Translations under genes and position numbers: made by a program
Notes under the pieces: generated by a model
What the model was told of the DNA's origin: nothing
Database searches by the model: none
Seen by the model: the letters and a program-made list of their open reading frames with translations, nothing else
Shown here: positions 1 through 64,000 of the stretch, one piece after another
Position numbering within the stretch: position 1 is the first letter of the stretch
Layout: every line of letters starts with the position of its first letter
Source: a virus
Taxonomy: Duplodnaviria; Caudoviricetes
Strand: one strand, 5' to 3'
Virus record (IMG/VR): IMGVR_UViG_3300037483_000750
Coordinates: 6,940-70,939 of that record
Length of the DNA: 64,000 nucleotides

Positions 1-2
1 CA

Positions 3-449
3 GTCTGGCGCATCTGCGAACAATGCGGCATCAACTTCCGAGTTGCCGCGTCCAATGCGGTGTGGCATCCCTCTAGATTCTGCAGTACTGAATGCGTTCT
101 TGACTTTCGTGCTCGTCGCTATCCGGTCATGAAGGTCCATCCGGATGGATACATCAACTACTATTGGCCTCGTCATCCTCTCTCTAACTCAGCCGGAATC
201 GTCTCTGAGCATGCCCTGGTTCTCTGGCAGGCAAGCTACTACAGCGATGAAGTCCTGTTACGCATCAAGGATCCGAGATGGACTATCCATCACATCAATG
301 GACAGAGGGACGACAACGACTCAGCCAACCTCGAATGGCGTCTCGCCTCTCAGCATCCAAGGGGCCTCGGTGTTTCCGATGCGGTCCGTATTCTTGAGGC
401 CAATGGTTTCGAATGCTGCCCAATCTGTCACCCTGTCAAAGGAGGTTGA
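3..449 (+). CDS. HNH homing endonuclease, 5'-partial
   Basis: The frame is open from the window start. It encodes CEQCG...FCSTEC Zn-finger residues, then GYINYYWPRHP..SEHALV and HHINGQRDDNDSANLEW (HNH motif). Confidence 0.85.
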   Translation, partial: VWRICEQCGINFRVAASNAVWHPSRFCSTECVLDFRARRYPVMKVHPDGYINYYWPRHPLSNSAGIVSEHALVLWQASYYSDEVLLRIKDPRWTIHHINGQRDDNDSANLEWRLASQHPRGLGVSDAVRILEANGFECCPICHPVKGG

Positions 450-451
450 AC

Positions 452-712
452 ATGGCTCTCGTCAAGCTCGTCGCTCGTCGTTTCTTCATCGGCCTGGGAT
501 TCCTCACAATCCTCTCGGTGGGTCTCTCTGTCGCGCTTGGGATGTTCGCCAAGGTCATCCTCCCGTACACGGATGTCCTATGGCTCCTCGTCATCATCGT
601 GGGTCTGGCCTGTATCGCCTACCTCTTTGGCTGGATGCTCGAGGACGTTGAGCACCAGAAGAAATCCATCTCTGCCTCGCTCGAGGACCGGGACGATGCC
701 GCTCCTCGGTAG
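452..712 (+). CDS. Small membrane protein (2 TM)
   Basis: GGAGG RBS at 441-445, ATG at 452, two hydrophobic stretches. Confidence 0.7.
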   Translation: MALVKLVARRFFIGLGFLTILSVGLSVALGMFAKVILPYTDVLWLLVIIVGLACIAYLFGWMLEDVEHQKKSISASLEDRDDAAPR

Positions 713-926
713 GACCAAGCCGCTCACCTCGGCCAGGTTTGAGGAACACAAAGCGTTCGCCGACGAGGACTACCAGAGCCTATCCGCTCGCTTCCACCGT
801 GAGGCCGTCGAAGAAATCATCCGGTTGCAGGGCTACCAGGAACTGCTCAAGGCGGTTCTGCGCCGGGTGCGCCGCAATCTCCAGCGCGGTGACCCCGAGG
901 CCGAAGCCATCGACAGGTTGCTGTGA
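696..926 (+). CDS. Hypothetical protein
   Basis: ATG at 696 overlaps the upstream gene; helical sequence MPLLGRTKPLTSARFEE...; its stop overlaps the next ATG (TGATG). Confidence 0.6.
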   Translation: MPLLGRTKPLTSARFEEHKAFADEDYQSLSARFHREAVEEIIRLQGYQELLKAVLRRVRRNLQRGDPEAEAIDRLL

Positions 927-1006
927 TGCGAGGGTGCCTTCGGTCCTGCCTGTTCTACTTCATCGTCTTCGTCGGCCTCGTTCTCTGCTCCCTCATCGGT
1001 TCCTAA
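926..1006 (+). CDS. 26-aa hydrophobic peptide (MRGCLRSCLFYFIVFVGLVLCSLIGS)
   Basis: TGATG coupling to the upstream ORF; one TM-like stretch; ends just before a hairpin. Below the ORF-track length cutoff. Confidence 0.5.
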   Translation: MRGCLRSCLFYFIVFVGLVLCSLIGS

Positions 1007-1010
1007 CGCG

Positions 1011-1080
1011 CAGGCCGGGCGGCTCGCCATTCCGCCCGGCCTGTCCTGGAGGAGAGTCGCCGCCCCGCACCAGGGCGGCG
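1011..1080. terminator. Two GC-rich hairpins where plus- and minus-strand operons converge
   Basis: CAGGCCGGGCGG(1011-1022)/CCGCCCGGCCTG(1032-1043) and CGCCGCCC(1058-1065)/GGGCGGCG(1073-1080). No clear U-tract. Confidence 0.55.
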
Positions 1081-1084
1081 CTGG

Positions 1085-1432
1085 TCAGCCGAAGATCGCG
1101 TTCTTGATGGCCGCGATGCCGCCGTAAATCTTCCGCAGGGCGATATCGTAGATGCCTGCGATGGCCGCCGTGCCTGCCACCAACAGGGCTCCGACGCCCC
1201 CCACGAAGCCAAGCCAATCGAGGAAAGCGCCGCCGGTCGGAACGACCGGGACGGGGATGCCGGCGAAGCCTCCGGTCAGCCCCAAGTAGGCGGCCGTCAG
1301 GATGCCCGCTCCCCAATGGATGACTTTCGTGGAAACTGTCTCGCCCCATTTCTTGGCGACGAGCTTGCCGACCTGCAGCAGGATGCTCCCGCCTCCGATG
1401 AACACCAGCGTGGCCCAAGGTTCCAGCAACAT
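1085..1432 (-). CDS. Membrane protein (about 3 TM), possibly holin-like
   Basis: 115 aa with three hydrophobic segments; GGAG upstream. Confidence 0.6.
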   Translation of the reverse strand: MLLEPWATLVFIGGGSILLQVGKLVAKKWGETVSTKVIHWGAGILTAAYLGLTGGFAGIPVPVVPTGGAFLDWLGFVGGVGALLVAGTAAIAGIYDIALRKIYGGIAAIKNAIFG

Positions 1433-1512
1433 CGTTTACCCTCCGTGTGGACTGTGGTCTCGGATGGACTTGCTTGGCGTCTGGATTCTACACCCGCTAG
1501 GCTCTCCGTCAA

Positions 1513-2295
1513 CTATGGCACCGGTGTGCTCTGCAACATCGGCACCGGGGTCGGAGCGGGCGGTGTCGGGTCAATCGCGGGCCACTCGAACGCCAGCTGA
1601 TAGGTCTTCCACCACCAGGCCAGGCCCATCTCGTAGCTTCCCGCTACCGGGTTGTCGTTGATTCGCACCTCCACCCACGGGATTGTCCTCGCGCCCCATC
1701 GCCGGGCCGTCTCATAGTCCACCTCGACCGCAATCCCCTTGATGAGGATGTTGACGAACGCGTCGCTCCGTCCGCTGCAGTCGGTCACGAGGAACGGGCC
1801 TTCCCAATCGTGGCCCGGCCGGCGGATGTAGGCTCGGTCTCCGATGTCTCCGCATCCCATCACCGCCACCACACCTTCGTACTTCTCACAGTCCAAGCCC
1901 CGGTAATTGCAGACGGATTGCATAACCCCTTCGGCGTAGCTGGTCATGGCTCCACCGAAGCCCCTTGGGTTCTGGAATCGGCTCGCCTCCCAGGTGATGA
2001 GACCGGGCACGCAATAGCCCTGGTTCATGTAGCCGTTGTAGGCGCTCTCGTCCTCGCAGTTCACTTCCCAGGGCACCTCAAATCCCCACTCGCTCTCTGT
2101 CGCTGTGGCCGTCGGGACCGACGTCGGTGTGTTCTCGGGCGTCACAGTGGCCGTCGGGGACAAGGTCGGCAGGACGGTCGCTGGCTCAGCCTGAGGTTCC
2201 TGTTCCTGCGCGCTCGCCCCGTAGCCGACCAAAACCATGGCCGCTATCAGGACTAGGATGAAAGCCGAGATGCCCTTCGCTCGTTGTTCGTTCAT
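1513..2295 (-). CDS. Secreted protein with Pro/Thr linker and RlpA/DPBB (3D-like) domain
   Basis: Signal peptide, PTATVTP linker, then VAVMGCGDIGDRAYIRR...GPFLVTDCSG...AVEVDYETARRWG, which resembles a double-psi barrel. TGATG overlap with the LCP stop. Confidence 0.5.
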   Translation of the reverse strand: MNEQRAKGISAFILVLIAAMVLVGYGASAQEQEPQAEPATVLPTLSPTATVTPENTPTSVPTATATESEWGFEVPWEVNCEDESAYNGYMNQGYCVPGLITWEASRFQNPRGFGGAMTSYAEGVMQSVCNYRGLDCEKYEGVVAVMGCGDIGDRAYIRRPGHDWEGPFLVTDCSGRSDAFVNILIKGIAVEVDYETARRWGARTIPWVEVRINDNPVAGSYEMGLAWWWKTYQLAFEWPAIDPTPPAPTPVPMLQSTPVP

Positions 2296-3374
2296 CAGCA
2301 TGCCCACAGGGTGCAGCCGAACCAGTGCATCAGCGCGTCGGCCTGGTCAAACTCTGTCCCGTACAGCTCCATGTTGAACGCTGGCACCACGACACTCGCG
2401 CCGCCTGGCGTCGTCCAGAAGTCCGTGAAGTCGGTGCCCAAGCTGGCCGTCACGACATCGGCTCCGGGCAGCTCCCTCAGCCTCCAGATGTTGTCGGCGA
2501 GGGTCCGGCCGGGTGCGTCCCACAACACGTATTGCCCCGCCCAGGTGTAGAGGTCGAGGTAATCGCCCAATGACAGCTTGCCCAATAGCTGGCTCGGGTG
2601 CCATTGTTCTTTCATCTCCCGGATGACCTCGAGTTCTCTCCGGTTCCGGTCAAGGTCACCGATCGACACCTGCCGGCCCCGCACATAGCAGAGCAGTTCG
2701 TTGCCCATCATGTGGTAGAGCCTCCCTGCCTTCCAGGTGCGCCAGTCTCCGCCCTGGCCGTCGGTTCCATTGTAGGTGCCGCAGAAGTCCGTGTAGTCCT
2801 GCCCCGGCACGATGTCCAGCCCTCCAAGCGCGTCCGTGGCTGCGATGAATCCGGGCATGGTGGTCGTCAGCACGGGCCCGTCAACCTCGACCCCGAAGTT
2901 GTAGCGGACTGTCCCGCGCACGCACTCCGCCCCACCGCGATACCACGCGGCATTGATTCGGTCGAACGCCTCGCGTGGCACCGTGTCGAGGTCCTGCTCC
3001 ATGGCGTATTCTCCCGGGAGTTCGACTTCGGCACAGGCAATCGGGAGGTACAGGTCCCGCGGGAGAGCGACCATCACCAGTCTCGCCGGCATCTCCCACT
3101 CCTCGGGCCATGTCACCATCGATACGATGATGAAGACGTCCGTTCGTATCCCGAAGGAGTTGCGTTCGGGGTACTGCGGGTCGTAGTCCGTTCCCAGCAG
3201 GACACCGGTAAAGACCTCCGGGCCCGGCTCTGGTGTCGGCGTCGCCGTGGGTTCCACCGGCTGGAACGGCGTGATCGTGGGCCATTCGGCGGTTGGTTCT
3301 GGCTTGCCAGCTGGCGCGCAGGCGGCCAAGGCCAGCGTCAGGCAAGCGGTCAGGACTGCTCCGTGAAATCGCAT
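2295..3374 (-). CDS. LCP (LytR-CpsA-Psr) family lipoprotein
   Basis: Lipobox LAAC; motifs LLGTD, RTDVFIIV, ALPRDLYL, RINAAW, LCYVRGR, GDLDRNRRE match the LCP conserved Arg/Asp pattern; AGGAGG RBS. Confidence 0.9.
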   Translation of the reverse strand: MRFHGAVLTACLTLALAACAPAGKPEPTAEWPTITPFQPVEPTATPTPEPGPEVFTGVLLGTDYDPQYPERNSFGIRTDVFIIVSMVTWPEEWEMPARLVMVALPRDLYLPIACAEVELPGEYAMEQDLDTVPREAFDRINAAWYRGGAECVRGTVRYNFGVEVDGPVLTTTMPGFIAATDALGGLDIVPGQDYTDFCGTYNGTDGQGGDWRTWKAGRLYHMMGNELLCYVRGRQVSIGDLDRNRRELEVIREMKEQWHPSQLLGKLSLGDYLDLYTWAGQYVLWDAPGRTLADNIWRLRELPGADVVTASLGTDFTDFWTTPGGASVVVPAFNMELYGTEFDQADALMHWFGCTLWAC

Positions 3375-3496
3375 CGTGTGCCTCCTTACGGCTTGTGGGT
3401 TTCCCCAGGGGGGATAGGTGAGGTTTGCAACTCTGGCCAGCCTACCGCGGGTGGCCAGTGCAATCAAGGGGTGTCGGTCCGTCTGTCACGGGAGCA

Positions 3497-3525
3497 ATTA
3501 TCCCCCTATGTCCCGATTGTGTCAA
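3497..3525 (-). promoter_or_regulatory. Sigma70-type promoter for the LCP module
   Basis: TTGACA (3525-3520), 17-nt spacer, GATAAT (3502-3497). Confidence 0.75.
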
Positions 3526-3531
3526 CCCCCC

Positions 3532-3942
3532 TTACCGGAGCTTCTGCTGGGTCTTCTGGAGGGCCTGGATGGCCCGGAGTGTCCGCCCGTGCCGTATCTC
3601 GGCCAGGCCTTCGTGCCTTCCCAAGGAGTTGGCCAGGTCTCCAATGGCCCCGCTCAGGTCGGCAGCCATTTTCGTGACGGCATCGGCGAGCTGATTTACG
3701 TAACCGGTGCCCATCTCCATGCCTTCCTTCCGCTGGGTCCGGTCAAGCTGTAGCGCTTCGGTTATGTCCTTATCCTGGTTCTGCAGCGCTTCGACGAACG
3801 TGGCTCCCTGCTTCTCCAAGAACCCCTGCCACTGTTTGTCTCGTTCCTTCCGCTCGTCCGCCTCGTGTCTGTCCCGGCGCAGCGCGTAGTAGATAAACGC
3901 CCCGACCATCCCTGCCTGGAAAACGAGGTCCCAAGGGTCCAT
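3532..3942 (-). CDS. Putative holin-like protein (N-terminal TM plus coiled coil)
   Basis: Directly downstream of the endolysin with TGATG overlap; MDPWDLVFQAGMVGAFIYYALRR. Confidence 0.55.
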   Translation of the reverse strand: MDPWDLVFQAGMVGAFIYYALRRDRHEADERKERDKQWQGFLEKQGATFVEALQNQDKDITEALQLDRTQRKEGMEMGTGYVNQLADAVTKMAADLSGAIGDLANSLGRHEGLAEIRHGRTLRAIQALQKTQQKLR

Positions 3943-5471
3943 CACAGCACCGCCCGTAGCTTGTAACCCGGATTCCAGTAGTACCCCGATTCCCCCGTCG
4001 CCCGCACGCGGACCTCCCACCAGTCACCTCCCTCGCCGCCGAAGTCCAGCGCGTCGACTAGCGTGTTGACCGGCAGAAGGCGCTTGATGCTCGCTCCCAA
4101 GTCCGGGCCGGTCCGCAGGTTGCCGGCGACGTCCACAATCCATCCCTTGCCAGGGAACAGGTCGACCATGTAGGGCGTCGGGTTCACGATGTCGCTCTTG
4201 GCCATCCAGGGGCTCCCGTGTCCCCGGTGCTTGAGCGTCATGTGGAGGTGTGCTGCGCTCGAGTTCCCCGTGTCGTCCGCCAATCCGATGAGCTGGCCAC
4301 GCGCCACCGCCAGGCCGACGACGACCCGGATGGAACCGACCGTGAAGTGCCCATAGACCGTCTCGTACTCGTCTGTCCCGTGGAGGTGCTTCAACCTCAC
4401 GTGCACGCCGTAGGCGTTGTTGTCGATCGGCTCAACCCGGCTGACGACGCCATCGGCCGCGGCGTACACCGGTGTTCCGTTCGGGGCACGGAGATCAATA
4501 CCCTCGTGGCCCTTGAGCCCGTAGGGATTGTAGAGGTAGGGATTGATTCCGTAGGCCTGGGTGACAACCTTCGGGGCCATCGTTGGCCAGGCCAGCCTGA
4601 ACTCCTCCGCCGGCGGCGGAACCGGTGCCGGCGGTGTGTCATCCCACGGGGCTTGGGCAACTGCATCGAGCTGGGCGGCCGTTGCGAGGTCCAGGCACCA
4701 CACGCCAGCGCCAACGCATTGTGGGTTGGCCTTGGCGGCGGCGAAGAAAGCGATAAGCTGCGCCGGGCTGGCCCGCCAACCGGATGGGCCCGAATACGTC
4801 GGGGCCATCGGCACAGTCTCCATCCAGCGGTAGGCGTTGTATTCGTTCAGGCTCCGGCTCAGGTTCCTGGCCCCCGCGTCGACGGCCGTCTCTCCAAGCC
4901 AATAGACCTGAGGCGCGTTCGAATGCACTCCGCTGATGAACCTCGGGAATGGGAACGTCTGGTGCAGTGTCGGGTAGCGGTAGGTGCAGAGGTAAAGGAT
5001 GAGGTCGGGCCAGAGCGAGTAGAGCCGGTCGAAGTACCGGTCCGCCACGCCGGCCATCCCTGTGCGCTCCGGGTAGACCTCCTTGTAGGGCGCTTCGGCG
5101 TCCACACCGAAGACGGGCGCTCCACCGAGCGCAACGAAGTCGCGCATGATATCGGCGGTTGCAGTGGCCTCCATCAGCGATAGGTCGGCGTCGAGCTTGT
5201 AGGTCTCGTTGTCGGCTGCCCGTCCGTACAGCCATCCCCAACCGGTGACTTCAATCCCTGCCGCCACCAGCGCCCGAACGGTCGAGGCCATGAGGTCCCA
5301 GTTCTGGTTGTGGGGGTAGTTCTCCGGGTTCTCCCATCGCCTGACCGTTCCGTTCTGGACCTTGACGGACACCGAACTGAGGCCAAGCCGTTTGGCCATC
5401 GCCACCTGAGCGGCCGGGTCTCCGCCGGCCCAGGCTCGTAGCTTCCAGACCATCCCTACTTTGCCGCGCAT
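3942..5471 (-). CDS. Endolysin: glycoside-hydrolase-like N-domain, M23 peptidase and SH3-like C-domain
   Basis: M23 motifs HEGIDL, YGH and HLH are present. The N-terminal half has a GVDAE acidic motif. The C-terminal GNLRTGP...WWEVR segment is SH3b-like. Confidence 0.85.
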   Translation of the reverse strand: MRGKVGMVWKLRAWAGGDPAAQVAMAKRLGLSSVSVKVQNGTVRRWENPENYPHNQNWDLMASTVRALVAAGIEVTGWGWLYGRAADNETYKLDADLSLMEATATADIMRDFVALGGAPVFGVDAEAPYKEVYPERTGMAGVADRYFDRLYSLWPDLILYLCTYRYPTLHQTFPFPRFISGVHSNAPQVYWLGETAVDAGARNLSRSLNEYNAYRWMETVPMAPTYSGPSGWRASPAQLIAFFAAAKANPQCVGAGVWCLDLATAAQLDAVAQAPWDDTPPAPVPPPAEEFRLAWPTMAPKVVTQAYGINPYLYNPYGLKGHEGIDLRAPNGTPVYAAADGVVSRVEPIDNNAYGVHVRLKHLHGTDEYETVYGHFTVGSIRVVVGLAVARGQLIGLADDTGNSSAAHLHMTLKHRGHGSPWMAKSDIVNPTPYMVDLFPGKGWIVDVAGNLRTGPDLGASIKRLLPVNTLVDALDFGGEGGDWWEVRVRATGESGYYWNPGYKLRAVL

Positions 5472-5472
5472 C

Positions 5473-5985
5473 TCAACCTCCGTAGCCTTCTAAGCGTAGG
5501 ACGCTCTTCCAACCGCACGAGAACGCGCACGTGATCTTCTTGTCGCTCTTGCCGTCCGGTAGCAGCTCGTCACTGGGGACGACATAGGCATTCTCGCATC
5601 TCGGGCAGACTACCGTCGCCTCTCCCGCCACCATGTCCCACGTCTGCGGCTCGGGCTGGTTGCTCCGAGCGAACAGGATGACCGGCTCGGGTCCCTTCGC
5701 CTCAGCGTCCAAGCGCCGGCTCTCGATGAGATTGACGGTGGCCACGAACTGCATGTGTGGCGTCTCCTGGAATGACGCGTCCACCCAACGCTCAAGCTCC
5801 TTCTCCGTCACGTCTTCCGGGAGTTCAATGGTGGCGTAGGCCTGGAATGCCTGAGCCGACAACTTACTCAGGTCGGTCGCCTTTATGCTGCTGCCACTTT
5901 GCCGGCTGATGAGTGCCCGGATGACTAGGTCCCGGAAGGCTACATCGTCCAGGCTTGCCGTCACCCGCAGAAGGAACGTCTTCAT
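5473..5985 (-). CDS. Hypothetical protein with C-terminal Zn ribbon
   Basis: CPRC...CAFSC motif; ATGA overlap with the upstream gene. Confidence 0.6.
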   Translation of the reverse strand: MKTFLLRVTASLDDVAFRDLVIRALISRQSGSSIKATDLSKLSAQAFQAYATIELPEDVTEKELERWVDASFQETPHMQFVATVNLIESRRLDAEAKGPEPVILFARSNQPEPQTWDMVAGEATVVCPRCENAYVVPSDELLPDGKSDKKITCAFSCGWKSVLRLEGYGG

Positions 5986-6197
5986 GACAATTCTCCCGCC
6001 AAGAAAGCCGCTAGTTCCGGGTCGTATCGGCCTGTTGCTGGCCCAATCTTTGTCACCGCTAGGTTGATGCGGGCCTGCTGGTCCTGGTTGCTGTAGTCGC
6101 CCGTCCCTGGACCCTGGTTGGCATTGGGTTTCGACGTCCTGACAACCGTAGCCCAAGGGTCATACACACCACCGCCCGTCCCTTCGATGACAGACAT
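5982..6197 (-). CDS. Small hypothetical protein
   Basis: Tightly packed in the operon. Confidence 0.5.
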   Translation of the reverse strand: MSVIEGTGGGVYDPWATVVRTSKPNANQGPGTGDYSNQDQQARINLAVTKIGPATGRYDPELAAFLAGELS

Positions 6198-6198
6198 T

Positions 6199-7125
6199 CT
6201 ATACCCCTGCCGATGCCCGTTTCAGGACCAAGTCTGCGAATTCGCTCTTGCTCGGGCGGATGGTCAATTGGTTTCCTATCGTACTGCGCTCGACGATTCT
6301 CGTCTTCGTCGGGTCCTGCACAAAGCTGGTGAATACGGTTGGGTCGGCCGGCGAATAGCCGTGGGCCTGTACCCACCGGTCCACCCGCACTTCGTTGGGA
6401 GGCACGTCCACGCCGTTGTTGTCCCGCATGTTGGCCATGGGCTCCCAAAAGTCTGTGTAGTACTCGACGGCCCTCACCCGGGCTGCCGGTGCTGGCTTCA
6501 CTGGTACCGCGATAATCCCCCAGTTGGTGTCCGCTCCAGAACTGGACCAAGACATGGTCACCGTGGTCGCCCCGGCCTCATACGACATGCCACCGAAGGT
6601 GTTGTTCCGCCCGATGCCCGTATCGCAGACTCCGCTGTTTATCAGTGTCTGCCCAGCGCCTGGCGATGGTCCCACTGGGTTGTTAGTCCCCATGATGTCG
6701 ACGACGACCTGGCTGCTCTCCGAAGTAACATTCACTGTTGGAGTGCCACCGTTCCCACTGGCCTTCGCTTGCGTCCCGAATGGCGACGCGACATCGACGC
6801 CTGTAACGCCTACGGCGACTGCCGCTCCCGATCTAGCTCCTGCCCAGGAGATAGATACGGTGTTCGAACCAGAGGGGGGGGAGATGAGATAGTACAGACG
6901 CACTCGGACATCGCATCCAGCCGCGCCTCCCTGATAAATCGTGTCGAGTGATGTCATCGCCTGGCCGCCGTAGGTCACAGCACTCGGCGTGTTGTCTCCG
7001 CAGACCGTGACTCCAAGAAGCAAGATGCGATTTGGCGTGTCCACAGTCGTGTGCGCGAAGGACCATGGGTTTGCGCTGCAGGTTGTGAAGAGCGTATCGT
7101 TTGTGGTGTCGACGACAACCGCCAT
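6199..7125 (-). CDS. Tail tip / receptor-binding structural protein
   Basis: Gly/Ser/Thr-rich beta-type sequence located after the baseplate genes. Confidence 0.55.
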   Translation of the reverse strand: MAVVVDTTNDTLFTTCSANPWSFAHTTVDTPNRILLLGVTVCGDNTPSAVTYGGQAMTSLDTIYQGGAAGCDVRVRLYYLISPPSGSNTVSISWAGARSGAAVAVGVTGVDVASPFGTQAKASGNGGTPTVNVTSESSQVVVDIMGTNNPVGPSPGAGQTLINSGVCDTGIGRNNTFGGMSYEAGATTVTMSWSSSGADTNWGIIAVPVKPAPAARVRAVEYYTDFWEPMANMRDNNGVDVPPNEVRVDRWVQAHGYSPADPTVFTSFVQDPTKTRIVERSTIGNQLTIRPSKSEFADLVLKRASAGV

Positions 7126-7994
7126 CAGACAACCACCCTCTCCGGCGCTGCTTGCCGGTAATAGAACTTCCGGCCAGCCTCCATGCCAGCGACGTACAGG
7201 AGGAAGTTCGAATCTCCTAGGTCGCAGATACTCTCAATCATCTCGCCGGCTCGTCTGTCGGCATCTAGCTCCCGTGTCACGGGTGTGGCGTTGGCCTGTA
7301 TCGTGCTTGAAGCCACAAATTGACCGACGGCTGTGACGATGGTGCTCACCAGCGAGCTCGCTCCGACTGTGCCAGTCAGGGCCGTCTGGTTGTAGGTCCT
7401 CCATCCGAGTGTGTGCCACCAGCCGAGGCACGAAAAGACCAACCTGGCTCTCTCAAACGCGTCCGCCCCGAAGTTGAGTCCCTCCAGCTCCGGGGTCGGC
7501 CAGAACACCTGCTGAAGGTGTGTATTCGCCTTCTGAGCTGCCTCGGCTGCTCCGAGCTGTCCACCGTTGATGACCCCTTCCTTGATGCCGAACCTGGACT
7601 GACTTAAGGTGCTGTTGTAGACCGTCGACCGCGTCACCGAGCCGCCACCGATAGGCTGGTAACGGGTCCAGACTTTGTTCTCCATCCGGTCTAGCCAATT
7701 GGCCGTCTTAGCACTCCCTCGGTCGATGGTTATCCGGTTGATGAACCCTTCCCAATCGACATTGCTCTTGTCGTTGTAGACATGGAGCTGCCGGCCGGGT
7801 CCGTTGTTGAGATAGTCGATGGCTAGTTCTCTGTTGTCCGTCTCGAGCACGAAGCTGGCTGAATAGAAGCCGCCCATGTCACGGTCGACGAGCTTCAAGC
7901 TGTCTTCGAGGAGGTTCCTGACCGGTATCTCCTGGTGGAAGGATTCCCAGGAGGTGACGGGGTTCTCGCTGATGACGACGCTGGCGCTGCCCAT
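7125..7994 (-). CDS. Baseplate hub / Tal-like tail protein
   Basis: Second gene after the tape measure; sequence style fits hub proteins. Synteny-based call. Confidence 0.55.
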   Translation of the reverse strand: MGSASVVISENPVTSWESFHQEIPVRNLLEDSLKLVDRDMGGFYSASFVLETDNRELAIDYLNNGPGRQLHVYNDKSNVDWEGFINRITIDRGSAKTANWLDRMENKVWTRYQPIGGGSVTRSTVYNSTLSQSRFGIKEGVINGGQLGAAEAAQKANTHLQQVFWPTPELEGLNFGADAFERARLVFSCLGWWHTLGWRTYNQTALTGTVGASSLVSTIVTAVGQFVASSTIQANATPVTRELDADRRAGEMIESICDLGDSNFLLYVAGMEAGRKFYYRQAAPERVVV

Positions 7995-10004
7995 CTAGTC
8001 GTCGCCGCGCATCCAGAGGTATTGGGGGTGCAGGTAGAGAGCCATCTGGAGGAGCATCCCGGGCTCACTGAAGAATGGCACCAGTCCGAAGGTCGCCCCG
8101 ATGTAGTGGGCCGCTACAAAGTAGATGCGGTTCTCAACCCCCTGCCGCAGCTTGAGCTGGTCGCTCTTTCGGCTCCAGGTCTCTGCAATCACCCACTGGC
8201 TACCGCTCCAGATGCGCTTGATGGTCCTGTCCATCACCAAGCCGTTGTCGTCCTCGAGCTTCGTGCCTCCCCGAAGGGCCGAGGCTCCCGTCGTAGCGTC
8301 CGAAATCGGGTCGTCGTACTGAAGAATGGATTCGTCGGCTGGCAACAGAATGATGTCGTAGAGACGCAAGGTAGCGGCCCCTGTCGTCCGCTCAGCTCGC
8401 ACCTCGAACAAGACCTCTCCGCTGGACATCAGGTCATAGAGGTCCTGGTAGCCAGCGAACGGCAGTTGCAGATAGCCTCCTGGCGTCAGGTCGATAAGCT
8501 CTATCCCAAGGTCATGCGCGGCCAAGGCCACGACCGGTTTGGTCAGTTGTGGTGAGCCGGCCGCATTGCTGTGGATGTAGACCCGCAGCGAGACTCTGGT
8601 TTCCCCGTTCCCGCCGCCAATCTGCTGGGCCCGCAGGAATACTCGGTACTGTCCCCGGTAGGTGTGGAGCTTGTTGGTCCCGGTCAGCGTTGCTCTCGCC
8701 ACCATCGTGCTGTCGGTGCCGAAAGTCACATTCATCCGGTCGCCCCCGGGCGCTGTCGGGTCGGCCGTGATGGTCGCATCTGTCCCGGCCGCCACAGCCC
8801 ATCCAGTCGGCAGCGCATCCCCAAGGTTGAGGAAAGCGTTGAAATCGGTCAGGTCCCGGCTACGAACCCCGGCGAAGACAGCGGATGTCAGGCCCATTGC
8901 TGGTGTCGTCCCCCCGCCCGCGCCTGGACGAAACTCCGCTAGCGCGTAGGGTGGTCCGTCCCCCTTCACGCTGGCTGCCGGAATACGCACCTCGCCCGAG
9001 CGCACAGTGAACACAGTCTTTGTCCCGTTCTGTGGTGTGGTCGTGTGGCTCGTGAAGGCCGAGATACGAACCCGAACCCAAAACTTGTTCTGAGCGTTGA
9101 TGGTCGTCTTGGCCCAATCGCTCTTGGCTTTCCAGGCGAAAGCCCATCGCCCGACCTGCTTGAAGGGCGTGCTGTCCGGGAATAGTGTGTAATCGGTGCC
9201 GGCCGTGAGTACCGTGTTCCAGTTGGCTCCGTTCCAGTACTCCCACGTCTCCGTCCAGCTGTAGACGCCCGCCACCGTGATCTGTCCTGCGATGGCGAAA
9301 AAGGGCTCATCAGCTCCGAAATAGACGATGTCATTGACCGCCGGCGTCGAGCCGCTCACCGAGAACAGAGAGAAGCTCGCCGTTGCCACGAAGTTCGTGC
9401 TGAAGGCAGCTAGGCTGTCGTCAAAGCAGTAGATGTGCGTGAGCGCGGCGTTGGTCTGCTCGTGGTTCACCAGGAAATGCGCGTTAGCGACGTCTTCGTC
9501 CTCGGTGAACCTGTCATCGAACAGTACGGCGCTAGGGAGGACGCCCGGCTCGTTCGCACGCCATGAAAACCGAGCCAGCGTCATTCCGCTTTCAATGAGC
9601 GCCTGAGCCTCGACCGCCGTGTCGAAAAGGGGGTTTGGTAGCGCCAGCTCGGGCGAATGGTCCACCAGCGCCCATCGCTCTCCAGTTTCGTTGGTCGCCT
9701 TGGCATGGAGAATGACCGGTGTCCGCTGAGGGAAGAAACCGCCTCCGTATGCCCAAGCCGATTCCAACAGCCGGATGAGTCTCCTGACCGAAGCGTTCAG
9801 CTCATCGGTGCAAGGCTCCTTAGCGATGATACGGTAACGCTCAACGAACAGCTCATCCGTCTGTAGGGCCCGTCTCCGCAGCTGGTGAGGTTGCAGGTTC
9901 ATTACCTGGCCAGCATCCCGTCCACCGGTCAAGGCTCCCCCGGGCTCGACCCTCGCTAGGTCTAGCCGTTCGTCCCCGAAAAGAAGTTCGAAGGTCCGGC
10001 GCAT
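7995..10004 (-). CDS. Distal tail (Dit)-like protein with inserted beta-sandwich domains
   Basis: First gene after the tape measure; aromatic WEYWNGANW...FWVRVRI insertion suggests a carbohydrate-binding module. Confidence 0.55.
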   Translation of the reverse strand: MRRTFELLFGDERLDLARVEPGGALTGGRDAGQVMNLQPHQLRRRALQTDELFVERYRIIAKEPCTDELNASVRRLIRLLESAWAYGGGFFPQRTPVILHAKATNETGERWALVDHSPELALPNPLFDTAVEAQALIESGMTLARFSWRANEPGVLPSAVLFDDRFTEDEDVANAHFLVNHEQTNAALTHIYCFDDSLAAFSTNFVATASFSLFSVSGSTPAVNDIVYFGADEPFFAIAGQITVAGVYSWTETWEYWNGANWNTVLTAGTDYTLFPDSTPFKQVGRWAFAWKAKSDWAKTTINAQNKFWVRVRISAFTSHTTTPQNGTKTVFTVRSGEVRIPAASVKGDGPPYALAEFRPGAGGGTTPAMGLTSAVFAGVRSRDLTDFNAFLNLGDALPTGWAVAAGTDATITADPTAPGGDRMNVTFGTDSTMVARATLTGTNKLHTYRGQYRVFLRAQQIGGGNGETRVSLRVYIHSNAAGSPQLTKPVVALAAHDLGIELIDLTPGGYLQLPFAGYQDLYDLMSSGEVLFEVRAERTTGAATLRLYDIILLPADESILQYDDPISDATTGASALRGGTKLEDDNGLVMDRTIKRIWSGSQWVIAETWSRKSDQLKLRQGVENRIYFVAAHYIGATFGLVPFFSEPGMLLQMALYLHPQYLWMRGDD

Positions 10005-12056
10005 CTATGCCCCCAACCAGTCCCGCATCGCCAGGTCGAACGCCTGGGAAGAGATGCGGTCTCGGTTGACCACAGTCCCGATGCTCACATTCCGGCTGTT
10101 GTCGGTTGTACCTCCCAAGCCAGCCCCGCCCGGCGGCATCGTCGTCGGCGGTACATTCATCGTTGGTAGTCGCACGTTGTCGAGCGCCCGGTTGATTCCG
10201 CGGATGCCCAGCTCGAATTCCGTTGGGCTCCCCGGGATGAGCCAGTCAGGAATGGCGTCCTCGATCTGCTGGGCTAGGCTGCTGACCTTCTGGATAATCC
10301 CGTTGATGACGCTACTGATAGCGTTGCGGATGCGGTCGAAGACCGTCACCACAATCAGCCGTGCCATCTCGAAGTTGTTGCGCCAGGTGGCGATGAAGCT
10401 GTCCAGGTTGACGCCCACGATGCCGGCCGCCGCGTTGAAGAAGCCGACGAACGTCTGTTTCATCGCCTCCCAGGCTCCGGCCCAATCCCCATTCAGAATA
10501 GCCAGGGCCGTGTTGATGATGCCCGTGATGGCCACGAACGCTGCGGTGATCGTCCCGGCGATGAAGGTGAAAATGAACCCCACCACTGCCATGACCTCGT
10601 CCCCGTGGGCCTGCCATTCGATGGCAAGCTCCTGGAACAGCCCGCCGAGGCCCTCGATGATGCCCTTCACATTCTCACTGACCACGGTCAGCGCGGGCAA
10701 GATGGTCGCATTCCAAAAATCGGCGAAGCCCTGCAGCTGGGCCTCGGCCTCCGGCCTCTTTTCCCCGAACGCCGAGAACAGTGCCGTCACTCCGTCGATG
10801 AGAGGCTGAAAGGTCGTCCTGGCTTCCTCGAGTGCTCCCGGCAGTGTCTCCCGAAGCCAGTTCACGACCTCCCTGCCCTTGTCGATAATCCCGACGATGG
10901 TGTCCGTCACGGTTCCGATGACACCCAGGATGCCTTCGGCCGACGGCTTGAACCCGAGCGCCTCGGCCAATAGCTGCAGGGACGCCCACAGTTCCGTCAT
11001 GGCGTCGACGACCTTGTCGGCATTCTCCCCCAGCACCGGGCCGAGCAAGCCGATGAAGTCCTGAATGCCGTCCAGCACCGGCTGCATGAAATCCGCCAGT
11101 CGCTCGAGCACCGGGATGAGCGCGTTGCCGATGGCCTCGGTCGAATCGAGCAGGTGCTCCTTCATGATCTGCATCCGCCCGCCGAAGGTCTTGGCGGCTC
11201 GGGCGGCCGTTCCACCAATCGTTCCGGTGAGTGCATCGAGCAGGAACTTCTGCGCGCCAGCGACGTCGCCGGTTTCAACCATCCGGTCGATCATGTCCTT
11301 CTGCTGGTCGGTCAAGACGATTCCGGCAGCCTTCAGGGCCCGTAGCCCTTCTCCCGGAACCTCGAGTGCCCGACCCAGCATCCCCGCCGCTGTGGCCGCA
11401 TCCGTTCCCAATGCCGCGGCTAGGTCGAGTGTGACCTGGAGCGCCGGCTCGAATGCCTTCCCGCGTAGCTGGGAGAACCGGAGGAGTACCGTCTCCGCCG
11501 AGAGTACTGCCTCGTCGCTACCTCCGGCCAGGTCCTTGTACTGTTCGGACAAGCGGATGGCCTCTTCGCGCGTGACCCCCATAATGGCCCCGACCGCCGC
11601 GGTCGCCTTCTCTAGGTTGCCTTCCTGCCAGGCCAACAGGAACGCTTTCCGTTCGTCTTCCGAGAGCTCCGTTCCGAGCGCCGCGAGCGCGTCCTGCAAA
11701 TTCCCCTGCCGCCAAGCCAAGGTGAAGGACTGGTTCGAGGTAGCGTCCATGGTCGTCCCGACGGCCGCCAAGGTGGCGTCGAGCTTCGCCATGACCTCTT
11801 CGTGCTGTAGGGCCTCTCGAATTCCGATCGCTGTGGCCGCCGCCAATCCGGTGGCCGCCGCCGCGACTGCTGCGACGGCCGCGGCGATACCAGCCGTTGC
11901 GATGGTCCCGCCTACTGCGACGGCCGCCCCACCGAGGCCCCCCAGGAGGCCGCCCGTGTGTTGGGCAGCCGACCCCATCTTCCCAAGGTCCGTTAGATAT
12001 TTGCTGAGGCCCTTGACGATGGCCTCGACGCCCATCGGCGTGAATGCACCTGCCAC
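10005..12056 (-). CDS. Tail tape measure protein
   Basis: 683 aa, Ala/Gly-rich helical sequence with spaced Trp/Phe repeats in the C-half; follows the chaperone genes. Confidence 0.9.
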   Translation of the reverse strand: MAGAFTPMGVEAIVKGLSKYLTDLGKMGSAAQHTGGLLGGLGGAAVAVGGTIATAGIAAAVAAVAAAATGLAAATAIGIREALQHEEVMAKLDATLAAVGTTMDATSNQSFTLAWRQGNLQDALAALGTELSEDERKAFLLAWQEGNLEKATAAVGAIMGVTREEAIRLSEQYKDLAGGSDEAVLSAETVLLRFSQLRGKAFEPALQVTLDLAAALGTDAATAAGMLGRALEVPGEGLRALKAAGIVLTDQQKDMIDRMVETGDVAGAQKFLLDALTGTIGGTAARAAKTFGGRMQIMKEHLLDSTEAIGNALIPVLERLADFMQPVLDGIQDFIGLLGPVLGENADKVVDAMTELWASLQLLAEALGFKPSAEGILGVIGTVTDTIVGIIDKGREVVNWLRETLPGALEEARTTFQPLIDGVTALFSAFGEKRPEAEAQLQGFADFWNATILPALTVVSENVKGIIEGLGGLFQELAIEWQAHGDEVMAVVGFIFTFIAGTITAAFVAITGIINTALAILNGDWAGAWEAMKQTFVGFFNAAAGIVGVNLDSFIATWRNNFEMARLIVVTVFDRIRNAISSVINGIIQKVSSLAQQIEDAIPDWLIPGSPTEFELGIRGINRALDNVRLPTMNVPPTTMPPGGAGLGGTTDNSRNVSIGTVVNRDRISSQAFDLAMRDWLGA

Positions 12057-12358
12057 TATCGTCTCCCGCGTCTTCGGCGTTTGGCTTCTTGTTCGGCCGC
12101 CCGCTGACGCTCACTCTCCATGTGCAGGTTGATTTGCTGGCGCAACCTATTCCACGCGATGACCCGAACCTTCAGCGGCTTGGGAATGTCGCCTGCTTCC
12201 CAAGCCGCTATGCTCAACCCGGCCGCAATGCAGGCTTCGAACTCCTCGAAAGCCCCGGAGGTCGTGATGCCGCTTCTAACCAGTTTCCCCGGCGGGCTGA
12301 CCTCCATTATCGGTGTCCCGTGTTTCAGGACCCGGAAAGGTGCGCGTGGCGCGCTCAA
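12056..12358 (-). CDS. Tail assembly chaperone, T-like extension frame
   Basis: Overlaps the upstream chaperone ORF in the +1 frame and abuts the tape measure start. Confidence 0.65.
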   Translation of the reverse strand: MSAPRAPFRVLKHGTPIMEVSPPGKLVRSGITTSGAFEEFEACIAAGLSIAAWEAGDIPKPLKVRVIAWNRLRQQINLHMESERQRAAEQEAKRRRRGRR

Positions 12359-12854
12359 CCTCCACCGGCGAGATTCCCGCTGACCGGCTCAGCATCGTCA
12401 GGTCCATCGAGCTGACAGCGATGTATCGCTTGTAGAGGAACTCGAGGTCGAGCGCGTTGTCGAGCTGGTAGCCGCTCAGGTCCAGGGTCCCCCGGCGCTC
12501 GAGGAACTGGAGCTTCGGTAGCCACGTATCCGCTGGCGGAACTGGCTCCGCCAGATCGATGCCGAACATGACCATGGCGTCGATGGCTGCCATTCCCCGG
12601 TCCCGCGTCGCTCGGGTAAGCGCCCTCTGATACTCCGGGTTCCCCGGATTCGGTTCGTCCCGGTCCTTGTCGGGGTTGTGCCAGACCGGCACCGGCGGGT
12701 CCTGCACCCGCATCGTCACTTCCTCGATGAGGCTGGCCGCCACCGGGCGCAGCTTCGCCTTGATGCCCGTCGACAGCGTCACCACCTTGTCGTTCCAGGC
12801 CTGCTCTCGCGCCGCCTCAACCGCCGGCGATGTCTTGCCCCTGCGCTTGCTCAT
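12276..12854 (-). CDS. Tail assembly chaperone (G-like)
   Basis: Lies between the tail tube and tape measure genes; GGAG RBS. Confidence 0.7.
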   Translation of the reverse strand: MSKRRGKTSPAVEAAREQAWNDKVVTLSTGIKAKLRPVAASLIEEVTMRVQDPPVPVWHNPDKDRDEPNPGNPEYQRALTRATRDRGMAAIDAMVMFGIDLAEPVPPADTWLPKLQFLERRGTLDLSGYQLDNALDLEFLYKRYIAVSSMDLTMLSRSAGISPVEVERATRTFPGPETRDTDNGGQPAGETG

Positions 12855-12882
12855 CTGTCCCTCCAGTCCGAAGTGGGTTGGG

Positions 12883-14394
12883 TTACATCTCGCCTACGAT
12901 GACAATCCCGTCGCTTCCGCCTCCGTCCAGGCCCGTCGCCACCAGCAGGTGCGGGTCCGACACACAGGCCGCGATGGCCGTGTAGCGGTCGCTGTCCTGG
13001 ATGACGCCGCTGTCCTGGGGCAGGACAATCCAGTCGTAGCCGCCGTTGAAGCTCGCCAGTAGGCGGCCCTTCGGCGCTGATGTCGTGTGGCTCATGTAGA
13101 AGATGCTGTCGCTGGCCTTCTTGAGTTCCTGAACGACGCCGCTCCCGCTGCCCGGGAATGCCTTCTCGGTCCAGCTCTCACCAGCATCGAGCGTGTAGTA
13201 CAGCCGGCCCGCCGCCGAACCGACCAGCCACTCATTCTTGCTCTTGACGAGGACCGTGTTCAGGTGCACGCCAGCGCCGGTCGGCCGGACGGTTGCCGCC
13301 TGCCAGGTCGTCCCGTTCTTGGTGTAGATGACCGTCCCGCTGTTCCCGACCGCCACGGCGAAGCTCGAACTGAGGGCGTCGATGGCGTTCAGGTTGTCCA
13401 CCGTCGCTGCGCCGGCGTCCTGCACCGTGACGCCTGCCGTCGCGTCCTCGAGCAGGTAGACATAGCCGCCCGCTCCGACGACCCAGGCCTTCGTCCCTAG
13501 GCTGAAGATGTCCCGTGGTCCCTTGCCAGCGACGTATCCGGTGGCCACCTCGGTGAAGGCCGGGTCGCCCACTCCGGCCTTGAAGTCTTCCTTGAGCGCG
13601 TAGTGCTGGGAAAGGCTGGCCGTGCTGACTACCACTAGGTAGTCCCCGACGCAGGCAAGCGCGTTCGGCTCCTCGGCCGCGGCCAGGGTGTCAATGTCGT
13701 GGGCGTACCAGTTCAGGCCCCCGTCGATGGAGTAGACGATGTCGGCTGGGGTCGAGGGGCTTCCGCCGGCGGCCTTGGTCAGGATGTAGACGCGCTGGCA
13801 GCCGTCGCTCTCGTTTGTGCAGTCCCCGCAGCTGATGTCGTCGCAGATGACGACGTCGATGCCCTCGTTGGTCATGATGTCTTCGGCCTTCTCGCCGAAG
13901 CCGAGCGGGATGATGTCGTAGATGAGCTTGGCGCTCACCTCGATTCGCTCGTTGACCACCGCCTGGTCGGCGCTTCCCAGGGCACCGAGGTCATCCGCTT
14001 CCCAGTTCACGATCAGCGCATCCTCCAGGATGAGGTCCTTGAGGAAGGTGTTGAACTGGTCCGGCGGGTCGCACACTCCGAAGTGGACCTGGATGTCCAC
14101 GGCGCATCCCTTGTTCGCCAGCCGGAGCATGGTCGAACGCAGGTCGGCGGCGTAGCGGCCCTCGAGCGTGATGCTCGCCCGCTCGTCCTCGCCCCGAATG
14201 CGACCAATCTCCCGGAACTTTCCGTAGTTCAGTGGGTCCGGGGCCTCGATCTTCGTCACGTCTCCGAAGCCCTTGCTCGGGGCCTGTGCCCGCATGAAGC
14301 TCTCGTAGCTGGGCTTGTGGTCCACCCGCGCCCGGTTCTCGATGAGGAACACGCGGGAGTTGCCGGTCTGAGCTGCAATCATCTCTTCAGTCAT
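12883..14394 (-). CDS. Major tail tube protein with C-terminal Asp-box beta-propeller
   Basis: Position before the chaperones. The N-terminal ~190 aa look tube-like. The C-terminal part has Asp-box repeats YSIDGGLNW, YTKNGTTW, YTLDAGESW, ASFNGGYDW. Confidence 0.65.
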   Translation of the reverse strand: MTEEMIAAQTGNSRVFLIENRARVDHKPSYESFMRAQAPSKGFGDVTKIEAPDPLNYGKFREIGRIRGEDERASITLEGRYAADLRSTMLRLANKGCAVDIQVHFGVCDPPDQFNTFLKDLILEDALIVNWEADDLGALGSADQAVVNERIEVSAKLIYDIIPLGFGEKAEDIMTNEGIDVVICDDISCGDCTNESDGCQRVYILTKAAGGSPSTPADIVYSIDGGLNWYAHDIDTLAAAEEPNALACVGDYLVVVSTASLSQHYALKEDFKAGVGDPAFTEVATGYVAGKGPRDIFSLGTKAWVVGAGGYVYLLEDATAGVTVQDAGAATVDNLNAIDALSSSFAVAVGNSGTVIYTKNGTTWQAATVRPTGAGVHLNTVLVKSKNEWLVGSAAGRLYYTLDAGESWTEKAFPGSGSGVVQELKKASDSIFYMSHTTSAPKGRLLASFNGGYDWIVLPQDSGVIQDSDRYTAIAACVSDPHLLVATGLDGGGSDGIVIVGEM

Positions 14395-14404
14395 GGTCGT
14401 CTCC

Positions 14405-14698
14405 TTATGCGGCTACGGCCGCGTCCTTCTGACGGTAGAGTTCGATGACCCGCCTGTGCAGGCAGGTCTTCACGGCGCTCGTCACGCCGCGCTGTTCCCG
14501 CTGCACGTCCTGCCAAGTGAAAAGTCCCTGGTCCACTAGGGCGTTGTGGAGTTCCCGCTTCACGTCCTCCCAATCGACCCCGTTCAGGTCTGGCGGCATC
14601 ACCGGAATGCCCTTCTCCGCCATGCTCTCCGGGTCCCCGTCCCGCAGCATCGCCGCGTGCCGAAAGCCTGCCCGGTCGGTCCAGGTAGCTATCTTCAC
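14405..14698 (-). CDS. Small neck-region hypothetical protein
   Basis: ATGA overlap with the upstream gene; lies in the structural operon. Confidence 0.55.
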   Translation of the reverse strand: MKIATWTDRAGFRHAAMLRDGDPESMAEKGIPVMPPDLNGVDWEDVKRELHNALVDQGLFTWQDVQREQRGVTSAVKTCLHRRVIELYRQKDAAVAA

Positions 14699-15984
14699 AC
14701 CACCGCCACCTTCGGTCGACGCTCCGCCGTTCCAAACACCGCCCGCCAGGCCTCAACCTGGCCCCGCTTCGTCCCAAAGGGGTTCCGGACAATCTCGTCG
14801 GTCATGTAGTAGCTGTCGCCGCCGGTCGCACTCCGGCTCAGGTCCGTGCGCCAATCCTGGACCAGTGCCTGAACGCTCTTGCAGCTGCACAGCGGGCGCT
14901 CGAGCTTGCAAACCGTCAGCATCGCCACCAGCCGGGCCCACTCCTCCGGCATCGGGTCGCAGGTCTCGCCGCTCAGGAACTCGTCGCTCTGGTCTCCGCT
15001 CTGGTACCACAGCTTCACCAGCTCCGGCTCCCGGCAGACTGTCCACGCGTCCCGTGTCCAGACCCCATTGGTCTCGTCGTAGCTCGCGGGAGTCGGAACG
15101 ACGAAGCCTCCATGGAGGTCCCGGACGTGAACGCACCCATCCTGGGTCGTCAGCTCGCAGGCCGTGCAACCCGTTCCGCTGCACTGCGAACAGATGCCGT
15201 TGATGAACGTCGATGGGCTGGGCTCCCAAAAGAACTGCGCGCTCGGTTGCGTGAAGTCCGTGTATTCCCGGTAGACATCCACCGTGGTCTCGTAGTTCGC
15301 GCTCGCAGCCAAGTCGAGAGCGGTGGTGCCTTGGTCCGTTGGGAACTTCTCCCACAGCGAAGGCTTGATGAGCTGCCAGCTGTAGAAGGTCAGGACCGTG
15401 TTCACCCCGCTGAAGACCTTGGCGATAGCCGGTCGAATCTCCCACTCCGGCTTGCCGCTCTTACCAGCGAAGTAGGCCTTCACCTCGCAGGCGTCCGTCA
15501 CTGCCGCCGGCGTCGGCACCGTGATGGTGGCCATCTCGCTGTAGGTGTCGCCGTCCGGGTCGCTCCGCACAACGGCTGAGCCGGCCTGAATGACTGTCGT
15601 CGCCCGTCGGCCAGCCTGGAGAAACTTCGCATGCCGCAGCTTGATGGACTTCGGCATTCCTCGGATGTCGTAGCCGCTTCCCCGAAGCTCCCTGCGGTAG
15701 GGCTTTGGGAATCGGTAGACCTCCTCCACCTCGTACTTCGGGCCGGGCCAGAACCCCAGCTGGCTCGCCAGCTCGCGCTCGCTGTCGCGGATGGCCCGGG
15801 CGATGGTCTCCCGGCTGACGCGGTCCACGGCCTGCCAATCGTACTGGTGGATGACCATCCCGCAGGAACCGGACGAAGGCATGATGCTCCCGCCGGCCGC
15901 CCCGTTGAAGTGCGCCGGATTCAGCCCGATGATGGCTGCGAAGCGGTCCAGGGGCAGTATCGTCCGGATGCTTGCTCTAGCCAT
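14695..15984 (-). CDS. Putative head-tail adaptor/connector
   Basis: 429 aa between the capsid region and tail tube; internal CSQCSGTGCTAC Zn motif. Synteny-based call. Confidence 0.5.
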   Translation of the reverse strand: MARASIRTILPLDRFAAIIGLNPAHFNGAAGGSIMPSSGSCGMVIHQYDWQAVDRVSRETIARAIRDSERELASQLGFWPGPKYEVEEVYRFPKPYRRELRGSGYDIRGMPKSIKLRHAKFLQAGRRATTVIQAGSAVVRSDPDGDTYSEMATITVPTPAAVTDACEVKAYFAGKSGKPEWEIRPAIAKVFSGVNTVLTFYSWQLIKPSLWEKFPTDQGTTALDLAASANYETTVDVYREYTDFTQPSAQFFWEPSPSTFINGICSQCSGTGCTACELTTQDGCVHVRDLHGGFVVPTPASYDETNGVWTRDAWTVCREPELVKLWYQSGDQSDEFLSGETCDPMPEEWARLVAMLTVCKLERPLCSCKSVQALVQDWRTDLSRSATGGDSYYMTDEIVRNPFGTKRGQVEAWRAVFGTAERRPKVAVV

Positions 15985-16282
15985 TGACGCCTCTGTTGAT
16001 CAGTATGGCGGCCGTGCTCAGTGCGAATGGTAGCGCCAGGAGAAACGCCTGCTGTGGCCAGATAATGTAGGCCACAGCCCAACCGAACGCTACCCACACG
16101 CTCATGCAGTGGACGCAGTTGAAAACAGAGGCCAGTCCCGTTGTCGGGATGACCCGGCTCTTTTCATCGTAACGGATTCCCGCTAGGTGCCTCAGCTTCG
16201 CGAACACCGAGAATGGCCCTTCCTCTGCCGTCAGCATCCAGGCGATGCGCCAGGTCGCTCCCGCCAGTATGACGAGTTCCAT
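15977..16282 (-). CDS. DUF1360-like membrane protein
   Basis: ATWRIAWML..E.GPF..F..LR and FNCVHCMSVW motifs; GGAGGTG RBS before the ATG at 16282. Confidence 0.7.
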   Translation of the reverse strand: MELVILAGATWRIAWMLTAEEGPFSVFAKLRHLAGIRYDEKSRVIPTTGLASVFNCVHCMSVWVAFGWAVAYIIWPQQAFLLALPFALSTAAILINRGVNG

Positions 16283-16299
16283 TTCACCTCCCAAAACAA

Positions 16300-16380
16300 A
16301 GCGCCGGACCTGCTGGGGCCGTCGGAGCCCGCTATCCCAAGGGGGGAGGGAAGCGGACGGCCCTGCGTCAGTCCGGCGCT
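16300..16380 (-). ncRNA. Long irregular hairpin, candidate structured RNA
   Basis: Nested inverted repeats 16300-16309/16371-16380, 16316-16323/16356-16363 and 16330-16338/16348-16355; loop UCCCCCCUU on the transcribed strand. Confidence 0.45.
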
Positions 16381-16438
16381 GGCTCTATTGTCGCACGCGG
16401 TCAGTCTGGCCGCAAGCGTCTATTTGGGGCAACTTACA

Positions 16439-16514
16439 TGGTGGCGTGGGGCAGACTCGAACTGCCGGTCTCCTGGTTATGGGCCAGGCGAGGACGCCGC
16501 TCCTCCACCACGCT
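16439..16514 (-). tRNA. tRNA-Met(CAT), initiator (fMet)-type
   Basis: 76-nt cloverleaf: acceptor AGCGTGG/CCACGCC with a 1x72 mismatch, A11-U24 D-stem pair, anticodon arm CCTGG-CCCATAA-CCAGG, T-loop TTCGAGT, encoded CCA. Confidence 0.9.
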
Positions 16515-19380
16515 ACGCTTCTTTCCTGCTCCTTCGTCTCGGCTTTGCCTCAGGTGGCTTTGCCCAGGCGATGTCATCGTTTGTCGTCGCTGCCGCTTCC
16601 GTGGTCTCGGCCGCCGTCTCAGCTAGGACAACAGGCGGCTCAACCGGCTTGACCGGTTCCGGGGGCGGGGCCGCCGGGGCAGTCGCAACCGGGACAATCT
16701 CCAGCGGCTGGAACAGATGGGGCTGAGCGGCGACGTCGTCCCGATGGACCAGGAAGGTCTCCCCGCCGCCTCGGTATCCGTAGTTGGTCCTGGTCGCCAC
16801 TCCGATGACGCCGTGAACCCCCTGGTTCGGGTGGACATACTTCGCCATCACGTATTGCTCATCGGCCATTGCGGCCTCCTTGCCGTTCGCTGGGGCTGCC
16901 GTCTCTGCCCAGGCCGCCGCCGGCGGCGGCTGGATTGTCTTCTGCCCGGCGCAGTTGCATCCCACGGTCTGAATCTCCTTGTACTTCTTCCTCAGGTATT
17001 CTACAAGCGCAGGCCAGTCCTGTAAACCGGTTTCACGTCTGGTTCCAGTGTAAAACCGGTAGCACAGCAGTTCCTTCTCGAGCCGGACATAGCAGCGCCC
17101 GGCCCTGGCCATGCGCCAGTGGTAGTCGACGTCCTCCCAGCTGACCAAGCTCTCATCGAAGCCCCCGATGCCGTCGTGCCAGGCGGAAGGCACCAAGCAC
17201 GTCACGTTGGCCCACAGGTAGGGAGGCCAGTCCTCCGGCTGCCGCTGGGCCCGCTCGGGTTCGTATTCCGCCGCCCGGTAGCCAATGAAGGCTTCCCCGC
17301 CCTCCCACTGATACATCCTCTCCTGGAGTTCCCGGGCCAGCTTGGTTGGGTCATCGACGTGCGCCCTTCCGACGTAGTCGCTGTAGACGATGGCCCCGCT
17401 GGCCGCCCATCCCTGGAGCATGTCCGAGAGGGCGTCCGGGTGCAGATAGTCGTCGGCGTCCAGGAACAGCAGGAATGGAGCCCGGGCCCTGGTTCTTCCG
17501 AGGTTCCTCGCCGCGCCCGCGCCCAGCCGCTTGCCGTTGTGGACCAACCAGCGGACGTATGGATACGCCTTGCGCCATGGCTTCAGGTCCTCCTCGTCCA
17601 TCGCTCCGTCAACGACAACAATCGCCTCCCACTTCCGGAACGATTGCGCCTCGAGGCTATCGACGGCATCTACCAGCAGGCCTTCATGTCCGGGTCCCAC
17701 AGGGATGATGACACTCACCAGTGGCTCGTCGTACTGGCGAGCGGCGTGGCTCATCCGCTTCGGGGTCGCCTGGCTCGCAATCGGGTGCTGGTTATCCACC
17801 ACCCACGGGTGCCAACGGAGCCAATCCACCTCCTTGTAGTCCGTCGAACCGGTCACGCCTCCGCTCAACCAGCTGTAGACGAACAGCGGTTCGGCCGTCG
17901 CCCGCCGCGCACCCCATCCGTAGGCCCCTGACCGGGTCCAGAACTCGGCATCTTCCGCCCCGGCCCCCTTCGGCGCATACCGCTGGCGGAAGCCTCCGAG
18001 CCGTGCCCACATCTCCCGCCGGAACACGCAGCAGGTAGGCACCTGGTTCTGCCGGCGGAGCTGGGCATCGTAGTTCCAATCGCCCGGCCACTGGCTGACC
18101 CCCTGGCTCCCGTCAGGCTTTATCCAGCGCAGGCCGGTGTAGGCTATGCCCAGCGTCCGGTCCTGTTCGAGCACCTGCACGCACTCCCGCAAGAAGGTCG
18201 GCTCGATGGCATCGTCGGCATCCAGGCAACAGATGTACTTCGTCCTGGCCTCGGCTATGCCCCGGTTGCGCGCGTGTGCGACACCTCGATTCTCCTGGCG
18301 GATGTATCGCACGCGGGGGTCTTTGAACGCCTCGACCGCCCGGGCGGTTGCTCCGTCGTCCGGGCTTCCGTCGTCGACGACGATGACCGCCTCGAGCAAC
18401 GGCCAGTTCTGCGCCAACACGCTTTCGATCGCCCGACCGACCTTCTCAGCGTACTTGTAGCTCGGGATGATGACCGAGACACTGGCGGTCTCCTGTCTGG
18501 CCGCCCCAGCGAACTCGTAAAGAGCCAGAACTTGCCTGGCTGCCCGGGCCCAAGTGTGCGCCCGGGCCATCTCCCGACCATTGTCTCCAAGCGTCTTCCG
18601 GTGCGTCAAGCAGTAGCTCAGGCCTTCGGCCAAGTCATCCTTGTCTCCCGGCCTGGCCAGGTAGCCATTGACTCCGTGCTTGACCAGTTCGAGGTTCCCG
18701 CCGTTGGCAAAGCCGAGGACCGGGACGCCGGCCGCCATCGCCTCTAGCGTCCCAATGCCGAAGGTCTCTTTGGTCGTGGCGAGGTAGACCGAGCTGGCCT
18801 TGAGCAATTCCCGCATCTCATCGTGCGGCCGCAACCCGCAGGCCCGCACGTTGCCCGGCGGATTGTCTGGCAGGTAGGTTGTCAGGAAAGCCTGGTCCGG
18901 GTGTGCCAGCGCCAACCACCGAATGGGGTCCGGGTCGCACACGTCTCCGACCCGGTTCTTGTTCCACAGCACCCAGCCCCGGTACTCGCCCGGCTGCTGC
19001 CAATCATCGAAGTCGATTCCGTGCCCGATAACCGTCGGGTCGACCCGCATCTCCCGTTGCAGGCTCTCCGCCACCCATCGGCTCGGCACGCTGATCGCCA
19101 GTGCTGCCCGCAGGCTGGCTACCACAGCGGCGTTGCTTCTCCACTCCCACGGGTGAGCGTTGTAATCCGCCGTCCAGTACAGCCCGTGGCAGTGGGCCAC
19201 ATCGGCCCCTTCGGCCATGCCGGCGTGGACGGCGACCAAATCGTAGTTCCTCGCCCCTGGCTCGAGCAGCTCCACCCCCAACTTCGGTAGCTCTCGGAAG
19301 TAGGCTTCCACCACGCGCCGAATGCCGCTCTCGTCCTTCTCAGCGAACTGGCTGACGTGCGGCTTCATCAGCACGCGCAT
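16513..19380 (-). CDS. Multidomain glycosyltransferase (GT4-like + GT2 + GT2) with C-terminal extension
   Basis: GT-B motif ETFGIGTLEAMAAGVPV; two GT-A domains (SVIIPSY...DDGSPD...CLDADD and SVIIPVG...FLDADD...WEDVDY); Pro/Ala-rich tail. Confidence 0.92.
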   Translation of the reverse strand: MRVLMKPHVSQFAEKDESGIRRVVEAYFRELPKLGVELLEPGARNYDLVAVHAGMAEGADVAHCHGLYWTADYNAHPWEWRSNAAVVASLRAALAISVPSRWVAESLQREMRVDPTVIGHGIDFDDWQQPGEYRGWVLWNKNRVGDVCDPDPIRWLALAHPDQAFLTTYLPDNPPGNVRACGLRPHDEMRELLKASSVYLATTKETFGIGTLEAMAAGVPVLGFANGGNLELVKHGVNGYLARPGDKDDLAEGLSYCLTHRKTLGDNGREMARAHTWARAARQVLALYEFAGAARQETASVSVIIPSYKYAEKVGRAIESVLAQNWPLLEAVIVVDDGSPDDGATARAVEAFKDPRVRYIRQENRGVAHARNRGIAEARTKYICCLDADDAIEPTFLRECVQVLEQDRTLGIAYTGLRWIKPDGSQGVSQWPGDWNYDAQLRRQNQVPTCCVFRREMWARLGGFRQRYAPKGAGAEDAEFWTRSGAYGWGARRATAEPLFVYSWLSGGVTGSTDYKEVDWLRWHPWVVDNQHPIASQATPKRMSHAARQYDEPLVSVIIPVGPGHEGLLVDAVDSLEAQSFRKWEAIVVVDGAMDEEDLKPWRKAYPYVRWLVHNGKRLGAGAARNLGRTRARAPFLLFLDADDYLHPDALSDMLQGWAASGAIVYSDYVGRAHVDDPTKLARELQERMYQWEGGEAFIGYRAAEYEPERAQRQPEDWPPYLWANVTCLVPSAWHDGIGGFDESLVSWEDVDYHWRMARAGRCYVRLEKELLCYRFYTGTRRETGLQDWPALVEYLRKKYKEIQTVGCNCAGQKTIQPPPAAAWAETAAPANGKEAAMADEQYVMAKYVHPNQGVHGVIGVATRTNYGYRGGGETFLVHRDDVAAQPHLFQPLEIVPVATAPAAPPPEPVKPVEPPVVLAETAAETTEAAATTNDDIAWAKPPEAKPRRRSRKEA

Positions 19381-19381
19381 C

Positions 19382-19831
19382 TCAGGTTTCCTTCCTCTCG
19401 AAGCGGAACCCGCAGCGCGGGAAAGAAGCCATCTCCGATGGGTGAACCGGCCAGATGCGGCAGATGGCCGGGAACCTCATCGGGTCCGAGAACACGGTGC
19501 AACGGTCGTCCCGCAAAAGCCGGCAGGGCTCCGCTTCGTAGGTCACCTCCAGCGGCTTGTACCACCACCACAGCCCCATCGCTTCGATGACCGCCCAGCC
19601 CTCCCAGGCGGAATAGTCGTCGGCCCCCTTCTCCTCGCTGGGCGGATGGTTCGCGCTCGCCGTCGCCCGCTGGAACCTGATGCGAGCCTTGCAGCAGTCC
19701 GCGCATCCATTGCAGGCCCCGGACCTCTCGTACTCGACCAGCTTCCCGCCCTCCACGACCCACACGGGCCTGATGGTCTCGGGAACGCCGAGCAGCTCTG
19801 CTTCTCCCTCGTTTGGCAGCGGGGGGTTCAT
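19382..19831 (-). CDS. CxxCxxCC (YkgJ-like) cysteine-cluster protein
   Basis: CNGCADCC...PCRLL...RCTVF...PAICRIWP motif; ATGA overlap at 19828-19831. Confidence 0.8.
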   Translation of the reverse strand: MNPPLPNEGEAELLGVPETIRPVWVVEGGKLVEYERSGACNGCADCCKARIRFQRATASANHPPSEEKGADDYSAWEGWAVIEAMGLWWWYKPLEVTYEAEPCRLLRDDRCTVFSDPMRFPAICRIWPVHPSEMASFPRCGFRFERKET

Positions 19832-20415
19832 ACTCGGAAGGTCACTAATGTTCGCACGACGCTGACCATCTCGTACTTCCCCACCAGTAGGGCCTCCACC
19901 GCCTGGTCGACTCCGGGCCATGGCTTTGGAAACGGTGCGTCTGGCAGTTCTTGGCCTCCGAACACCTCTTCCTTGTTGAAGTCGTGCACCGCCAGCAGTC
20001 CGCCCGGCTTGAGGTTCGGTATCCACGCCTCGATGTCTCCCGCGCAGCCTTCGTAGCTGTGGTCCCCGTCAACGAACACCATGTCCACCGGGTCGCCCAG
20101 CCAGTTGCTCCCGAATTCCTTGCTGTCGCCGTGTATCTGCTGCACCTGATCGTCCCACAGACCGGCATCCCGTAGCACCTTCTCCTCAGCTACGAGGCAA
20201 CCGAGTGGACTCTCCGCCCGCTGCTTGTCCACCGTGAACAACCACAAGTCCGGTCGGCTCTCGCGGAATGCCAGCCCGCTGGTCCCCGCCCCTGCCCCAA
20301 TGTTCACAACCACCGGATTGTCTGGAAGCATCCTGGCGAGCCTCTGCAGCTCGACCAGCTCCTCCACGAACAGGTACTTGAACGCCGCTCGCAGGCTCTC
20401 GGCCGTGTGAATCAT
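19828..20415 (-). CDS. Class I SAM-dependent methyltransferase (Methyltransf_24-like)
   Basis: NIGAGAGTS, FVDGDHSYEG and LKPGGLLAVHDF motifs. Confidence 0.88.
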   Translation of the reverse strand: MIHTAESLRAAFKYLFVEELVELQRLARMLPDNPVVVNIGAGAGTSGLAFRESRPDLWLFTVDKQRAESPLGCLVAEEKVLRDAGLWDDQVQQIHGDSKEFGSNWLGDPVDMVFVDGDHSYEGCAGDIEAWIPNLKPGGLLAVHDFNKEEVFGGQELPDAPFPKPWPGVDQAVEALLVGKYEMVSVVRTLVTFRV

Positions 20416-20948
20416 TAGCGTCTCAACCTAGCTTCCCGCTCCCGCTCTTTCCGTTCGTGGGACCTCTTGCCAGCGGCCATCAACTTGGCCTCGGTCCACT
20501 TCGTCAGCTTCGGGGGAATCCATGGCCGGAGCTTCCCCAGCAGTGCCCAGGCCTTGAAGAACCACTGTGATGGTTTCGTCTCGACCATTCGTAGCCGGCT
20601 GTGCCGTTCGATGACGGCCGCACCATAGGCCACCGCGCGGCTCATCTGTGGGAATGCTTTCCTCAGCCACTTGTAATTGCGGCTCCCATCCGGGAAGTGC
20701 AGTTCGACGCCGGCCTGATAGTCCTTCCGTCCTGTCGCTGGGTTGAACCTCTTCCGGCTGACCAGCATCCTCGCCCGGGCTGCCTGCTGCATCCTGTTGG
20801 CGAGTTGCGCCACGGCTGCCTGGACTTCTGGCCCAGCTCTCACACCCACACCCGGCTCTGCTGTGCTCTTGGCCACCAGTTGCGGCCGCAACTTCTTCAC
20901 CGCATCAAGAGCTGCCTGGACTTCTGGCGGGGGGGGCTGTGTGTTCAT
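20415..20948 (-). CDS. Basic hypothetical protein
   Basis: ATGA overlap with the DegT-family stop codon. Confidence 0.55.
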   Translation of the reverse strand: MNTQPPPPEVQAALDAVKKLRPQLVAKSTAEPGVGVRAGPEVQAAVAQLANRMQQAARARMLVSRKRFNPATGRKDYQAGVELHFPDGSRNYKWLRKAFPQMSRAVAYGAAVIERHSRLRMVETKPSQWFFKAWALLGKLRPWIPPKLTKWTEAKLMAAGKRSHERKEREREARLRR

Positions 20949-22141
20949 CGTCCACTCCGGAAATAATCTTCGAAGCAATCGGCCATGTAGTCGATATCAT
21001 CCGGGCCGAGGTCCTGGTGCACGCCGACATAGAACCCCCGCTCGTTGACCACTTGGGCGTGCGGGTAATCCTCCTCGAACACAAACTCCCGGAAGACCGG
21101 CTGGTTCGTCAGGGGCAGCATGTCACGCGTCTCGATGTCCCGCTCGTTCAGCCAGGCTGTCAGGCGTCCCTTCTCCGGCCGGCCACAGACGATAGGGAAC
21201 ATCATCCAGCTATGGCTATTGCCCGGTCGCTCCTTCGGTAGCGTCAGGTCGGCGTCGGCGTGCTCATTGGCGATGCTCAGCCGGGCCCGCAGATGATTGG
21301 CATTCCGCCGGCGGACATTCACCATGGTGCGCCAGTCCTCCAGCTGCGCTAGGCCCAGCGCCGCCTCCAGCTCCGTGATGCGGTAGCTGTGGCCGCTGAA
21401 CGCAAAGCGGAATGACCGACCGATAACCGGCCGCGGGGAAAAGTTCTCGTCCATGTTGAGCTCGTCCGGGTCAAGCCCGTGGTTCACCAGACAGCGCATC
21501 CGTTTGGCTAACTCCGGGTCGTTGGTCGTTGCCATCCCGCCCACGCCCGTCGTAATCAGGTGCGCGTTGTAAGTCGAGAAGCACCCTACCTCGCCCCAAC
21601 TTCCGACGACCGCCCCGTAGTGCGAGGCGAACATGGCCTCGCAGCAGTCCTCGATGGTCATCAGCCCGTACAGGCGGGCAAGATATAGCAGGTCCGTCAT
21701 GTCCGCTGCCTGCCCGAACAGGTGCACCGGGAGAATCGCCCGGGCCTTCGGGTGGTCGGGCAAGAGCGCCTCCACACCGAAGGGGTCCATGCCGTAGTAG
21801 TCGTCGATGTCCACGAACACGGGCTTCATCCGGTTGTGCAGCACAATGTTGGCCGTAGCGACGAACGTCACGGCCGGCACCAGGACTTCGTCGCCGTCTT
21901 CCCAGCCCTGGAGTTCCTTGAGCGCCTGCAGCGCCACCTGCAGGGCACTTGTCCCGCTGTTGGCCAGCACGCCGAAGTGGCAACCGTGCAGTTCGGCTAT
22001 CTGGCGCTCGAAATCCATGCTCATGGGCCCGTAGCTGATATGGCCGCTTTCGAGCACCTGGCGCACCAGCTCATGGGTCTTCTCGGTCGCCCGGAACGTC
22101 CCCGTCCCGATGTGCCGTCGCGCGCGGACGAGCGTGTTCAC
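20945..22141 (-). CDS. DegT/DnrJ/EryC1/StrS-family PLP enzyme, His-type (ColD/E1-like sugar 3-dehydratase)
   Basis: NSGTSAL, TFVATAN, PVHLFG and IEDCCEA motifs. FSTYNAHLITTGVGG has His at the position of the usual Schiff-base Lys. Confidence 0.9.
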   Translation of the reverse strand: MNTLVRARRHIGTGTFRATEKTHELVRQVLESGHISYGPMSMDFERQIAELHGCHFGVLANSGTSALQVALQALKELQGWEDGDEVLVPAVTFVATANIVLHNRMKPVFVDIDDYYGMDPFGVEALLPDHPKARAILPVHLFGQAADMTDLLYLARLYGLMTIEDCCEAMFASHYGAVVGSWGEVGCFSTYNAHLITTGVGGMATTNDPELAKRMRCLVNHGLDPDELNMDENFSPRPVIGRSFRFAFSGHSYRITELEAALGLAQLEDWRTMVNVRRRNANHLRARLSIANEHADADLTLPKERPGNSHSWMMFPIVCGRPEKGRLTAWLNERDIETRDMLPLTNQPVFREFVFEEDYPHAQVVNERGFYVGVHQDLGPDDIDYMADCFEDYFRSGR

Positions 22142-22338
22142 TCCGAATCTCCGAGGTCGTAGGCCAGCTCCGCCAACCGGAATGGCCGGCTGTTGCCGTC
22201 TTCGAATAGGACACGGACCAGCGCCGCCTGCCCCTTCCCGTGGGTTTCGGGGTACTCGGAGACGATGACGCCCTTCGTCCCCGGTGGGCAGTCGTTGTAG
22301 ATGGCCCTGATGACCCTGACCTTCTTGCCGATCGTCAT
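22138..22338 (-). CDS. Small SH3/KOW-like protein
   Basis: IGKKVRV...PPGTKGVIV...VRVLFEDG pattern; coupled by overlaps on both sides. Confidence 0.5.
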   Translation of the reverse strand: MTIGKKVRVIRAIYNDCPPGTKGVIVSEYPETHGKGQAALVRVLFEDGNSRPFRLAELAYDLGDSE

Positions 22339-22562
22339 TCCTTCAACCTCGCTTTCAACTTCACCATGGCGTCCCAACCCTGCACCTCGACGGATAGGGT
22401 CAGAACCCCCGGCGTCTCGAGCACGTCTGCTTCGATCTGGTCGGCTATCGCGCGCAACCCTCTCGCTGCCGCTCGTTTGACGGCCTCGGCGGCAGGTTCA
22501 TCACGCCTCAATTCCATCGCCACGAGGCGCTCCCATGGCAACAGCTGCCTCACATTCCCCAT
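22335..22562 (-). CDS. Hypothetical protein
   Basis: ATGA overlap with the downstream gene. Confidence 0.5.
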   Translation of the reverse strand: MGNVRQLLPWERLVAMELRRDEPAAEAVKRAAARGLRAIADQIEADVLETPGVLTLSVEVQGWDAMVKLKARLKE

Positions 22563-23266
22563 GGCTTCAGCAGGCCTTTCGTCTTGAGGTCCTGGCGGTC
22601 CTCTTCCAGCAGTTCGTCCAGCAGGAGAGTCCCCGGCTCTCCGCCCCGGAATGCTAGGGTGTGATGCACGGGCCAATTTGCCGTTCCGAGCACTAGGGCT
22701 TCCTCGCGCAGGGCGGCCAATCGTCCGGTGCCGTCGAGTTCAATCTGCCATGGCGTCTCGTCAGCCCTCATAACTCGCAGCAGATGCCGACGTCGCCACA
22801 GCGCCGTCATCAAGCTCATGTGGTACTGGCTCTCAGGGTCACTCCACACGAGGCTCAGCCGTCCGCAGGCCCCATAGGGTCTCGCCCCGCCGGCATACTG
22901 GCGGTCCCCGGTCAGGTCCATCCGGGCGACGTAGTCGAACTGCTGCATGTAGTCGGCCAGCATCCCCACCGCTTCGGTGTCGACGTCTTGCGTCAGCCAG
23001 TAATCCTCGAGCATCAGCACGAACACTTCGTGCGGCTGCTCGACGATGAACTTCCCGGCGGCATTGCTCCACTTTCCCACCGGGTAGTCTTCGAAGCGTC
23101 CGATGCTGCGGAAGTGGAAGTTACCTGGCAAGGGGAAACTCGGCGGCGTGAAGCCCCCTACGAGCACTTCGGGGTTCGGCTTCCAGTGTCGGTTCAGCAG
23201 GAATGCGAACGGGCGGAGAGCTTCGATATAGCGGTCGCTGGTGAGGACCAGGACGGGTGGCTGCAT
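22550..23266 (-). CDS. GT-A-fold glycosyltransferase-like protein
   Basis: N-terminal VLVLTSDRY strand and an acidic LMLEDYWL motif typical of divergent GT-A proteins. Confidence 0.6.
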   Translation of the reverse strand: MQPPVLVLTSDRYIEALRPFAFLLNRHWKPNPEVLVGGFTPPSFPLPGNFHFRSIGRFEDYPVGKWSNAAGKFIVEQPHEVFVLMLEDYWLTQDVDTEAVGMLADYMQQFDYVARMDLTGDRQYAGGARPYGACGRLSLVWSDPESQYHMSLMTALWRRRHLLRVMRADETPWQIELDGTGRLAALREEALVLGTANWPVHHTLAFRGGEPGTLLLDELLEEDRQDLKTKGLLKPWGM

Positions 23267-23302
23267 ATCCCTTACGTCCTCTACGGTGCCCTCATTGTAG
23301 CC

Positions 23303-23337
23303 GAAAAGAAGAGGGCCGGTCAACTGACCGGCCCTCT
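23303..23337 (-). terminator. Rho-independent terminator after the major capsid gene
   Basis: 12-bp stem AGAGGGCCGGTC/GACCGGCCCTCT followed by TCTTTTC on the minus strand. Confidence 0.8.
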
Positions 23338-23358
23338 GAAAGGTCTGGCTGAACTGGC

Positions 23359-24819
23359 TTACCAGACGTGGCTGGTTGCCGGAGCTCCCCGCAGGGACAC
23401 GCCGCCGTCGGCGAAGTACGGGTCACTCGGGTCCGGGCTCCGCAGGTGCTGCAGCGGCTGGTACCGGACAAGGTCGATGCGGCCGGCCAGCTGCGGCGTC
23501 CGCAGCACGACCCGCCACTCGGTCTTGGCGCTCAGCTTGTAGCACCACTTGACCTGCTCGACGGCCCAGCTGTACATGCCGCCATCGGTCCAGAACCGCT
23601 CCAGGCCCCGGAGCAGTGCCGTGTCGGAGGCTCCGGCGGCGTAATCGACGTGCTCGATGTACGTCACCGGGAAGCCGCCCGTGATGCTCAGGGGGAGCAT
23701 GTAAATCGAGCTGGCATACTGGCCCGGGAGCAGGTTGGCATCGTTGATGTTCGTGTTCTCCTGGATGCCCGTGTCGGTGATGACCCGGTACCGGTTGCCG
23801 TTGACATCGATGTAGCGGCCGGCGCGCATGGCGTCGCGCTGGGCCACGTTCTCCCGACCGTCGATGAAGACGCTCGAGCCAGCACCGATGACCGCGGTCG
23901 CACAGCGGCTCGTGTTGTACTGGCACGGCCAGACTTCGCTCAGGGTGAACCACAGCTCCGGCCGCATGACGAACACCCACTCCACCGGGTCCAGGCCCAT
24001 GCGCTCGGCGTTGTAGCGCAGGTAGAACTCCAGCATCCCCATGTACTCGACGATGCTGCGGGCCGTCCCATCGACCGGGCTGCGGGCGAAGCTCTTGACG
24101 TCCGAGTCCAGCGCGGCGCAGGCGATATTCGTCTCGGCATCCACCTGGCCGGTGGCGATCTGCCGGTCCAGGCCGGGCGGCTCCTTGTAGCCCCCGCCGA
24201 TGTTGTTGTTGGCCGGGTTGCCCCGCCACAACAGCCGGCTGTTCAGCCGCTCGAGCTGCACGCCCACCCCGACCATCTCGGCCATCGTCACGATGTTCAG
24301 GACGTCGGCCTCGCTCAGTTCGGAGGGCTTCATCTTGTCCAGGCCGAGCAAGCGACCGCGCAGGACTAGGTCGGTCGTGATTCCGCCCCGCAACTGGAGC
24401 ATGACCTTGTCCCACTCAATCGTGTTCGTGTCTCGCTGGACACGCCCGAACTGAGCGGTCAGGTTGCAGCCCTTCATGTAGCCGCTGGGGGCATCCGAGC
24501 ATGGGTTCGCCGGCTCGTTCCCGGTCGTCCCCGTGAAGCCCGTGATCGTGGCGTAGCGCGGCTGCTCAATCACGCTCGGGAAGTGCGGAAGCTCCGCCAG
24601 CAACCCGTGCGGACGCACGTGGGCCGTGATGACATCCGGCTCCAGTCCGGGGGTGCTGAACACGCCCCCAGCCCCGAACAGCAAGCCGGCCGTGTTGACC
24701 AGTGCGGCTTCCTTGTTGCCAACTGCCTTGATGCTGCTCCCGCCCTTCCCCGCCAGAGCACCCATGATGGCCTGCTGGCCTTCGAGAAGTTCGAGGACCT
24801 TCTCCATGTAATCGTCCAC
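23359..24819 (-). CDS. Major capsid protein
   Basis: 486 aa directly after the protease/scaffold gene; AGGAGG RBS; followed by a terminator. Mostly synteny-based. Confidence 0.75.
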   Translation of the reverse strand: MDDYMEKVLELLEGQQAIMGALAGKGGSSIKAVGNKEAALVNTAGLLFGAGGVFSTPGLEPDVITAHVRPHGLLAELPHFPSVIEQPRYATITGFTGTTGNEPANPCSDAPSGYMKGCNLTAQFGRVQRDTNTIEWDKVMLQLRGGITTDLVLRGRLLGLDKMKPSELSEADVLNIVTMAEMVGVGVQLERLNSRLLWRGNPANNNIGGGYKEPPGLDRQIATGQVDAETNIACAALDSDVKSFARSPVDGTARSIVEYMGMLEFYLRYNAERMGLDPVEWVFVMRPELWFTLSEVWPCQYNTSRCATAVIGAGSSVFIDGRENVAQRDAMRAGRYIDVNGNRYRVITDTGIQENTNINDANLLPGQYASSIYMLPLSITGGFPVTYIEHVDYAAGASDTALLRGLERFWTDGGMYSWAVEQVKWCYKLSAKTEWRVVLRTPQLAGRIDLVRYQPLQHLRSPDPSDPYFADGGVSLRGAPATSHVW

Positions 24820-24868
24820 GTCGTTCCTCCTGTTGTCTCGTCGTCTCGGTTCGGCTCGTCAGCAGGCC

Positions 24869-25549
24869 TTACGCCGCCGGCACCTTCGGCGCGCCGCTGT
24901 TCAGGGCCTTGATGCGCCCGATCAGCGGGATACCGCTCGGCCCGGCGTCCTCGGTCTCGGTCTCCGCTGGGGCGGCACGGCCAAGACTGGTCCGGCCGTC
25001 CACGCGGGTCTTTTCGGTTCCGATGACGCTGGTCGCAATCGACTTCCGGCTGGCCCGAGGCGTCATCATCTCGGTTTCACCGGCTGCCTGCAGCAGCTTG
25101 TTCAGCCCGGTCTCGATGCCGGTCAGGCGGGTGTTCACGCTCTCCGCCACGGCCTTCATCGCCGTCCCGAACTCGGACCGCAGTGCGGCCACCTCGCCGC
25201 CCTCGCCCGGCGTCGGCTCCGGCGCGGGTTCGGGTTCCGTAGGCTCGACGAGCTCCGCCAGGATGGGCTCGAGCGCCTTGGCATCCGCTCCCTTGGCCTT
25301 CGCTGCCGCCACGGCCAGACCTGCCTTCTCGTCCGCCAGACCGGCCTTGACAGCCGCCTGCAGGGCGGCCTTCAAAGCGGCGTCCTTGGTCGATGCGATG
25401 ATCGCCTCCACCTTCGGGACCAAGGTCGCCTTGAAGGAGACGCCGGCCTCCTCGAGTTCCTTCGTCCGTCCCTCGCCCAGCTGAACGACCAGGTCAGCGA
25501 GTTCCTCGCCGCCAATGGCCTTCAGTGCATCACGCTGCTTGGTATCCAC
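24869..25549 (-). CDS. Nested in-frame scaffolding protein (internal start)
   Basis: GGAGG (25562-25558) 8 nt before an in-frame GTG, right after the protease domain; gives MDTKQRDALKAIGG... Confidence 0.5.
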   Translation of the reverse strand: MDTKQRDALKAIGGEELADLVVQLGEGRTKELEEAGVSFKATLVPKVEAIIASTKDAALKAALQAAVKAGLADEKAGLAVAAAKAKGADAKALEPILAELVEPTEPEPAPEPTPGEGGEVAALRSEFGTAMKAVAESVNTRLTGIETGLNKLLQAAGETEMMTPRASRKSIATSVIGTEKTRVDGRTSLGRAAPAETETEDAGPSGIPLIGRIKALNSGAPKVPAA

Positions 25550-27679
25550 TTCGAAAACCTCCATTCCTAGGTTGTACGGGTTCGCGGCTACGTGCCCTGG
25601 CAACACGGTGGTTTCTTGCTTCTCGAACCAATCGTATACGCCATCCCTCCTGTCGCCGGCCTTGTAGGTGAACCCGTGCGACGTCCCCCAGCCTTCCGGG
25701 GCGATGATAGGGTGCCCGTCCGGGTGCTCCTTGAAGAACTCTGCGAAGGTTTCCCCGATCGGTGTCTCATCGAAAGGTCCCGCCTCAACCAGGAACCTCC
25801 CGCTCATTCCCTGCCAGGCGATGCTCCCGAACTTCGTGCCCGGAAGATGCCAGAACCAGAAGTCGCCCTTGCTCTCCTCGTCCGCGTGCCGGTCGACGTA
25901 TTCCTCGATGGCCTTGGCCGTGAACGTTTCCTTGTCCCGGTCCTCGAAGGAATTGGTCGTCCAGGTCAACAGCCACGGTTTCCCATCCGGGCCCTCGAAC
26001 ACCTTCATGCCAGCCTTGGTCGGCGTCGGCTCTCCCTTGTAGTCAGCCCAACCCAGCACGTCTCCGAGGTCCTTCATCAGCTTTCGAATGCTGCGCTGGA
26101 AGTCCTTCAGCACGCCGAGCTTGTCACCCCTGACTCGCCGGCCAGCCTTCGCGCCGGGCTTCTTCATCCCGGCCACGCCCCACAGGTAATCGGGGATGTC
26201 GTCGTCGTCGACGTCCATGCCCCGGTACTTCGCAATGAGCTTCCGAGCAGCGCCTTGCTTCGCTCCTCCGGGCAGGTCAACCTTCTGGCCTCGGTAACCC
26301 TTCGGGCCCAGCGCCGCCGCCGCCCGGCCGAGTTGCGGAACGGTCACCTTTCCTGGGCTTTCCTCGATGCGGAGCTTCCATTCGCTTGGGGCGTCCTTGT
26401 CCGGCGCGTACAGATAGGCACTGGCCTTGAATTCGTCGCCGTCCTCGGTCTTGGTCGTGGCCTTGACTGCCACCAGCGTCTGCCCCACTGCGACCTTCGC
26501 CTTCGCCTTCATGGCTTCGGCCATCATCACCGGCCGCCACTCGTCGTAACGCTTCACCTCGACCCAAGTCTCCGGCGGGTCGAACTCGAGGCCGGCCTCG
26601 GTCTCACCGTATCCGACTAGGTAGTTCTTGCCGTCAAGCTCGATGACGAACCCACCTTCGTCGAAGTAGGTGTCCACAATCCACGGATAGAGCTGAATGT
26701 TCCCTCCGCCGGGAACCTCCTTGACGAAATCGAATGCGGCTTCGAACGCTCGGCGCAGCTCCTGGGTCTGCCCCTCGTCCGACTCCCGTCCGGCCAACCG
26801 GGCTTTCTCGGAGGCCTCGCTGGCGTGCAGGGCTGCAATCTGGTCGTTGGCCATGTCTTCCGTGTCGTGGCAACCCAGCGCCTTCCCGGTCTTCTTCCCG
26901 TCCGCGCCCTTCTTGTAGACGCAGGTCTTGCCGTCTTCCATGATCTTCATGTAGGGCATGCCATCAGCTCCTTCGCTGAAGACTCCCCCGGCCCCCGTAA
27001 GCAGGCCGGCCGTGTTGCCTTCGGCCACCTTGGCCGCCAATGCCATCGCGGCCTCACCGTCGATTGCCCTTCCCGCGAGCTGGCCAACTTCCCCCTCGAG
27101 CTTTTCCCGGAAAGCCTCTATCGCTGCCGACACCGCGCTCGACAGTGAGATGCGTTCCTCCTTCGTCAGGTAGCCAGCCGCCAGCAAGTCGTCGGCCGCC
27201 TGGGTGTAGCCCTTGTGAATGCGGCTCTCGAGAAAGTCGGCCACGTTCGCCATTGGGCCGTGGCTCTCGTGACCGATATCCCCTACCTCCACCACCTGGT
27301 CCGCGTGGTGTTCCATCGGTCCCGGTTCTTTCCCTGTCGTGGTCTCTTGCGGGAACGTATTCTTGACATCCGCCAGGGCCATCGGCGCATCGAAGCGTTT
27401 GATGCTCTTGAACTTCTGGAGGTACAGGGTCTTCAGACCGGGCCACCATTCGTCGGCTTCCTCGCTTCTCACCTGGTGCTCTGCAAACCGGGTTTCGAGG
27501 TTCTCCCTGGCCAGCTCCTCCGCCGGCTCCAATTCCACTTCGGCATAGGCCTTCGTTCCGCTGGTGATGAGAAAGCTCGCATCCGTCGGCAGCGGAATCT
27601 TTGCCAGCATCGCCGTGCGCTTCCCCGTCCATACCAGGAAAGGGTGGGGCTCGGGGAGGTCGAGGCTGAATTGCTTCAT
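24869..27679 (-). CDS. Capsid maturation protease/scaffold polyprotein with extra N-terminal domains
   Basis: AGGAGA RBS with ATG at 27679. HK97-protease-like block (TWTTNSFEDRDKETF...WFWH...GWGTSHGF...QETTVLP..AANP), Ala/Glu coiled-coil C-terminus, ASCH-like N-terminus. Confidence 0.75.
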   Translation of the reverse strand: MKQFSLDLPEPHPFLVWTGKRTAMLAKIPLPTDASFLITSGTKAYAEVELEPAEELARENLETRFAEHQVRSEEADEWWPGLKTLYLQKFKSIKRFDAPMALADVKNTFPQETTTGKEPGPMEHHADQVVEVGDIGHESHGPMANVADFLESRIHKGYTQAADDLLAAGYLTKEERISLSSAVSAAIEAFREKLEGEVGQLAGRAIDGEAAMALAAKVAEGNTAGLLTGAGGVFSEGADGMPYMKIMEDGKTCVYKKGADGKKTGKALGCHDTEDMANDQIAALHASEASEKARLAGRESDEGQTQELRRAFEAAFDFVKEVPGGGNIQLYPWIVDTYFDEGGFVIELDGKNYLVGYGETEAGLEFDPPETWVEVKRYDEWRPVMMAEAMKAKAKVAVGQTLVAVKATTKTEDGDEFKASAYLYAPDKDAPSEWKLRIEESPGKVTVPQLGRAAAALGPKGYRGQKVDLPGGAKQGAARKLIAKYRGMDVDDDDIPDYLWGVAGMKKPGAKAGRRVRGDKLGVLKDFQRSIRKLMKDLGDVLGWADYKGEPTPTKAGMKVFEGPDGKPWLLTWTTNSFEDRDKETFTAKAIEEYVDRHADEESKGDFWFWHLPGTKFGSIAWQGMSGRFLVEAGPFDETPIGETFAEFFKEHPDGHPIIAPEGWGTSHGFTYKAGDRRDGVYDWFEKQETTVLPGHVAANPYNLGMEVFEVDTKQRDALKAIGGEELADLVVQLGEGRTKELEEAGVSFKATLVPKVEAIIASTKDAALKAALQAAVKAGLADEKAGLAVAAAKAKGADAKALEPILAELVEPTEPEPAPEPTPGEGGEVAALRSEFGTAMKAVAESVNTRLTGIETGLNKLLQAAGETEMMTPRASRKSIATSVIGTEKTRVDGRTSLGRAAPAETETEDAGPSGIPLIGRIKALNSGAPKVPAA

Positions 27680-27757
27680 GTCTCCTAACGCAAAACCGGG
27701 CACGACCGCCGTGTCTGGCGGACGCGCCCGGTAGGAGCGCCATAGCTTGAGCCTATT

Positions 27758-27985
27758 CTACGTTTGACCCTGCCCTGCTGTCAACAGGCGCAAGACGTGA
27801 TTTGCCAGCCTCCACGGCTCGAGTTTGGTCCGCTTCGGCTCCGTCCAGACTATCGGGTCGCCCTTCTCGTCCACCAGGACGGATATCTCCAGCACCGCCA
27901 GCCCCTGGTTCCCCTCGTGCGCCACGGACTGCAACCTGCGGATGACGTTGAACCATTCCGGCCGGATGTCTTGCGGTAGGGTCAT
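27758..27985 (-). CDS. Small hypothetical protein
   Basis: ATGA overlap; WFNVIRRLQS...VLVDEKGDPIVWTEP. Confidence 0.6.
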   Translation of the reverse strand: MTLPQDIRPEWFNVIRRLQSVAHEGNQGLAVLEISVLVDEKGDPIVWTEPKRTKLEPWRLANHVLRLLTAGQGQT

Positions 27986-28509
27986 CCCTCGTCCCCGCCA
28001 CTGAATGCTTTCTTGGCCCCCCTGCTGACGGCTCGCTCCATATCTCGGATGAATGGCCGGCGGCGCTCTTTCCGCACCTGTTCCGTCCACTTGCGCGGCT
28101 TGATACCTGGTCGGGCCTTCAGTCCCATCCGTCGGAATGCCTTCTTTCCGAAGAACAGTACTCGCCCCGCTCCGCCTCCGCTACGGAAGCTCCCCGGTCG
28201 CGTCTTGCTCTTCCAATTTGTGCTCATCATCGCCCATCGGGTGCGGGTGCCTGCCTCGAGCCAGTGCCACTTATTCACGGCCAGTTCGCTTCCCTGTGGG
28301 TAGGTCACAATCACCGCATCGCCGCCCCGCAGAGAAATCGCACTGACGAAGTGCGGTCGCTCACCCCTCCAGCTCTTGACCGTCTGCCGCATTCTCTGCT
28401 GGTGCTCGACGCCTTGATGGCGCAGGGCGTTGAGTAGCTCGAGGCGAATCTGGTCCACTCGGAGCTTCCCTGGCTTGATGGCCCTGAGCTGGATGGTCGT
28501 CCGTCCCAC
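27982..28509 (-). CDS. Basic neck/tail-completion-like protein (HK97 gp10-like)
   Basis: Very basic; contains WLEAGTR...ARPGIKPRKW. Weak resemblance only. Confidence 0.45.
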   Translation of the reverse strand: MGRTTIQLRAIKPGKLRVDQIRLELLNALRHQGVEHQQRMRQTVKSWRGERPHFVSAISLRGGDAVIVTYPQGSELAVNKWHWLEAGTRTRWAMMSTNWKSKTRPGSFRSGGGAGRVLFFGKKAFRRMGLKARPGIKPRKWTEQVRKERRRPFIRDMERAVSRGAKKAFSGGDEG

Positions 28510-28715
28510 TACCGCAGTGCTCCTTCGAACCGTAGGAAGAAGCCGAACTCACTCCATTCTCCCACAACGAGGCACCGCTTGCACTGGCAAATCATCCGTC
28601 CGGTGCGCTCATCATAGCTACGCCTGAACCGGTGGTGCTTCACCAGGCACCGCTGGAAGCCCTTGGTCAATCCGCCCCGCATCTTCGGCGGGTCAAAAGG
28701 TCGCATCGAATGCAC
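28509..28715 (-). CDS. Small Cys/His protein
   Basis: RCLVKHH...CQCKRC; coupled to neighbours. Confidence 0.45.
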   Translation of the reverse strand: MHSMRPFDPPKMRGGLTKGFQRCLVKHHRFRRSYDERTGRMICQCKRCLVVGEWSEFGFFLRFEGALR

Positions 28716-29007
28716 CGGTGGCAGTCACAGGATAGACGAGGATGGCCGGCCCCGCAACTACCTTTCCCCCGGGCGCTGCCTCGACGACCATCACCATAGG
28801 CTCGTTGGCCTGCAGGTGAATGGTTCCTCCGTTCTCAATCAGTTCACCCTGCGTCACCACCCGGACGGCCAGGGCTGGCCCGCTCGTTGCCTTCGGTCGG
28901 CTCCCCACGGGCGGCTGATGCACCCGCAGGGCGCTCCCCCCACCGATGACCTTGCGCTGGGCTGCCGTGTACTTCTGCACCCTCGTGTACGGACCGCTCG
29001 TCGTCAT
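28693..29007 (-). CDS. Hypothetical protein
   Basis: ATGA overlap at 29004-29007. Confidence 0.45.
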   Translation of the reverse strand: MTTSGPYTRVQKYTAAQRKVIGGGSALRVHQPPVGSRPKATSGPALAVRVVTQGELIENGGTIHLQANEPMVMVVEAAPGGKVVAGPAILVYPVTATGAFDATF

Positions 29008-29228
29008 GCCGCCTCCTTGTGCCGCATCTCATACGCCGTCTCTCCGCCCAGCACCGCGTCCCTCGCCCGTCCGCACCTCGGGCAGTTGTGATGCTCCGGC
29101 AGGTTCTCCCTGCTGCAGATGCAGAGCCAGCGCTTCTCTCCCAGCTGAGGCCTCGGCTTTGTGGCGCTCACCAGCCGTATCTTACCCGGAATTCCAACGA
29201 ACCCCTCACCTGCTGGCACCCCTTTCAT
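29004..29228 (-). CDS. Small Zn-ribbon protein
   Basis: CIC...CPRC motif; AGGAGG RBS. Confidence 0.5.
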   Translation of the reverse strand: MKGVPAGEGFVGIPGKIRLVSATKPRPQLGEKRWLCICSRENLPEHHNCPRCGRARDAVLGGETAYEMRHKEAA

Positions 29229-29237
29229 CGTGGCCTC

Positions 29238-29894
29238 CTATCCCGGTCCCCGCAACTCCGGCGGCCGGCCGGGCGTCACCGGTGCGTCCGTCTTCTCAAG
29301 GTTGCAGCCGCATCGCCACCCACCGCATTGGAGTTCCCTGCTCCGTGGCATGACCCCATAGCTTGCCCATACGCTTGCCCGGTAGACCCTCCCGTTCAGG
29401 TTGCGGCAGTCGTCGCAGTGCTCCTTGTTCGGGTTCCATCTCCACCTGAACTTCTGGTCGGCGCAAGCGACCAACTGCGTCTGCGTCTTCGTCCTGCCGT
29501 ACCCTGTCACCCACATCTCCGCCCGGCTATAGAGCGTGTCCAGTTTCCCGCCGTTCGCCCGGCTCCCGGCTTCGATGGCGTCCGCAAAGCCAACGATGTA
29601 CCCGATGTTCTCGTCAATGGCCTGGGTGCGAACCTCCCGGTCGGCGGGTGTGGCTTCCTCGGGAGTGAAGCCACAGGCCGCCAAGCCTTCTGTCCAGGCC
29701 TGGGACAGCCGGCGCTCGATAGTGGCGGTCATTGCCCCCTCGAACTCCCCCCGGCTCGTCTCGCCGGCCCACAGCCCTCGGACGGCCGACCGGATGGACG
29801 TGCGGTACTGCGCCTCGCCACCGGCCGCCTTCGTCCGGCGCATCCGGAGAACGGAGGCTATCAGCATGGCCGCCCGGGCAACGTTCTTGCTCAT
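29238..29894 (-). CDS. Mu gpF / SPP1 gp7-like head morphogenesis protein
   Basis: C-terminal EHCDDCRNLNG...CGGWRCGC motif; lies between portal and protease. Confidence 0.75.
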   Translation of the reverse strand: MSKNVARAAMLIASVLRMRRTKAAGGEAQYRTSIRSAVRGLWAGETSRGEFEGAMTATIERRLSQAWTEGLAACGFTPEEATPADREVRTQAIDENIGYIVGFADAIEAGSRANGGKLDTLYSRAEMWVTGYGRTKTQTQLVACADQKFRWRWNPNKEHCDDCRNLNGRVYRASVWASYGVMPRSRELQCGGWRCGCNLEKTDAPVTPGRPPELRGPG

Positions 29895-30121
29895 AAGCCC
29901 AAGAACTCCCGGATGGCCTTCGCCATAGTGCGAGCTCCTGAGCTGTAGACCGTGTACATCTCGATGGCCTTCTGGTAGTTCCGCTCAACGATGTCCCTCT
30001 CGAATGGGGCGTAGGCGGTGCCATCGAACGGGCCTTTGGGTGCTGGCAAGGTCTGCCCGGTCAGAGCCGCCCGGACGAGTTCGTGCTCGTACTCGTGCAG
30101 GTCGATGAGCGTCCCCGGCAT
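29891..30121 (-). CDS. Hypothetical protein
   Basis: GGAGG upstream; ATGA overlap with the gpF-like gene. Confidence 0.5.
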   Translation of the reverse strand: MPGTLIDLHEYEHELVRAALTGQTLPAPKGPFDGTAYAPFERDIVERNYQKAIEMYTVYSSGARTMAKAIREFLGL

Positions 30122-30126
30122 GATGC

Positions 30127-30306
30127 TCACATCTTCCTCCCCGCGGCAGTCAGCCGCTTCGCTGCCTGGCGCTTCTTGCGCCGCATGTATCCCCGCTTCC
30201 ACTCAGCTAGATGGGGGTGGCAGTATCCAGAATTCTTTCGCACGCGCGACGGCGGGAAGCTCTCCGCCACATCCCAATGGCCAGCCGAACACCACCAGAG
30301 GTCCAT
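30127..30306 (-). CDS. 59-aa basic Cys/His protein (MDLWWCSAGHW...)
   Basis: Hand-translated ORF that fills the gap between neighbours; below the track cutoff. Confidence 0.45.
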   Translation of the reverse strand: MDLWWCSAGHWDVAESFPPSRVRKNSGYCHPHLAEWKRGYMRRKKRQAAKRLTAAGRKM

Positions 30307-30307
30307 G

Positions 30308-30589
30308 TCAGCCTTCGCTTACATTCACGTTCTGGCACCGTTCGCGCGATCGGCATCCGTCCGGGTCGGCACAGTCCTCGAGCGGGCACTCCGGTCTCGA
30401 ATACATGGGCGCTATCCTCACTGTGAGCGCCGGGATGCGTCCATCGTAGCCCTGCCCACAACGCAGGCAGTAGCCCATCTTATAGGTCTCCTGGAATGGT
30501 CGGTGGCCGAGGAGCGCGCACATCACTCGATGCCAGACCGGGTAGGCCCCCACGTCCGCATGCCAAGGGAGCCAGCGCACGCCGCTCAT
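30308..30589 (-). CDS. Small Cys-rich protein (DUF1660-like)
   Basis: MCALLGH...YCLRCG motif; ATGA overlap. Confidence 0.5.
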   Translation of the reverse strand: MSGVRWLPWHADVGAYPVWHRVMCALLGHRPFQETYKMGYCLRCGQGYDGRIPALTVRIAPMYSRPECPLEDCADPDGCRSRERCQNVNVSEG

Positions 30590-31062
30590 TCTGGGTCCAC
30601 CTTCACCGGGACCGTGACCGTCCTGTCCTGGCAGCGGCACAGCTCGTCATGGTTCGGGACCCAAAAGTGGTGGACGTTGCAGGCCAACTCAGCCTTCCCG
30701 CGGGCCTTGCAGCTGCACCATTCCCCATGCTCGTTGTGGAGTTTCCACCACTGGTCCGGGGCCTGTTCGAAGTTCCTGTCGAACAGAATCTCGTCGCCGT
30801 CGTGCGATAGGAAGTGCGTTCCCCCATGCCCCCGGTAGGGGATGGGCAGGTCGACGTTGGTGTAGGTCTCCCGCAGCTCGTAGTCCCCGAGGGACTTTCG
30901 GATGCCGAAGCAGGCGTGAGCGCAGGTCAGGAACTCCAACCTCACCGCCGAAGTCGATAGCGGGTCGAACATGGAGATGGCCGCTGGCGTCCCTGGTGGG
31001 TCCACCGTCTCGGTGTAGAACTCCGCCCGTCCATAACCGTAGTCGATGACATACTTGTTCAT
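30586..31062 (-). CDS. Hypothetical protein with C-terminal Cys/His cluster
   Basis: GGAGGG RBS; WCSC...CNVHH...CRC. Confidence 0.6.
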   Translation of the reverse strand: MNKYVIDYGYGRAEFYTETVDPPGTPAAISMFDPLSTSAVRLEFLTCAHACFGIRKSLGDYELRETYTNVDLPIPYRGHGGTHFLSHDGDEILFDRNFEQAPDQWWKLHNEHGEWCSCKARGKAELACNVHHFWVPNHDELCRCQDRTVTVPVKVDPE

Positions 31063-31098
31063 TCGCCCTCCTTCCGGGCTGGCCCGCGGTTGCGCCGG

Positions 31099-31287
31099 CT
31101 ACAAGATGATGAGTAGCTCGTCTTCCTCGTCATTCCATTCGCGCCGCTCCGGAGCCGGTCGCTCCGGCGGAGGACCATAGTCCCGCCGCCCGCCCCCCGC
31201 CACAACCACTGTCACCGGCGGCGGTGGTGTGGGCGGTGCCGCCCCTGTGGTATTGCTCCAGAAGCCGCTCCCGTCGATGATGTCCAC
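31099..31287 (-). CDS. Small Pro-rich protein
   Basis: Starts directly after the beta-helix gene stop; ends EDELLIIL. Confidence 0.45.
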   Translation of the reverse strand: MDIIDGSGFWSNTTGAAPPTPPPPVTVVVAGGGRRDYGPPPERPAPERREWNDEEDELLIIL

Positions 31288-32586
31288 TTAGGCCGGGTCG
31301 ATATTCGTCACGGGGTTCCCGGCGGCCGTCGTGACCGTTGCCGTCCAGGCTGGGGTGGCGTCGTCTTCGGCCGTCACCGTCAGCACGCCGCCGGCGATGG
31401 ACCGCTTGTTCCGCAGGATACGTAGCGCATCCCTGATCGTCCGGCCCCCATTCGCTCCGCCCGCAAGCGACCGCCCCAGGGTAGCGTCGACTACCTCCAC
31501 CATCCGGTTCCACTCGATGATGGTCGCCGTCCCCCCGTCAACGATGTCGGTGGTGTTGTTCCCGAACCGGTTGTCCATGATCTCCGTGTCGGAGGTCGCC
31601 GCCCCTATGTCCACCCCGACGGCGCAATCGTGAATCATGTTGTGCATGATGTGGCTACTGGAAGCATCCGAGCCCTGCAGTGACACCCCCGCGGCTCCGC
31701 CATTGCGTAGCTCGCAGTCCTCGACCGTCGTGAAGAAGCCCGTGCCGATGCCACTGTTTATCCGCACGCAGTCCCGCACTGGGTCGGTGATGAAACAGTG
31801 GCGAATCTCGCAGTTCTGAGACTGGTTCACCACAATCCCATCCTGGTGAGCATTCTCAACCCACAGCCGGTAGAGCCTGACGAAATCGGCGGTCGTCACC
31901 CGCACGCAAGTGGCCGAGGCCCCGCCGAAGGTCATAATCCGCATCCCGCTCAGCTCGACCCCGTCGGCCTCGATGGTGAATATGTCCCCGTTGTTGCTCC
32001 GGGTGACCAGCACGTCGCGGCCTGGGCCCCGTATCTGGACGTAGTTCTTGTTGACCGTGATGGTGGTCGTCTCGGTGATGGTCGTGGGGCCGCCGCCGCT
32101 GTTGGGAAGCAGGATGATCTCGTCGTGGGCATTGCTCGTGCAGAGTGCCAGCGCCGCCGTGATGGTCTGGACGGGCAACTCCCGCGTGCCCGGGTTGGCG
32201 TCGTTCCCGCTCACCCCGTCGACGTAGAACGTCTGGCCAGCCACCGTGTGCTGGCCTCGCTGGTAGTCGATGCGGTCCAGAATGCGCTGCTGGTCGTCCG
32301 TGATGGCGCTGTGTACCCGGTACTGCAATCGGCTCGGCACTATCCCTGCCGCCGAAAGGTTGATCGAAAGCACGCCCAGCGTGTCGGTGTGGGCCGCTGA
32401 CAGCGTCATCGAGTACCAGCCGTTCTCCATCTCCGTGATGGTGACGGTCATGGCCCCGAAGGCTCCGCCGTTCTTCGAGATACGCTTGGTGAAGTCCCCG
32501 TCGACCTTGCCCGTCACGGGGTTGCCGGAGGAATCGAGCGCCACGAAGGCAATCGGTAGAGCGGTGCTACGCTTGAGTGAAATCAT
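31288..32586 (-). CDS. Right-handed beta-helix (pectin-lyase-like) spike protein
   Basis: FYVDGVSGNDANPGT...PVQTITAAL start motif followed by regular beta-helix repeats (N/D-x-I/V ladders). Confidence 0.8.
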   Translation of the reverse strand: MISLKRSTALPIAFVALDSSGNPVTGKVDGDFTKRISKNGGAFGAMTVTITEMENGWYSMTLSAAHTDTLGVLSINLSAAGIVPSRLQYRVHSAITDDQQRILDRIDYQRGQHTVAGQTFYVDGVSGNDANPGTRELPVQTITAALALCTSNAHDEIILLPNSGGGPTTITETTTITVNKNYVQIRGPGRDVLVTRSNNGDIFTIEADGVELSGMRIMTFGGASATCVRVTTADFVRLYRLWVENAHQDGIVVNQSQNCEIRHCFITDPVRDCVRINSGIGTGFFTTVEDCELRNGGAAGVSLQGSDASSSHIMHNMIHDCAVGVDIGAATSDTEIMDNRFGNNTTDIVDGGTATIIEWNRMVEVVDATLGRSLAGGANGGRTIRDALRILRNKRSIAGGVLTVTAEDDATPAWTATVTTAAGNPVTNIDPA

Positions 32587-34604
32587 CAGTTCACACCCGC
32601 TTCTATCCCCTCGAATATGCCAGTGTTCAGCTTATGCCGCAAGCCTGCCCCTCCAGCGGCGGGGACCACCGTGGCGTCCTGCGTCTCTGTTGCGGCTGCC
32701 GCTTCTACCGTCCCACCTAATGTCACCAGCGCCCAATCCGAGGCCTCGAGCGCCGCTCCCGCCTCGGTAACTGCCGCTGCCTGGTCCAGCTGGGCGGAAA
32801 GTGCGTCTGCCGCCGCCGCGGCCTCCGTCATCGCGGCCTGCGTCGTGAGCAAGGCGCTGGGTGCATCCCCCGCCGCAGCGGCCTCGGAAACCGCAGCCAG
32901 ATGGGTCAGGAGAGCGGTCTGCGCGTCAGTCGCGGAGGCGAGCTCGGTAACGCCGTCCTGGAACAGGAGGCTTGCTGATTGCGCGTCCGCCGCCGCCGCG
33001 GGCTCCGCAACCTCGGCTAGGGTGGTCAGAAGCGCGGTCGGGGTATCCACCGCCGCCCCTGCCTCGGCCGCCGCCGCCGAGTAGATTGACCCGGCGGCGT
33101 CCTGCAAGTCCGCGGCTGACCCCGCCTCGGCGACGCCTGCCAGCGTGGTCAGGACGGCGGACGGTGCATCGGCGGCGCTGGCGGCCTCCGTTACATCGGC
33201 ATCGATGCCCGAGGTGTATTCGATGTGGAGCTTGGCAGCAAGGGTCGCGGAGACGCCATAATCCTTGATACCGAGGTCACGAGTTGAAGCAGTTGTGGGT
33301 TGATGGCAGGTAACTGCCATCGTATTGTTAGCAGCCCATCCCGGCCTATCAACAACTGCCTGACATCCAGCCACCAAAGAGGGGGTGTTGAAAAATGTGG
33401 ACCCATCTGCACCGAGATCAGCCACGTCCCAAAGAACCTGATTGCCGGTGCGTGTCCTTCCAGACACATCTAACGTCCCTGTTCCTATATTCCATGCCGC
33501 CGCACTATCGGCAGCTTCAAAATCAAAATCGTGTTTCGGCTCATCTGCGGTCGTGCCCGTAGGACAAACGGACAGGTAGGCAACATCAATCGTGGCAGAA
33601 TTTGGAATGTTTACAGTTGTGAAGCGGCCCCCATACCACTCGTCTACATGATCCATGATCGCTTGCGAAGCGGTGACATCGCCCGATAAGTTCTGTGTGA
33701 CATCGTCGTTGTCGGTACCCACCTGCTCGTCAATCGTCGTGTCGATCTCAATGGGATAGTCCGCGGCCTGAAGCCATGCAATGGGGATCCGGTGCTCCAC
33801 AAACAAGTTAGGCCCGGTCCGGCGCAACCTGAATGTCCCCAGCAACTCATCTGGGTCCTGATCCTCCACGGGTGCTCCGTTAGAGCGCGGCAGGTTGAAT
33901 ACCCACAGGACCTCGCCAGTCCCCTGATGGCGGAATTCGACGTAGCCCTGAGTATCGACCGGATTGTTGACTGCCCGGTTCCACAGAACTCCATTCACGA
34001 AGATGTCGATGCCGTTCGAAACCTGGAAGATGAACTGCAACCGAGCGACGGGGTTGCCGCCCGCGATGATGGTTGCTGTGGGGGTCGGCCATCTGGATGC
34101 CTGATCGACGATAAGCCGCTTGTCCAGCCTGGCAGTTTGCGTCTGCCACCGGATGTCGAAGCCAGGCCCGAAGGCCCCCTGCCAAAACAGGACGTCCTCG
34201 TCCTGGACGACCGCGCTCGCCGCCTGCGGATTGGCGATGGCCTGGATTTGATCGAGGTCGTTCGTGTACTGGAGCTGCTGGGGTTGGAAGGCGATGCTCT
34301 CGCCCGTCCCGGGGTGGACGTACTTGACGATCTGGCCGGATGCGAAGTTGGCCAGCGCGAGCGCATTGTAGCCAGCCTGCACCATCTGGAAGTCCCAGGG
34401 CGCAACGCCTGGCTGCCAAGCGGTGTTGATCTCCTGGTCCTCGGCCGGCCCGAAGTGCATCGGCCCGATGCCGAGGTCGAGCATGAACTTGTTGGGGTTT
34501 GTGGGATGCTGGTGCTTGATGGAGTTGCGGAGACGCGCAACAACCGTGGCACCAGGCCACGATTGTTGCGCCCTCTCCCGAGCCTCCCTAGCAGGATGGG
34601 TCAC
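32586..34604 (-). CDS. Fibre/whisker-like structural protein with about nine 20-aa Ala-rich repeats
   Basis: Globular N-terminal part; C-terminal repeats V(T/A/S)EAxxAxDxxxAxLxxxAx. Confidence 0.65.
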   Translation of the reverse strand: MTHPAREARERAQQSWPGATVVARLRNSIKHQHPTNPNKFMLDLGIGPMHFGPAEDQEINTAWQPGVAPWDFQMVQAGYNALALANFASGQIVKYVHPGTGESIAFQPQQLQYTNDLDQIQAIANPQAASAVVQDEDVLFWQGAFGPGFDIRWQTQTARLDKRLIVDQASRWPTPTATIIAGGNPVARLQFIFQVSNGIDIFVNGVLWNRAVNNPVDTQGYVEFRHQGTGEVLWVFNLPRSNGAPVEDQDPDELLGTFRLRRTGPNLFVEHRIPIAWLQAADYPIEIDTTIDEQVGTDNDDVTQNLSGDVTASQAIMDHVDEWYGGRFTTVNIPNSATIDVAYLSVCPTGTTADEPKHDFDFEAADSAAAWNIGTGTLDVSGRTRTGNQVLWDVADLGADGSTFFNTPSLVAGCQAVVDRPGWAANNTMAVTCHQPTTASTRDLGIKDYGVSATLAAKLHIEYTSGIDADVTEAASAADAPSAVLTTLAGVAEAGSAADLQDAAGSIYSAAAAEAGAAVDTPTALLTTLAEVAEPAAAADAQSASLLFQDGVTELASATDAQTALLTHLAAVSEAAAAGDAPSALLTTQAAMTEAAAAADALSAQLDQAAAVTEAGAALEASDWALVTLGGTVEAAAATETQDATVVPAAGGAGLRHKLNTGIFEGIEAGVN
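32660..33195 (-). repeat. About nine tandem 20-aa degenerate repeats
   Basis: VTEAASAADAPSAVLTTLAG / VAEPAAAADAQSASLLFQDG / VSEAAAAGDAPSALLTTQAA and similar units. Confidence 0.8.
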
Positions 34605-34616
34605 GCCGCGGCCCGC

Positions 34617-35204
34617 CTATAGCGAGGCTGTGTAGCTGACGTTCAGGGTGTCGGTGTTGACGACGCTCTTGTCCCCGCCCGTGAACAGCCCGGCCGAGTA
34701 GAGCACGCCGCCCGTGTTGTCGATGGTCGAGAGAGCACCTGCTCCATACACCAGGAAGCATCCCTTGACCGTGCCCGTCCCCGTGATGGCGAACGACAGG
34801 GCTGCGCTCAGCGCCTTGCTCCCGCCGCCAGCAGCGGCCCAGGCAGCCGTCTTCCGCGGGGCCGTGTAGGTGGGAGCGTTGGCGTTTCCCGCCTCGAGCC
34901 ATCCGCCGTGGGAACCCATCGTGTCGCCGGCCGCCACGGCCGTGAAGCTGACTGAACTGATGAGCCCCATGAAGGGACCGGTCACGGTGTAGCCCGCCCC
35001 GGCGAGGTAGGTGTCCAGCGCCAGATTCTTGCCGACCGTGGTCACGACGTTCGGGGCGACGTCTCTCCACTTGAGGTTGCCGTCCTTGTCGTAGCACTCC
35101 GCCACGTACCAGCCGTGGGCTTCGGCTTTCTCCTCCAGGCTCGCCGCCCGTATCAACTCGGCCACCGCCTGGGATCTTGCGTCTGCTGGTTCGTTGAGCA
35201 TCAT
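34617..35204 (-). CDS. Gly/Ala/Thr-rich virion structural protein
   Basis: NVVTTVGKNLALD...TVKGCFL...LYSAG..DTLNVSYT; sits directly upstream of the repeat fibre gene. Confidence 0.6.
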   Translation of the reverse strand: MMLNEPADARSQAVAELIRAASLEEKAEAHGWYVAECYDKDGNLKWRDVAPNVVTTVGKNLALDTYLAGAGYTVTGPFMGLISSVSFTAVAAGDTMGSHGGWLEAGNANAPTYTAPRKTAAWAAAGGGSKALSAALSFAITGTGTVKGCFLVYGAGALSTIDNTGGVLYSAGLFTGGDKSVVNTDTLNVSYTASL

Positions 35205-35240
35205 GCTCCTCCTGGCCTGTCTGTGATTAGAACCGTCCTA

Positions 35241-35576
35241 TCACGAGCTCTTTGGGTCTTCGTCCGAAGGGTTGGGCTCTGGTCGGGGGAGTGGTCGGCC
35301 TGGCCTGTCTGTGACGAGGTACCCAGTCGGCCCTGCCGCATCGACTTCCCGAATGGCCGCTTCGAGGTCAGCCTGCTCTTGCTCGGTCAGGGCTGGCTCG
35401 CCCTCGATGAACTCAGACATCCACTCGAGGAAGTTCCAGAGCGTCCACCCGTGGTACTTCTCGAGGTGTTCCGACAGCCCACCCACCACCGGCGGTAGCG
35501 GGTTGTCTGGCCCGGTCACTGTCCTCTCGACCGACCAGTCGCAGAGCGGGCAGGCGATGTTCAGCTTCGCATACAT
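35241..35576 (-). CDS. Hypothetical protein with C2H2-like motif
   Basis: CPLC...EHLEKYH. Confidence 0.55.
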   Translation of the reverse strand: MYAKLNIACPLCDWSVERTVTGPDNPLPPVVGGLSEHLEKYHGWTLWNFLEWMSEFIEGEPALTEQEQADLEAAIREVDAAGPTGYLVTDRPGRPLPRPEPNPSDEDPKSS

Positions 35577-35577
35577 C

Positions 35578-35907
35578 TCAGGCTCCTAGCCAGTCGCGCA
35601 TGATGTCAACGAACTGCTCGATTCTAGTTCGCTGCAGCGGGGGCTGCGGCCGGTAGTCCCCCATGCCCCATTCCAACGACGCTCTCTCTTCGAAACGAGG
35701 GACGGCACCGCCGATGAAGTAGGGGCTCATGTCCGCCTGTAGGAAATACGGACTCGCCTCCACGCCGCCTTCGGCATAGTAGCGATCTCTCGTGTGCTCG
35801 GGCCAATAGGGGTCTTCCGCCCTGATGGCCCCGCACTGGCTACATTCCCACGCACCCCGCAGATTCCTGTGACCACCGTGCTGCCCGCAATACTCACATG
35901 GTTCCAT
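35578..35907 (-). CDS. Small Zn-ribbon protein
   Basis: CEYC...CSQC; GGAGGG RBS. Confidence 0.55.
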   Translation of the reverse strand: MEPCEYCGQHGGHRNLRGAWECSQCGAIRAEDPYWPEHTRDRYYAEGGVEASPYFLQADMSPYFIGGAVPRFEERASLEWGMGDYRPQPPLQRTRIEQFVDIMRDWLGA

Positions 35908-35947
35908 CGCCCCTCCGTCCGAGGCTGCTGTTTCCGACGCCGAGGTA

Positions 35948-38236
35948 TCAAGCTGCCGGCTCCGAGTCTTCAATGATCGTATCCGCCCGGCCGAGCGCAT
36001 CCCGCACAATCTTCTTCGTCACGCGCGTCGGCTCAATCTTCACCTCGAGGCTCACCGGGGTCTCGGGCAGGTTGACCACCGGTGGCTTCTGGTCCGTAAT
36101 CGCCTTCGCTACCTCGCCCATCCCAGCCCCGATGTTCTCAATGGCCGCCTGGATGGCGCTGACCATCGGGGCCGCGTCGAACACGACTGTCGGCGTGGGC
36201 ATCTCCCGCTCCATCAGCTCCTTGGTCCGCTCCTCCGTCGCCGCCGCTTGGGTCTCCTGCGCCTCAGCGTTCTGCTTGAGAGCCTCCGCCATCTCTCGCT
36301 GGCCGTCGGCTATCCTGTCGAGGGCCTCTCCCACCACCGTCAGGGCCGCCCGTTGCAGCTCGCCGTTCTCCCTCAGGGCATCCGCAAATGGCCTGACGTC
36401 AGGGGCCTGCACCACCACCTGCGGCATGCGGTACGTCATGTCTTCCTCCTCTTTCGTCGCTCTGAGCATCTCGAGGGCCTCGGCCATCAGAACGTCCTCG
36501 GGATGGACCAGCACCATCGCCTTCGTCTGGTCCATGTCCAGGTCTTCGGGCCCCGGCATGTGTTCGGCTCCGCCGTCTTGGCCTGGCTCTTGGGTTCCAG
36601 GCACTGGTCCTCCTGGTACCGGTGCTCCCGGAACTGGCGGGGTCGGCGGCTTCGGCGCTGGCTTCCCAGCATCCTCGAGACGGTCCAGTGCCACCAGCGA
36701 TTCTACCAACGGACGGCGGCGCGGTCCCTCAGTGAATTCTCCCAGACGCGCCATCAACTCTCCGCGCCGCGCCACGATGACCAGCTTCAACGCGGGCTTC
36801 TCTCCGGCCCCGGCGTTCAGCGGGTCCACCACCCCGAGGTCGAGGAACTCGGCGTAGTCCGGGTTGTAGAACAGGCTCAGCACGTCGTCTCCGTTCGGAA
36901 GCCGGCCGTCCCGTAGCTCAAGGTCATTGAACTGCGCCTGGGTCAGGTCCCCCTCCTCCAAGGCCAACTCGCGTCCACCGCGCTCGTCCAGCACGCCCGA
37001 ACCAATCTCCTCAGTTCGCCGGCTCGCCCGGGTCAGCTTGATCTCTGCCCGCTGCTCGTCCTGGGCATCATCCTGGAAGTCGAACTTCATCTTGAGGTGC
37101 GGCGGCAGGACCTTCGAATTGTGCAGGCGCTCGAGCGTCTCTAGGATTTGCCCTGGTCCCTTCCCCCGCTGCTTGAGATGAGCGATCAGCGCCTCGGCTC
37201 TCGTCGCCCCGATGGTCATCCCTGGGAACAGTTCCCGGGGGTCCGTGCCGAACGCCAGCGCCATCGCCGCCATCGCCAGCGTCGTGGCCTCCTTCTCGTC
37301 GAAGCCCTCGGGCAACCCGAACAGGTCGACCTTCTCCATCCCGGCCTCGGGCAACCCGCGGTCCCCTACCACGACGAACTTCCCGTAACGCCGCAGCAGC
37401 TTGTTGTCCATCGTCTGTTCGGCTATCTCGAATGCCTCGCCTACGTCGTCCGGGTCGAGCCCGCCCTTCGTCACCAGGATGCCCTGAGCTGGCCGACTCC
37501 CGAGCTTCTCCTGTCTGTAGACCAGCATGTCGAGCAACGTCTGCGAGACGTTCACGCACCGGCTGACAGCGCAGAAGCCGACGCCGTTCATCTCCACCGC
37601 CGGCGAAGGCATGGAGCTGGCTATCATCACCCGGCTCCGGTGCATCTTGTAGAGCTTGCCGTCGGTGTCCGTGTAGAGCACCGGGAACTCCGGGTCGCCC
37701 GTGCGCGTGCAGCGCCGGGAATCCATGTGCGCCACCCCCAGCACCGGACCCTTGATGGGCCCGTCCGGGTCTCCCTCGCCAATGACCTCCGAGAACGCTC
37801 CGTTGTCCTGGGTGATGTGGTCTTCAACCCACTTCGAAACCCATGGGCCCCATCCCTCATCGAAGTCGTTCTCGTTGAGAATCATCTCCTCCATCTGCTC
37901 CGCCTGGCGGCGGTGGAGAGCGATGGTCGGGTCGACCGGCTCGATGTGAAACGGGATGGTTGAGATGATGCTCTCCATGGTGTAGACGGCCCCGGAGAGG
38001 TGGTCCACTCGCTTCCAAAACCGGCGCAGTTCGGCATCCCGTGCCCGGCTCCACCAGCCCGGCATCAGTTCCCCCGCCCCGGCCGCCTGCCACAAGAACA
38101 ACGACAGGCCGGCGTGCCCCCGTCCTTCCCGTGCCCGTTGCTGAACGCTGGCGGCCTGCGCCGCCTCCACATCCTTCGTCCCCTGCTCGATCGGCTGTGC
38201 CATGAGCTCCCGGGGGTCTCGAACCATGTCGGTCAT
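35948..38236 (-). CDS. Portal protein with long C-terminal extension
   Basis: Follows TerL. Portal-type features (DHITQDNGAFSEV, SAVSRC-like segment, AFGTDPREL); PVPG repeats and a C-terminal tail. Confidence 0.85.
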   Translation of the reverse strand: MTDMVRDPRELMAQPIEQGTKDVEAAQAASVQQRAREGRGHAGLSLFLWQAAGAGELMPGWWSRARDAELRRFWKRVDHLSGAVYTMESIISTIPFHIEPVDPTIALHRRQAEQMEEMILNENDFDEGWGPWVSKWVEDHITQDNGAFSEVIGEGDPDGPIKGPVLGVAHMDSRRCTRTGDPEFPVLYTDTDGKLYKMHRSRVMIASSMPSPAVEMNGVGFCAVSRCVNVSQTLLDMLVYRQEKLGSRPAQGILVTKGGLDPDDVGEAFEIAEQTMDNKLLRRYGKFVVVGDRGLPEAGMEKVDLFGLPEGFDEKEATTLAMAAMALAFGTDPRELFPGMTIGATRAEALIAHLKQRGKGPGQILETLERLHNSKVLPPHLKMKFDFQDDAQDEQRAEIKLTRASRRTEEIGSGVLDERGGRELALEEGDLTQAQFNDLELRDGRLPNGDDVLSLFYNPDYAEFLDLGVVDPLNAGAGEKPALKLVIVARRGELMARLGEFTEGPRRRPLVESLVALDRLEDAGKPAPKPPTPPVPGAPVPGGPVPGTQEPGQDGGAEHMPGPEDLDMDQTKAMVLVHPEDVLMAEALEMLRATKEEEDMTYRMPQVVVQAPDVRPFADALRENGELQRAALTVVGEALDRIADGQREMAEALKQNAEAQETQAAATEERTKELMEREMPTPTVVFDAAPMVSAIQAAIENIGAGMGEVAKAITDQKPPVVNLPETPVSLEVKIEPTRVTKKIVRDALGRADTIIEDSEPAA

Positions 38237-38916
38237 GCGTTGCCTCGCCGTGCCTGGTGGTAGGCTCTCAGAGAGGCCCCAATAGCCTTCCTATGCTCGT
38301 TCGTCAGCCGCTTTCCAATGTTGGCCTGGCGCATCTTTTCAATAGCTCCCAGCGATTGACGTTTGCCCTTCTGCCGGTCTCTCAGCTTATCCTTGGTTTG
38401 GGCAGTGTGTTTCCGCCCTCTTTGTCCTTCTCCCATCCGTTCCCGCACCCCAGGCCTTGCAACCGCAGCCCGGATACCTATACCGATATGGGCCCGATGC
38501 TCTGGTGTCAGCCGTTTCCCTCTTTGGGCCTCCGATATTGTCCTGCGGTGTTCATCAGACAACTTCCTTCCCGTGAGAGCCTTAGCAATCCTAGCCCGTG
38601 TCTCCATCGACGTGCTTTTGCCAAAGCTCGGGGGCGGGCAACCGACGACTGTTTTGACGTTGTATTCAGGCTTAAGCATGTCGATGGCCATCTGTTCGAA
38701 GAGGAGCACGTCAGTCGGCGAGCATCGCAGTAGCAATCTGAACGCGAACGCTGCTTCTCCGTACTGATACCATGCTGCCTGGAGCCGGCTCGCTGGATGC
38801 CGACCTTGCTGTAGTGCTCCTTTATGCTGACCAAAACGGTGCGCCAGATGGACGGATGACCCGATATACCGCTGCCTTGTTACTAAGTTCTCAATCGCGT
38901 AGATGCCACAGCCCAT
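38233..38916 (-). mobile_element. Free-standing GIY-YIG homing endonuclease with NUMOD3 repeats
   Basis: GIYAIEN...YIGSS...RFGQH motif; repeated GRK(H/L)SxEHR units; lower GC than the flanks. Confidence 0.92.
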
Positions 38917-38918
38917 CG

Positions 38919-40355
38919 TTACGTCCCCGAAGAACCTAATCGCCGCACTTTGGCCCGGGCCACTTCCCCTCGGATGCTCGAGACGACGTAGCGTAGCGCG
39001 TCGAGCAGGTGGAAGGTCTGCTTGGCTTCCACGTCCTTAGTCACATTCCCGAGGCGGTCCCGTTGGTAGCGATAGCGGCTGAACTCGTCCAGAAGGCCCG
39101 CCAGGTCATCGAACACCACCAGCCCGGCGGTCTTGACCGTAGCATACACTCGGTTGATGCCGAGGTCAACGTCTCGTATCGGTGGTGGAATGACACCCAA
39201 TCCCCCTGAAGCGAACTCCGTGCGCCATTGGTCCTCGCTGCTACTGCCTCCATAAGTCCTGGGGCGGCCCCTTTCCCCCTGGAGTATGTCCTGGACATGC
39301 CCACTGGCCAGCTTCCCGCCCCCCATGTAGATGCGGTACACGAATAGGCGGAGCGTCGTCGGCTCCTCGGCCAGGAACACCGCCGCCGTGTGCTGACCCC
39401 CGAAGTCCAGGCCCAGGTAACGGGTCCAGTCGTCCGGAATGGCGAAGCGTGGGCAGGTGTTGCGCCCGCCGGTCCGGTCAAAGCAGTCATAGACGAGCGT
39501 CCGGCTGCCAACCCTCCGGCCCCGCAGGAAGCTCTGGAACTCGTCGTCGGGCAGCTCCGTCCGGGCCTTCTCGTATTCCTCCTCCGGGAAGGCGGGGTTG
39601 GCTATGGAGTCGAACTGCACCAGGCCTATGTCAGCTTGGGCGTTGTCCGTCACTTCGACCACGGCCCCGTTCGGTAGCTTCTCGACCTTTGTCTTCCCAC
39701 CCTTCTGCGCCTTCTGGATGACATCGGTGTCCACCCAGCCCGGGTCGTACAGCGTCGAAGTCATCAGCAGCCGGCCCCGGTACAGCGTCAGCCGCCGCTT
39801 CAGCGCCTTGAAGCTCGCATAGGTGAACTTGTCCTGGCCGCACTCATCCGCCCAGGCCGCCTTGGCCGTTCCGCTCTCCAGGCCTCCCTTGCTGTCGGCC
39901 GACCGCAGGATGATGCGGGCCCACATCGGGTCGTCCGATTCCCTGGCCAGGAACGCACCGGTGTCCGGCTCCGCCAGCTCGAGTATCTTGTCCCCTGCCC
40001 AATAACGTCCGATGCCCAGCGTGTGCTCGAAGTACTGGAGCAGGGCTGGCAGCATCTTGAGCTTGAACAGGTCGTAGGTGGCGCTGACAGCGAAGTAATC
40101 GCCCGGGCCCCGGAGTCCTATCTCCCGGTCCATCCATGCCGGCCCGAAGATGGTCTTTCCCCCCTGGTACCCGCTGAACATCCCGATAAAGCGCCGGGGG
40201 CAGGCGTAGGAGAGTTCCTGCCCCCGGTGGAAAGGCTCCGGCTCGCCCGTCTCCGGGTCGAGCACGTGGCTCTCGGGCAACTGGTCTGTTCTGTCTCTGG
40301 CCTCCGCCGGCAGGAGGTCTCTATAAACATGCCAGGCAAGTTGGTTCATCCCCAA
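38919..40355 (-). CDS. terL: Terminase large subunit
   Basis: Walker A-like SGYQGGKT, Walker B AWADE, nuclease motifs GLDFGG and HLLDALRY. Confidence 0.92.
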   Translation of the reverse strand: MGMNQLAWHVYRDLLPAEARDRTDQLPESHVLDPETGEPEPFHRGQELSYACPRRFIGMFSGYQGGKTIFGPAWMDREIGLRGPGDYFAVSATYDLFKLKMLPALLQYFEHTLGIGRYWAGDKILELAEPDTGAFLARESDDPMWARIILRSADSKGGLESGTAKAAWADECGQDKFTYASFKALKRRLTLYRGRLLMTSTLYDPGWVDTDVIQKAQKGGKTKVEKLPNGAVVEVTDNAQADIGLVQFDSIANPAFPEEEYEKARTELPDDEFQSFLRGRRVGSRTLVYDCFDRTGGRNTCPRFAIPDDWTRYLGLDFGGQHTAAVFLAEEPTTLRLFVYRIYMGGGKLASGHVQDILQGERGRPRTYGGSSSEDQWRTEFASGGLGVIPPPIRDVDLGINRVYATVKTAGLVVFDDLAGLLDEFSRYRYQRDRLGNVTKDVEAKQTFHLLDALRYVVSSIRGEVARAKVRRLGSSGT

Positions 40356-40816
40356 GCGACCCGCTCAGAGACGCACAAGTCGCAAAGCGGCCCATATCGT
40401 GCCGCCCGAACGTGATGCCGCCTATGGGCTCCGCAACGGCCCGACTTCGAACCCCGGCCTGGCATGGCCTCGATGAACGCGACAACCTCCGCCGCCCTTG
40501 CCCTCCTCCGTTCTCCGAGGAGAGGCATCATCCGCGTCAACAAGTCCTTGAGGTGTTTCCCGCCGCCGGCCTCCCACCGCCATTGTGCTTTCCATCTCGC
40601 ACCATTCGGCCGTTGTAATTCCCGATGGCGCAGGGCGACGTGACCGAGGCCCACAATGGCTGCCACTCGCTCGACCACGTCCCGGTCCGTCATTGTGATG
40701 CTCATGGTCACCTGGTTCTTGAGGTTCCCGTTCGGCCGTCTAATGCCGTAGGCCGCCATCGTCCCCTCGCCCTCGAAGACCCCGACGAACCAGGCCCAGT
40801 CCTCGCTTGTCGTCAT
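40346..40816 (-). mobile_element. Free-standing single-motif LAGLIDADG homing endonuclease
   Basis: WAWFVGVFEGEGT, SITMTDRDVVE, YxW-like WRW and KR-like RRAR pattern. Confidence 0.85.
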
Positions 40817-40832
40817 GCTCGCCTCCGCCTGA

Positions 40833-40860
40833 ATTATGATCGAGACCGGACCGCCATCAA
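40833..40860 (-). promoter_or_regulatory. Putative promoter of the LAGLIDADG gene
   Basis: TTGATG, 16-nt spacer, CATAAT, then GGAGG and ATG. Confidence 0.45.
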
Positions 40861-40883
40861 AGGACGTGCCAGGCGAGACTCAC

Positions 40884-41693
40884 TCAGTCTCTCCCGGCCG
40901 TCTGCGCCAGCTTCGGTATCCTCGACACCCCCACAATCATCCCGAACCGCTCGGCTATCCTGCGCTGGAGCTTGGGGTCCTTCACCTCATCCTTCACGGC
41001 CGACACCAGCGCACGATAGCTGATGAGCGCCTCCTCCAAGTCGACCGTCTCTTGCATCTTCTCCCGCCGGCGGCCCTCGGTCTCGATGAACTTCCGCCGA
41101 ATCTCGAGCAGCTCCTCAATCTCCATCCAGGCTTGGGCATCCCCCTGTCCCCGGCTCACCAACAAGCTCAGCGCCACGATGCGCTGGTTCACGTCTTCCT
41201 GCTTTGCCGGGTCATTAGGGTGCGAACTCGCCTGGCGCAACGTCTCCCGGAACGCCTGCCACTCCTGTTGCAGCGCGCCCCACGTCCGACCAGTCTCGCC
41301 CGTATCCACCCTGCGTAGCAACTGGTCGAGCCGTGCCTCGAGCAGCGCCAGGTCGCGGGCCGCGTTGAGCAGCTCCCCGTCGTGCATCGCCCGGGCGGCT
41401 ATCTCCAGTAACGGCGGCGGCATGTATCGACTGAAGTGTCCGTGTCTATAGGCTGGATTGGCGAGGCCCTTACCACTGCGCGCCCCGGCGTGCTTGCAAC
41501 GCCCGGTGCCGTTCTCAGGCTTCTTCGTGCATGGCAGCTGGCGTCGGTCGCGGTGGCCGCATATCCCCCACGACAACCGCACCTCTCGGTCCTGGTCGTC
41601 GGTCCATGCCGCTGGGTCGTGCGGCCATCCCCGTTCACTCAGCCACGCGAGGACGTCCGCCTGTTTGACGAACTGGCCCTTATTCCCGGCCAT
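40884..41693 (-). CDS. terS: Terminase small subunit
   Basis: Upstream of TerL; CG..R...PC...P.NG.GRCK.(H)GA.S...NPAYRHG Zn/HGG-type motif followed by helical domain. Confidence 0.75.
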   Translation of the reverse strand: MAGNKGQFVKQADVLAWLSERGWPHDPAAWTDDQDREVRLSWGICGHRDRRQLPCTKKPENGTGRCKHAGARSGKGLANPAYRHGHFSRYMPPPLLEIAARAMHDGELLNAARDLALLEARLDQLLRRVDTGETGRTWGALQQEWQAFRETLRQASSHPNDPAKQEDVNQRIVALSLLVSRGQGDAQAWMEIEELLEIRRKFIETEGRRREKMQETVDLEEALISYRALVSAVKDEVKDPKLQRRIAERFGMIVGVSRIPKLAQTAGRD

Positions 41694-41710
41694 GTAGCTC
41701 TCCCGGTCGG

Positions 41711-42520
41711 TCAGCCGTTCATGGGCTGACCCAAGCGTACCACGGGGAATTCACGCACGCGCAGGTCTTTCGGCCATGCCTGCGGTCGGTCGCGCTTGTC
41801 CGGGTGGCCCCCCAACTGCTTGACGAAAACAGCCACTTCACCTTGCTGGCATTGGTTGATTATGTCTCGCGCCCAGGCGGGGTCCATCGGCCTGCATCCA
41901 TCCTGGCTCTCCCCCCCGACAATCACCCAATCGAGCACGTTGTAGATTGCCCTGTAGCCCATGCCCCAGGCCGCCGGCACCGTCCCGAGGAGGCCGAGGT
42001 CGATCGGTCCGAGCAAAGGTTCCGCCGAGATGAACTTCACCGCCGCTGCCGGGGCCCACAGCAGGTGGTCGAGCCGTTCGTCGTATCGCTCCTGGTCCTC
42101 GGCCGAAGTTCCCAGCCAGACGTTCTCAGCCGTGCCGGCGATAGGGCACATCCGGGCGATGTTCTCCGGGCGCTTTGTCAGCAGGAGCCAGTCGAGGTCC
42201 GGCGTCGCCTCTATCAGCTCCCACAGCCTCGCCCGGTGGCTATCGAGCACCGGCAGGTCTTCAAAGATGTCGCACATGGACCCGCAGAATACGCGTCGGC
42301 GCACCCCGTCTCGCACTGCCCGCCGCCACCAGTCCATAGGCTCGGCCCAATGCCGGTCCCCGAAGAACCGTCGCTCGCCGGCCGGCCCCCAAACATCATG
42401 CCCCCACCGGTGCGCCGAGTTCTCTGCGTAGCAGTTGGCGCACCCCGGGCTCACCTTCATGCAGCCCCACCAGGGGTTGAAAGTGTGGTCGCACCACTCT
42501 ATTCCGGTTCTCTCAGCCAT
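41711..42520 (-). CDS. DUF5131 (phage Gp37/Gp68) protein
   Basis: TGIEWCDHTFNPWWGCMKVSPGCANCYAE, VFCGSMCDIFE, LLTKRPE, SAEPLLG, WVIVGGES. Confidence 0.93.
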   Translation of the reverse strand: MAERTGIEWCDHTFNPWWGCMKVSPGCANCYAENSAHRWGHDVWGPAGERRFFGDRHWAEPMDWWRRAVRDGVRRRVFCGSMCDIFEDLPVLDSHRARLWELIEATPDLDWLLLTKRPENIARMCPIAGTAENVWLGTSAEDQERYDERLDHLLWAPAAAVKFISAEPLLGPIDLGLLGTVPAAWGMGYRAIYNVLDWVIVGGESQDGCRPMDPAWARDIINQCQQGEVAVFVKQLGGHPDKRDRPQAWPKDLRVREFPVVRLGQPMNG

Positions 42521-42731
42521 GCTTGCGGCCTCTCCATGCCCACGTCCAGGTCCGCTCTGTTCCCGTCGTCGGGGCGTCGTCCGGCGGCACCACCAAGCAG
42601 GTCAGGCGCTTCTTCTCCCGCTCGAGCACCCGGTAGCGCCGGCCGGTCGACGTCACGAGGTCATCGCCGACCTGAACTTCGTCGTCAGCCCGGGAGAGCG
42701 TCAGCGTCACTAGCGAGCCGATGGGCTTCAC
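42513..42731 (-). CDS. Small hypothetical protein
   Basis: GTGA overlap at 42728-42731. Confidence 0.5.
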   Translation of the reverse strand: MKPIGSLVTLTLSRADDEVQVGDDLVTSTGRRYRVLEREKKRLTCLVVPPDDAPTTGTERTWTWAWRGRKHG

Positions 42732-42979
42732 GGAGCCCTGAAGCCCTCTATCTCCCCCTCCCAACTCTTCATAGCCTCGGCCATCGTGTACTGGTCGCTT
42801 CGGTTCCAAGTGAAGGTCCCATGGCAACGCCTCGGCTCCCGCTTCCCACATCGCTCGCATTCGCCCAGGGCAAGTATCTCCGCCTCCGGGAAGGCGAATT
42901 CCCCCCGATCTGGCTCAACCGCTCTCCAATGCGTCAGCCGCTTCCATTTGTGCCCGAGTACCAAGCACCGGTAGTTCAT
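42728..42979 (-). CDS. DUF1660-like small protein
   Basis: CLVLGHKW...CERCG...CHG; GAGGAG RBS. Confidence 0.55.
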   Translation of the reverse strand: MNYRCLVLGHKWKRLTHWRAVEPDRGEFAFPEAEILALGECERCGKREPRRCHGTFTWNRSDQYTMAEAMKSWEGEIEGFRAP

Positions 42980-42991
42980 CGTTTCCTCTCC

Positions 42992-43249
42992 TCAGAATAG
43001 CGTCGCCTGTGGCCATTCCGGCTGCTCGGCCGGTTTCAACTTCGTCACATCGGGCTTGCTACAGAGGTTCAACCATGCCCATCCCGCGGCCGCCTCGGCC
43101 GTCTCAAACACCCGTAACTGGCGCTGCTCGTCGTAGAAAGTCTCCCGCCCGTCCAATAGGATGTATCCACGCTGCTTCGGATGCCACTCGATGCGTAGGC
43201 CGTTACGCTTTATAGCCAGCCTCCCTAGCCATCCTAGCAACTCGAGCAC
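42992..43249 (-). CDS. Hypothetical protein
   Basis: In operon, overlapping the methyltransferase 3' end. Confidence 0.5.
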   Translation of the reverse strand: MLELLGWLGRLAIKRNGLRIEWHPKQRGYILLDGRETFYDEQRQLRVFETAEAAAGWAWLNLCSKPDVTKLKPAEQPEWPQATLF

Positions 43250-43871
43250 TCAAGTCCTTTATCTCAGTATTCGCCCCGAGATGAAAGCGCTTGAGGAACT
43301 TCGCGTTGGCTATCCGTTCCTGTGCAATAGCGTAGTAACGAGGGTCTATCTCAACCCCAATGAAGTTCCTCCCCGTCTGTACACAGGCAACCCCGGTCGT
43401 CCCAGCTCCCATGAAAGGGTCCAGAACTGTGACATCCTGTGGAAGCATGCCTAGCACCCAAACCATCAGAGCAAGAGGCTTTTGAGTAGGATGGACCTTT
43501 TCTTCACCCGACCAATGATGCTGCAGAATCCGAACCCGTGGAGAGAAGTCAGTCCATGCCAGCTCGGCTTCCGAGAATGAAACGCCCCGTATCTTCTTGT
43601 CCCATATCAGCCAGCAAGCACTCGGCGGTAGCTGGTCCGAGAAGTAGTTAGCTCCCCAAATACAGTGATATCGACCAATGCCCAACCACGGCTTGAGCGA
43701 AGGCTGTTCGTCATCCCAATCACCTCGGATGAAGTCCTTCTTCCCATCGCCGAGTGTCATTGACGGGGCTCCTATCCCATAGGGAGGGTCAGTGACCACG
43801 GCCTCCACCTGTCTCGCCATCAACTCGGGCAGTAAGGCACCGCAGTCCCCCAAGAAAAGCTCGACTGTCAT
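43203..43871 (-). CDS. N4/N6 DNA methyltransferase (beta class)
   Basis: TDPPY, HPTQKP and VLDPFMGAGTT motifs. Confidence 0.93.
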   Translation of the reverse strand: MTVELFLGDCGALLPELMARQVEAVVTDPPYGIGAPSMTLGDGKKDFIRGDWDDEQPSLKPWLGIGRYHCIWGANYFSDQLPPSACWLIWDKKIRGVSFSEAELAWTDFSPRVRILQHHWSGEEKVHPTQKPLALMVWVLGMLPQDVTVLDPFMGAGTTGVACVQTGRNFIGVEIDPRYYAIAQERIANAKFLKRFHLGANTEIKDLSARVARMAREAGYKA

Positions 43872-44662
43872 CCCGGCTGCCCCTCGCGAAGGAACCTCGG
43901 TCGGATGTCTTCATCGTCGTCGTCCATGGCGGTCCCGTCATCGGGAGCCTCAGGGGGTGACTCTATCCCGGCCGCAAGCTCCCATCGTTTGAGATAAAGC
44001 TCCCCATCCAGCTGGGCATACTTGCTGTCCTGACGCTGAACATTCCTTTCTCCAAACGTCAGTGCTGTCAGACCGCGTTCAAAAGTGTTCTCATCCTTGA
44101 AGCTGACAAAGACAACCGCCACAACAAAGGCCTTGGGGTCAGTACTCGGTGGGGTCTCCGGCGTTCCAGATGGAGGTTCGAAGGGCACCGTGTCCGGACC
44201 AACAATAGCCACTAGACGATTGAGGTCTTCGGCATCGAAGCCCGTGCCCGCCAGTCCTTCCGCTGCCTTGCCCCCGGCCAGCTCGATCAGCGTCTTGACT
44301 AGCGCCGGCTCGTTCCATCCGCCGAGCTCGACCAGCCTGTTTAGTGCGATGCCGACGGCGGTCTCTTCTTCCTCCGGGACGTCGATATAGTCGACCGGCA
44401 CCATCCAATCCTCCCCGTCTTGCTCAATGCCCGATGGTCTCTGCCGGCCTCCTACCCTCAGACTTTCCAACGCGTCCAATCGCCCATGGCCCGCGACCAT
44501 CCTGTCGGTTCGCCTGTTGATGATGACCCTCTCTACGAAGCCAAACCTCTGCAAACTCTCCACGATTCCGCTGAGGTGGTGGTCCTTGGGGTTGACCAAC
44601 GCCCTCTTGAGGCTGCCCAAACGTCGCCACTCGCTCGCTGGCATACTTTCCATCTCGGCCAT
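43868..44662 (-). CDS. ParB/Srx N-terminal-domain protein coupled to the methyltransferase
   Basis: NPKDH...SLQRFGF...MVAGHGRL; ATGA overlap with the methyltransferase. Confidence 0.8.
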   Translation of the reverse strand: MAEMESMPASEWRRLGSLKRALVNPKDHHLSGIVESLQRFGFVERVIINRRTDRMVAGHGRLDALESLRVGGRQRPSGIEQDGEDWMVPVDYIDVPEEEETAVGIALNRLVELGGWNEPALVKTLIELAGGKAAEGLAGTGFDAEDLNRLVAIVGPDTVPFEPPSGTPETPPSTDPKAFVVAVVFVSFKDENTFERGLTALTFGERNVQRQDSKYAQLDGELYLKRWELAAGIESPPEAPDDGTAMDDDDEDIRPRFLREGQPG

Positions 44663-44695
44663 TCTATCATCCTTTCGGCGTTATACTCGTCCCGT

Positions 44696-45463
44696 ATGAA
44701 CGTCTGTGCACAATGTGGCGTCCCAATAGGCCCTCGGTCCCTTCATTGCCGCAGTTGTAGCGTCCGGCTTCAGTGGCAAGACGGTCGTGCGCGCCAGGTG
44801 AAGATTACAGCAATTCGTGAGGCACAACCACCGCGTCCTCGGCCGAATTGTTTTGACTGCGGTCGGCCTCTTTGTAGCCTTCACGCGCTTCGCTGTCTGT
44901 CCTGCTCTGCCAAATTCACGGCCCCTCGACGTGCCCGGCCCGGCCACACCGTCTCCGAGGCAACCCGTTCGGCCATACGTGTTGCCACCAATGAACTCCG
45001 GGCCGACCCCGCCTGGCGGTCCCGTTGGCTTGCGAGTATCAAGGCTAGAAGTGGGTCGGCCGAGTGGCGAGAGCGCCAGCGCCAAGGCAGCCAGAAACGC
45101 AGCCGCCGTTCCAAATGGCGGACCAACAATCTCAAATCGAACCGCCGTCTAGTCTCGTCTCCGGGCTGGCGGACCGCCATGGCCGAGCGTAACCCCTGCT
45201 GGCGGACAGCTGAGGGCCATCCAGCATGGAAGGGCGGAAGGACGAAGCACCGTCAGCAGGCCATGAACTCCACACGGTACAAACAGTGGCGTCAGGCTGT
45301 ATTCGCCCGGGATAACTGGACTTGTCAGTCCTGCTCACACCGTGGCGGCTTGCTCCACGCCCATCATATCCGGGGCTGGTCGTCCCACCCTGCGCTTCGC
45401 TATTTGGTTGACAACGGTCGTACCCTCTGCCGCACTTGCCACTTCGACGTTCACTGCAAGTAG
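44696..45463 (+). mobile_element. HNH endonuclease with Zn-finger repeats, inserted in opposite orientation
   Basis: CAQCG..CRSC and CFDCG..CLSC repeats; C-terminal WRQAVFARDNWTCQSC...LHAHHI...NGRTLCRTCH. Confidence 0.9.
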
Positions 45464-45470
45464 ACGCGGT

Positions 45471-45496
45471 CCCGCCCGGCGGCCAAGCCGGGCGGG
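45471..45496. terminator. 10-bp hairpin after the HNH gene
   Basis: CCCGCCCGGC-GGCCAA-GCCGGGCGGG; no U-tract. Confidence 0.45.
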
Positions 45497-45581
45497 CAGG
45501 AGGCCTCAGGCCATGCAGGACCGTTGGCGATGGCATGGTAGCACGCGTGCCGGTCGTCGTCAAGTCCGCCGCAACCGGTGG

Positions 45582-45620
45582 GGGAACGCGAAAAGACCCC
45601 GACGGTGGCTGTCCCGTCGG
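45582..45620 (-). terminator. Rho-independent terminator after the ParB-like cassette
   Basis: CCCCGACGG/CCGTCGGGG stem followed by TCTTTT. Confidence 0.7.
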
Positions 45621-45641
45621 GGCACGGCTCGGCCGCTTCAA

Positions 45642-46313
45642 TCAAGGGGCTGGCTGGAAAGTTAGCTTCTCGTTCCGCCGTATTGTCTGCCACAGGGTAC
45701 GAGCGTCAAATCTAACGGCGATTGCCTTCCACGCGCTCCCCTGTTGCCTCTGGCCTATCAGCCAATCCGCCAATTCGGCCATCCTCTCAGACATTCCGGC
45801 CGGTCCGTACTTCATGTGCACCGGAACATTCCCAGCAAGGTATCTGTCAAGCGCGCGGATGACGAGGAAAGTATTGAGCGAGGCTCCTGCTTCGCTGAAG
45901 GCGTTAAGCCTCTCACGGCCGAAGATGGTCTCATACCGCTCAAGCATCCGGCGTTGCCTGGGAGCGACGGCGTCCGGAGCTAGGAGATAAACCTGGAGAA
46001 CCTCCTGGCCGCTCGGGCGACGAGTGATGAACTGACGGCGATATACCTCTCCAAGAGTCAGCCCCTCTATCACGACGCACGGAACAGTCTCTAGTCCCGC
46101 TATCGTCGCCGCCGTCCACCTCCGATGACCATCGGCCACCTGGTAATGGCCGCCCCCCACCGGTACGACCATAAGCGGCGACAGGACACCAACCTTCTTG
46201 ATGTCAGCCACCAGTTCCGCCATGGTTGTAGCCTGTTTCGCATAACGGCTGACGGGATTGAAGCTCGAACCCTTGAGTTTCCGGGTGTCCACGGACAGGA
46301 ACCTAAGTGTCAT
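45642..46313 (-). CDS. ParB/Srx-domain protein (moron-like)
   Basis: FNP...LVADIKKVGVLSPLMV....YQVADGHRRW; AGGAGG RBS; lower GC. Confidence 0.8.
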   Translation of the reverse strand: MTLRFLSVDTRKLKGSSFNPVSRYAKQATTMAELVADIKKVGVLSPLMVVPVGGGHYQVADGHRRWTAATIAGLETVPCVVIEGLTLGEVYRRQFITRRPSGQEVLQVYLLAPDAVAPRQRRMLERYETIFGRERLNAFSEAGASLNTFLVIRALDRYLAGNVPVHMKYGPAGMSERMAELADWLIGQRQQGSAWKAIAVRFDARTLWQTIRRNEKLTFQPAP

Positions 46314-46361
46314 AGGGCAACTGGCCTCCTTCTTGAGTGGTCGAGATGACTGGCAAACCTG

Positions 46362-46390
46362 ACTGTAAGCTATTCGTTGGTCCTTGTCAA
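46362..46390 (-). promoter_or_regulatory. Sigma70-type promoter
   Basis: TTGACA (46390-46385), 17-nt spacer, TACAGT (46367-46362). Confidence 0.75.
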
Positions 46391-46406
46391 CTGCCCATGC
46401 CTGTCC

Positions 46407-46454
46407 GGGAACGCGAAAAGACCCGCCGGGCTCGGGCCCCGGCGGGTCTTTTCG
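46407..46454. terminator. Bidirectional terminator
   Basis: 17-bp perfect stem CGAAAAGACCCGCCGGG/CCCGGCGGGTCTTTTCG. Confidence 0.85.
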
Positions 46455-46544
46455 TACCTCTCCCCTGTCTCGGACTTTCAGGTTCACCCGCCGCGGCGGG
46501 TTGCCTTGCGCCGAGCACCAGCTCGTGCGGACGCCTCAGGGAAG

Positions 46545-46748
46545 CTACCTTCCGCGCTTCTTGTCGATGGCTTTTCCGAATTCCTTGCAGGCCTGTTCCC
46601 CGAAGTGCTCGGTGAGCTGCGTCCCGCTGTACCACCCGAGGTCGTTGAGCTTCCAGGTGATGTCGGCCAGCTCCACCGGTTGCTTCCGGCCGATATGCCC
46701 CAGGTGGAGGGCAACGATGTCGCTCTTGGCCGGTGCCTTGAAGTCCAT
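46545..46748 (-). CDS. Small hypothetical protein
   Basis: ATG 2 nt after the ASCH gene stop. Confidence 0.5.
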   Translation of the reverse strand: MDFKAPAKSDIVALHLGHIGRKQPVELADITWKLNDLGWYSGTQLTEHFGEQACKEFGKAIDKKRGR

Positions 46749-46750
46749 CG

Positions 46751-47089
46751 TCAGGATAGAGGCGTCTGGCTCTCCCTGCTGCCCTCCCTGATAGCGTCTC
46801 CGACCGTGATCTCCTGGAGCCTTTCCCGTCGGATGGCCATCAGCTGGAAACGCCCCAGGGCAGGCCTTCCTCGACCATCCTGGATGGCGTAGATGCCTCC
46901 CCGTCTCCATCGAACACGACCACTCGGCCGAAGAGGTGGCACCAGAACGGAATCTCCCGCTGGTTCCTTCTCTACCCAAACACCTGTCCCAGGTAGGGCA
47001 ATCAGTATCTCGCCCGGCTTCACCAGCCGGCGGGTCTGTGTCTTCCGGCCCTCGAGGACGGCCTGCGCGTGCTCCTTGGTGAATATCAA
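46751..47089 (-). CDS. ASCH domain protein
   Basis: MIF......VLEGRKTQTRR...ERLQEIT..DAIREG. Confidence 0.85.
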   Translation of the reverse strand: MIFTKEHAQAVLEGRKTQTRRLVKPGEILIALPGTGVWVEKEPAGDSVLVPPLRPSGRVRWRRGGIYAIQDGRGRPALGRFQLMAIRRERLQEITVGDAIREGSRESQTPLS

Positions 47090-47400
47090 ACCACGACCAC
47101 CCCGGAGAAGTCCACGCTCGTCACCCGCACCTTTCCGACTGGCGGGGCGAAGCCTTCCTGGTCGACCGCCCGCTGGAGCAATCTCAGGCCCCTCTTGGCC
47201 GCCTGCTCAACGGTCCCGGCCGCCACACAGATTGTCCGCTGCCGGTCGTAGCCCGACAGGCGGAACGTGCCGACCACATTCCAGGTCTGGTATCGTTTCA
47301 TCGCCTTATCCTCCCTCGTTCCCCGATGGTGCGGAGAACCTTGGCCTGCTGTAGCTAGAGCAAGCATCCGGATGTTACTTTCGCGAGACCACTTCTTCAT
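47086..47400 (-). CDS. Hypothetical protein
   Basis: Overlaps on both sides. Confidence 0.45.
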   Translation of the reverse strand: MKKWSRESNIRMLALATAGQGSPHHRGTREDKAMKRYQTWNVVGTFRLSGYDRQRTICVAAGTVEQAAKRGLRLLQRAVDQEGFAPPVGKVRVTSVDFSGVVVV

Positions 47401-48188
47401 CCGTCCGCCCTCAATGCCAGGACAAATCTCGCCTGCGAGTACCAAGGCACATTGGGCGTGCTCCGGTCGCCGAGGGGCCGACCGCAGAACACCACCAGCA
47501 GAAACCTGTCCCCACTCAGGACACTGTCAAAGTAGGCGGCCGGGTACAGGCTCGAAACGTAGGCGGGCACATCCATCCAGCTCTGCTCGAGGCCATCGAC
47601 CTCTTCCGGTGTCAATCTCGCGGCGGCCGTCAGCGTCGCCGCTTGGGTCGTTCCGCCTTCGGTCACCGCCGCCGGCTCTCCGATGAGCCCCCCCACCATT
47701 CCGCCGACCATGTCGCTGGGCCTGACTTCGCTGTAGGGACCCAGCTCAAAGGCGTTTCGCATCTCGGTGAACGCCATCCCCCCGCCGGCGTGAACCCACA
47801 CCACCGTCCGACCCTGGCGGTCCTCGTAGGCGATGCCGATGTCGTCGTCCAGCAGACCGTCCTTCCCGATGCCGGGATACCACCGTATGACGAACAGGGG
47901 TTCCATCTCCAGCACCGTTCCGGGCGTCTCGGGGTCCGGCATGGAGAAGTCCATCCACGTTCCCTTGGCCGCCAGGCGCAAACTGCCGAAGTGCAGGTCA
48001 GGGTCCGGAACGGGCGTCGGCTCGCGTGTCGGCTCCGGTGTGCCTGGGCCAACTGTCGGCAGGACCTGCGTCGGGATTGCCTTGGGTGGCGGGCCAGGCG
48101 CGAACAGGAATGCCGGAAGCGCCGGCGGCGGGGGTTCCGCCACCGCCAGCATGAAGCCGAACCAGAGAAGGACGATGGTCTGCTTCAT
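47397..48188 (-). CDS. Putative sortase-fold secreted protein
   Basis: Signal sequence and Pro-rich linker, then His (VWVHAG....F), Cys (LLVVFCG) and Arg (ARFVL) in sortase order. Confidence 0.5.
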   Translation of the reverse strand: MKQTIVLLWFGFMLAVAEPPPPALPAFLFAPGPPPKAIPTQVLPTVGPGTPEPTREPTPVPDPDLHFGSLRLAAKGTWMDFSMPDPETPGTVLEMEPLFVIRWYPGIGKDGLLDDDIGIAYEDRQGRTVVWVHAGGGMAFTEMRNAFELGPYSEVRPSDMVGGMVGGLIGEPAAVTEGGTTQAATLTAAARLTPEEVDGLEQSWMDVPAYVSSLYPAAYFDSVLSGDRFLLVVFCGRPLGDRSTPNVPWYSQARFVLALRADG

Positions 48189-48904
48189 TCCTCGGGCTTT
48201 GCCCAGGCTCCTGTGTAGCGGTCCCGGAACTCCTTCATCACCTCGACGCCCAGCGGCCCCACCCGTACGTATCCTTCCCTGGCTGGCGGCAGTTCGCCAT
48301 CTACCAGTATCGGAGCTTCAGGGGTTGCCTCTGGCTCTGGTAGCGGCGGCGGCACCGCCCTGCGGAGCCTCTCAGCGATTGCCTTGCTCCGCACGAGAGA
48401 TTCCGCTGGCTCCAACTCGTGGTGGTTCTCCGGCTGGGTCGCCACCTTCAGCAAGGCGTTCAGCTGTCGTTGGTCTGCGATCAGTTCGACCAGCTTCGTC
48501 CGGCCATGTTGCAGAACTTCCAGGCTCCCCTGCGGTGTGTAGCGCCTCCACCGCCAAAGGAATTCCCGGATGGCCCGGCGTAGCGGCGCTTCGAAATGCA
48601 GCCAAACCAAGGCCTCGAAGACATCCATCCCTCCGCCCTTCTCCCTGCGCTCGAGGTAAATCTGGTTGACGTGCGCGTACCACGCGCTCGGTGGGTCAAT
48701 CCAGTTGTAAAGGACGACCGCGGCCCTCTCGGTCTTCACCAGTTGCGCCTGGATGTCCCGGTTCAACGATGTCACCCTGAGCTCCCGGCCAGCGAGCACC
48801 TCCCGGTAGACCTTCAAGAGGGCTCCCGTCTCAGCCTGGAGGCTCTCGCTGGTCTTCTTCTCGAACCGAACCTGCAGCCAAAATTGCTGACGTCGCTCCA
48901 TCAT
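48185..48904 (-). CDS. Hypothetical helical protein
   Basis: ATGA overlap with the TadE-like stop; GGAGG upstream. Confidence 0.55.
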   Translation of the reverse strand: MMERRQQFWLQVRFEKKTSESLQAETGALLKVYREVLAGRELRVTSLNRDIQAQLVKTERAAVVLYNWIDPPSAWYAHVNQIYLERREKGGGMDVFEALVWLHFEAPLRRAIREFLWRWRRYTPQGSLEVLQHGRTKLVELIADQRQLNALLKVATQPENHHELEPAESLVRSKAIAERLRRAVPPPLPEPEATPEAPILVDGELPPAREGYVRVGPLGVEVMKEFRDRYTGAWAKPEE

Positions 48905-49323
48905 CGGTACTGGTCCTCCGTCGAAACGCTCATCGGCCAGGGGGTTGTCGTGTCCTTCGGTGGCCACCCGAATCCCCCCCAAAAGAGCGGGGTGTACATG
49001 AGATTGATGGTCACTTCGAGTGGCGTCCGCACTGGGATGGTGGTCTGAGGGGACCAATCGCAGATGTCCGGGATGGCCACCGTGTAGGTCGCGCTGAATA
49101 GCTCCGTCGTTCCGATGGCGTTCAGCACGTCTCCTCGACAAGTCCTGGTCCCATCCGGCTTGTAGATGGCGGCCGCCCTGGCTCCCTTGGCCGACAGCAG
49201 CTTCGCCCCCATCCAGTCGAACAGGAATGGCCCGAGGTCGATCATCCCGAGCACGATGACAATCATGACGATCATCGGCAGGACAAACTCCACCATGCCC
49301 TGGCCGCGCTCGCTGGTCTTCAC
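48901..49323 (-). CDS. TadE-like minor pilin
   Basis: Prepilin motif ERGQGMVEFVL, hydrophobic helix, then AKGARAAAI. Confidence 0.88.
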   Translation of the reverse strand: MKTSERGQGMVEFVLPMIVMIVIVLGMIDLGPFLFDWMGAKLLSAKGARAAAIYKPDGTRTCRGDVLNAIGTTELFSATYTVAIPDICDWSPQTTIPVRTPLEVTINLMYTPLFWGGFGWPPKDTTTPWPMSVSTEDQYR

Positions 49324-49676
49324 AGTGCCCCCAGCGATGCACCGATGGCCAGCATCCCGACGAGGATGAGGATGACGGCGAAGGCCACGAACAGCAGGCC
49401 CTTCCACTCCCGCACGTCTGCCTTCAGGTCGATGATCTGGCGCTCGAGCGCGTCCATCTCGTCGGCCTCCGTGTTTTCGGCCCCGTCCACCGTTCCCTCG
49501 AGTATCCTTCTGCGCTCGGCCAAGGCGGCCGCGAGAGCATCCCACGGGCGGGGCATCAGCTGGAGCAGGTCGAAGAAGTGGGCCTCAGCAGCGGCCAACT
49601 GGAGCTGCTGCATCCGCTCGGCGGTCATAGGCGGAACCGGCTCACTCAGGTAACTCAGGTCTTCTCGAATCGGCAT
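49320..49676 (-). CDS. Coiled-coil protein with C-terminal TM
   Basis: GGAGG RBS; GTGA overlap with the TadE-like gene. Confidence 0.6.
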   Translation of the reverse strand: MPIREDLSYLSEPVPPMTAERMQQLQLAAAEAHFFDLLQLMPRPWDALAAALAERRRILEGTVDGAENTEADEMDALERQIIDLKADVREWKGLLFVAFAVILILVGMLAIGASLGAL

Positions 49677-49692
49677 TTGTGGCCTCCTTCGT

Positions 49693-50700
49693 TCAGGGCG
49701 TGCCGTACCAATCCCACGGCACAACGCGGCTCGTGTAGCCCTCGATGTCCTCGGGGCTGTCGTATGGGCCTCCTACGAACTTCGCCCACAGCGTGTTGGG
49801 TTCAATCTCCGTGATCTCCGCCAGCGCGTAGTAGATGATCTCGACGTTGTCCCAATTGCCATACCCCGGGTCTGGCTTGTAGAGTTCTCCCGGGTAGACC
49901 AGCACAATCAGCCGGTCGCCCACGTCGTACCGCTCGTCCGCTGTCTGCACCAGGAAGTTGTTGCTCACCCCCGAAACCGCTGGCAGGTGCATCCCGATGG
50001 GTGGGAGGACCATGCCTGCTGTTCCCAGGATGGTCTCCTGAACGAGGTCCTTGAGCGAGTTGCTGCTGGGCGAATCGGTCAGCGGTTCGAAGAAGACCGG
50101 GGCTGAGCAGTTGCTGTCCGGGATGCCGGCGCTGTCGACGCACCAAATGTGGAGCAACACGGCCCCGCCGTAGTCGTTCCCGGTGTAAGTAACCGCCGCC
50201 GCTCCCTGACCGACGATGGGGAAAGCCTCGTCCGGAAACTGCTGGAGACCACGCATGACCCATGGCTCCTGCACCGCGAAGGGAGAGAGGTCGATGGTCC
50301 GATACTCGCAACGGGTGCGAACGGCGATGCTCCCGCCCCTGAAGCCCAAGAACTGCGCCAAGTAGAATTCGTGCGGCCCCGATAGGCCCGCCAGGAGGGT
50401 GTTGTGGGAGCCCCATCCGATGCCCTTGATGGGGAACTGGTCTGCCCCAAGCGTGTAGGGTTCATAGTATTCCGTCGGTTCCCCGTTGGCCTGGAGACTG
50501 GCTGCGAATAGCGCCGCTGGCGACAGCCCTGCGATGGGCCCCATGGCCGCCGCCTCGCAGGCTGCGTCGATGTCCTCCGTGAGCCTGGCGTAGTGCCCGA
50601 TGTACATCCCCCCATCCGACACCAGCGACAGTATCGCCAGCAGTGCCAGCAGTACACCGATGAATAGGACTAGGCTCTGGCCTCGCTCTCTGTTCCTCAT
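49693..50700 (-). CDS. TadG-like minor pilin
   Basis: ERGQSLVLF + TM + SDGG....ARL..DIDAACEAAA (Tad N-terminal motif). Confidence 0.85.
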   Translation of the reverse strand: MRNRERGQSLVLFIGVLLALLAILSLVSDGGMYIGHYARLTEDIDAACEAAAMGPIAGLSPAALFAASLQANGEPTEYYEPYTLGADQFPIKGIGWGSHNTLLAGLSGPHEFYLAQFLGFRGGSIAVRTRCEYRTIDLSPFAVQEPWVMRGLQQFPDEAFPIVGQGAAAVTYTGNDYGGAVLLHIWCVDSAGIPDSNCSAPVFFEPLTDSPSSNSLKDLVQETILGTAGMVLPPIGMHLPAVSGVSNNFLVQTADERYDVGDRLIVLVYPGELYKPDPGYGNWDNVEIIYYALAEITEIEPNTLWAKFVGGPYDSPEDIEGYTSRVVPWDWYGTP

Positions 50701-51362
50701 GCCTTCTCCTTTCCTGGTTCTTTAGAGTTTCCGAGTGTCTGCGTCGAAGCCTCAGCCGATTCGGTCTGGACTTCATTCCCTGTCGGAACGGGCCGCGAGA
50801 GCGCCTTCGTTGCGATGGCCTTCATGTCCTCAATGGTGTTTGAAGCGTGTGTCAGCGGGTCTCGGGAGAAACGCCCCTCGCCCTTAGAGATTTGCTCCAG
50901 AGCCAACCGCAACTTCGCCACCTCGGCCTTCCAGGCCACCACGGTCTTCCGGGCGTCGGAGGCCGACACAAGTTCAACAACATCCCCGGCGCTGTAGCCC
51001 AGCACCGAAGCTCCAGGGCGGCTACTTGTTGCACCATCTGGCGGCTCCGGGGCGGCCAACGCGGCTTCCTGCTCTTCAATCAGACGTGCCAGGTCATTCG
51101 ACAGGGCGCGCCACTCTTCGTTGGGGTCGGACGTTTTCTCTCCGCGCAAGGTCATGCCCAGACAAGCGGCAAGGCGAGCCAGCGTCTTCACCCGCTCCTG
51201 CGAGGCGGCGAGGGCCTTCCAAAGATACAGGATGGCCCGCTCCGACCGTGATTGTGGACCGCGTCCCGGCTCGAAGCCCCAACGCTTCTCGATGCCCTCG
51301 GCGTCCCAGCGAAACTCCTCCAGGGGGTTCTTGGATGGTGATGCGTCCGTCTGTTGGTTCAC
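50697..51362 (-). CDS. Hypothetical coiled-coil protein
   Basis: GGAGGGG RBS; GTGA overlap. Confidence 0.55.
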   Translation of the reverse strand: MNQQTDASPSKNPLEEFRWDAEGIEKRWGFEPGRGPQSRSERAILYLWKALAASQERVKTLARLAACLGMTLRGEKTSDPNEEWRALSNDLARLIEEQEAALAAPEPPDGATSSRPGASVLGYSAGDVVELVSASDARKTVVAWKAEVAKLRLALEQISKGEGRFSRDPLTHASNTIEDMKAIATKALSRPVPTGNEVQTESAEASTQTLGNSKEPGKEKA

Positions 51363-51565
51363 GTCCCCTCCTCCCCCGGCTCCGGGATTTCTCGCACTTG
51401 ATCGGACGTCACGAAGCAGGCGTCCGCCCCATGCCGACACGACATAAGTCGAATCTTCATCATCTTGCCGCCGCCCGAGAACGTGATCGTTTCGCCGGTC
51501 ATTTTTCCCACCTCGGGGTAATGCGGGTGGTCCGGGTCCACGATGCGAACGTAGGGATAAGTCAC
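51359..51565 (-). CDS. Small hypothetical protein
   Basis: Overlaps on both sides. Confidence 0.5.
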   Translation of the reverse strand: MTYPYVRIVDPDHPHYPEVGKMTGETITFSGGGKMMKIRLMSCRHGADACFVTSDQVREIPEPGEEGT

Positions 51566-52890
51566 CCCTGTTCCTCCCCCGGCGGCTCCGAGGCGGCTTT
51601 CAATGCCTCGTCAATGCCAGCGAGCAGCTCATCCGCAAGGTACCAGTGCATGACCCCATCCCCCCCCTCGAGCTTGTCGGGGTCCGTCCCGAGCTGCGAG
51701 CACTGAACGCTGTACAGCGCCCTCTTCTCGCTCTCGGCATAGACCTCCGCCGTCAGCGTCTTGCCGGTGCCTGGCATCCCGCACAACAGGACCACCGCAC
51801 CTCCACTCTTACCTGCGACGATGTCCTGGAATGCTCCGCCCTGTGTGTCGATGAGCAGCTTGACGAGCGCCTTCTGGTCCGCTGGCAGGATGAGCTTCTC
51901 GGCGAGCTGCTCGTCGTAGATGTATTCCTCGAGCTGGCGGACGTGCGCCTTTAGCCGCCGGTGTTTGGCTAGGTGGAAGATGACGCACCAAGGATGGATG
52001 GGAATCTCAATCTCCGGTCGCTCGAGTTCGGTGTCCTCGCTGATGGGCGAGTCGTCCTCGTCCTCCTCGCCGTCATACGCATCGCCGTTGGCCACGTTCG
52101 CCCAATACCATTCGTACACGGACACATGGCGGTCCTTTTCGGCTTCGCCTTCCCAAAAGATATCGATGACCACTCGGCTCGGGTCTCCGTCTCGGTCGAG
52201 CTGGACATCAGTTCGTCTCTCCCATCGGACGCCCTCGTGGGAGAAGGCTCGCCCCCGACCCCAATATTGTTTCCCAACGACACCGGCCACCACATCGTAG
52301 ATGGCCATGTCGGACAGGTACTGAGCCCGCAGCTCGTCATCCTCGGGCTGGTAGCCCTTGTCGGCCAGAGCAGTTGCCACCGGGATGTTCCGACAGTCCT
52401 CGGCCTCGAACGTTTCGGATGTCTGCTGTCGGCCGCCTAATTCCTCATAGACAAGCTGCATCTCCACGTAGGCTGGGTGTTTGTAGTCTCCGCGCTCGGA
52501 TGGCGGGGTGTACTCAATCTTCCTGACGTAGTAGGCCAGCAGCGCGCCTTCCTCGTGGCGCTTGTAAACCCGGTGGCCTGGCACCTTCAGGAGGTACTGC
52601 TTGAGCAGCGCTTCGAACTGGCGGACCGTCCGCGCCTTCTGCTGTGCTGCGCCCTCTTCGAGCGCCCGTCGCCAGGCCTGCACATCGTGGATGAGCACGC
52701 CCGCTCCCCGGACATTCTTGAATGTCGTCAGTAAAGCCTCGAGGTCCTCCAGGCGCTTCTTTGACAGCTTCGCCAGGTCTATCTCCTGGCTCTCCCTCCA
52801 GGTCTCCCATGACTTCCGGCTCACCCCAAACTTCTCGAGCGAGTCGTAGCCGAACTTCCTGGCGACCTCCTTCTTGATGATGAGTTTCAT
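51562..52890 (-). CDS. AAA+ ATPase-related protein, truncated after Walker A
   Basis: DIVAGKSGGAVVLLCGMPGTGKTLTAE...LYSVQCSQLG; no Walker B or sensor region before the stop. Confidence 0.75.
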   Translation of the reverse strand: MKLIIKKEVARKFGYDSLEKFGVSRKSWETWRESQEIDLAKLSKKRLEDLEALLTTFKNVRGAGVLIHDVQAWRRALEEGAAQQKARTVRQFEALLKQYLLKVPGHRVYKRHEEGALLAYYVRKIEYTPPSERGDYKHPAYVEMQLVYEELGGRQQTSETFEAEDCRNIPVATALADKGYQPEDDELRAQYLSDMAIYDVVAGVVGKQYWGRGRAFSHEGVRWERRTDVQLDRDGDPSRVVIDIFWEGEAEKDRHVSVYEWYWANVANGDAYDGEEDEDDSPISEDTELERPEIEIPIHPWCVIFHLAKHRRLKAHVRQLEEYIYDEQLAEKLILPADQKALVKLLIDTQGGAFQDIVAGKSGGAVVLLCGMPGTGKTLTAEVYAESEKRALYSVQCSQLGTDPDKLEGGDGVMHWYLADELLAGIDEALKAASEPPGEEQG

Positions 52891-53204
52891 GTTCGCGCCT
52901 CGGGTGGCGCGGCTGCTTCGGACTCAGCGCATTGGCCCCGAATCCTGCGGGCCTTCGCCCGGGCGACCTCGAGGGTCATATCTCCGGAAAATGCGATGTC
53001 GGCCAGAGCGCCCATCAGTACCTCCACCTGATTGCGGAGGCCAGCGGCATCCGTCACAGCCTGCAGGACTTGGCCCACGTCCCACTTCCGCCCGCAGTCT
53101 TCGCAGACTGCTCCCCACATCGTCACCTGAATGGCTATGACAGTTGTGATGGCGGAAATCTCTGGCTGGAGCCGCAGATGCTGGCAATCGGCCTGGTTCA
53201 GCAT
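52887..53204 (-). CDS. Hypothetical protein with CxxC
   Basis: CEDC motif; coupled by overlaps. Confidence 0.5.
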   Translation of the reverse strand: MLNQADCQHLRLQPEISAITTVIAIQVTMWGAVCEDCGRKWDVGQVLQAVTDAAGLRNQVEVLMGALADIAFSGDMTLEVARAKARRIRGQCAESEAAAPPEART

Positions 53205-53422
53205 GCGAGCAACCAGTGCTGCTTGTCGGGGTCTTCAAGGCACTGCGCTGGGATTGGATGCCCGTCTGCGGTCACCTTCTGCTCAGCGACCGTCCAGGGG
53301 CTCGCAATTCCGGTCGGGCTGTCGATGTTCGCCCAGGCGACAACCTCTTCGGCCATTGCAGTCTTCGGCGCGCAGACAATCAGATGCGCGAAGCCAACTA
53401 TCCGTGAAGTCATTTCTGCCAT
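53198..53422 (-). CDS. Small hypothetical protein
   Basis: AGGAGG RBS. Confidence 0.55.
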   Translation of the reverse strand: MAEMTSRIVGFAHLIVCAPKTAMAEEVVAWANIDSPTGIASPWTVAEQKVTADGHPIPAQCLEDPDKQHWLLAC

Positions 53423-53486
53423 GCTCGTCCTCCTCGCTTTCCCCTGGTCCGGTGACCAGGGGAAAAGATGAAGGTCGAACTCGTTC

Positions 53487-54056
53487 TCAGTCCCGTCGGC
53501 GGAACGCGTAGGCCAGCCCGGCCAGCGCCGTCCCTGCCAGCGCCACAACCCCGGGCGCGAGGGCATCAGCGGCCCCGCCCTTCGGGGTGTCTTCCGGAGC
53601 TCCCGGCGTCGACGTCGGTTGCGGCACTTCGCTGGTGGCCGTCGGTGTGACATCCGGATCAGGCGTGTTGGTCGGCGTCGAAGTGAAGGTTGCTGTCGGA
53701 GTGTTAGTCGGCGGTGTAACGACGCCATCGCATTCCACCGCGTCGCCGTTCTTGCCGTTGTCACCCTCCACCGTAAGGAAGTCGTCTTCATGGCCGGCCG
53801 CTGGTGTTCCATCTTCATTGAAATGGCCGGCTTGACCGAACGTCGCCTCATACGGGAGTTCGAGATAGCTGAACTTGGTCGTCCCCGACTGCCCGTCGGC
53901 ATGACAGACGAAGTACTTCACGGCCACCTTCTCGACCGCTGCGGCCGGCGCGGCGAAGGCTGGCAGAACGAACGCCAGCGCCACCAGAAGCACGACAGTC
54001 ATCGCCATCAGCCCGGTCACACCGATCAGGCTCCAATCCGTTGTGTTTCGGTTCAT
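53487..54056 (-). CDS. Secreted surface protein with C-terminal sorting-signal-like tail
   Basis: Signal peptide, Cys/His domain, Thr/Pro linker, then TPKGG + hydrophobic helix + RRRD. Confidence 0.7.
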   Translation of the reverse strand: MNRNTTDWSLIGVTGLMAMTVVLLVALAFVLPAFAAPAAAVEKVAVKYFVCHADGQSGTTKFSYLELPYEATFGQAGHFNEDGTPAAGHEDDFLTVEGDNGKNGDAVECDGVVTPPTNTPTATFTSTPTNTPDPDVTPTATSEVPQPTSTPGAPEDTPKGGAADALAPGVVALAGTALAGLAYAFRRRD

Positions 54057-54133
54057 CTTGTGTCCCCTCCTATGGGACGTGTCTCGTGTCGGGTCGTCGG
54101 TCTACTTCCGCTCTCGTTCCCTCTCGCCTCCTT

Positions 54134-54418
54134 TCAGGCCATCGCCAGGGCACGCTCGAGGCGCAAGTGAGCCTTCTTGACTAGGTCGTTCCAAGCTACC
54201 GGCTGGCCGTCCTGCTTGCTCACCTTCCCGGCCACGCTCAGCATGTCCCGGTAGACGGTCTTCCGGCCTATCGCCAGGCGTCCGGCTATCTCGGTCGCGT
54301 CGTAACCCCGGAAGGCCAGACTCATCACCTTGCGCTCCCGCTCAGTCAGCTCCGGGTAGCTCAGGAACGGGTCTGACAGCAAACTCAGGGCCGCCCGCAA
54401 CCGCTCTGCCTCTCGCAT
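54134..54418 (-). CDS. LuxR/GerE-type HTH regulator
   Basis: ELTERERKVMSL..RG....EIAGRLAIGRKTV. Confidence 0.85.
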   Translation of the reverse strand: MREAERLRAALSLLSDPFLSYPELTERERKVMSLAFRGYDATEIAGRLAIGRKTVYRDMLSVAGKVSKQDGQPVAWNDLVKKAHLRLERALAMA

Positions 54419-54430
54419 CCTCGCTCCTCT

Positions 54431-55888
54431 CTAGGCTTGCCGCTCGCCCGCCTCCGCCATCTTCTTCTCGATGTACTGATTCCAAATCGCCCTGGCCTCC
54501 GTGATGGCCATCGGCGCTGGAGCCCACTTCGCTGTGAGACGGTCCTGCCTGGCATCCAGCCACTTCAATGCCGCCGTCAGTTCTCCGCCGTCCCAGGCCT
54601 CGAGGCTCGGCTTACCGGCGAGGAAGTCCTGGACGCCATGCCGCATGTCGTCCCGCATGACGTCCGTCCCATCGAAGCACTGCTTCAACAGCATCGCCAC
54701 GTGGGTTCGCTGGTCCTTCGCCGGCTTGAGCTTCCCGTAGTACTCCGCCTTCTCCTTGAACCGCTGGCGCACATCATCCGGGGACCACGGCCGGTTGCTG
54801 GTCGTCTGCTCCGGCCGGGATGGATACAGCGTCTCCTTGGCCACCGTCACCTGCGCCTGGCGCTCGTCCGGCGTGGCGGTCGCCCATTCCTCCTTCTGGT
54901 CCTCCGCCTGAGCCAACGCCTCTGCCTCGCGTTCGAATTCCTCCCCGCTCAGGTGCTGATCGGCGGCGACCTTCGCAAGGTCATCCAGTTCCGTCCAGCC
55001 GGCGTCGACCACCGGACCGTCCGGTAGCCCGAGGTCGCTGTCGACCTCTCCCAGTCCCGCTCCGCTCGGCTCGATGTCGAACGGGAGGTCGGCTTCCTGT
55101 TTCCAGAAGTGTGCCTCGGCTCGCTTCCGGGCCCGCTGGGTGTGCGGATACCGAGGCGGCTCGGCGTAGGTCTCCTTGGCGCAGTCCGGGCATGGAGCGA
55201 AGCCTCGCAGCTCTCGACCCTTCCACTTGCCCCCTCCGGTGGCCTTCCGCTCGACCGTGTTCAGCTCCGGCTTCACGCTGCACTTGTGATACCAGCGCGG
55301 GTTGTCGAGCTTCTCCATCTCCTCGGCCGTGACGTAACCGTACCCTTCGCTCACCGGCGTCTGGCCGAGCAGGGCCTCGATGCGGTCCCACGGAGCACCG
55401 GCGGCGGCGAGCGTCTTGGCGTTCTCGGCGTACAGCCTGACCTTGGCCGGGATGCGCCCGATGCACTTGTAGGCCAGCGCGCCATCCGGGATGTGAAGCG
55501 ATTCCCGATCGACGGCGCTCGTGATATGGATGAACTGGAGGTCTGGCCGGCCAGCGCCCTCCGGGAAAATCTCATCCAGCTGCTCGTGGCCTTTGCGTCT
55601 CAGCCCACGTATCTGCGGGAAGAACCCGTTTATCCAGGTGCATTCCTGGGTGACCGGGTTCAGTCCCGTCGCAAACGCGGCCTGGCACAGCGCCCATACC
55701 TCCGCGGGCTTCCAGTTCTTGGCCCCCGGGAGCATGAACTTGACGCGGTTCACCAGCTCGGCCAACTCCTCTGGCGTCCCGTAGGGGATGAGCCCGGCCG
55801 AACGCCGGACCACCATCGACCGGCTCGTGACGTGCTTCTCCCTCGCTGCTGCCTCCCTCTGGTCCGGTGCCTTCGTCGTATCAGCCAT
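54431..55888 (-). CDS. RecT/Bet-like ssDNA annealing protein
   Basis: AAFATGLNPV..E...F.PQIRGLRR, GYG and ARKRAEAH motifs; acidic C-terminal extension. Confidence 0.55.
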   Translation of the reverse strand: MADTTKAPDQREAAAREKHVTSRSMVVRRSAGLIPYGTPEELAELVNRVKFMLPGAKNWKPAEVWALCQAAFATGLNPVTQECTWINGFFPQIRGLRRKGHEQLDEIFPEGAGRPDLQFIHITSAVDRESLHIPDGALAYKCIGRIPAKVRLYAENAKTLAAAGAPWDRIEALLGQTPVSEGYGYVTAEEMEKLDNPRWYHKCSVKPELNTVERKATGGGKWKGRELRGFAPCPDCAKETYAEPPRYPHTQRARKRAEAHFWKQEADLPFDIEPSGAGLGEVDSDLGLPDGPVVDAGWTELDDLAKVAADQHLSGEEFEREAEALAQAEDQKEEWATATPDERQAQVTVAKETLYPSRPEQTTSNRPWSPDDVRQRFKEKAEYYGKLKPAKDQRTHVAMLLKQCFDGTDVMRDDMRHGVQDFLAGKPSLEAWDGGELTAALKWLDARQDRLTAKWAPAPMAITEARAIWNQYIEKKMAEAGERQA

Positions 55889-55963
55889 GCTATTCCTCCC
55901 GCTAGGGCCGAGCGCCCTGCAACCGGCCGGAGCCGACTCCGGTCGGTGACACGGTGCTCGAAG

Positions 55964-56362
55964 CTATTCCTGGGTCCCGGTCCGGCCGTCGAGCCAGTCC
56001 TCAATCTCCCGGCTCGTGATGCGGAATCCGCCCCACGCCGCCCCCTTGGCAATGAAGTGCCATTTGAAGTCCTGATGGAGCTTCCAGGCTCTCGGGCAGC
56101 AGGCGTTCTCGAACCGTGTGGCCTCGATGACCGTCTGCCGCTCATGGAAGTGGTCCGCCAGGATGCTCAGCGCCAGGTCCGCCGGCCCGCTCCCGCCATA
56201 GCCCGTCTCAAATCCGTCCGGGCTGTGTACGATGACGTGCGTCAGTGGCTCCCTGGTGATCGCCCGGCTGCCGAGATAGGTCACGACCTCAGCCGTGACC
56301 TTGGCCGATTGCCCGTTCCTCTCGATGATGTAGACGTTCCCGTCGTCGGGGTGGTTTGCCAT
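55964..56362 (-). CDS. DUF6166-like protein
   Basis: HSPDGFETGYGGSGPADLAL...HQDFKW motif. Confidence 0.75.
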   Translation of the reverse strand: MANHPDDGNVYIIERNGQSAKVTAEVVTYLGSRAITREPLTHVIVHSPDGFETGYGGSGPADLALSILADHFHERQTVIEATRFENACCPRAWKLHQDFKWHFIAKGAAWGGFRITSREIEDWLDGRTGTQE

Positions 56363-56381
56363 GCGGTTTCCTCCTGTCCGA

Positions 56382-56410
56382 ATTATGCCATCCTGTCCCG
56401 ATTGTGTCAA
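56382..56410 (-). promoter_or_regulatory. Sigma70-type promoter
   Basis: TTGACA (56410-56405), 17-nt spacer, CATAAT (56387-56382); shares 22 bp with the promoter at 3509-3530. Confidence 0.8.
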
Positions 56411-56907
56411 CCCCCAACTTTCCGGCTGTCCAGGTACGCGGCGGCCACGCTCCCCGGCCTAGGGGGCAAGAACCGCACGAACACGACCCGGTAGGTCTCC
56501 CTCCGGATGCTCACTGCTGCCATCCGATAGCCGTCGCCAGGCTTGAAAACCATCCGGTGGTGGTTCCCCATATCATCTCCCCACCTGTGGCTCGCCTTCC
56601 ATCCATCCACCTCGAATGGCGCAAGTGCTTCATCGACCTGAGCGGAGGTCGGCTCGAAGGTCCCGTATTCAATCGTCACCTGCTCATGCTTGACGTCTCG
56701 GGTCCAGCCGGCCAGCTCCGTATTGCCCAAACGGAACTCGCATGGCATCTCTCCGACCCCGGTGACCGCTCTGGCGAAGTCCAGCATTTGCATCTGGACC
56801 TCAAGCATTCTCGTCCGGCTCATCCCGTCAGTCAGCTCGATAACAATCGTCTCTCCCTCGAAGCCCGTCCGCCGGACGATGCTGATGCTCCCTGGCAATG
56901 TTTTCAT
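56407..56907 (-). CDS. Hypothetical protein
   Basis: ATGA overlap with the C5 methyltransferase stop. Confidence 0.6.
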   Translation of the reverse strand: MKTLPGSISIVRRTGFEGETIVIELTDGMSRTRMLEVQMQMLDFARAVTGVGEMPCEFRLGNTELAGWTRDVKHEQVTIEYGTFEPTSAQVDEALAPFEVDGWKASHRWGDDMGNHHRMVFKPGDGYRMAAVSIRRETYRVVFVRFLPPRPGSVAAAYLDSRKVGG

Positions 56908-57893
56908 CCTGCCCTCCTTGTCTCCATGTAGGCTTTCACGAACGCTGCCGCTTGCGGGACGACGACCGCATTGCCGTAGGCGCGCAATCGTCCCACTCGG
57001 CCGGGAACCCCATGAGCCAGCGGGAAAATGCCGGGTTGAGTTGGCCGCGTCTTCCCGTCGGTGCAGGGGAGCCATTCGGCGTCGGACCAGAAGCCGTTAG
57101 TTGCACCTGATGCGTCAGGTCGATTTGCTTCCCGCTCTCCATGCGTCGAAGGACCGCGTTTAGACTCTCTCCGTGGTGGTAGCGCGTGTTCGGCGTCGCC
57201 CAACTCGCCAACAGGGCCTGCTCGTTCAGTGGTCGGCTGTTCGTTCCCTGCTGATTGAGACTCGCGCCCTTCACGTCCCGCGCCTGAGGACTCGCCCAAC
57301 TCGCTAACTCTGCTACCGCTTGCAGGTCCCCGCCCCCGCTCTCTGTCCGCCCCAGTTCCTTCTTTCTCTCCCCCGACTCCGGGCCGCCCGTCGGCGTCCG
57401 TGGCGTGGGCCACGAAGTAAAGCCGCTGTCTGATGTGCGGAGCCCCGAACCCCGCAGCGCATAAATCCAACGCCGCGACGGCGTAACCCTCGGTTTCCAG
57501 ATCAGATTGAACAACGTCGAGCCAAGCAAGTCCGTCACCATTCGCAACCTGCTCACCAAAGATGACTGGAGGGCGGCGCTCTCGGATGAGCCTGAACCAC
57601 TCCGGCCAGAGATGCCGAGCGTCATCTGTACCGGTGCGCTTCCCGGCGACGGAGAACGGCTGGCAGGGGCAACTTCCGGTCCAGACGGCTCGGTCGTCTG
57701 GCCATCCCGCGAGTCGGAGGGCAAGCGGCCAGCCTCCGATGCCTGCGAAGAAGTGCGATGTCGCCGAGCAGTCTTCCGCCTGTAACTCATGGATGCTCCT
57801 CCCGTCCACCTTCCCCTCCGGCAGATGCCTCGCAGTGATTAGGTTTCTCAACCACTCTGCCGTGAATGGGTCATTCTCGTTGTAGGTCACCAA
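56904..57893 (-). CDS. C5 cytosine DNA methyltransferase (alpha chain)
   Basis: FFAGIGG, GSCPCQPFS, FGEQV, PHIRQRLYFV and RAYGNAVV motifs. Confidence 0.93.
   Translation of the reverse strand: MVTYNENDPFTAEWLRNLITARHLPEGKVDGRSIHELQAEDCSATSHFFAGIGGWPLALRLAGWPDDRAVWTGSCPCQPFSVAGKRTGTDDARHLWPEWFRLIRERRPPVIFGEQVANGDGLAWLDVVQSDLETEGYAVAALDLCAAGFGAPHIRQRLYFVAHATDADGRPGVGGEKEGTGADRERGRGPASGSRVSELGESSGAGREGRESQSAGNEQPTTERAGPVGELGDAEHALPPRRESKRGPSTHGEREANRPDASGATNGFWSDAEWLPCTDGKTRPTQPGIFPLAHGVPGRVGRLRAYGNAVVVPQAAAFVKAYMETRRAG
56936..57790 (-). CDS. Nested alternative-frame ORF, putative methyltransferase beta chain carrying motif IX
   Basis: Three W(P/A)(T/S)P repeats and GQLNPAFSRWLMGFP (motif IX-like), which the main frame lacks. 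Confidence 0.65.
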   Translation of the reverse strand: MSYRRKTARRHRTSSQASEAGRLPSDSRDGQTTEPSGPEVAPASRSPSPGSAPVQMTLGISGRSGSGSSESAALQSSLVSRLRMVTDLLGSTLFNLIWKPRVTPSRRWIYALRGSGLRTSDSGFTSWPTPRTPTGGPESGERKKELGRTESGGGDLQAVAELASWASPQARDVKGASLNQQGTNSRPLNEQALLASWATPNTRYHHGESLNAVLRRMESGKQIDLTHQVQLTASGPTPNGSPAPTGRRGQLNPAFSRWLMGFPAEWDDCAPTAMRSSSRKRQRS

Positions 57894-57960
57894 GTCACAC
57901 CTGCCTATAGGCGCGTGAAGACCCCCGGCTTTCGCCGGGTGGTCTCACGTCGTATCGGCT

Positions 57961-58161
57961 TCAGCTGACATCAACCCACTTCATGGTCGTCTCGAGAACC
58001 TTGTTGTAGTCGCCGGACGTCGCCTCCTTGATGAAGGCATCCCGCACTTCCTTCTCCAGACCGGCCTTCCGCATTGCCCTCGTCACTGCTCCGATGATGG
58101 CGTAGGCGTTGCCGTCGTGCCCAATCAGCTCAACCTTTACGTTCGGATACTTCGGTGCCAT
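57961..58161 (-). CDS. Small conserved phage protein
   Basis: LIGHDGNAYAIIG.V..AMR.AG...SGDY; AAGGAGG RBS. Confidence 0.65.
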   Translation of the reverse strand: MAPKYPNVKVELIGHDGNAYAIIGAVTRAMRKAGLEKEVRDAFIKEATSGDYNKVLETTMKWVDVS

Positions 58162-58391
58162 CAGGCCTCCTTTGCCAGCGTCACGACGTACTCGCTGCTG
58201 TCCGGCTTCCTGCCGAGTAGCGCCAACGGTAGGAAGATGAAACCGAGGCAGCACGTCTTCCAGAAGGACCAGCCTTCGCTCTTGTTGAACACCTGGAAAT
58301 GTGTACAGCGCCAGCCATGCTTCTCGTTGTCGTGTATCCAGGCCTCGGCCGCCTTGCGGTTGTTGAATGTCCTGACAAATACTCCTTCCAT
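58161..58391 (-). CDS. Small membrane-associated protein
   Basis: AAGGAGG RBS; hydrophobic CCLGFIFLPLALL; TGATG overlap. Confidence 0.6.
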   Translation of the reverse strand: MEGVFVRTFNNRKAAEAWIHDNEKHGWRCTHFQVFNKSEGWSFWKTCCLGFIFLPLALLGRKPDSSEYVVTLAKEA

Positions 58392-58520
58392 CTCGCCTCC
58401 TTCGCAGGCCGTGTGCCCGCTCGGGCTGGGGCAAGAACGGGCCACCTCGCGAGAAGCCCGTCTCACCCCAGCCCGACCGGGGCAGAGCCTCTCGTCGCTC
58501 TGCCCGGCCCTACACCTCCT

Positions 58521-58643
58521 TTACTTGGCCATCTGCTTGATGATGGTGGACTCGACCTTGGTCACATCCGCCTTCGGTGCCTGCTTGGTCAGCGGTGCAC
58601 AGGCGGACAGAACCAGCAGTGCGAGTACGATAATCCGTTTCAC
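58521..58643 (-). CDS. 40-aa lipoprotein
   Basis: GAGGAGG upstream; MKRIIVLALLVLSAC lipobox. Confidence 0.6.
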   Translation of the reverse strand: MKRIIVLALLVLSACAPLTKQAPKADVTKVESTIIKQMAK

Positions 58644-58713
58644 CTCGTTACCTCCTCTCATGGTTGGGCCGTCCGAGCTGCCCCGGTCGCACCCGGAGCA
58701 GGGTCGCACGGTC

Positions 58714-59172
58714 TTACCGTTTCCCGGCCTTGAGGTCGTCGTAGATTTTCTCCGCTGCTTCCAGGTTCTCAAGGCTTTCGTCCTCGGCGTCCCTAAGCAC
58801 AGCAGCCCGCTCCTGAGCTGCTGGCTCTGGTTCGTAGGGCTCGGGGTCGGCCTTCGGCCTCGGTGCTGACTTAGGCCGCGCCCTCCACCAGGCGCGATGC
58901 TCAGCCACCTTCCGCCGGCGGGCACTCACAAGGCGCACCGCCTTCCATCGCTTCGGCTTCGTCCGGGCTCCCGGACCGATGGGCTTGTAGCTCCAGGTCC
59001 AGTAGTTGCCCTCGGTGTCCGGGTGCGTCGTGTAGCAGTGCATCCAACCTCCAGCCCGGTAATACCGATAGCGTCTTCCGCCCTCAATCTCGATGCGTCG
59101 CCCCGTCTTTGGGTTCCGCATACTGAAGAGGTCCTCCGTCAGCTCTGCCAGGAGCGCGTTCACTTCGTTCAT
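58714..59172 (-). CDS. Hypothetical basic protein
   Basis: ATGA overlap with the upstream gene. Confidence 0.55.
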   Translation of the reverse strand: MNEVNALLAELTEDLFSMRNPKTGRRIEIEGGRRYRYYRAGGWMHCYTTHPDTEGNYWTWSYKPIGPGARTKPKRWKAVRLVSARRRKVAEHRAWWRARPKSAPRPKADPEPYEPEPAAQERAAVLRDAEDESLENLEAAEKIYDDLKAGKR

Positions 59173-59354
59173 GTCAGGCCCTCGCTCAGGCGGTAGGCCG
59201 ACGTGACCAGCTGGACCAGCTCCTTCTCGTCCATCGCGTCGACGATAAGCACGACCTTGGCTTCCTTAGCGGTCCGGGTCACAACCCGCAGGGCCGCTCG
59301 GTCGATGATGCGCCGAATCCGGCGCGCGTGCCACTTCTGCTTCCCTGTGAACAT
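59169..59354 (-). CDS. Small hypothetical protein
   Basis: AGGAGG upstream. Confidence 0.5.
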   Translation of the reverse strand: MFTGKQKWHARRIRRIIDRAALRVVTRTAKEAKVVLIVDAMDEKELVQLVTSAYRLSEGLT

Positions 59355-59356
59355 CC

Positions 59357-59536
59357 CTATCCTCCTCTCGCTCGGTCGCCCCGGGCTCGCTCGCGTTCAT
59401 TGCAGTACCAGTGCCCCCCCTTGCCCTGAACCATCACGACCTCGGTTCGGCTCTTGCCACAGAAGTGGCAGATTCGATAAGCCGTTCCCTTACCGTTTCC
59501 ACTCGCCGTCGGGGGCATCTTCCGTCGGAATGCCAT
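59357..59536 (-). CDS. ClpX-type Zn-finger-like small protein
   Basis: AAGGAGG RBS; ICHFCGKSRTEV..VQGKGGHWYCNE resembles the ClpX C4 Zn-binding domain. Confidence 0.55.
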   Translation of the reverse strand: MAFRRKMPPTASGNGKGTAYRICHFCGKSRTEVVMVQGKGGHWYCNERERARGDRARGG

Positions 59537-60326
59537 GGCCGCCTCCTTCCATCGGGACTGGCAGAAGTTCGTTGGTGCTCCACGGCATGTACTTCTCGTA
59601 ATACGGCCGCAGGCTGGGCGGGATGGCCTGCAGTAGTCCGTGGTCGTCTGTGTCATAGTCCCGCACCATCCGGAACAGTTCGGCGTACAGTTCGCACCAG
59701 CCGCCCCATTCTCCGGGCCGCAGTTCGTATCCGACTCCGGGGAAGCCCACGATTCGTTCGCTGGTCAGTCTGACCCAAGTCTCGTCTTCTCCCGGCGGGA
59801 AATAGGGCCCGACCGCGTTGCCAGCATCGTCCCGGTGGTAGTAGCGGTCTGCAGCGCTGATTGCGGTCCATACGTCCACCTGGAACTTGGCAGAACTGCA
59901 TGGCCGTCCTTCAATGCGGTCAATGAGATGTCCTGCCTCATGGGGGATACACCATTCGAATTCATCCGGGTTGAACACTCCGTCCCTGACGACGTAGAAG
60001 ATGTAATCTTCTCCGCCGTTGACATAGCACGCATAGGTCTTGTCTCCGGCCACGTCGAGCACGAGGGGAGTTCGGCTCAGGACATCGTAGAAGGCATCGG
60101 TGTAGCCCTGCGGCCAGTAGCTCAATGCCTGGATGTCGCTCAGCCGGATGATGTCCTCGGCCAAGTCATCTGGCGCTTCGGTTTCCGTCGCCGCTGGCGT
60201 GGCCACCACATAGGTTACCTGTGGCTCGGCATTCACCTGGAATACTCCGACAAGAAACGAACCCAGCCCCACCACTGTGAATACAAAGATAGCAATTGCG
60301 AACCAGTATCCCCTGTCGTTAGCCAT
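59490..60326 (-). CDS. Membrane-anchored HExxH zinc metallopeptidase-like protein
   Basis: N-terminal TM, P/T linker, IPHEAGHLID and a downstream ELYAELF. Confidence 0.7.
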   Translation of the reverse strand: MANDRGYWFAIAIFVFTVVGLGSFLVGVFQVNAEPQVTYVVATPAATETEAPDDLAEDIIRLSDIQALSYWPQGYTDAFYDVLSRTPLVLDVAGDKTYACYVNGGEDYIFYVVRDGVFNPDEFEWCIPHEAGHLIDRIEGRPCSSAKFQVDVWTAISAADRYYHRDDAGNAVGPYFPPGEDETWVRLTSERIVGFPGVGYELRPGEWGGWCELYAELFRMVRDYDTDDHGLLQAIPPSLRPYYEKYMPWSTNELLPVPMEGGGHGIPTEDAPDGEWKR

Positions 60327-60407
60327 GTCTGGTCTCCTTCCACCATCGGGCCGGTCGCCCGAGAACGGGCAGGACCTATGTCCCGCCCGTGGTTCCGATG
60401 ACCGGCG

Positions 60408-61422
60408 CTACTTCATCAGCTCAACGAACGCTCGGACCTTCGTCTGCGCGCGCCCGCCGAACAGGGCTGCCACATAGGGGTCCTCTGCCGTGCTCGCCGC
60501 CTGCCGGTAGTCCTCTTCCTCGACCACCGCGTTGTAGAGAGCCCAGCCCGTCCCAGCCAGGGCTCCGTCGACGGCCGTCTGGCTCAGACCACCGTAGATG
60601 GCCTTGACGCGAGTCTTCCGTTCCTCCAGCCGCTGGCGGGTCGTCTCGAAGGACCGCTCCGCATCGAGCATCGCCTGCTGGAGCCCGGCCAGCGCCATCC
60701 GGCTGGTCTCCTCCGGCGTCAGCTCCTCGGCCACCTGCATCTTCCGTGGCTTGCGGGGCATCGGATACGCCGCCTCGAGCACGTCGTCCACCCGCTCGTC
60801 GGTGAGCTTCAGGTCCGCCAGGAGTTCGAACATGGCCATGACCTTGCCAGTCGAGCGCAGCCTCGACCTTCCCGCTGTGGCGCAGCGTGGCGCTCATGAT
60901 CGCCGCTGACGTTCCCATCACCAGCGTGTTCTGGCACACGACCCGCACCGGTGTGAAATGCAGGGCGATGCCGCTCCCGCCGTTCTTCGTGTCCGTGACC
61001 AGGAAGAACTGGCGCACCGGGTCGCCCCGGACTTCGGCCTGGCCGGCGTCCAGCGTCACGAACACCGTCTCGCCCTGACCGAGGACACCGATGGTCTCCA
61101 CCGGCCACTTCTGGCTCAGGGTCTCCAGCTTCCCGACCATCTCGCTGTGCTGGAGGTAGCTGTACTGCTCGCCGCACACCCCCAGCATCCGGTACTGGGG
61201 GTCGTCCGGTGTCGGCTGGCGCACCAGCCCGTAGTGCCCGCTGGCGACGCTGAACCCGCCCATGTCAAGCATGAGCGGGACCTTCTCGATTCGGACGTCG
61301 GCCAGGCCGACCAACTCGGCGGCCTCGCTCGCCCGCTTCGGTTCGGTGAACACCGTGCCCTTGTGGTGCCACGCGGGCTTGAGGTGTACAGCGACCCGTC
61401 TTCCCATGATGTTGTCTGCCAT
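60408..61422 (-). pseudogene. DUF932 (LGT_TIGR03299-like) gene split by a frameshift near 60845
   Basis: The N-part (PAWHHKG, LGVCGEQY, TPVRVVCQNTL) and C-part (GTGWALYNAVVE...LFG...K) are in different frames. Confidence 0.75.
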
Positions 61423-61489
61423 GTTTTTCCTCCCCGGGCTGTCTGCCCGCGTGCCCCGACGACTTTCCGTCGTCGGGGCTGGCTGGCTT

Positions 61490-61975
61490 TCAGCGGTACT
61501 TCTCCGCCAACATCTTCGCTTCTTCCACCAGGAGCACCTGCTCAATGACGTTCTTCTTCGTGTTGAACGCCCTCGCGATGTTCTGCGTCAGCTGCCGGAT
61601 GTCGGTCCGGGCCTTGTCGAGCTGCTTGGCGACGTCTTCCGTGCTCGCCTTCTCGACCGGTTCCACCTGGATGCCTTGGATGAAGTAGAAATCCGCCCGG
61701 TGGTTCGGTCCCTCGTTCCGATAGGCGATGGCCCCAGCGAGAGCCGCATCCAGGCTCGAGAATGCTTCGCTGGTGCTCCTGCGGTTCACCCAAACGTGGA
61801 AGGACACCGCACCGGGGTCCATAAAGCCCGTCCGCACCGTCACGCCTTCGACCATCCACGGGTGATACTCGAGGATGACGTAGGGCCCCGCGCTGTACCA
61901 CCGGACCACCTCGCCCCAGGTGAACTTCCCACCGCCGCGGTCGAGCTCGTCAAGGCTTGTCGTTCTGCGTTCCAT
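61490..61975 (-). CDS. Early hypothetical protein
   Basis: AAGGAGG RBS with ATG at 61975. Confidence 0.65.
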   Translation of the reverse strand: MERRTTSLDELDRGGGKFTWGEVVRWYSAGPYVILEYHPWMVEGVTVRTGFMDPGAVSFHVWVNRRSTSEAFSSLDAALAGAIAYRNEGPNHRADFYFIQGIQVEPVEKASTEDVAKQLDKARTDIRQLTQNIARAFNTKKNVIEQVLLVEEAKMLAEKYR

Positions 61976-62040
61976 CGTGGCCTCCTTGGGGTGATGTCCC
62001 CACCAGCGCCGCCGTCCGCAGACCGCGGCGCAAGGTCGGG

Positions 62041-62289
62041 CTACCACACGTTCGCTACGACGTCCTCGAGCCTGTCCGCTTCGTCTCTCGTGCAGACGGC
62101 GTAGATGCTGGCCACTTCCTCTTCGCCAGCGTAGTCCGGCTTCGCGAACGCCACCGCCGACGCCGGCCTTGCCTGCTTCTTCCGCAGGTCCGCCAACGTC
62201 TCCCGCACCACGCGGGTAACTGATTCGCCCGCTGGCCGGTCGACCGAACCGATATAGACCACAGTCTGGTGGACGAAAGCCGTTGCCAT
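62041..62289 (-). CDS. Early hypothetical protein
   Basis: AAGGAGG RBS. Confidence 0.65.
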   Translation of the reverse strand: MATAFVHQTVVYIGSVDRPAGESVTRVVRETLADLRKKQARPASAVAFAKPDYAGEEEVASIYAVCTRDEADRLEDVVANVW

Positions 62290-62384
62290 GTTGCCTCCTT
62301 GGGCTGGTGCGCCCACCGCCGCTCCCGAGCATCAGCGTTCGGGAACGGAGGGTCGGTGCATCAGGGATTGCTCGGGGCTGGAAG

Positions 62385-62678
62385 TCAGTCGAAATCGCCG
62401 CCGTCTTCCCCGCCCTCGTCCGTGTAGTCCTGAGCAGCTCCGAAGTCATCGAGCATGTCGGTCGCTGGCGGCGGCCAGGTCTTTGGGTCCAGATTATCGA
62501 GTAGCAACTGGCGGTCCATCTCAGCCTCGACATCGAACCGGTCTTCCGGCTCGCGCTCGTCGAACGCCGGGGCGCTGTCGTCCGAAGTCTGGCTTACCAG
62601 TGTCATCGGCTCCATCGCCGCCCGATGGTCAGCGGCTTCGTGCTCTGCCTGCGTCGGGGCCATCCTCGTTCGCTTCAT
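62385..62678 (-). CDS. Highly acidic early protein
   Basis: AAGGAGA RBS; Asp/Glu-rich. Confidence 0.6.
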   Translation of the reverse strand: MKRTRMAPTQAEHEAADHRAAMEPMTLVSQTSDDSAPAFDEREPEDRFDVEAEMDRQLLLDNLDPKTWPPPATDMLDDFGAAQDYTDEGGEDGGDFD

Positions 62679-62746
62679 GGAGAGTCTCCTTCGGGCTGAC
62701 GTGCCCGATGCGAGGTCGGACTTCCGTCCGGCCCCGCCGCAGTCCG

Positions 62747-62977
62747 TCAGCGTCCAAACACCGTCGTAATCTCAAGTTCCGTGCCCGCCGTGCCATACGC
62801 GTACCAGGGTGCTCGCGTGTCCGCGTCATAGGCCAGCTTCCGGCCCCGATCGACGTTCGCCAATGCCTCGTCGTGGGTGTCATAAGGTCCGAGCAGGAAC
62901 CCGCTGCGCTGGCCGTCCTTCACTGAGACGTAGAACTTGAATCCCGCCTCATGCTCCCGTCCGCAATCGCAAGCCAT
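62747..62977 (-). CDS. Early hypothetical protein
   Basis: AGGAGG RBS; MACDCG...LLGPYDTH.EAL. Confidence 0.65.
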   Translation of the reverse strand: MACDCGREHEAGFKFYVSVKDGQRSGFLLGPYDTHDEALANVDRGRKLAYDADTRAPWYAYGTAGTELEITTVFGR

Positions 62978-63042
62978 GTCGGCCTCCTCGGGCTGACTGC
63001 CCGCGCTCAGGCCGGAGGTCGCTCCGGCCCGATGGCTGGTCG

Positions 63043-63285
63043 TCAGCAGGCTCGCAGGTTCTCCGCTCGCCGCTCCATCATCAGGGCGATGCGATGCTTG
63101 CAGATCGTTCCGTTGTAAACGCTGTCCGGGCAATCGCAGGCTCGGATGCTCGTCCGGTACTCCGTCGTCCGGCGCTTCGTCTGCATCAGCCCGAACGCCC
63201 GGTTCACCCGGGCCTCGTCCAGCTGACCGCGTCTCGCCGCCGCCCGGGCTCGGTTGTAGATGCGGAATGCAGTGCTCTTGTCCAT
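63043..63285 (-). CDS. SWIM zinc-finger protein
   Basis: CDCPD......ICKHRIA. Confidence 0.8.
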   Translation of the reverse strand: MDKSTAFRIYNRARAAARRGQLDEARVNRAFGLMQTKRRTTEYRTSIRACDCPDSVYNGTICKHRIALMMERRAENLRAC

Positions 63286-63400
63286 CTCCGTTTCCCTTTC
63301 TCGGGCCCTGATTGCCCGCGCCGCCCGGCGACTCCCTTCATCCTCTCGGATGCAGGTGGTTGACGCATGCCGTTCGCGTGTCGTCGGGCGGGGCCGGAGT

Positions 63401-63580
63401 TCAGGCTTCGTTCGCGTTCCGGATAGCCGCATTCGCGGCACCCGAGACGCTCTTGCCCTGCTCGTACCAGTCACGATAAGGGCAGTCTGGAAGGTCGTAC
63501 GCGCTCAGGCCGATGCGCTGGCTGATGAGGACGTCGACGAGGTGCATCCAACGTTCAAAAGTCGTATTCCGAATGGCCAT
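63401..63580 (-). CDS. Small early phage protein
   Basis: AAGGAGG RBS; DLPDCPYRDWYEQG motif. Confidence 0.65.
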   Translation of the reverse strand: MAIRNTTFERWMHLVDVLISQRIGLSAYDLPDCPYRDWYEQGKSVSGAANAAIRNANEA

Positions 63581-64000
63581 GTTAGGCCTCCTTGATGGGA
63601 TGATGCCCGCATCCCTGCGGCCGACCTGCGCTCGTTGTCGGTCGCAGTGCATCCGGGTATCGCTCCGGTGAGCGTTTTCGCCCAGGTCCGCCGGTCACTC
63701 GTTCGGCCGGTCGGCCTGGGCCTACGTCCCTGACGACAGCGCCAGACCGCCGTCGCACTCCAACCTGCCCGGGGGTCTCCCGTAGGGCTTACGGTCTGAA
63801 CGGAGTATCGCGATTCGGCCTCACGTCTGGCGCTTGCGTCAGGGTCCGACTTTCGTCGGGCCCTGTTGGGTTTCATCTCTGTCTCGCGGGGGGTTCGCCG
63901 GTGGGGGGTGTTCCATGGGCTCGGCCTCGTGGCCCAGCCGCCCGGCTTTCCGCTCTGGTCCTCTGCGCCTGCTGGTCCGTTCGCCTGGTTGTTTGGGGGT

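Follow-up and report, generated by a model that had tools for sequence, protein, structure and literature searches.

To our knowledge, the sugar coating of phage particles has been demonstrated experimentally for mycobacteriophages only. Three reports (PMC11600133, PMC12619734 and PMC12363180) describe glycans that are attached to capsid and tail-tube subunits at their C-termini and, in Corndog-type phages, an O-methyltransferase that adjoins three transferase genes; for virion O-glycosylation of Che8, Corndog and Myrna they refer to Freeman et al. (2023, Cell Host Microbe). The locus described here, from a stretch of 64,000 nucleotides of phage DNA (the window), resembles this system in its soluble phage-encoded glycosyltransferases and in its proposed targets, capsid and tail tube. 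It differs in that one fusion protein of 955 aa, from the core structural module, combines the transferases, that a putative nucleotide-sugar 3-dehydratase is included and that a hypervariable island is made up of the tailoring genes. In addition, the core enzyme carries a beta domain and a DNA-binding-type tail, and no C-terminal acceptor is recognised. The window's transferases have no detectable sequence relation to those of Che8 and Corndog. In tblastn searches of 50,697 GenBank phage records the GT-A protein gave zero matches, and no Mycobacterium phage occurred among the named matches of the 955-aa, GT-A and methyltransferase proteins.

Giant viruses encode sugar-tailoring enzymes as well as transferases for their own particles, as for the fibril sugars of Mimivirus and the capsid glycans of chlorovirus PBCV-1. 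These clusters share with ours the virus-encoded tailoring and transferases that are independent of host glycosylation machinery, but they have eukaryotic hosts, other capsid folds, enzymes unrelated in sequence and no capsid-to-tail operon. The initial annotation held that the locus goes beyond a transferase-only cassette. This is true relative to the mycobacteriophage precedent, whereas giant viruses already encode the synthesis of virion-glycan sugars. In bacterial flagellin and pilin O-glycosylation islands, a conserved transferase next to the structural subunit gene is combined with strain-variable tailoring genes that diversify the surface glycan. The same pairing is seen here, although those islands serve a cellular appendage rather than a virion and their Maf-type and PglL-type enzymes are absent from our locus. 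Clusters for sugar hypermodification of phage DNA (Pyle et al., bioRxiv 10.1101/2023.12.21.572611; Lee et al. 2026, PMC13326640) are similar in combining several GT-A and GT-B transferases with sugar-modifying enzymes, and the possible DNA-binding transferase tail of our locus adds to the likeness. They differ in their defining 5mYOX/TET or ThyS homologue, which is absent from the whole genome of the window phage.

Operon layout and conservation

The source is an uncultured phage with a complete genome of 70,939 bp (∼71 kb) and direct terminal repeats. On the minus strand, 3' of the capsid gene (HK97 fold) and its strong terminator hairpin, nine translationally coupled genes form an operon (Table 1) that includes, in order, orphan GT-A, two small ORFs, DegT-family enzyme, basic protein, Methyltransf_24, CxxCxxCC protein and 955-aa GT4+GT2+GT2 protein, so that four glycosyltransferase domains are positioned between the capsid and tail genes. 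Starting at the GT-A gene and ending at the 955-aa gene, successive genes are spaced by −13, −4, −4, −4, −1, −4 and +1 nt, in agreement with the stop/start coupling described in the initial annotation, and the ATG of the CxxCxxCC gene overlaps the methyltransferase stop codon. All genes named in that annotation are found on the minus strand where it had placed them, but three ORFs of the operon (75 aa, 66 aa and the basic protein of 177 aa) had been missed. For the hairpin with its promoter-like element we infer attenuation after the abundant capsid message and/or a restart of transcription for the enzyme operon.

Table 1. Positions of the operon, its control elements and other genes in the window.
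Feature	Position	Strand	Basis or remark
Major capsid protein, 482 aa from ATG	23359..24807	-	AF2 model and Foldseek, HK97 fold; longest ORF 486 aa, to 24819
Terminator-like hairpin	23337-23310	-	Sequence reading; 12-bp stem, 9 G-C pairs, then T tract; just 3' of capsid stop codon
Promoter-like TTGACC-18-TACAAT	23323-23294	-	Consensus scan; overlaps terminator-like hairpin (element span 23294..23337)
Orphan GT-A-fold glycosyltransferase, 238 aa	22550..23266	-	AF2 and Foldseek
Small ORF, 75 aa	22335..22562	-	Sequence reading; 13-nt overlap with GT-A stop, 4-nt overlap with next start
Small ORF, 66 aa, weakly SH3-like	22138..22338	-	Weak Pfam SH3_12 match under cut-off
DegT-family enzyme, His at catalytic-Lys position	20945..22141	-	PF01041, 1.6e-83, 355/360 profile positions
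Basic protein, 177 aa	20415..20948	-	Homologue only in closest relative, L001
Class I SAM methyltransferase, Methyltransf_24, cation-dependent O-methyltransferase-like	19828..20415	-	PF13578, 2.2e-15
CxxCxxCC (YkgJ-family) metal-cluster protein, 149 aa	19382..19831	-	PF03692, 25.7 bits vs cut-off 23
955-aa protein, GT4+GT2+GT2	16513..19380	-	Pfam and conservation profile
C-terminal orphan beta domain of 955-aa protein	16690..16875	-	Preceded by in-frame ATG (16869) and AAGGAGG
DUF1360 membrane protein, 101 aa	15977..16282	-	PF07098, 1.7e-6; phrog_781; hydropathy peaks 1.76 and 1.71
Conserved 429-aa protein, head-tail connector position	14695..15984	-	Placement by synteny
Tail tube protein with C-terminal BNR/Asp-box propeller	12883..14394	-	Structure search and weak BNR matches
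Tape measure gene	10005-12056		3' of tail tube gene
LCP-family gene	2295-3467		

The AF2 model of the capsid protein (pLDDT 73.6) best matches the cyanophage Mic1 capsid in Foldseek (E 7.8e-10, prob 1.0), and the matches with E values of 7.8e-10 to 1e-7 comprise Mic1, SU10, HK97, T5 and other capsids. Among metagenomic sequences the capsid protein has more than 1321 homologues, none of them annotated. The GC3 of the capsid gene (0.90) is the maximum of the window, and that of the tail tube gene is 0.88. The N-terminal 165 residues of the tail tube protein resemble tail tube families (TM 0.62–0.71 by row, Atlas structure search). The 429-aa protein has no family match in Pfam, NCBIfam or PHROG; in relatives its gene always lies between the transferase/DUF1360 genes and the tail tube gene. 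Within the operon, the 66-aa ORF is conserved only in L001 (78%), and the 177-aa basic protein has no match in Pfam, NCBIfam or PHROG.

In 47 distinct related loci, with capsid identities down to 33%, a homologue of the 955-aa protein is encoded 3' of the capsid gene and ahead of the tail genes. The cluster is thus no chance juxtaposition, and the check proposed in the initial annotation, whether related phages keep it beside the capsid gene, is answered positively. The tri-domain transferase belongs to the core genes of a large lineage of uncultured phages. The stretch that separates it from the capsid gene varies from 5 nt to 11.4 kb across relatives, and on the capsid tree at least 10–11 changes are counted for the island genes and four for the GT-A gene, while the core transferase is always present. 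This stretch is a hypervariable sugar-tailoring island. Some 47 related phages retain such an island in this position, and so the phage probably coats its own particle with sugar; we consider virion glycosylation to be the best reading of the operon, with a probability of about 0.5.

Sugar-tailoring enzymes

The DegT-family enzyme carries a histidine at the position of the catalytic lysine: in the alignment its motif ...YNAH... stands opposite ...GNK... of perosamine synthetase and ...YPAH... of the E1 dehydrase (His220, PDB entry 3bcx). This histidine is kept in all 17 lineage homologues and in six distant viral ones, 23 viral homologues altogether. The Cys-rich insert of E1 with its [2Fe-2S] cysteine motif has no counterpart in the alignment. 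An aminotransferase was rejected because histidine replaces the catalytic lysine, and an E1-type dehydrase because the Fe–S cysteines are absent. The two features together lead to a ColD-like enzyme, the missing Cys-rich insert deciding for ColD rather than E1, so that we assign it as a putative NDP-4-keto-6-deoxyhexose 3-dehydratase of the 3,6-dideoxyhexose branch. The scores are below every NCBIfam cut-off (RfbH, 179 bits with a cut-off of 423; PseC, 209 bits with a cut-off of 423.5) and reach only about 113–147 bits with solved enzymes; the protein is a divergent member of the ColD/E1-type sugar 3-dehydratases.

ColD, a GDP-4-keto-6-deoxymannose 3-dehydratase that works with ColC in the colitose branch of GDP sugars, and E1, a CDP-6-deoxy-L-threo-D-glycero-4-hexulose 3-dehydrase, share the DegT/aspartate-aminotransferase fold and the histidine in place of the Schiff-base lysine. 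Like the window enzyme, ColD has no Fe–S cysteines. The contexts differ, ColD/ColC belonging to an O-antigen locus and the window enzyme to a viral, structural one. Relatives of the window phage pair the DegT enzyme with an Fcl/ColC-like SDR, whereas the window phage has none; in these relatives the Fcl-like SDR adjoins the GT-A gene, and in five of the seven tested its top NCBIfam match is GDP-L-fucose synthase, below cut-off. The 4,6-dehydratase and the 4-reductase for the proposed sugar are both absent from the window, and the sugar pathway therefore depends on the host, which counts against virion glycosylation.

Among solved structures, the methyltransferase is closest to 6g7d and to Rv1220c, a putative O-methyltransferase, and its gene occurs in 20 of 48 related loci. 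No CxxCxxCC protein is found in the related loci compared. DpdM, a YkgJ-like phage protein, is a preQ1 methylase (bioRxiv 10.1101/2023.04.13.536721).

Glycosyltransferases and candidate acceptors

The 238-aa GT-A protein has no match in Pfam, NCBIfam or PHROG. Its AF2 model (pLDDT 93.9, pTM 0.91) superposes in Foldseek on POMGnT1, B4GALNT1, SpsA, RmlT and TarP from the PDB (prob 1.0, TM 0.5–0.57), and a viral structure library returned generic GT-A transferases only. Residues Glu87, Asp88, Asp117 and Asp121 are invariant across 35 homologues (266 metagenomic homologues are available). Glu87–Asp88 follows a beta strand, and the acidic metal-binding motif reads L-E-D, unlike the textbook DXD.

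The 955-aa protein consists of a GT4 domain (residues ∼1–290), two GT2 domains (∼300–540 and ∼555–780), a linker, a small beta domain (∼836–897) and a Pro/Ala-rich basic tail. All three transferase domains keep their acidic motifs in the conservation profile, one EX7E and two DXD. The GT2 and GT4 domains score highest with exopolysaccharide, teichuronic-acid and O-antigen transferases, and chondroitin synthase is the nearest solved relative. These scores would also suit remodelling of a glycan in the host envelope, be it O-antigen, teichoic acid or some other polysaccharide of the wall. Such remodelling could mask receptors late in infection against loss of progeny on debris and infected cells, or exclude other phages. 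3,6-Dideoxyhexoses are classic O-antigen sugars, the gene of the DUF1360 membrane protein follows that of the big transferase in most relatives, as seen from synteny, and the same phage has an LCP-family gene. We nevertheless consider envelope remodelling unlikely: the island has no initiating phosphoglycosyltransferase, flippase, polymerase or ABC exporter, and neither the 955-aa protein nor the other island enzymes contain a transmembrane segment that could serve as a membrane anchor. Moreover, the core transferase is fixed in the structural module although the lineage spans 49–65% G+C, so that its hosts probably differ, and a place after the capsid terminator means expression late in infection, a poor moment for rebuilding the cell surface.

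In all ten relatives tested, an (HhH)2 domain follows the beta domain and ends the core transferase (HHH_5, up to 44.7 bits), while in other relatives the protein ends in AT-hook-like or GRP-type basic tails. Such domains and tails, including the basic tail in the window, point to DNA binding and to a second alternative, in which the transferases would glycosylate phage DNA as a base hypermodification against restriction. The genome encodes DNA methylases of the C5 and N6/N4 types as well as a ParB_N protein, the island of one relative contains a C5 DNA methylase, and phage GT clusters that add mono- to trisaccharides to DNA are sometimes located near structural genes (bioRxiv 10.1101/2023.12.21.572611). 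However, the known pathways need a base hydroxylated by a ThyS homologue or by 5mYOX/TET. No ThyS, Tet/JBP or 2OG-Fe(II) oxygenase gene (PF00303, PF12851, PF13640 and PF13532, the PF12851 search being run without a positive control) was found in the complete genome, a result that speaks against glycosylation of the DNA, and no ThyS or 5mYOX/TET-type gene was seen in any related island. As the operon also lies in the late structural block, away from the replication genes, and HhH domains can contact proteins as well, we hold modification of DNA to be distinctly unlikely.

The beta domain has no match in Pfam, PHROG or the PDB. The in-frame ATG and Shine–Dalgarno-like motif before it are kept in the window and its eight closest relatives, a stand-alone protein of 146 aa with the beta domain and HhH exists, and the gene occupies the usual slot of decoration genes. 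The 955-aa protein, or a separately translated piece with the beta domain and basic tail, might thus be a capsid- or DNA-associated structural protein, with the glycan on it or on a non-virion target. The beta domain is present in 42 of 47 homologues but the other five retain all three transferase domains, and it is unlike any known decoration protein; such a structural role is quite improbable.

A proposed model for glycosylation of the virion

Returning to virion glycosylation, the data establish the protein folds and families, the replacement of Lys by His, the build of the operon and its synteny. Which nucleotide sugar is used, in what sequence the steps run and, most of all, which molecule is the acceptor are inferences. 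The four transferase domains, the deoxy-sugar step indicated by the His-for-Lys change and the O-methyltransferase-like enzyme bear out the enzymology of the initial interpretation, a virion glycan with a modified sugar, but its virion acceptor is a proposal: neither a Ser/Thr-rich tract nor a C-terminal tag is present on the capsid or tail tube protein, and the two share no conserved C-terminal motif. Association of a capsid C-tail motif with the GT-A gene is limited to 2–4 independent contrasts, too few to count.

In our model, the operon would act as a late-expressed cytoplasmic glycosylation unit, part of the structural module. The ColD-like enzyme would remove the 3-hydroxyl of a host-made NDP-4-keto-6-deoxyhexose, most likely GDP-4-keto-6-deoxymannose, and a host Fcl/ColC-type reductase would complete the 3,6-dideoxyhexose; many relatives appear to encode their own reductase. 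On a virion protein, capsid or tail tube, during or after assembly, the GT4+GT2+GT2 enzyme would put together a short glycan, to which the orphan GT-A enzyme would add the special sugar. The methyltransferase, and perhaps also the CxxCxxCC protein, would decorate the glycan. Since the island is swapped between relatives, different phages of the lineage would carry different glycans.

Position of the cluster and its genomic setting

The 482-residue protein encoded ahead of the cluster has no family match, and its gene has the highest GC3 of the window (0.90). Its AlphaFold model (34 homologues; pLDDT 73.6) resembles HK97-fold capsids (Foldseek E value 7.8e-10), and this structural match identifies it as the major capsid protein. 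More than 1321 metagenomic homologues of it exist, all without annotation. On the other side, the N-terminal 165 residues of a 503-residue protein resemble tail-tube families in an Atlas structure search. With an HK97-like fold upstream and a tail-tube-like protein downstream, the cluster truly sits between the capsid and tail genes, where the initial annotation had placed it. The C-terminal ∼300 residues of the tail tube form a propeller with BNR/Asp-box repeats that is kept in relatives and could act as a glycan binder.

Nine ORFs follow the capsid gene and its spacer, with junctions of -13, -4, -4, -4, -1, -4 and +1 nt. Between the big transferase and the DUF1360 gene lie 230 nt without an ORF, the one long interval in this stretch of the operon. 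Directly after the capsid stop codon lies a strong terminator-like hairpin with a 12 bp G+C-rich stem (nine G-C pairs) and a T tract, and a promoter-like TTGACC-18-TACAAT is nested in or overlaps it. A terminator after the capsid gene is the usual means of holding downstream genes below the level of the capsid message.

The viral record is a single sequence of 70,939 bp with direct terminal repeats, of which the window covers bases 6940-70939. The G+C content of the window is ∼64% and nearly all genes are on the minus strand. No close relative by DNA, and none for the capsid protein, is found among GenBank phages (50,697 records), and no DNA polymerase is recognisable among 28 ORFs scanned in the rest of the genome. 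Seven capsid relatives (L127-L133) are on short contigs binned into MAGs of as many different phyla or classes: Anaerolineales, Desulfuromonadales, Gammaproteobacteria, Saccharibacteria, Starkeya, Gemmatimonadota and Paceibacterota. We rejected these labels as a guide to the host. The placements are most likely a binning artefact, that is, mis-binned phage DNA, and consequently no host can be derived from them.

Coordinates of features in the window (in gene order) and in related viral loci (L numbers)
Locus	Feature	Coordinates	Strand	Remark
Window	Head-assembly polyprotein (protease/scaffold), 944 aa	24869-27703	minus	first in order, before capsid gene
Window	Capsid protein, 482 aa	23359-24807	minus	followed by 92-nt spacer
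Window	Terminator-like hairpin	23294-23337	minus
Window	GT-A protein, 238 aa	22550-23266	minus
Window	DegT-family enzyme, 398 aa	20945-22141	minus
Window	Methyltransferase, 195 aa	19828-20415	minus
Window	CxxCxxCC protein, 149 aa	19382-19831	minus
Window	Big transferase, 955 aa	16513-19380	minus
Window	In-frame ATG and Shine-Dalgarno-like motif	16869-16881		also in L001, L002, L101, L019, L005, L006, L007, L073
Window	Gap without ORF	16283-16512
Window	DUF1360 membrane protein			first past the gap, then 429-aa and 97-aa proteins
Window	Tail tube, 503 aa	12883-14394		then 192-aa protein
Window	Tape measure protein	10005-12056
Window	Elsewhere in the genome: GIY-YIG/NUMOD3 homing endonuclease; N6/N4 and C5 DNA methylases; DUF5131, DUF932, DUF6166, ParB_N and SWIM proteins	38233-38916; 40000-62500
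L002	(HhH)2 C-terminus of transferase homologue	17200-17529		also in L101, L019, L073, L091, L015, L025, L038, L088, L124
L002	Methyltransf_24 fused or adjacent to sulfotransferase-like domain	13388-14521		also in L012, L018, L026, L031, L033
L002	C5 DNA methylase, island insertion	12149-13384
L003	LAGLIDADG, island insertion	14104-14871
L004	GIY-YIG/T5orf172, island insertion	11838-12320

Enzymes of the cluster

Inspection by HMM and structure recovered every function that had initially been assigned to the cluster: a GT-A fold, a DegT enzyme, a methyltransferase, a CxxCxxCC protein and three transferase domains. Transmembrane segments are absent from all these enzymes. The 238-residue protein has no match in Pfam, NCBIfam or PHROG, and its 266 metagenomic homologues are all unannotated. 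Its model (pLDDT 93.9) adopts a GT-A fold, with Foldseek probabilities of 1.0 to POMGnT1, SpsA, RmlT and TarP, and the acidic residues E87, D88, D117 and D121 are invariant in 35 homologues.

The 398-residue protein belongs to the DegT/DnrJ/EryC1 enzymes (1.6e-83). Aligned pairwise with solved members, it shows a histidine that replaces the Schiff-base lysine of perosamine synthetase and aligns with His220 of the E1 3-dehydrase, of which the cysteine-rich Fe-S insert is absent. This histidine is kept in 17/17 homologues within the lineage and in six more on unrelated large viral contigs. Since in ColD/E1 chemistry His for Lys marks a PMP-dependent 3-dehydratase making 3,6-dideoxy-4-keto sugars, the residue marks the 398-residue enzyme as a predicted ColD-like 3-dehydratase rather than an aminotransferase. 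The window phage has this dehydratase and lacks both a 4,6-dehydratase and a reductase, and must therefore depend on host enzymes.

The 195-residue protein is a Methyltransf_24 enzyme; the putative O-methyltransferase Rv1220c is among the solved structures closest to it. The 149-residue CxxCxxCC-domain protein has no solved relative; DpdM, a YkgJ-like phage protein, is a methylase (bioRxiv 10.1101/2023.04.13.536721). The 955-residue protein combines one GT4 and two GT2 domains, and the catalytic motif of each is conserved across 47 homologues. A structural or other role for this big protein is improbable.

A core transferase and a variable island

Two scans of IMG/VR, with a capsid profile and a GT-A profile, gave about 120 loci, from which synteny was drawn. 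Relatives keep the cluster beside the capsid gene: in 47 distinct loci with both genes visible, the capsid gene is followed, on the same strand, by a homologue of the 955-residue protein, at capsid identities down to 33%. Next in these loci come the genes for DUF1360, the 429-residue protein, the tail tube protein and the tape measure protein. Capsid and transferase genes are 5 nt to 11.4 kb apart (median 3.8 kb), and the content between them changes: the GT-A gene occurs in 33/48 loci, the His-type DegT in 15, the methyltransferase in 20 and an SDR in 11. On the capsid tree each tailoring gene needs at least 10-11 gains or losses, and the GT-A gene needs 4. From this synteny and turnover, the big transferase is a core gene of the structural module, preceded by a hypervariable sugar-tailoring island.

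The top NCBIfam match of the island SDR is usually GDP-L-fucose synthase, making it a putative ColC-like partner of ColD. Relatives also carry a second methyltransferase, a sulfotransferase-like domain, which hints at sulfated glycans, homing endonucleases and, in a single case, a C5 DNA methylase; the capsid-to-transferase junction is an insertion hot spot. Distant GT-A relatives (22-27% identity; L041, L043, L053, L056, L061 and L062) lie no more than a few kb from His-type DegT genes and SDRs on contigs of 38-293 kb that belong to unrelated, partly jumbo-sized viruses. The pairing of GT-A protein and 3-dehydratase thus extends past the present lineage.

An orphan beta domain, about 60 residues long, follows the third transferase domain in 42/47 homologues. 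Searches of PDB sequences, Pfam and PHROGs gave no match to it, and an Atlas search gave weak SH3-like leads only. In 10/10 relatives tested it is followed by an (HhH)2 domain (HHH_5 up to 44.7 bits); no reason for its fusion to a three-domain glycosyltransferase was found. Other relatives have basic GRP-type or AT-hook-like tails, and the window protein a Pro/Ala-rich stretch with a basic end. In the window and its eight closest relatives the beta domain is preceded by an in-frame ATG and a Shine-Dalgarno-like motif, which points to a small nested protein produced both on its own and as part of the transferase. A stand-alone protein of beta domain and HhH, 146 residues long, exists.

These C-terminal features suggest DNA binding and keep alive the reading that the phage DNA itself is the target of sugar modification. 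In known sugar hypermodification a ThyS homologue or 5mYOX enzyme first supplies the hydroxylated base (bioRxiv 10.1101/2023.12.21.572611), whereas the complete genome contains no ThyS homologue, 5mYOX or 2OG oxygenase, with the Tet_JBP search lacking a positive control. Despite the (HhH)2 domains and basic tails of the core transferase homologues, we consider DNA an unlikely target.

The glycan acceptor and what the cluster may mean

We estimate the probability that a virion protein is the glycan acceptor at about one half. The transferase occupies a fixed slot in the head-tail operon, the position past the capsid hairpin points to late, attenuated expression, and the enzymes are predicted to be soluble. 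Mycobacteriophages, to our knowledge the sole demonstrated case of virion glycosylation in tailed phages, offer a precedent; their virion glycans shield the particles from antibodies. These glycans are attached at the C-terminal ends of the capsid and tail-tube subunits, and in Corndog-type phages an O-methyltransferase accompanies three transferases (PMC11600133, PMC12619734, PMC12363180). In its working the present system would resemble that of the mycobacteriophages, but its enzymes have no sequence relation to theirs. Giant viruses share with the present phage a sugar-synthesis step, and bacterial flagellin/O-antigen islands are organised alike.

Neither the capsid nor the tail tube protein carries a Ser/Thr tag or tract, and no conserved C-terminal motif common to the two was found; D-G-G-G-S of the tube was dropped because it is not conserved among tube homologues. 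The capsid C-tail is disordered yet conserved (…D-G-G-V-S…W) and co-occurs with the GT-A gene: the motif D/N-G-G-x-S/T is present in 32/33 loci with this gene versus 3/15 without. As the capsid tree provides 2-4 independent contrasts (sign test p = 1), we rejected this link as evidence and keep it as a lead. Complex prediction for the capsid protein and the beta domain scored 0.00, which gives no answer and speaks neither for nor against an interaction.

The transferases resemble polysaccharide synthases, a DUF1360 membrane protein is encoded beside the big transferase, and an LCP gene is present in the genome, all of which would fit the host envelope as target. However, an initiating transferase, flippase and exporter are lacking, and we hold decoration of the envelope to be unlikely.

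Virion glycosylation would fit a broader, tentative reading. Across the lineage, the tailoring cassette includes genes for a 3-dehydratase and an Fcl-like reductase, for O-methyl- and sulfotransferases and for an orphan GT-A enzyme. In a large, uncultured, widespread environmental lineage, this fast-exchanged cassette and the core tri-functional transferase may be a viral counterpart of the O-antigen locus, giving each phage a distinct rare-sugar coat under diversifying selection by whatever recognises virions. The coat of the window phage would be a methylated 3,6-dideoxyhexose glycan, and the selection could come, for example, from lectins or receptors on the host surface, from grazers or from defence systems.

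The analysis yields an orphan GT-A family (266 members) and a viral ColD-like enzyme family, and the compact three-domain transferase may be of use in capsid glyco-engineering. If virion glycosylation holds for this phage, the trait would be old, widespread in environmental phages and far more elaborate than in mycobacteriophages, with the phage partly synthesising its rare sugar by itself and its relatives trading tailoring genes like bacterial O-antigen genes. It would also raise the question of what selects virion glycan diversity outside animal hosts.

Follow-up and report, generated by a model that had tools for sequence, protein, structure and literature searches.

A TadG-TadE pilin pair encoded without Tad machinery in a phage genome, and its possible role as a tip cassette for host pili

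Replacement of a pilus subunit by a phage is known from P-FimU, a prophage-encoded, FimU-like minor pilin of the F10-like phages of Pseudomonas aeruginosa, which joins the tip of the type IVa pilus and blocks tip-binding phages (Sztanko et al. 2026, PMC12952977); virulent phages also carry PilA-like genes (PMC12952977). Phage re-tipping of pili has thus been shown for another pilus type and has not been described for Tad pili. In Myxococcus xanthus the TadE/F/G-like proteins KilL, KilM and KilN are interchangeable tips of the Tad-like Kil pilus and are encoded apart from the machine (PMC12075869). As summarised in the sources cited here, TadE-type pseudopilins carry a G|XXXXE(F/Y) site that is cut by TadV and the TadG/CpaL-type protein is large, pilin-like and predicted to lie at the tip, loss of cpaL lowering sensitivity to the pilus phage phiCbK (PMC12607857; Tomich et al. 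2006 as cited in PMC12075869). In the Chloroflexales the tadEEG, flp and tadZABC genes are found in separate clusters (PMC7332563).

The locus described here lies in a 70,939-bp sequence of an uncultured phage with direct terminal repeats (DTR) that includes a tape measure gene; the window (the whole 64,000-nucleotide stretch that was analysed) covers nearly all of this record. The features that concern us are the following, listed from upstream to downstream:

53487..54056, minus strand: 189-aa secreted protein; its linker is rich in Pro and Thr, and at the C-terminus a hydrophobic segment precedes an RRRD tail
50697..51440, minus strand: upstream gene, 247 aa, no TM segment, its stop overlapping the TadG start (ATGA)
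49693..50700, minus strand: P0001, 335 aa, putative TadG-family large minor pilin (from homologues and an AF2 model)
49320..49676, minus strand: P0002 (gene B), 118 aa, small tail-anchored membrane protein with a C-terminal TM segment at residues 93-111
48901..49323, minus strand: P0003, 140 aa, TadE-family pseudopilin (PF07811 above cut-off)
48185..48904, minus strand: gene D, 239 aa, basic, no TM segment, with ATGA overlaps with the upstream TadE gene and the downstream gene E
47397..48188, minus strand: gene E, 263 aa, putative exported sortase-like protein (from an alignment, and from Foldseek on a weak AF2 model)

An earlier note, made from the sequence alone, had placed two minor pilin genes within 48901-50700, limits that coincide exactly with the TadE stop and the TadG start. 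The prepilin motifs it quoted are present, MRNRERGQSLVLF beginning the ORF at 49693-50700 and VKTSERGQGMVEF the ORF at 48901-49323, both on the minus strand, and the small gene with a TM segment that it saw between them is the one at 49320-49676, whose C-terminal segment (residues 93-111) is strongly hydrophobic.

The TadE-like identity follows directly from Pfam. P0003 matches PF07811 with 24.6 bits (cut-off 22.9, E 2.7e-5) in an HMM search, and the same model scores 27.9 bits (E 2.5e-7) when the record is scanned in six frames; the profile of the family gave one non-significant "pilin" match among PDB sequences (E 0.17). Its gene has a GTG start that overlaps the stop of the gene upstream (GTGA). 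The N-terminus carries the class-III prepilin motif ERG|QGMVEF with Glu at +5, which fits a G|XXXXE(F/Y) site; a hydrophobic helix comes next (TM-like window at residues 10-28), and residues G7, Q8, E12, C62 and C88 are invariant across seven relatives.

The TadG-like identity stands through homologues; the direct match to the Tad domain that would go with it is absent from P0001 itself. This protein has no match in Pfam (E 0.1), NCBIfam (E 10), PHROGs or PADLOC, and a six-frame search with PF13400 at E 10 did not match it either, so its assignment rests on its relatives. It aligns end to end with a protein of an Anaerolineales MAG, annotated at NCBI as "pilus assembly protein TadG-related", that matches PF13400 at 34.5 bits; identity to this nearest named cellular protein is 29%. 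PF13400, the Pfam Tad domain, is matched by 27 of the 40 aligned relatives (best 3e-12), with scores of 34.5 bits for P0013 and, below the cut-off, 18.9 bits for the copy in the related viral contig L004. An HMM search retrieved 36 representative proteins at E <= 1e-30. The N-terminus consists of a basic leader, MRNRERG, then Q8 and a hydrophobic helix (TM-like window at residues 9-27), with no Glu at +5. In the AF2 model (pLDDT 93.9) a helix of 47 residues (6-52) leads into a beta-rich head that reaches to about residue 135, with further domains beyond it to residue 335; this matches the TadG-like plan, in which a long N-terminal pilin helix is joined to a globular head and to an additional module at the C-terminus. 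On homology and this model P0001 is a putative TadG-family protein, predicted to have two further domains beyond its pilin-like head. No structural match identifies a ligand for the outer domains: Foldseek against PDB and BFVD returned nothing at E <= 1e-3, the TadG alignment profile had no matches among PDB sequences, and the best of 48,161 chains in VIA-align, an RsmE-type PUA-like domain aligned over 70 residues, reached a Z of 7.1, within the tool's stated noise band; the pilins GspK, PilA4 and PilB reached only Z 4.3-5.8, which is not diagnostic. In the phage clade the most conserved region is TadG residues 233-335, with a mean pairwise identity of 63%, compared with 49% for the pilin head, the reverse of the pattern reported for P-FimU, which is diverse. 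That the outer domain is the best conserved is a mild argument against a receptor arms race. The four Cys that are invariant in the TadG family, with the two in TadE, fit an extracytoplasmic location.

A TadE-like gene follows the TadG-like gene in all six loci for which downstream DNA is available (L002/L003, L004, L005, L007 and L009). Complex prediction weakly favours physical pairing of the two proteins: TadG 8-335 with TadE 8-140 scored 0.59 and the best of three controls 0.00, the runs sharing at least 89% of contacts with a partner pLDDT of at least 79. The mark used is passed by 58 of 80 solved complexes and by 2 of 110 mismatched pairs, and this score lies in the weak band, since passing scores of 0.60 or lower were given by only 7 of the 80 solved complexes and by both of the passing mismatches.

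The pair stands alone in this genome. None of the Tad system parts (TadA/CpaF ATPase, TadB/C platform, TadV peptidase, Flp pilin) was found in the record; T2SSE ATPase, T2SSF platform, Peptidase_A24 and Flp_Fap have no match anywhere in the 70,939 bp, so the absence of Flp, TadA, TadB/C and prepilin peptidase claimed for the window extends to the entire record. Neither a regular expression nor PF04964 revealed a hidden Flp, including in the 7 kb of the record beyond the window, and in a six-frame regular-expression search of the window the TadG-like and TadE-like genes were the only coding frames with class-III prepilin-like N-termini. We tried gene B as a degenerate Flp pilin and rejected it, its only likeness being a 24-residue hydrophobic match to the Flp ORF of L004 (pairwise E 0.043), with no Glu5. 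Having subunits and none of TadA/CpaF, TadB/C, TadV and Flp, the phage therefore does not encode a Tad system. It is established that pilins without an ATPase or a prepilin peptidase occur in two DTR viral records, one of which is 100% complete by CheckV.

Misassembly of a host fragment is contradicted by the translational coupling of the genes to those beside them and by the presence of the same pair in two other viral contigs. Four-nucleotide start/stop overlaps couple most of the genes between 51440 and 47397, and no promoter specific to the pilin genes was found. Since there is also no integrase in the 70,939-bp record, a function during infection is suggested rather than lysogenic conversion. 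Upstream lies an AAA ATPase gene, whose AAA match ends at model position 36; the idea that the pilin module split this gene was considered, and the record contains no other half of it.

IMG/VR scans with four different queries found only two other viral contigs (L002 and L004), one of them a complete DTR genome; the phage context that the earlier note hoped to see in other contigs is thus borne out. There was no homologue among 50,697 deposited (GenBank) phage genomes or in PHROGs, and no prophage relative in scans of cellular genome contigs. Genes for an Flp major pilin are present in both viral relatives as well, together with those for a sortase-like enzyme and a surface-anchored protein; the Flp genes imply that the lineage is able to supply fibre subunits besides the tip. 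Only one homologue has an organism name, Anaerolineales. Stand-alone TadG-TadE pairs are found among the cellular homologues too (L005 and L009); that of L005 lies among M23 peptidase, amidase and FtsEX genes. The tree of TadG-like proteins is split by a branch of 100/100 support into 23 representative clusters that include every known viral copy and 12 with the known cellular copies. The two developments that the note had named in advance as fatal to its idea, a lack of Tad-family hits and a host fragment misassembled into the contig, did not come about: Tad-family matches exist and there is no sign of the latter. Its family assignments, phage context and lack of Tad machinery are thus supported, while its swapping or poisoning of the host pilus tip, with superinfection exclusion as the gain, stays a proposal.

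Homologues of gene E accompany the pilin pair in L002 and L004. In four aligned sequences His133, Cys235 and Arg254 of this protein are invariant and in that order; its AF2 model has low confidence (pLDDT 57.6), and Foldseek with this model gave 83 PDB matches at E <= 1e-3 whose top rows are all sortases (TM 0.3-0.57), while Pfam gave no match and the ESM Atlas nothing usable. The secreted 189-aa protein has a C-terminus that looks like a cell-wall sorting signal and is a candidate substrate of gene E; in L002 and L004 its homologues adjoin the pilin genes. The association of the pilin pair with a sortase-like enzyme and with this sorting-signal protein points to a broader surface remodelling. 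Gene B, which is preceded by an AAGGAGG ribosome-binding site and encodes a protein with an acidic N-terminal part, has no homologue in the related phage loci; gene D has no family match and no homologue in the related loci, and the 247-aa gene at 50697..51440 has no family match.

The reading we favour, at about an even chance, is that the pair is a phage-borne Tad pilus "tip cassette" that depends on the host's machine and is expressed during infection, with exclusion of competitor phages as its most likely pay-off. Assuming that the host possesses a Tad machine, we infer the following course of processing and incorporation. Both proteins would enter the host membrane by their N-terminal class-III-type segments, and a TadV-type prepilin peptidase of the host would cleave the TadE-like protein behind Gly7, so that Gln1 and Glu5 remain; the TadG-like subunit lacks Glu5, as would be expected of the first subunit of a filament. 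The two subunits would form an initiation complex on the host Tad platform and ATPase, below which host Flp, or in the related phages perhaps phage-encoded Flp, would polymerise. Infected cells would then bear Tad pili that are capped by phage-specified subunits and in the relatives perhaps built from them, so the phage probably re-tips its host's pili during infection. The altered tip would most likely escape recognition by pilus-binding competitor phages; altered adhesion is the second possibility for the pay-off.

A rival explanation is a remodelling of the cell surface, in which host Tad pili likewise incorporate the subunits and the pay-off is altered adhesion or aggregation, the cell staying in its floc or filament where progeny reach neighbours, and the pilins acting with the sortase-like enzyme, the sorting-signal protein and other envelope genes. 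The synteny of the pair with the sortase-like gene and the anchored protein in the window, L002 and L004 speaks for it, as do the conserved outer domain of TadG (which a fixed ligand would predict), the Flp that related phages bring with them, and the Tad pili of Anaerolineae, whose transcription is high and which have been linked to the aggregation of cells (PMC4877987). However, no adhesin-type domain (vWA, lectin) was recognised in P0001 and a gain from adhesion is hard to see for a short lytic infection, and we consider this explanation unlikely, if credible.

Another rival is dominant-negative jamming, in which abundant phage minor pilins would overload the prepilin peptidase or the platform, or upset the ratio of minor to major pilins, so that normal Tad pili are not made and the receptor is lost; the Flp genes of the relatives suggest instead that a filament is built, not blocked. 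Jamming would also need less than a pair of intact subunits, conserved together and apparently disulfide-bonded, with a folded outer part of 280 residues. Expression from within a long early/middle operon, where the pilin genes lack a promoter of their own, the dependence of type IVa pilus dynamics on minor-to-major pilin stoichiometry (PMC13249403), the missing Glu5 of TadG and the non-conserved, tail-anchored gene B, which could act on the cytoplasmic side, are consistent with it, and we hold it quite unlikely. Very unlikely, to our minds, is a function outside the pilus, with the TadE/G-type N-termini merely anchoring extracytoplasmic domains for cell wall, lysis or egress. That no Tad machine is seen near any homologue, that the L005 pair has M23 peptidase, amidase and FtsEX genes around it, and that the outer TadG fold has no identifying match by Foldseek or VIA-align would agree with such a role, but every TadE-family relative compared keeps the G|QxxxE processing motif, canonical Flp pilins lie within the same modules of two relatives, and Chloroflexota with Tad pili normally have stand-alone tadE/tadG clusters (PMC7332563).

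The tip cassette reading could be widened. If the 23 clusters on the side with the viral copies are mostly phage genes, they might represent an old, diversified phage lineage that routinely hijacks the host Tad machine for a phage-specified filament, supplying from its own genes the tip (TadG and TadE), in many cases the Flp fibre, and a sortase-displayed protein, in uncultured monoderm-type hosts that are probably Chloroflexota. We regard this as rather improbable; if true, it would be a virus-designed cell appendage, more than one swapped subunit.

Phage replacement of a pilus subunit was shown only in 2026, and only for Pseudomonas type IVa pili; for interchangeable Tad tips the demonstration came only in 2025 and was confined to chromosomal paralogues. 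Both ideas meet in the present locus, where phage DNA bears a Tad tip cassette, as it does in at least two complete phage genomes. If confirmed, it would bring the most widespread class of pili, along with virulent-looking phages whose hosts are uncultured bacteria, within the reach of subunit replacement, and would give a sequence handle with which to predict environmental phages that depend on or compete for Tad pili. In P-FimU, as here, a phage has pilin subunits and lacks the pilus machine; there, however, the pilus is type IVa, the subunit is single, the phage is temperate and the alleles are highly diverse, whereas the present locus is of the Tad type (type IVc), is a two-subunit cassette (with Flp in the relatives) with no integrase, a conserved outer domain and an uncultured host, and is described in silico. 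TadE, TadF and TadG of Aggregatibacter and CpaJ, CpaK and CpaL of Caulobacter, with which the proteins were also compared, are encoded in or near tad loci of cellular genomes, and CpaL has a vWA domain, which is not recognisable in P0001. The stand-alone tadE-tadE-tadG clusters of the Chloroflexales and the cellular pairs L005 and L009 are of the same family, with the TadG-then-TadE order and detached from the machinery; the cellular TadG clade is separated from the clade with the viral copies by the branch of 100/100 support. The Kil tips resemble our pair in having a large TadG-like backbone subunit with a C-terminal modular domain whose fold is unknown, and any tip primes the same Kil pilus. 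KilL, KilM and KilN are, however, the organism's own chromosomal paralogues and form trimers, whereas the present case is a dimer-sized cassette on a phage genome.

Every gene in this region of the window lies on the minus strand. The two prepilin motifs reported in the earlier note are present as quoted, at the N-termini of a TadG-like and a TadE-like protein, and the interval it gave spans exactly the TadE-like stop (48901) to the TadG-like start (50700). The genes are as follows.

49693-50700 (-), TadG-like gene, 335-aa ORF, N-terminus MRNRERGQSLVLF
49320-49676 (-), middle gene, 118-aa ORF, between the TadG-like and TadE-like genes
48901-49323 (-), TadE-like gene, 140-aa ORF, N-terminus VKTSERGQGMVEF

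Both pilin-like proteins have a single strongly hydrophobic segment right behind the prepilin motif (residues 9–27 in the TadG-like and 10–28 in the TadE-like protein), and the sole such segment of the middle gene product is C-terminal (residues 93–111); the middle gene was considered as a degenerate Flp and rejected, and no Flp major pilin was found in the window phage. The TadG-like start shares an ATGA overlap with the stop of an upstream 247-aa gene, an AAGGAGG site precedes the middle gene, the TadE-like start codon is a GTG within GTGA, and two further ATGA overlaps connect the TadE-like gene to a 239-aa gene (48185-48904) and the latter to the gene for a 263-aa exported protein (47397-48188). 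Because no promoter-like site was found near the module and the only strong sigma-70-like match in 46.5–56.5 kb is at 56410-56382 (-) (11/12, extended -10 TG), likely the start of a transcript that covers it, the module reads as a segment of a long early/middle transcript and not as a self-contained moron; terminator-like matches around it are no more frequent than chance. We note that a 442-aa protein encoded at 51562-52890 (-) matches the PHROG "ATP-dependent protease" (profile positions 123–388 of 548), that its AAA domain ends at model position 36, just past Walker A, and that the second half of this domain is absent throughout the record; the choice for this protein is thus between a truncated ATPase and a P-loop remnant. 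A ParB-like gene (by PHROGs) is present at 45642-46487 (-), along with DNA methylase and DUF5131 genes; its neighbour at 43868-44662 (-) is ParB-like by eye alone and has no family match.

The assignment to the Tad family holds directly for only one of the two proteins. The TadE-like protein matches Pfam TadE (PF07811) with 24.6 bits against a gathering score of 22.9 (27.9 bits in a six-frame search), and when it is aligned with six relatives no variation is seen at Gly7, Gln8 and Glu12, the G|QxxxE class-III prepilin site, or at two cysteines. The 335-aa protein has no direct match in Pfam, NCBIfam, PHROGs or PADLOC and was assigned through its relatives. A word-indexed search gave nine, the most distant of which (29% identity over 91% of the length, E 1e-16) carries PF13400, is named [quoted passage not shown] by NCBI and aligns end to end, C-terminal motifs included; when 1.84 billion representatives were searched with a profile, 142 proteins came up at E ≤ 1e-10 and 36 at E ≤ 1e-30. 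Since PF13400 is matched by 27 of 40 aligned relatives (best 3e-12) but not by the 335-aa protein itself, the latter appears to be a TadG-type family member with a divergent N-terminus.

Its AF2 model, of high confidence (pLDDT 93.9, pTM 0.83), has an N-terminal helix of 47 residues, a beta-rich head and more domains to residue 335. Foldseek found no match to it in PDB or BFVD, and with VIA-align the best Z was 7.1, GspK and other pilins reaching only Z 4.3–5.8, within the tool's stated noise band. Glutamate never occurs at position +5 in the family; filament-starting subunits of type II secretion and type IV pili, such as GspK, also lack Glu5, and the TadG-like protein may, as a lead, be such a subunit. 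Within the phage clade the outermost residues 233–335 are best conserved (63% mean pairwise identity) and the pilin head least (49%). When 35 family members are placed in a maximum-likelihood tree, they split with 100/100 support into 23 rows, with all three known-viral copies, and 12 rows, with both known-cellular copies; the remaining 30 are unlabelled, and a separation of viral from cellular copies is suggested.

The window, which encodes a tape-measure protein, comprises bases 6940–70939 of an IMG/VR record of 70,939 bp. This record is classified as bearing direct terminal repeats, and its initial 100 bases recur at window position 63874. The earlier note's view that no other Tad machinery accompanies the pair extends to the whole record, which is without a T2SSE ATPase, T2SSF platform, A24 prepilin peptidase or Flp. 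That the genes are a misassembled host fragment fails because of the start/stop codon overlaps, the even composition (G+C 0.60–0.66) and synteny in other viral contigs. Neither a tyrosine integrase nor a serine recombinase is found in the 70,939 bp, and the phage may thus have a virulent lifestyle or persist as a plasmid.

The phage context is borne out by two other IMG/VR contigs with the TadG-like and TadE-like pair: an 18.8-kb fragment (loci L002 and L003; TadG-like gene 61% identical) that also has homologues of the 263-aa protein and of an anchored secreted protein, and L004, a 60,209-bp DTR record rated 100% complete, with consecutive genes in the order anchored protein, 263-aa homologue, TadG-like (32% identity; PF13400 18.9 bits), TadE-like. 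Neither record has a pilus ATPase or prepilin peptidase. The accompanying genes are as follows.

47397-48188 (-), 263-aa exported sortase-like protein; homologues L002 3246-4169, L004 9226-9999
53487-54056 (-), secreted anchored protein; homologues L002 2652-3233, L004 8360-9229
L003 5678-5950, Flp major pilin adjoining the TadG/TadE module; canonical short prepilin MRNERG|QGLVEY, then hydrophobic tail
L004 11495-12016, Flp adjoining the TadG/TadE module; last 40 residues of a 173-aa ORF (PF04964 19 bits, below cut-off) with an N-terminal TM segment as well and an uncertain start

The 263-aa protein, whose gene travels with the pilin pair in the window and in both related contigs, has invariant His133, Cys235 and Arg254 in sortase order, and a Foldseek PDB search with its weak AF2 model (pLDDT 57.6) returned only sortases in the top rows (83 matches at E ≤ 1e-3), which points to a sortase-like protein. 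Its candidate substrate is the secreted protein, which has a Pro/Thr-rich linker followed by a C-terminal hydrophobic segment and basic tail, like a cell-wall sorting signal, preceded by PPTG-/PSTG-like motifs in the relatives and by TPKGG in the window copy. Directly after the sortase-like gene of the fragment, L002 4166-4951 encodes a secreted, lipoprotein-like homologue of staphylococcal nuclease (PF00565 49 bits) that has an Excalibur-like tail.

The homologues on two cellular contigs, L005 and L009, are stand-alone pairs with the PF07811 gene immediately after the TadG-like gene; their neighbours are SecA, RF2, M23 peptidases and FtsEX in L005 and a regulator, a Ser/Thr kinase and a STAS protein in L009, with no Tad machinery in view in either contig. 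This agrees with Chloroflexales, where tadEEG, flp and rcpC-tadZABC are kept as separate clusters (PMC7332563). In L005 (4013-11429) two M23 peptidase genes, one also with a weak amidase match below cut-off, and FtsE/FtsX flank the pair, which may be chance or a cell-wall remodelling link. Since the only homologue with an organism label is from Anaerolineales, a Chloroflexota host is tentative; Tad pili are strongly expressed in Anaerolineae and used in aggregation (PMC4877987).

The best-supported reading of the pair is a phage-borne Tad tip cassette relying on the host machine: the two proteins would supply the pilus tip, and the host would provide peptidase, platform and ATPase. There are precedents: KilL/M/N are interchangeable tips whose genes lie apart from those of the machine and whose backbone is the large TadG-like subunit (PMC12075869), and CpaL is predicted with CpaJ/K at the Caulobacter pilus tip, its loss lowering phiCbK sensitivity (PMC12607857). 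Complex prediction for the mature proteins scored 0.59 (best of three controls 0.00; at least 89% of contacts agreeing between runs; partner pLDDT at least 79), which weakly suggests that the two proteins pair. Of 80 solved complexes, 58 reach the mark, but only 7 of the 80 do so at 0.60 or under; of 110 mismatched pairs, 2 reach it, both at 0.60 or under.

As pay-off, exclusion of pilus-binding phages, proposed by analogy, would have a documented counterpart in prophage FimU, a subunit that is incorporated in type IVa pili and keeps out phages that bind the tip (PMC12952977). Adhesion or general surface remodelling would fit at least as well, given the conserved outer domain of the TadG-like protein, the Flp genes in the relatives' phage genomes and the putative sortase and its candidate substrate alongside the pilins. 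It is also possible that the phage minor pilins jam pilus assembly by skewing the ratio of minor to major pilins (PMC13249403), or that the pair has a function unrelated to pili.

We found no published description of phage-encoded Tad minor pilins, no PHROG family for either protein, and 0 tblastn matches to them in 50,697 deposited phage genomes. Virulent phages are known to carry PilA-like genes (PMC12952977), and the principle of a phage-encoded pilus subunit is already known from the prophage FimU-like protein; the latter functions in type IVa pili, whereas the window pair are putative Tad-family minor pilins.

What the first reader, a model, noticed from the sequence alone, without database searches (positions are those of the whole stretch)
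55904..63647. Nine early genes each preceded by a two-hairpin element abutting the RBS
Seen on the plus strand: AGGGC-cgagc-GCCCT (55904), TCGGGC-cggtc-GCCCGA (60346), CGGGC-tgtct-GCCCG (61435), GGGG-tgatgt-CCCC (61988), GGGC-tggtgc-GCCC (62301), CGGGC-tgacgt-GCCCG (62692), CGGGC-tgact-GCCCG (62989), CGGGC-cctgatt-GCCCG (63302) and GGG-atgatg-CCC (63597). Each lies 0-6 nt upstream of a Shine-Dalgarno sequence, and each has a second, usually longer hairpin a few nt further upstream. On the mRNA most loops end in CA or CG. The element was not noticed before the structural genes. Inference: a modular expression unit (protein-binding RNA loop, processing or stabilising site, or DNA-hairpin promoter), or a recombination handle for shuffling single-gene cassettes.
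Basis: partly seen in the sequence, partly recalled or inferred. Interest (0 to 1): 0.75.

Follow-up and report, generated by a model that had tools for sequence, protein, structure and literature searches.

The report
Structured spacer between phage early genes
Between the first genes of this uncultured sediment phage sits a repeated, tightly built 60-base RNA-folding spacer running from one gene's stop codon to the next gene's ribosome-binding site; it most likely cuts, stabilises or insulates the early messages and marks where single genes are swapped between related phages.

Summary
Eight of the nine listed hairpins, plus a missed one at 58405-58419, are copies of one element. The ninth (63597) is not. 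A covariance model trained only on a related metagenomic phage (L005) ranks these nine as its top nine hits in the genome, all in 55.9-63.3 kb on the coding (minus) strand.

The build is fixed. After the upstream stop come 12-15 nt, then an 11-bp/4-nt-loop hairpin (P2) whose sequence varies freely (10 of 11 pairs covary). Then come 3 nt, a conserved 5-bp hairpin (P3: CGGGC-N5-7-GCCCG), 0-9 nt, the Shine-Dalgarno sequence and ATG.

New here: the P3 loop pairs with the upstream stop-codon region, and the P3 5' arm pairs with the stretch before P2. The spacer can therefore also fold into one long irregular hairpin that excludes P3. This explains why the loops end in CA.

Single-gene gains and losses between the two phages are bounded by the element. 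No Rfam family, integrase or U-tract terminator fits.

Best reading (about 0.4): an intercistronic RNA processing and stabilising module, like T7 RNase III sites. Whether it acts as RNA or DNA, and whether cleavage occurs, is untested. I rate it a new variant of a known kind, of moderate-to-high interest.

The parts
62975..63045 (-). Module before the 76-aa gene (ATG 62977). Upstream stop 63043-63045, P2 63007-63032, P3 62989-63003, SD abuts P3.
   Evidence: z -3.13; 30.1 bits
62676..62749 (-). Module before the 97-aa gene (ATG 62678). P2 62710-62737, P3 62691-62708. The stop region GCUGACG pairs with the loop CGUCAGC.
   Evidence: z -2.93; 20.3 bits
62287..62387 (-). Module before the 82-aa gene (ATG 62289). 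P2 62319-62348, P3 62300-62315. It carries 24 extra nt after the stop. A strain variant lacks them, which gives the usual 15-nt spacing.
   Evidence: 24 nt left out at 62361 in run X2; z -3.14; 30.3 bits
61973..62043 (-). Module before the 161-aa gene (ATG 61975). P2 62006-62031, P3 61988-62001 (GGGG/CCCC variant).
   Evidence: z -2.70; 34.4 bits
61420..61492 (-). Module before the DUF932-like gene (ATG 61422). P2 61453-61479, P3 61435-61449.
   Evidence: 99 bits, in the training set; z -6.27; 35.6 bits
60324..60410 (-). Module before the 278-aa gene (ATG 60326). P2 60365-60390, P3 60347-60361. The SD lies about 9 nt after P3.
   Evidence: z -4.16; 16.4 bits
63283..63403 (-). Module before the 80-aa SWIM-finger gene (ATG 63285). 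P3 63302-63318. The long hairpin spans about 63320-63393 and has a large apical insert.
   Evidence: run X2 replaces 52 apical nt by 10; z -2.54; 24.0 bits
58389..58523 (-). Two long hairpins, then P3 58405-58419 with one G.U pair. Conserved at L005 13579-13821.
   Evidence: 28.8 bits; z -5.81; 19.2 bits
55886..55966 (-). Module before the 485-aa gene (ATG 55888), in the second transcription unit. P2 55922-55947, P3 55904-55918 (AGGGC/GCCCU variant).
   Evidence: z -2.77; 16.8 bits
63578..63700 (-). Leader of the first gene (ATG 63580). It is conserved in L005 8222-8296 (89% identity) but is not a member of the family.
   Evidence: z -1.55; 9.8 bits, E 2.8
56382..56410 (-). Sigma-70-type promoter-like site (TTGACA-17-CATAAT with TG) in the one early spacer without hairpins. 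Its 17-mer is repeated at 3509-3525.
   Evidence: the equivalent spacer in L005 is at 14920-14962

Best explanation
The element is a cis-acting intercistronic module of the phage's early polycistronic mRNA.

Shown:
- The geometry is fixed. After the stop codon come 12-15 nt, then P2 (11 bp, any sequence), then 3 nt, then P3 (a conserved 5-bp hairpin), then the SD.
- There is a competing fold. In it, the stop-codon region pairs with the P3 loop (P0), and the stretch before P2 pairs with the P3 5' arm (P1). Together with P2 this stacks into a 20-24-bp irregular hairpin.

Inferred:
- The long irregular hairpin is a substrate for a double-strand-specific endoribonuclease. Host RNase III is the obvious candidate.
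- The cut falls at the base of P2.
- The upstream cistron is left capped by P2 at its 3' end.
- The freed P3 arm snaps into a 5'-terminal hairpin directly before the SD of the downstream cistron.
- Each early gene thus becomes a stable, independently translated message.
- As a by-product, the 20-nt conserved P3-SD patch is the only homology shared between unrelated neighbours. It therefore serves as the crossover point for single-gene exchange.
For: - Confined to the early region, co-oriented with the genes and placed between stop and SD.
- Conserved with the same geometry at 10-11 junctions of the relative L005. That phage is only 47-75% identical in shared proteins.
- P2 has constant size and free sequence. 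Eight of 14 copies are exactly 26 nt. In these, 95.5% of cells are paired, 10 of 11 pairs change on both sides, and the covariation score is 0.92 against 0.22 in shuffles. One helical turn of any sequence is what a shape-reading double-stranded-RNA protein needs.
- P3 is 96.7% paired, with two compensatory pairs.
- The flanks pair specifically with their own partner: -16.0 against -12.1 kcal/mol, permutation p < 2e-5.
- The stop-codon window pairs with the P3 loop: 4.8 against 3.9 contiguous bp, p 5e-5. The loop changes with the stop codon (UGA with UCA; GUAGGA with UUCUGC).
- The P2-P3 spacer is 3 nt in most copies. Both hairpins would therefore sit at the new ends after a cut.
- No U-tract follows the hairpins, and the phage encodes no RNase III of its own.
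- Strain variants keep the geometry.
- Established knowledge: T7 early mRNA is cut by host RNase III at irregular intercistronic hairpins, which leaves protective 3' hairpins. 5'-terminal hairpins protect bacterial mRNAs.
Against: - There is no RNA evidence at all.
- Folding energy does not favour the sense strand over its complement (mean difference -0.1 kcal/mol, p 0.75). G.U pairs only modestly outnumber A.C mismatches in P2 (8 against 3). A DNA-level structure is therefore not excluded.
- P3's stem sequence is conserved, which a mere end-cap would not require.
- Only two genomes carry the element, so independent evolutionary events are few.
- The P2 hairpins were chosen as best hairpins before they were aligned, which inflates.
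- The host is unknown (probably Chloroflexota), so its RNase III specificity is unknown.
Confidence: 0.4

Rival explanations
1. Ribosome-sensing switch or insulator, without cleavage. A ribosome that reaches the upstream stop codon melts P0 and P1 but stops at the foot of P2. P3 then forms next to the SD. The module reports upstream translation to the downstream start, or simply shields each start site from its neighbours' sequence.
For: - P0 contains the stop codon itself.
- P2 starts 12-15 nt after the stop, which is about where a terminating ribosome's front edge lies.
- Masking the stop region raises the predicted probability of P3 from 0.34 to 0.80.
- The composite and two-hairpin folds differ by only 0-8 kcal/mol.
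Against: - Predicted SD accessibility barely changes (0.55 to 0.60), so no unmasking mechanism is visible.
- The late genes of the same phage are coupled by simple stop/start overlaps.
- This reading does not explain the constant 11-bp size of P2.
Confidence: 0.2
2. P3 is an operator for an RNA-binding protein, from the phage or the host. The protein switches translation of the whole early gene set on or off. [quoted passage not shown]
For: - The P3 stem sequence (GGG/CCC) is invariant in 18 copies, while P2 is free to vary.
- P3 sits at a fixed position next to the SD.
- It is restricted to early genes.
- The GGG-N7-CCC outline resembles the SAS outline (PMC3203893).
Against: - Loop sequences and lengths vary (5-7 nt). 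They are explained by stop-codon pairing rather than by a common motif.
- No RNA-binding protein was recognised among the early genes.
- The conservation of the stem can also follow from its double duty, pairing with two partners.
Confidence: 0.12
3. The element acts mainly on DNA, as a cassette recombination site. One version is a folded single-strand site resembling an integron attC. The other is simply a homology patch for phage recombinases, with the palindromes being tolerated passengers.
For: - At least three single-gene differences between the window and L005 are bounded by elements: the 97-aa gene here, and the 88-aa and 72-aa genes there. A fourth, the 278-aa gene here, has an element on one side only.
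- The same element type follows unrelated genes, and the similarity starts exactly at the stop codon.
- The composite hairpin, with its conserved mismatch and variable tip, has the outline of an attC site.
- There is no strand bias in folding energy.
- A RecU-like resolvase is encoded nearby.
Against: - No tyrosine recombinase is present in the genome.
- The attC core sites GTTRRRY and RYYYAAC are absent from 17 of 18 elements.
- P0 is tailored to each upstream gene end instead of being a constant recognition box.
- The fixed distances to the stop codon and the SD point to the transcript.
Confidence: 0.1
4. The P2 hairpins are weak, U-tract-less transcription terminators or pause sites. They would set a gradient or a timing of early transcription.
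For: Stable GC-rich hairpins (-16 to -24 kcal/mol) follow almost every early gene.
Against: - None is followed by a U run.
- The same phage uses canonical hairpin-plus-U terminators in its late region, at about 23270, 27690 and 16290.
- This reading explains neither P3, P0 nor P1.
Confidence: 0.08
5. P3 is a double-stranded DNA operator for a repressor, like L5 stoperators or the phiC31 conserved inverted repeats.
For: It is a short conserved palindrome repeated in the intergenic regions of the early operon.
Against: - Half-site spacing varies by 1-2 bp, and compensatory changes keep pairing rather than half-site identity.
- No integrase was found, so the phage may not be temperate.
- Covarying flanks have no role for an operator.
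Confidence: 0.04

Closest known systems
RNase III processing sites of the phage T7 early region (R0.3 to R1.3)
   Same: - Irregular hairpins of about two helical turns lie between early cistrons of one long transcript.
- The sequences differ from site to site.
- The hairpin ends a few nt before the next ribosome-binding site.
- The host enzyme is used; the phage encodes none.
   Different: - There is no sequence relationship and no Rfam match.
- Here a conserved second hairpin (P3) competes with the lower stem.
- Here the lower stem includes the upstream stop codon.
- Cleavage is not shown here.
[quoted passage not shown]
   Same: - A repeated motif lies within a few nt of the start codons.
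- It is found in non-structural genes only, in one orientation, and is often preceded by an inverted repeat with a variable spacer.
- It is associated with genes of different families.
- It has a GGG-N7-CCC outline.
- Its function is still unproven (PMC12699233).
   Different: - The SAS is a 13-bp asymmetric sequence that contains the SD. Here the SD follows the hairpin.
- The best match to the SAS consensus has 4-6 mismatches, against 2 allowed.
- ESAS repeats are conserved in sequence and do not support RNA pairing. P2 here is free in sequence and covaries.
Integron attC sites
   Same: - An imperfect palindrome of about 60 nt follows each promoterless, co-oriented small gene.
- It reaches the stop codon.
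- Its inner part is conserved and it has a mismatch and a variable tip.
- Single-gene cassettes differ between relatives at these sites.
   Different: - There are no GTTRRRY/RYYYAAC cores.
- There is no integron integrase.
- The outer helix differs from copy to copy.
REP/BIME palindromes in enterobacterial operons and the plastid intercistronic expression element (PMC2230500)
   Same: Structured intercistronic elements that stabilise the flanking mRNA segments or allow processing into stable, translatable units.
   Different: - REP elements are genome-wide repeats with a conserved sequence.
- The plastid element works through a bound protein.
- Neither has the stop-codon pairing or the hairpin next to the SD.

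Membership tests
T7-type RNase III processing site | Lies between cistrons of an early polycistronic transcript | tested here: met
   All copies lie between a stop codon and the next SD in the first 8 kb of the long minus-strand gene array. That this array is one transcript is inferred.
T7-type RNase III processing site | Irregular hairpin of about 20 bp or more with internal loops | tested here: met
   P0 (4-7 bp) plus P1 (5-6 bp with one mismatch) plus P2 (11 bp). Cognate-specific flank pairing supports it.
T7-type RNase III processing site | Cleaved by RNase III in vivo or in vitro | not testable with these tools
   No RNA run holds this sequence.
Cluster K SAS/ESAS | Match to GGGATAGGAGCCC with at most 2 mismatches, 3-8 nt before the start codon | tested here: not met
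   The best matches have 4-6 mismatches.
Cluster K SAS/ESAS | Upstream 17-bp inverted repeats with a conserved sequence and no compensatory support | tested here: not met
   P2 has no conserved sequence, and 10 of 11 pairs covary.
Integron attC | Core sites RYYYAAC and GTTRRRY at the two ends | tested here: not met
   One chance hit each in 18 elements.
Integron attC | Integron-type tyrosine recombinase encoded beside the array | tested here: not met
   PF00589 is not found in the 70.9-kb genome, while all 14 control genomes give hits.
Intrinsic terminator | GC-rich hairpin followed by a U run | tested here: not met
   No minus-strand terminator-like site in 52-64 kb. The hairpins are followed by GCG, ACG and the like.
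Lambda-type nut site (boxA plus boxB) | boxA consensus upstream of a 5-bp hairpin with a purine-rich pentaloop, one or two per operon | tested here: not met
   No boxA-like CGCTCTT in any element. Loops vary in sequence and length, and there are nine copies.
Any described RNA family (Rfam 15) | Score at or above the family's gathering threshold | tested here: not met
   Only sub-threshold look-alikes of microRNA hairpins.

The most novel reading that the evidence does not exclude
Each early gene junction carries a two-state RNA. One state is a long helix that buries the upstream stop codon. The other is a short hairpin beside the next ribosome-binding site. The terminating ribosome flips the RNA between these states. 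The same unit is the boundary at which single-gene cassettes are exchanged. This would be a phage-made 'punctuation mark' that couples translation, message fate and gene shuffling. It would be functionally comparable to an integron attC array, but without its recombinase.
Probability: 0.18. Interest if true: 0.8.

Novelty: new variant of a known kind. Interest (0 to 1): 0.6.

Why it matters
Structured intercistronic elements in phage early operons are known from a few model phages (T7, SP82). Start-codon-associated repeats in Cluster K mycobacteriophages remain unexplained after 15 years.

This element has unusually clean rules:
- a hairpin of fixed length and free sequence;
- a conserved hairpin next to the ribosome-binding site;
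- pairing with the upstream stop codon.

These rules make sharp, cheap predictions for RNA end mapping, RNase III assays and two-gene reporters. If confirmed, it would give a natural, portable 'insulator plus stabiliser' part for operon design in high-GC hosts. It would also give a concrete example of how regulatory punctuation doubles as the seam of phage mosaicism. It comes from a lineage with no cultured relatives, probably infecting Chloroflexota, for which nothing is known about gene expression control.

Tried and rejected
Contexts of the protein homologues P0003-P0008 could therefore not be fetched that way.
- No RNA holder is listed for the region. Only DNA contigs from four sediment metagenomes could be laid.
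- Close relatives were sought in several ways and not found. The 161-aa and 485-aa proteins gave none in viral contigs. The 485-aa protein gave none in genome contigs. An exact element pattern in viral contigs gave 0 hits.
- A general P3-SD pattern gave 120+ single, apparently random hits. The one multi-hit locus (L017) had its hits inside coding sequence.
- The TerL relative L001 (77% identity) has no element in its 51-kb record. That fragment probably lacks the early region.
- More distant kin show no such module. These are five MAG genomes with TerL relatives, the 70-kb contig behind L138, and five lower-GC phages that share the 161-aa gene family.
- MAFFT plus RNAalifold on whole spacers recovers only P3, because P2 cannot be aligned by sequence.
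- A rigid symmetric-register test of the flank pairing was weak (0.48 against 0.40 paired). Energy-based and run-length tests that allow bulges were used instead.
- SD unmasking by an upstream ribosome was modelled and is not supported.
- Comparing sense with antisense folding energy does not tell RNA from DNA.
- The model R2, built from three similar copies, found only part of the family and also matched the antisense strand, so its alignment was not used for counting.
- A recalled paper on REP elements within 15 nt of stop codons causing ribosome stalling could not be verified in the library. It is not used as evidence.

Full report
**Setting.** The window is 64 kb of a 70,939-bp virus record. 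Its two ends repeat 127 bp, so the genome is probably complete and circularly closed. It has 63% G+C and nearly all genes lie on the minus strand. A tape-measure protein, a large terminase (38919-40349), an endolysin-like peptidase and glycosyltransferases mark a tailed phage.

No cultured phage is close; terminase identity is at most 24%. Terminase relatives of 40-55% identity sit mostly in Chloroflexota metagenome-assembled genomes, and one of them lies inside a 277-kb contig. The host is therefore probably a member of that phylum. This is an inference. The DNA comes from sediment metagenomes.

The region in question, 55.9-63.6 kb, is the start of the long minus-strand gene array. It lies next to about 1.1 kb of non-coding DNA and a divergent plus-strand gene set. 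It encodes small proteins of unknown function, a SWIM-finger protein, a DUF932-like protein and a DNA methyltransferase. 'Early' is thus an inference from position and content.

**The observation.** Read on the mRNA strand, each listed inverted repeat lies between the stop codon of one gene and the SD of the next. The typical spacer is 71-87 nt. The small hairpin (P3) has the consensus (C)GGGC, a loop of 5-7 nt, and GCCC(G). In 18 copies from two phages, 96.7% of cells pair. The outer pair occurs as C-G, U-A and A-U, and the inner pair as C-G and G-C.

Three results show that chance does not explain it:
- The 5-bp version occurs 6 times in the window against 2.3 in shuffles, with five copies inside 3 kb.
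- A covariance model of P3 plus SD finds nine copies at 25-36 bits, then nothing above 16.7 bits, with filters off.
- A model trained only on seven copies from the other phage ranks the same nine window sites first (35.6-16.4 bits). All are in 55886-63327 on the minus strand.

Nine of 19 gene starts above 54 kb have the element, against none of 68 below (p 2e-7). A copy at 58405-58419 had been missed. A weak look-alike precedes a late-region gene at 31060-31095 (E 0.06).

**A relative.** Homologues of the 161-aa protein led to locus L005, a 22.6-kb, 65% G+C metagenome contig. It is syntenic with the window, including the divergent gene set, with 47-75% protein identity. It carries the same module at ten or eleven junctions.

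**Anatomy.** In the 14 compact copies the long hairpin (P2) starts 12-15 nt after the first base of the stop codon in eleven. P2 is 26 nt long in eight copies (26-30 nt in 13 of 14) and has 11 bp in nine. The loop is mostly 4 nt, and P2 ends 3 nt before P3 in nine copies. The stem sequence differs completely from copy to copy. This holds even where both flanks are identical between the two phages (61420-61492 against L005 9914-9988).

On the eight 26-nt copies aligned without gaps, 95.5% of cells pair, 10 of 11 pairs show changes on both sides, and the covariation score is 0.92 against 0.22 in shuffles. These hairpins were picked as best hairpins first, so the figure is generous. The constant size and position are the real finding. 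No U run follows any of them. The late region, by contrast, has canonical hairpin-plus-U terminators. Whole spacers fold better than dinucleotide shuffles (z -2.5 to -6.3).

**A second, competing fold.** Minimum-energy folds often join the sequence before P2 to the P3 5' arm, and the stop-codon region to the P3 loop. Two tests show this is specific.
- Duplex energy between each copy's own 5' flank and 3' flank is -16.0 kcal/mol, against -12.1 for mismatched partners. No permutation in 50,000 reached it, and the mean z against shuffled flanks is -2.2.
- The longest helix between a 12-nt window on the stop codon and the P3 loop (plus two bases) is 4.8 bp for own partners. It is 3.9 for others and 3.5 for shuffled loops (p 5e-5).

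Examples are GCUGACG with CGUCAGC, CUGAUGC with GCAUCAG and, for a UAG stop, GUAGGA with UUCUGC. This explains why the loops end in CA: they read the complement of UGA.

Together P0, P1 and P2 form a 20-24-bp irregular hairpin that reaches from the stop codon to two bases into the P3 3' arm. It cannot coexist with P3. The two folds differ by 0-8 kcal/mol. Masking the stop region as a terminating ribosome would raises the predicted probability of P3 from 0.34 to 0.80. SD accessibility stays at 0.55-0.60.

**Population and comparative variation.** Contigs from other sediment samples carry near-identical strains.
- One lacks 24 nt at 62361. This turns the one atypical copy (stop-to-P2 distance 39 nt) into the usual 15 nt.
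- One replaces 52 apical nt of the oversized hairpin at 63332-63385 by 10 nt.
- One drops a loop base of P3 at 63306.

Between the window and L005, at least three single genes are present in one and absent in the other, each bounded by elements. These are the 97-aa gene at 62385-62678 here, and the 88-aa and 72-aa genes at L005 9650 and 10578. A fourth, the 278-aa gene at 59490-60326 here, has an element on its upstream side only and overlaps the next gene on the other side.

DNA similarity between non-orthologous junctions begins exactly at the stop codon. The aligned segments start or end at or within about 25 nt of P3-SD (window 62750-62686 and 62314 onward both align to L005 9264-9329 and 9309 onward).

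**What it is not.**
- No Rfam family matches.
- No boxA, no attC core sites and no SAS consensus are present.
- The genome has no tyrosine recombinase and no RNase III gene.
- The only early spacer without hairpins holds a near-consensus TTGACA-17-CATAAT promoter. Its 17-mer recurs at 3509-3525, and an equivalent lies in L005. The phage therefore uses ordinary host-type promoters, and the elements are not promoters of that kind.
- A rigid dimeric DNA operator does not fit the variable half-site spacing and the compensatory changes.

**What remains open.** Folding energy is the same for the sense strand and its complement. G.U pairs exceed A.C mismatches in P2 only 8 to 3. The assignment to RNA therefore rests on context: fixed distances to the stop codon and the SD. 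No transcript data exist.

**Mechanism.** I commit, at about 0.4, to a processing and stabilising module on the T7 pattern. The long irregular hairpin is cut by a host double-strand-specific RNase near the foot of P2. P2, one helical turn of any sequence, stays as the 3' cap of the upstream message. The released arm forms P3 as a 5' cap directly before the SD. The 3-nt spacer keeps both caps at the new ends.

The main rivals are:
- a ribosome-operated switch or insulator without cleavage (0.2);
- a protein operator on P3 (0.12);
- a DNA-level cassette site (0.1);
- U-less terminators (0.08);
- a repressor operator (0.04).

The crossover role of the conserved P3-SD patch is compatible with all the RNA-level readings.

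**Comparison and novelty.** The nearest functional analogue is the set of T7 RNase III sites. The nearest in genomic pattern is SAS/ESAS of Cluster K mycobacteriophages, whose function is still unverified. The defining features of both were tested and not met, or could not be tested. The stop-codon pairing, the competing hairpin at the ribosome-binding site and the fixed 11-bp hairpin are, as far as I could find, undescribed. I rate it a new variant of a known kind.

Noticed in passing
window 60408-61422 (minus strand): The DUF932-like gene changes reading frame (+1) near 60,880, and both halves match one family (phrog_1221). The L005 ortholog is an intact 354-aa gene. One strain contig has 35 extra letters at 60845-60847, so the window copy may carry a 35-nt deletion or an assembly error.
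   Followed up: partly
window 56394-56410 and 3509-3525 (minus strand): Two identical 17-mers, TTGACACAATCGGGACA, each start a near-consensus sigma-70-type promoter. One heads the second early transcription unit and one precedes the LCP gene module near the genome's other end.
   Followed up: partly
loci L137-L157: Terminase relatives (40-55% identity) lie mostly in Chloroflexota MAGs (Anaerolineae, Caldilineae, Ardenticatenaceae, Dehalococcoidia). One is inside a 277-kb contig. The host is therefore more likely Chloroflexota than Actinobacteria, as other notes on this window assume.
   Followed up: partly
window 63602-63987 and L005 7605-8296: About 300 nt of non-coding DNA upstream of the first early gene is conserved between the two phages (68-89% identity). 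It includes an 11-bp hairpin at 63840-63865. It is possibly the early promoter or control region, or an origin.
   Followed up: no
window 53438-53465 (minus strand): A different, U-rich 10-bp hairpin (UUUCCCCUGG...CCAGGGGAAA) lies 3 nt before the SD of the 74-aa gene at 53198-53422. It is not a member of the family (11 bits).
   Followed up: no
window 58428-58512 and L005 13600-13790: The spacer before the gene at 58391 holds two very stable long hairpins (whole spacer -83.6 kcal/mol, z -5.8). They are partly conserved in L005. This is larger than any other junction and might be a small RNA or a terminator pair.
   Followed up: no
window 63874-64000 and genome 1-127: A 127-bp direct repeat at the two ends of the record. 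It is more likely an assembly overlap of a circular or permuted genome than a true terminal repeat.
   Followed up: no
P2 apical parts, e.g. window 63012-63027, 55927-55942; L005 9283-9300: Several P2 hairpins share CCGGAG-N4-CUCCGG at the tip. That is an SD-like GGAG paired to an anti-SD-like CUCC. This may be common descent or a functional hint.
   Followed up: no
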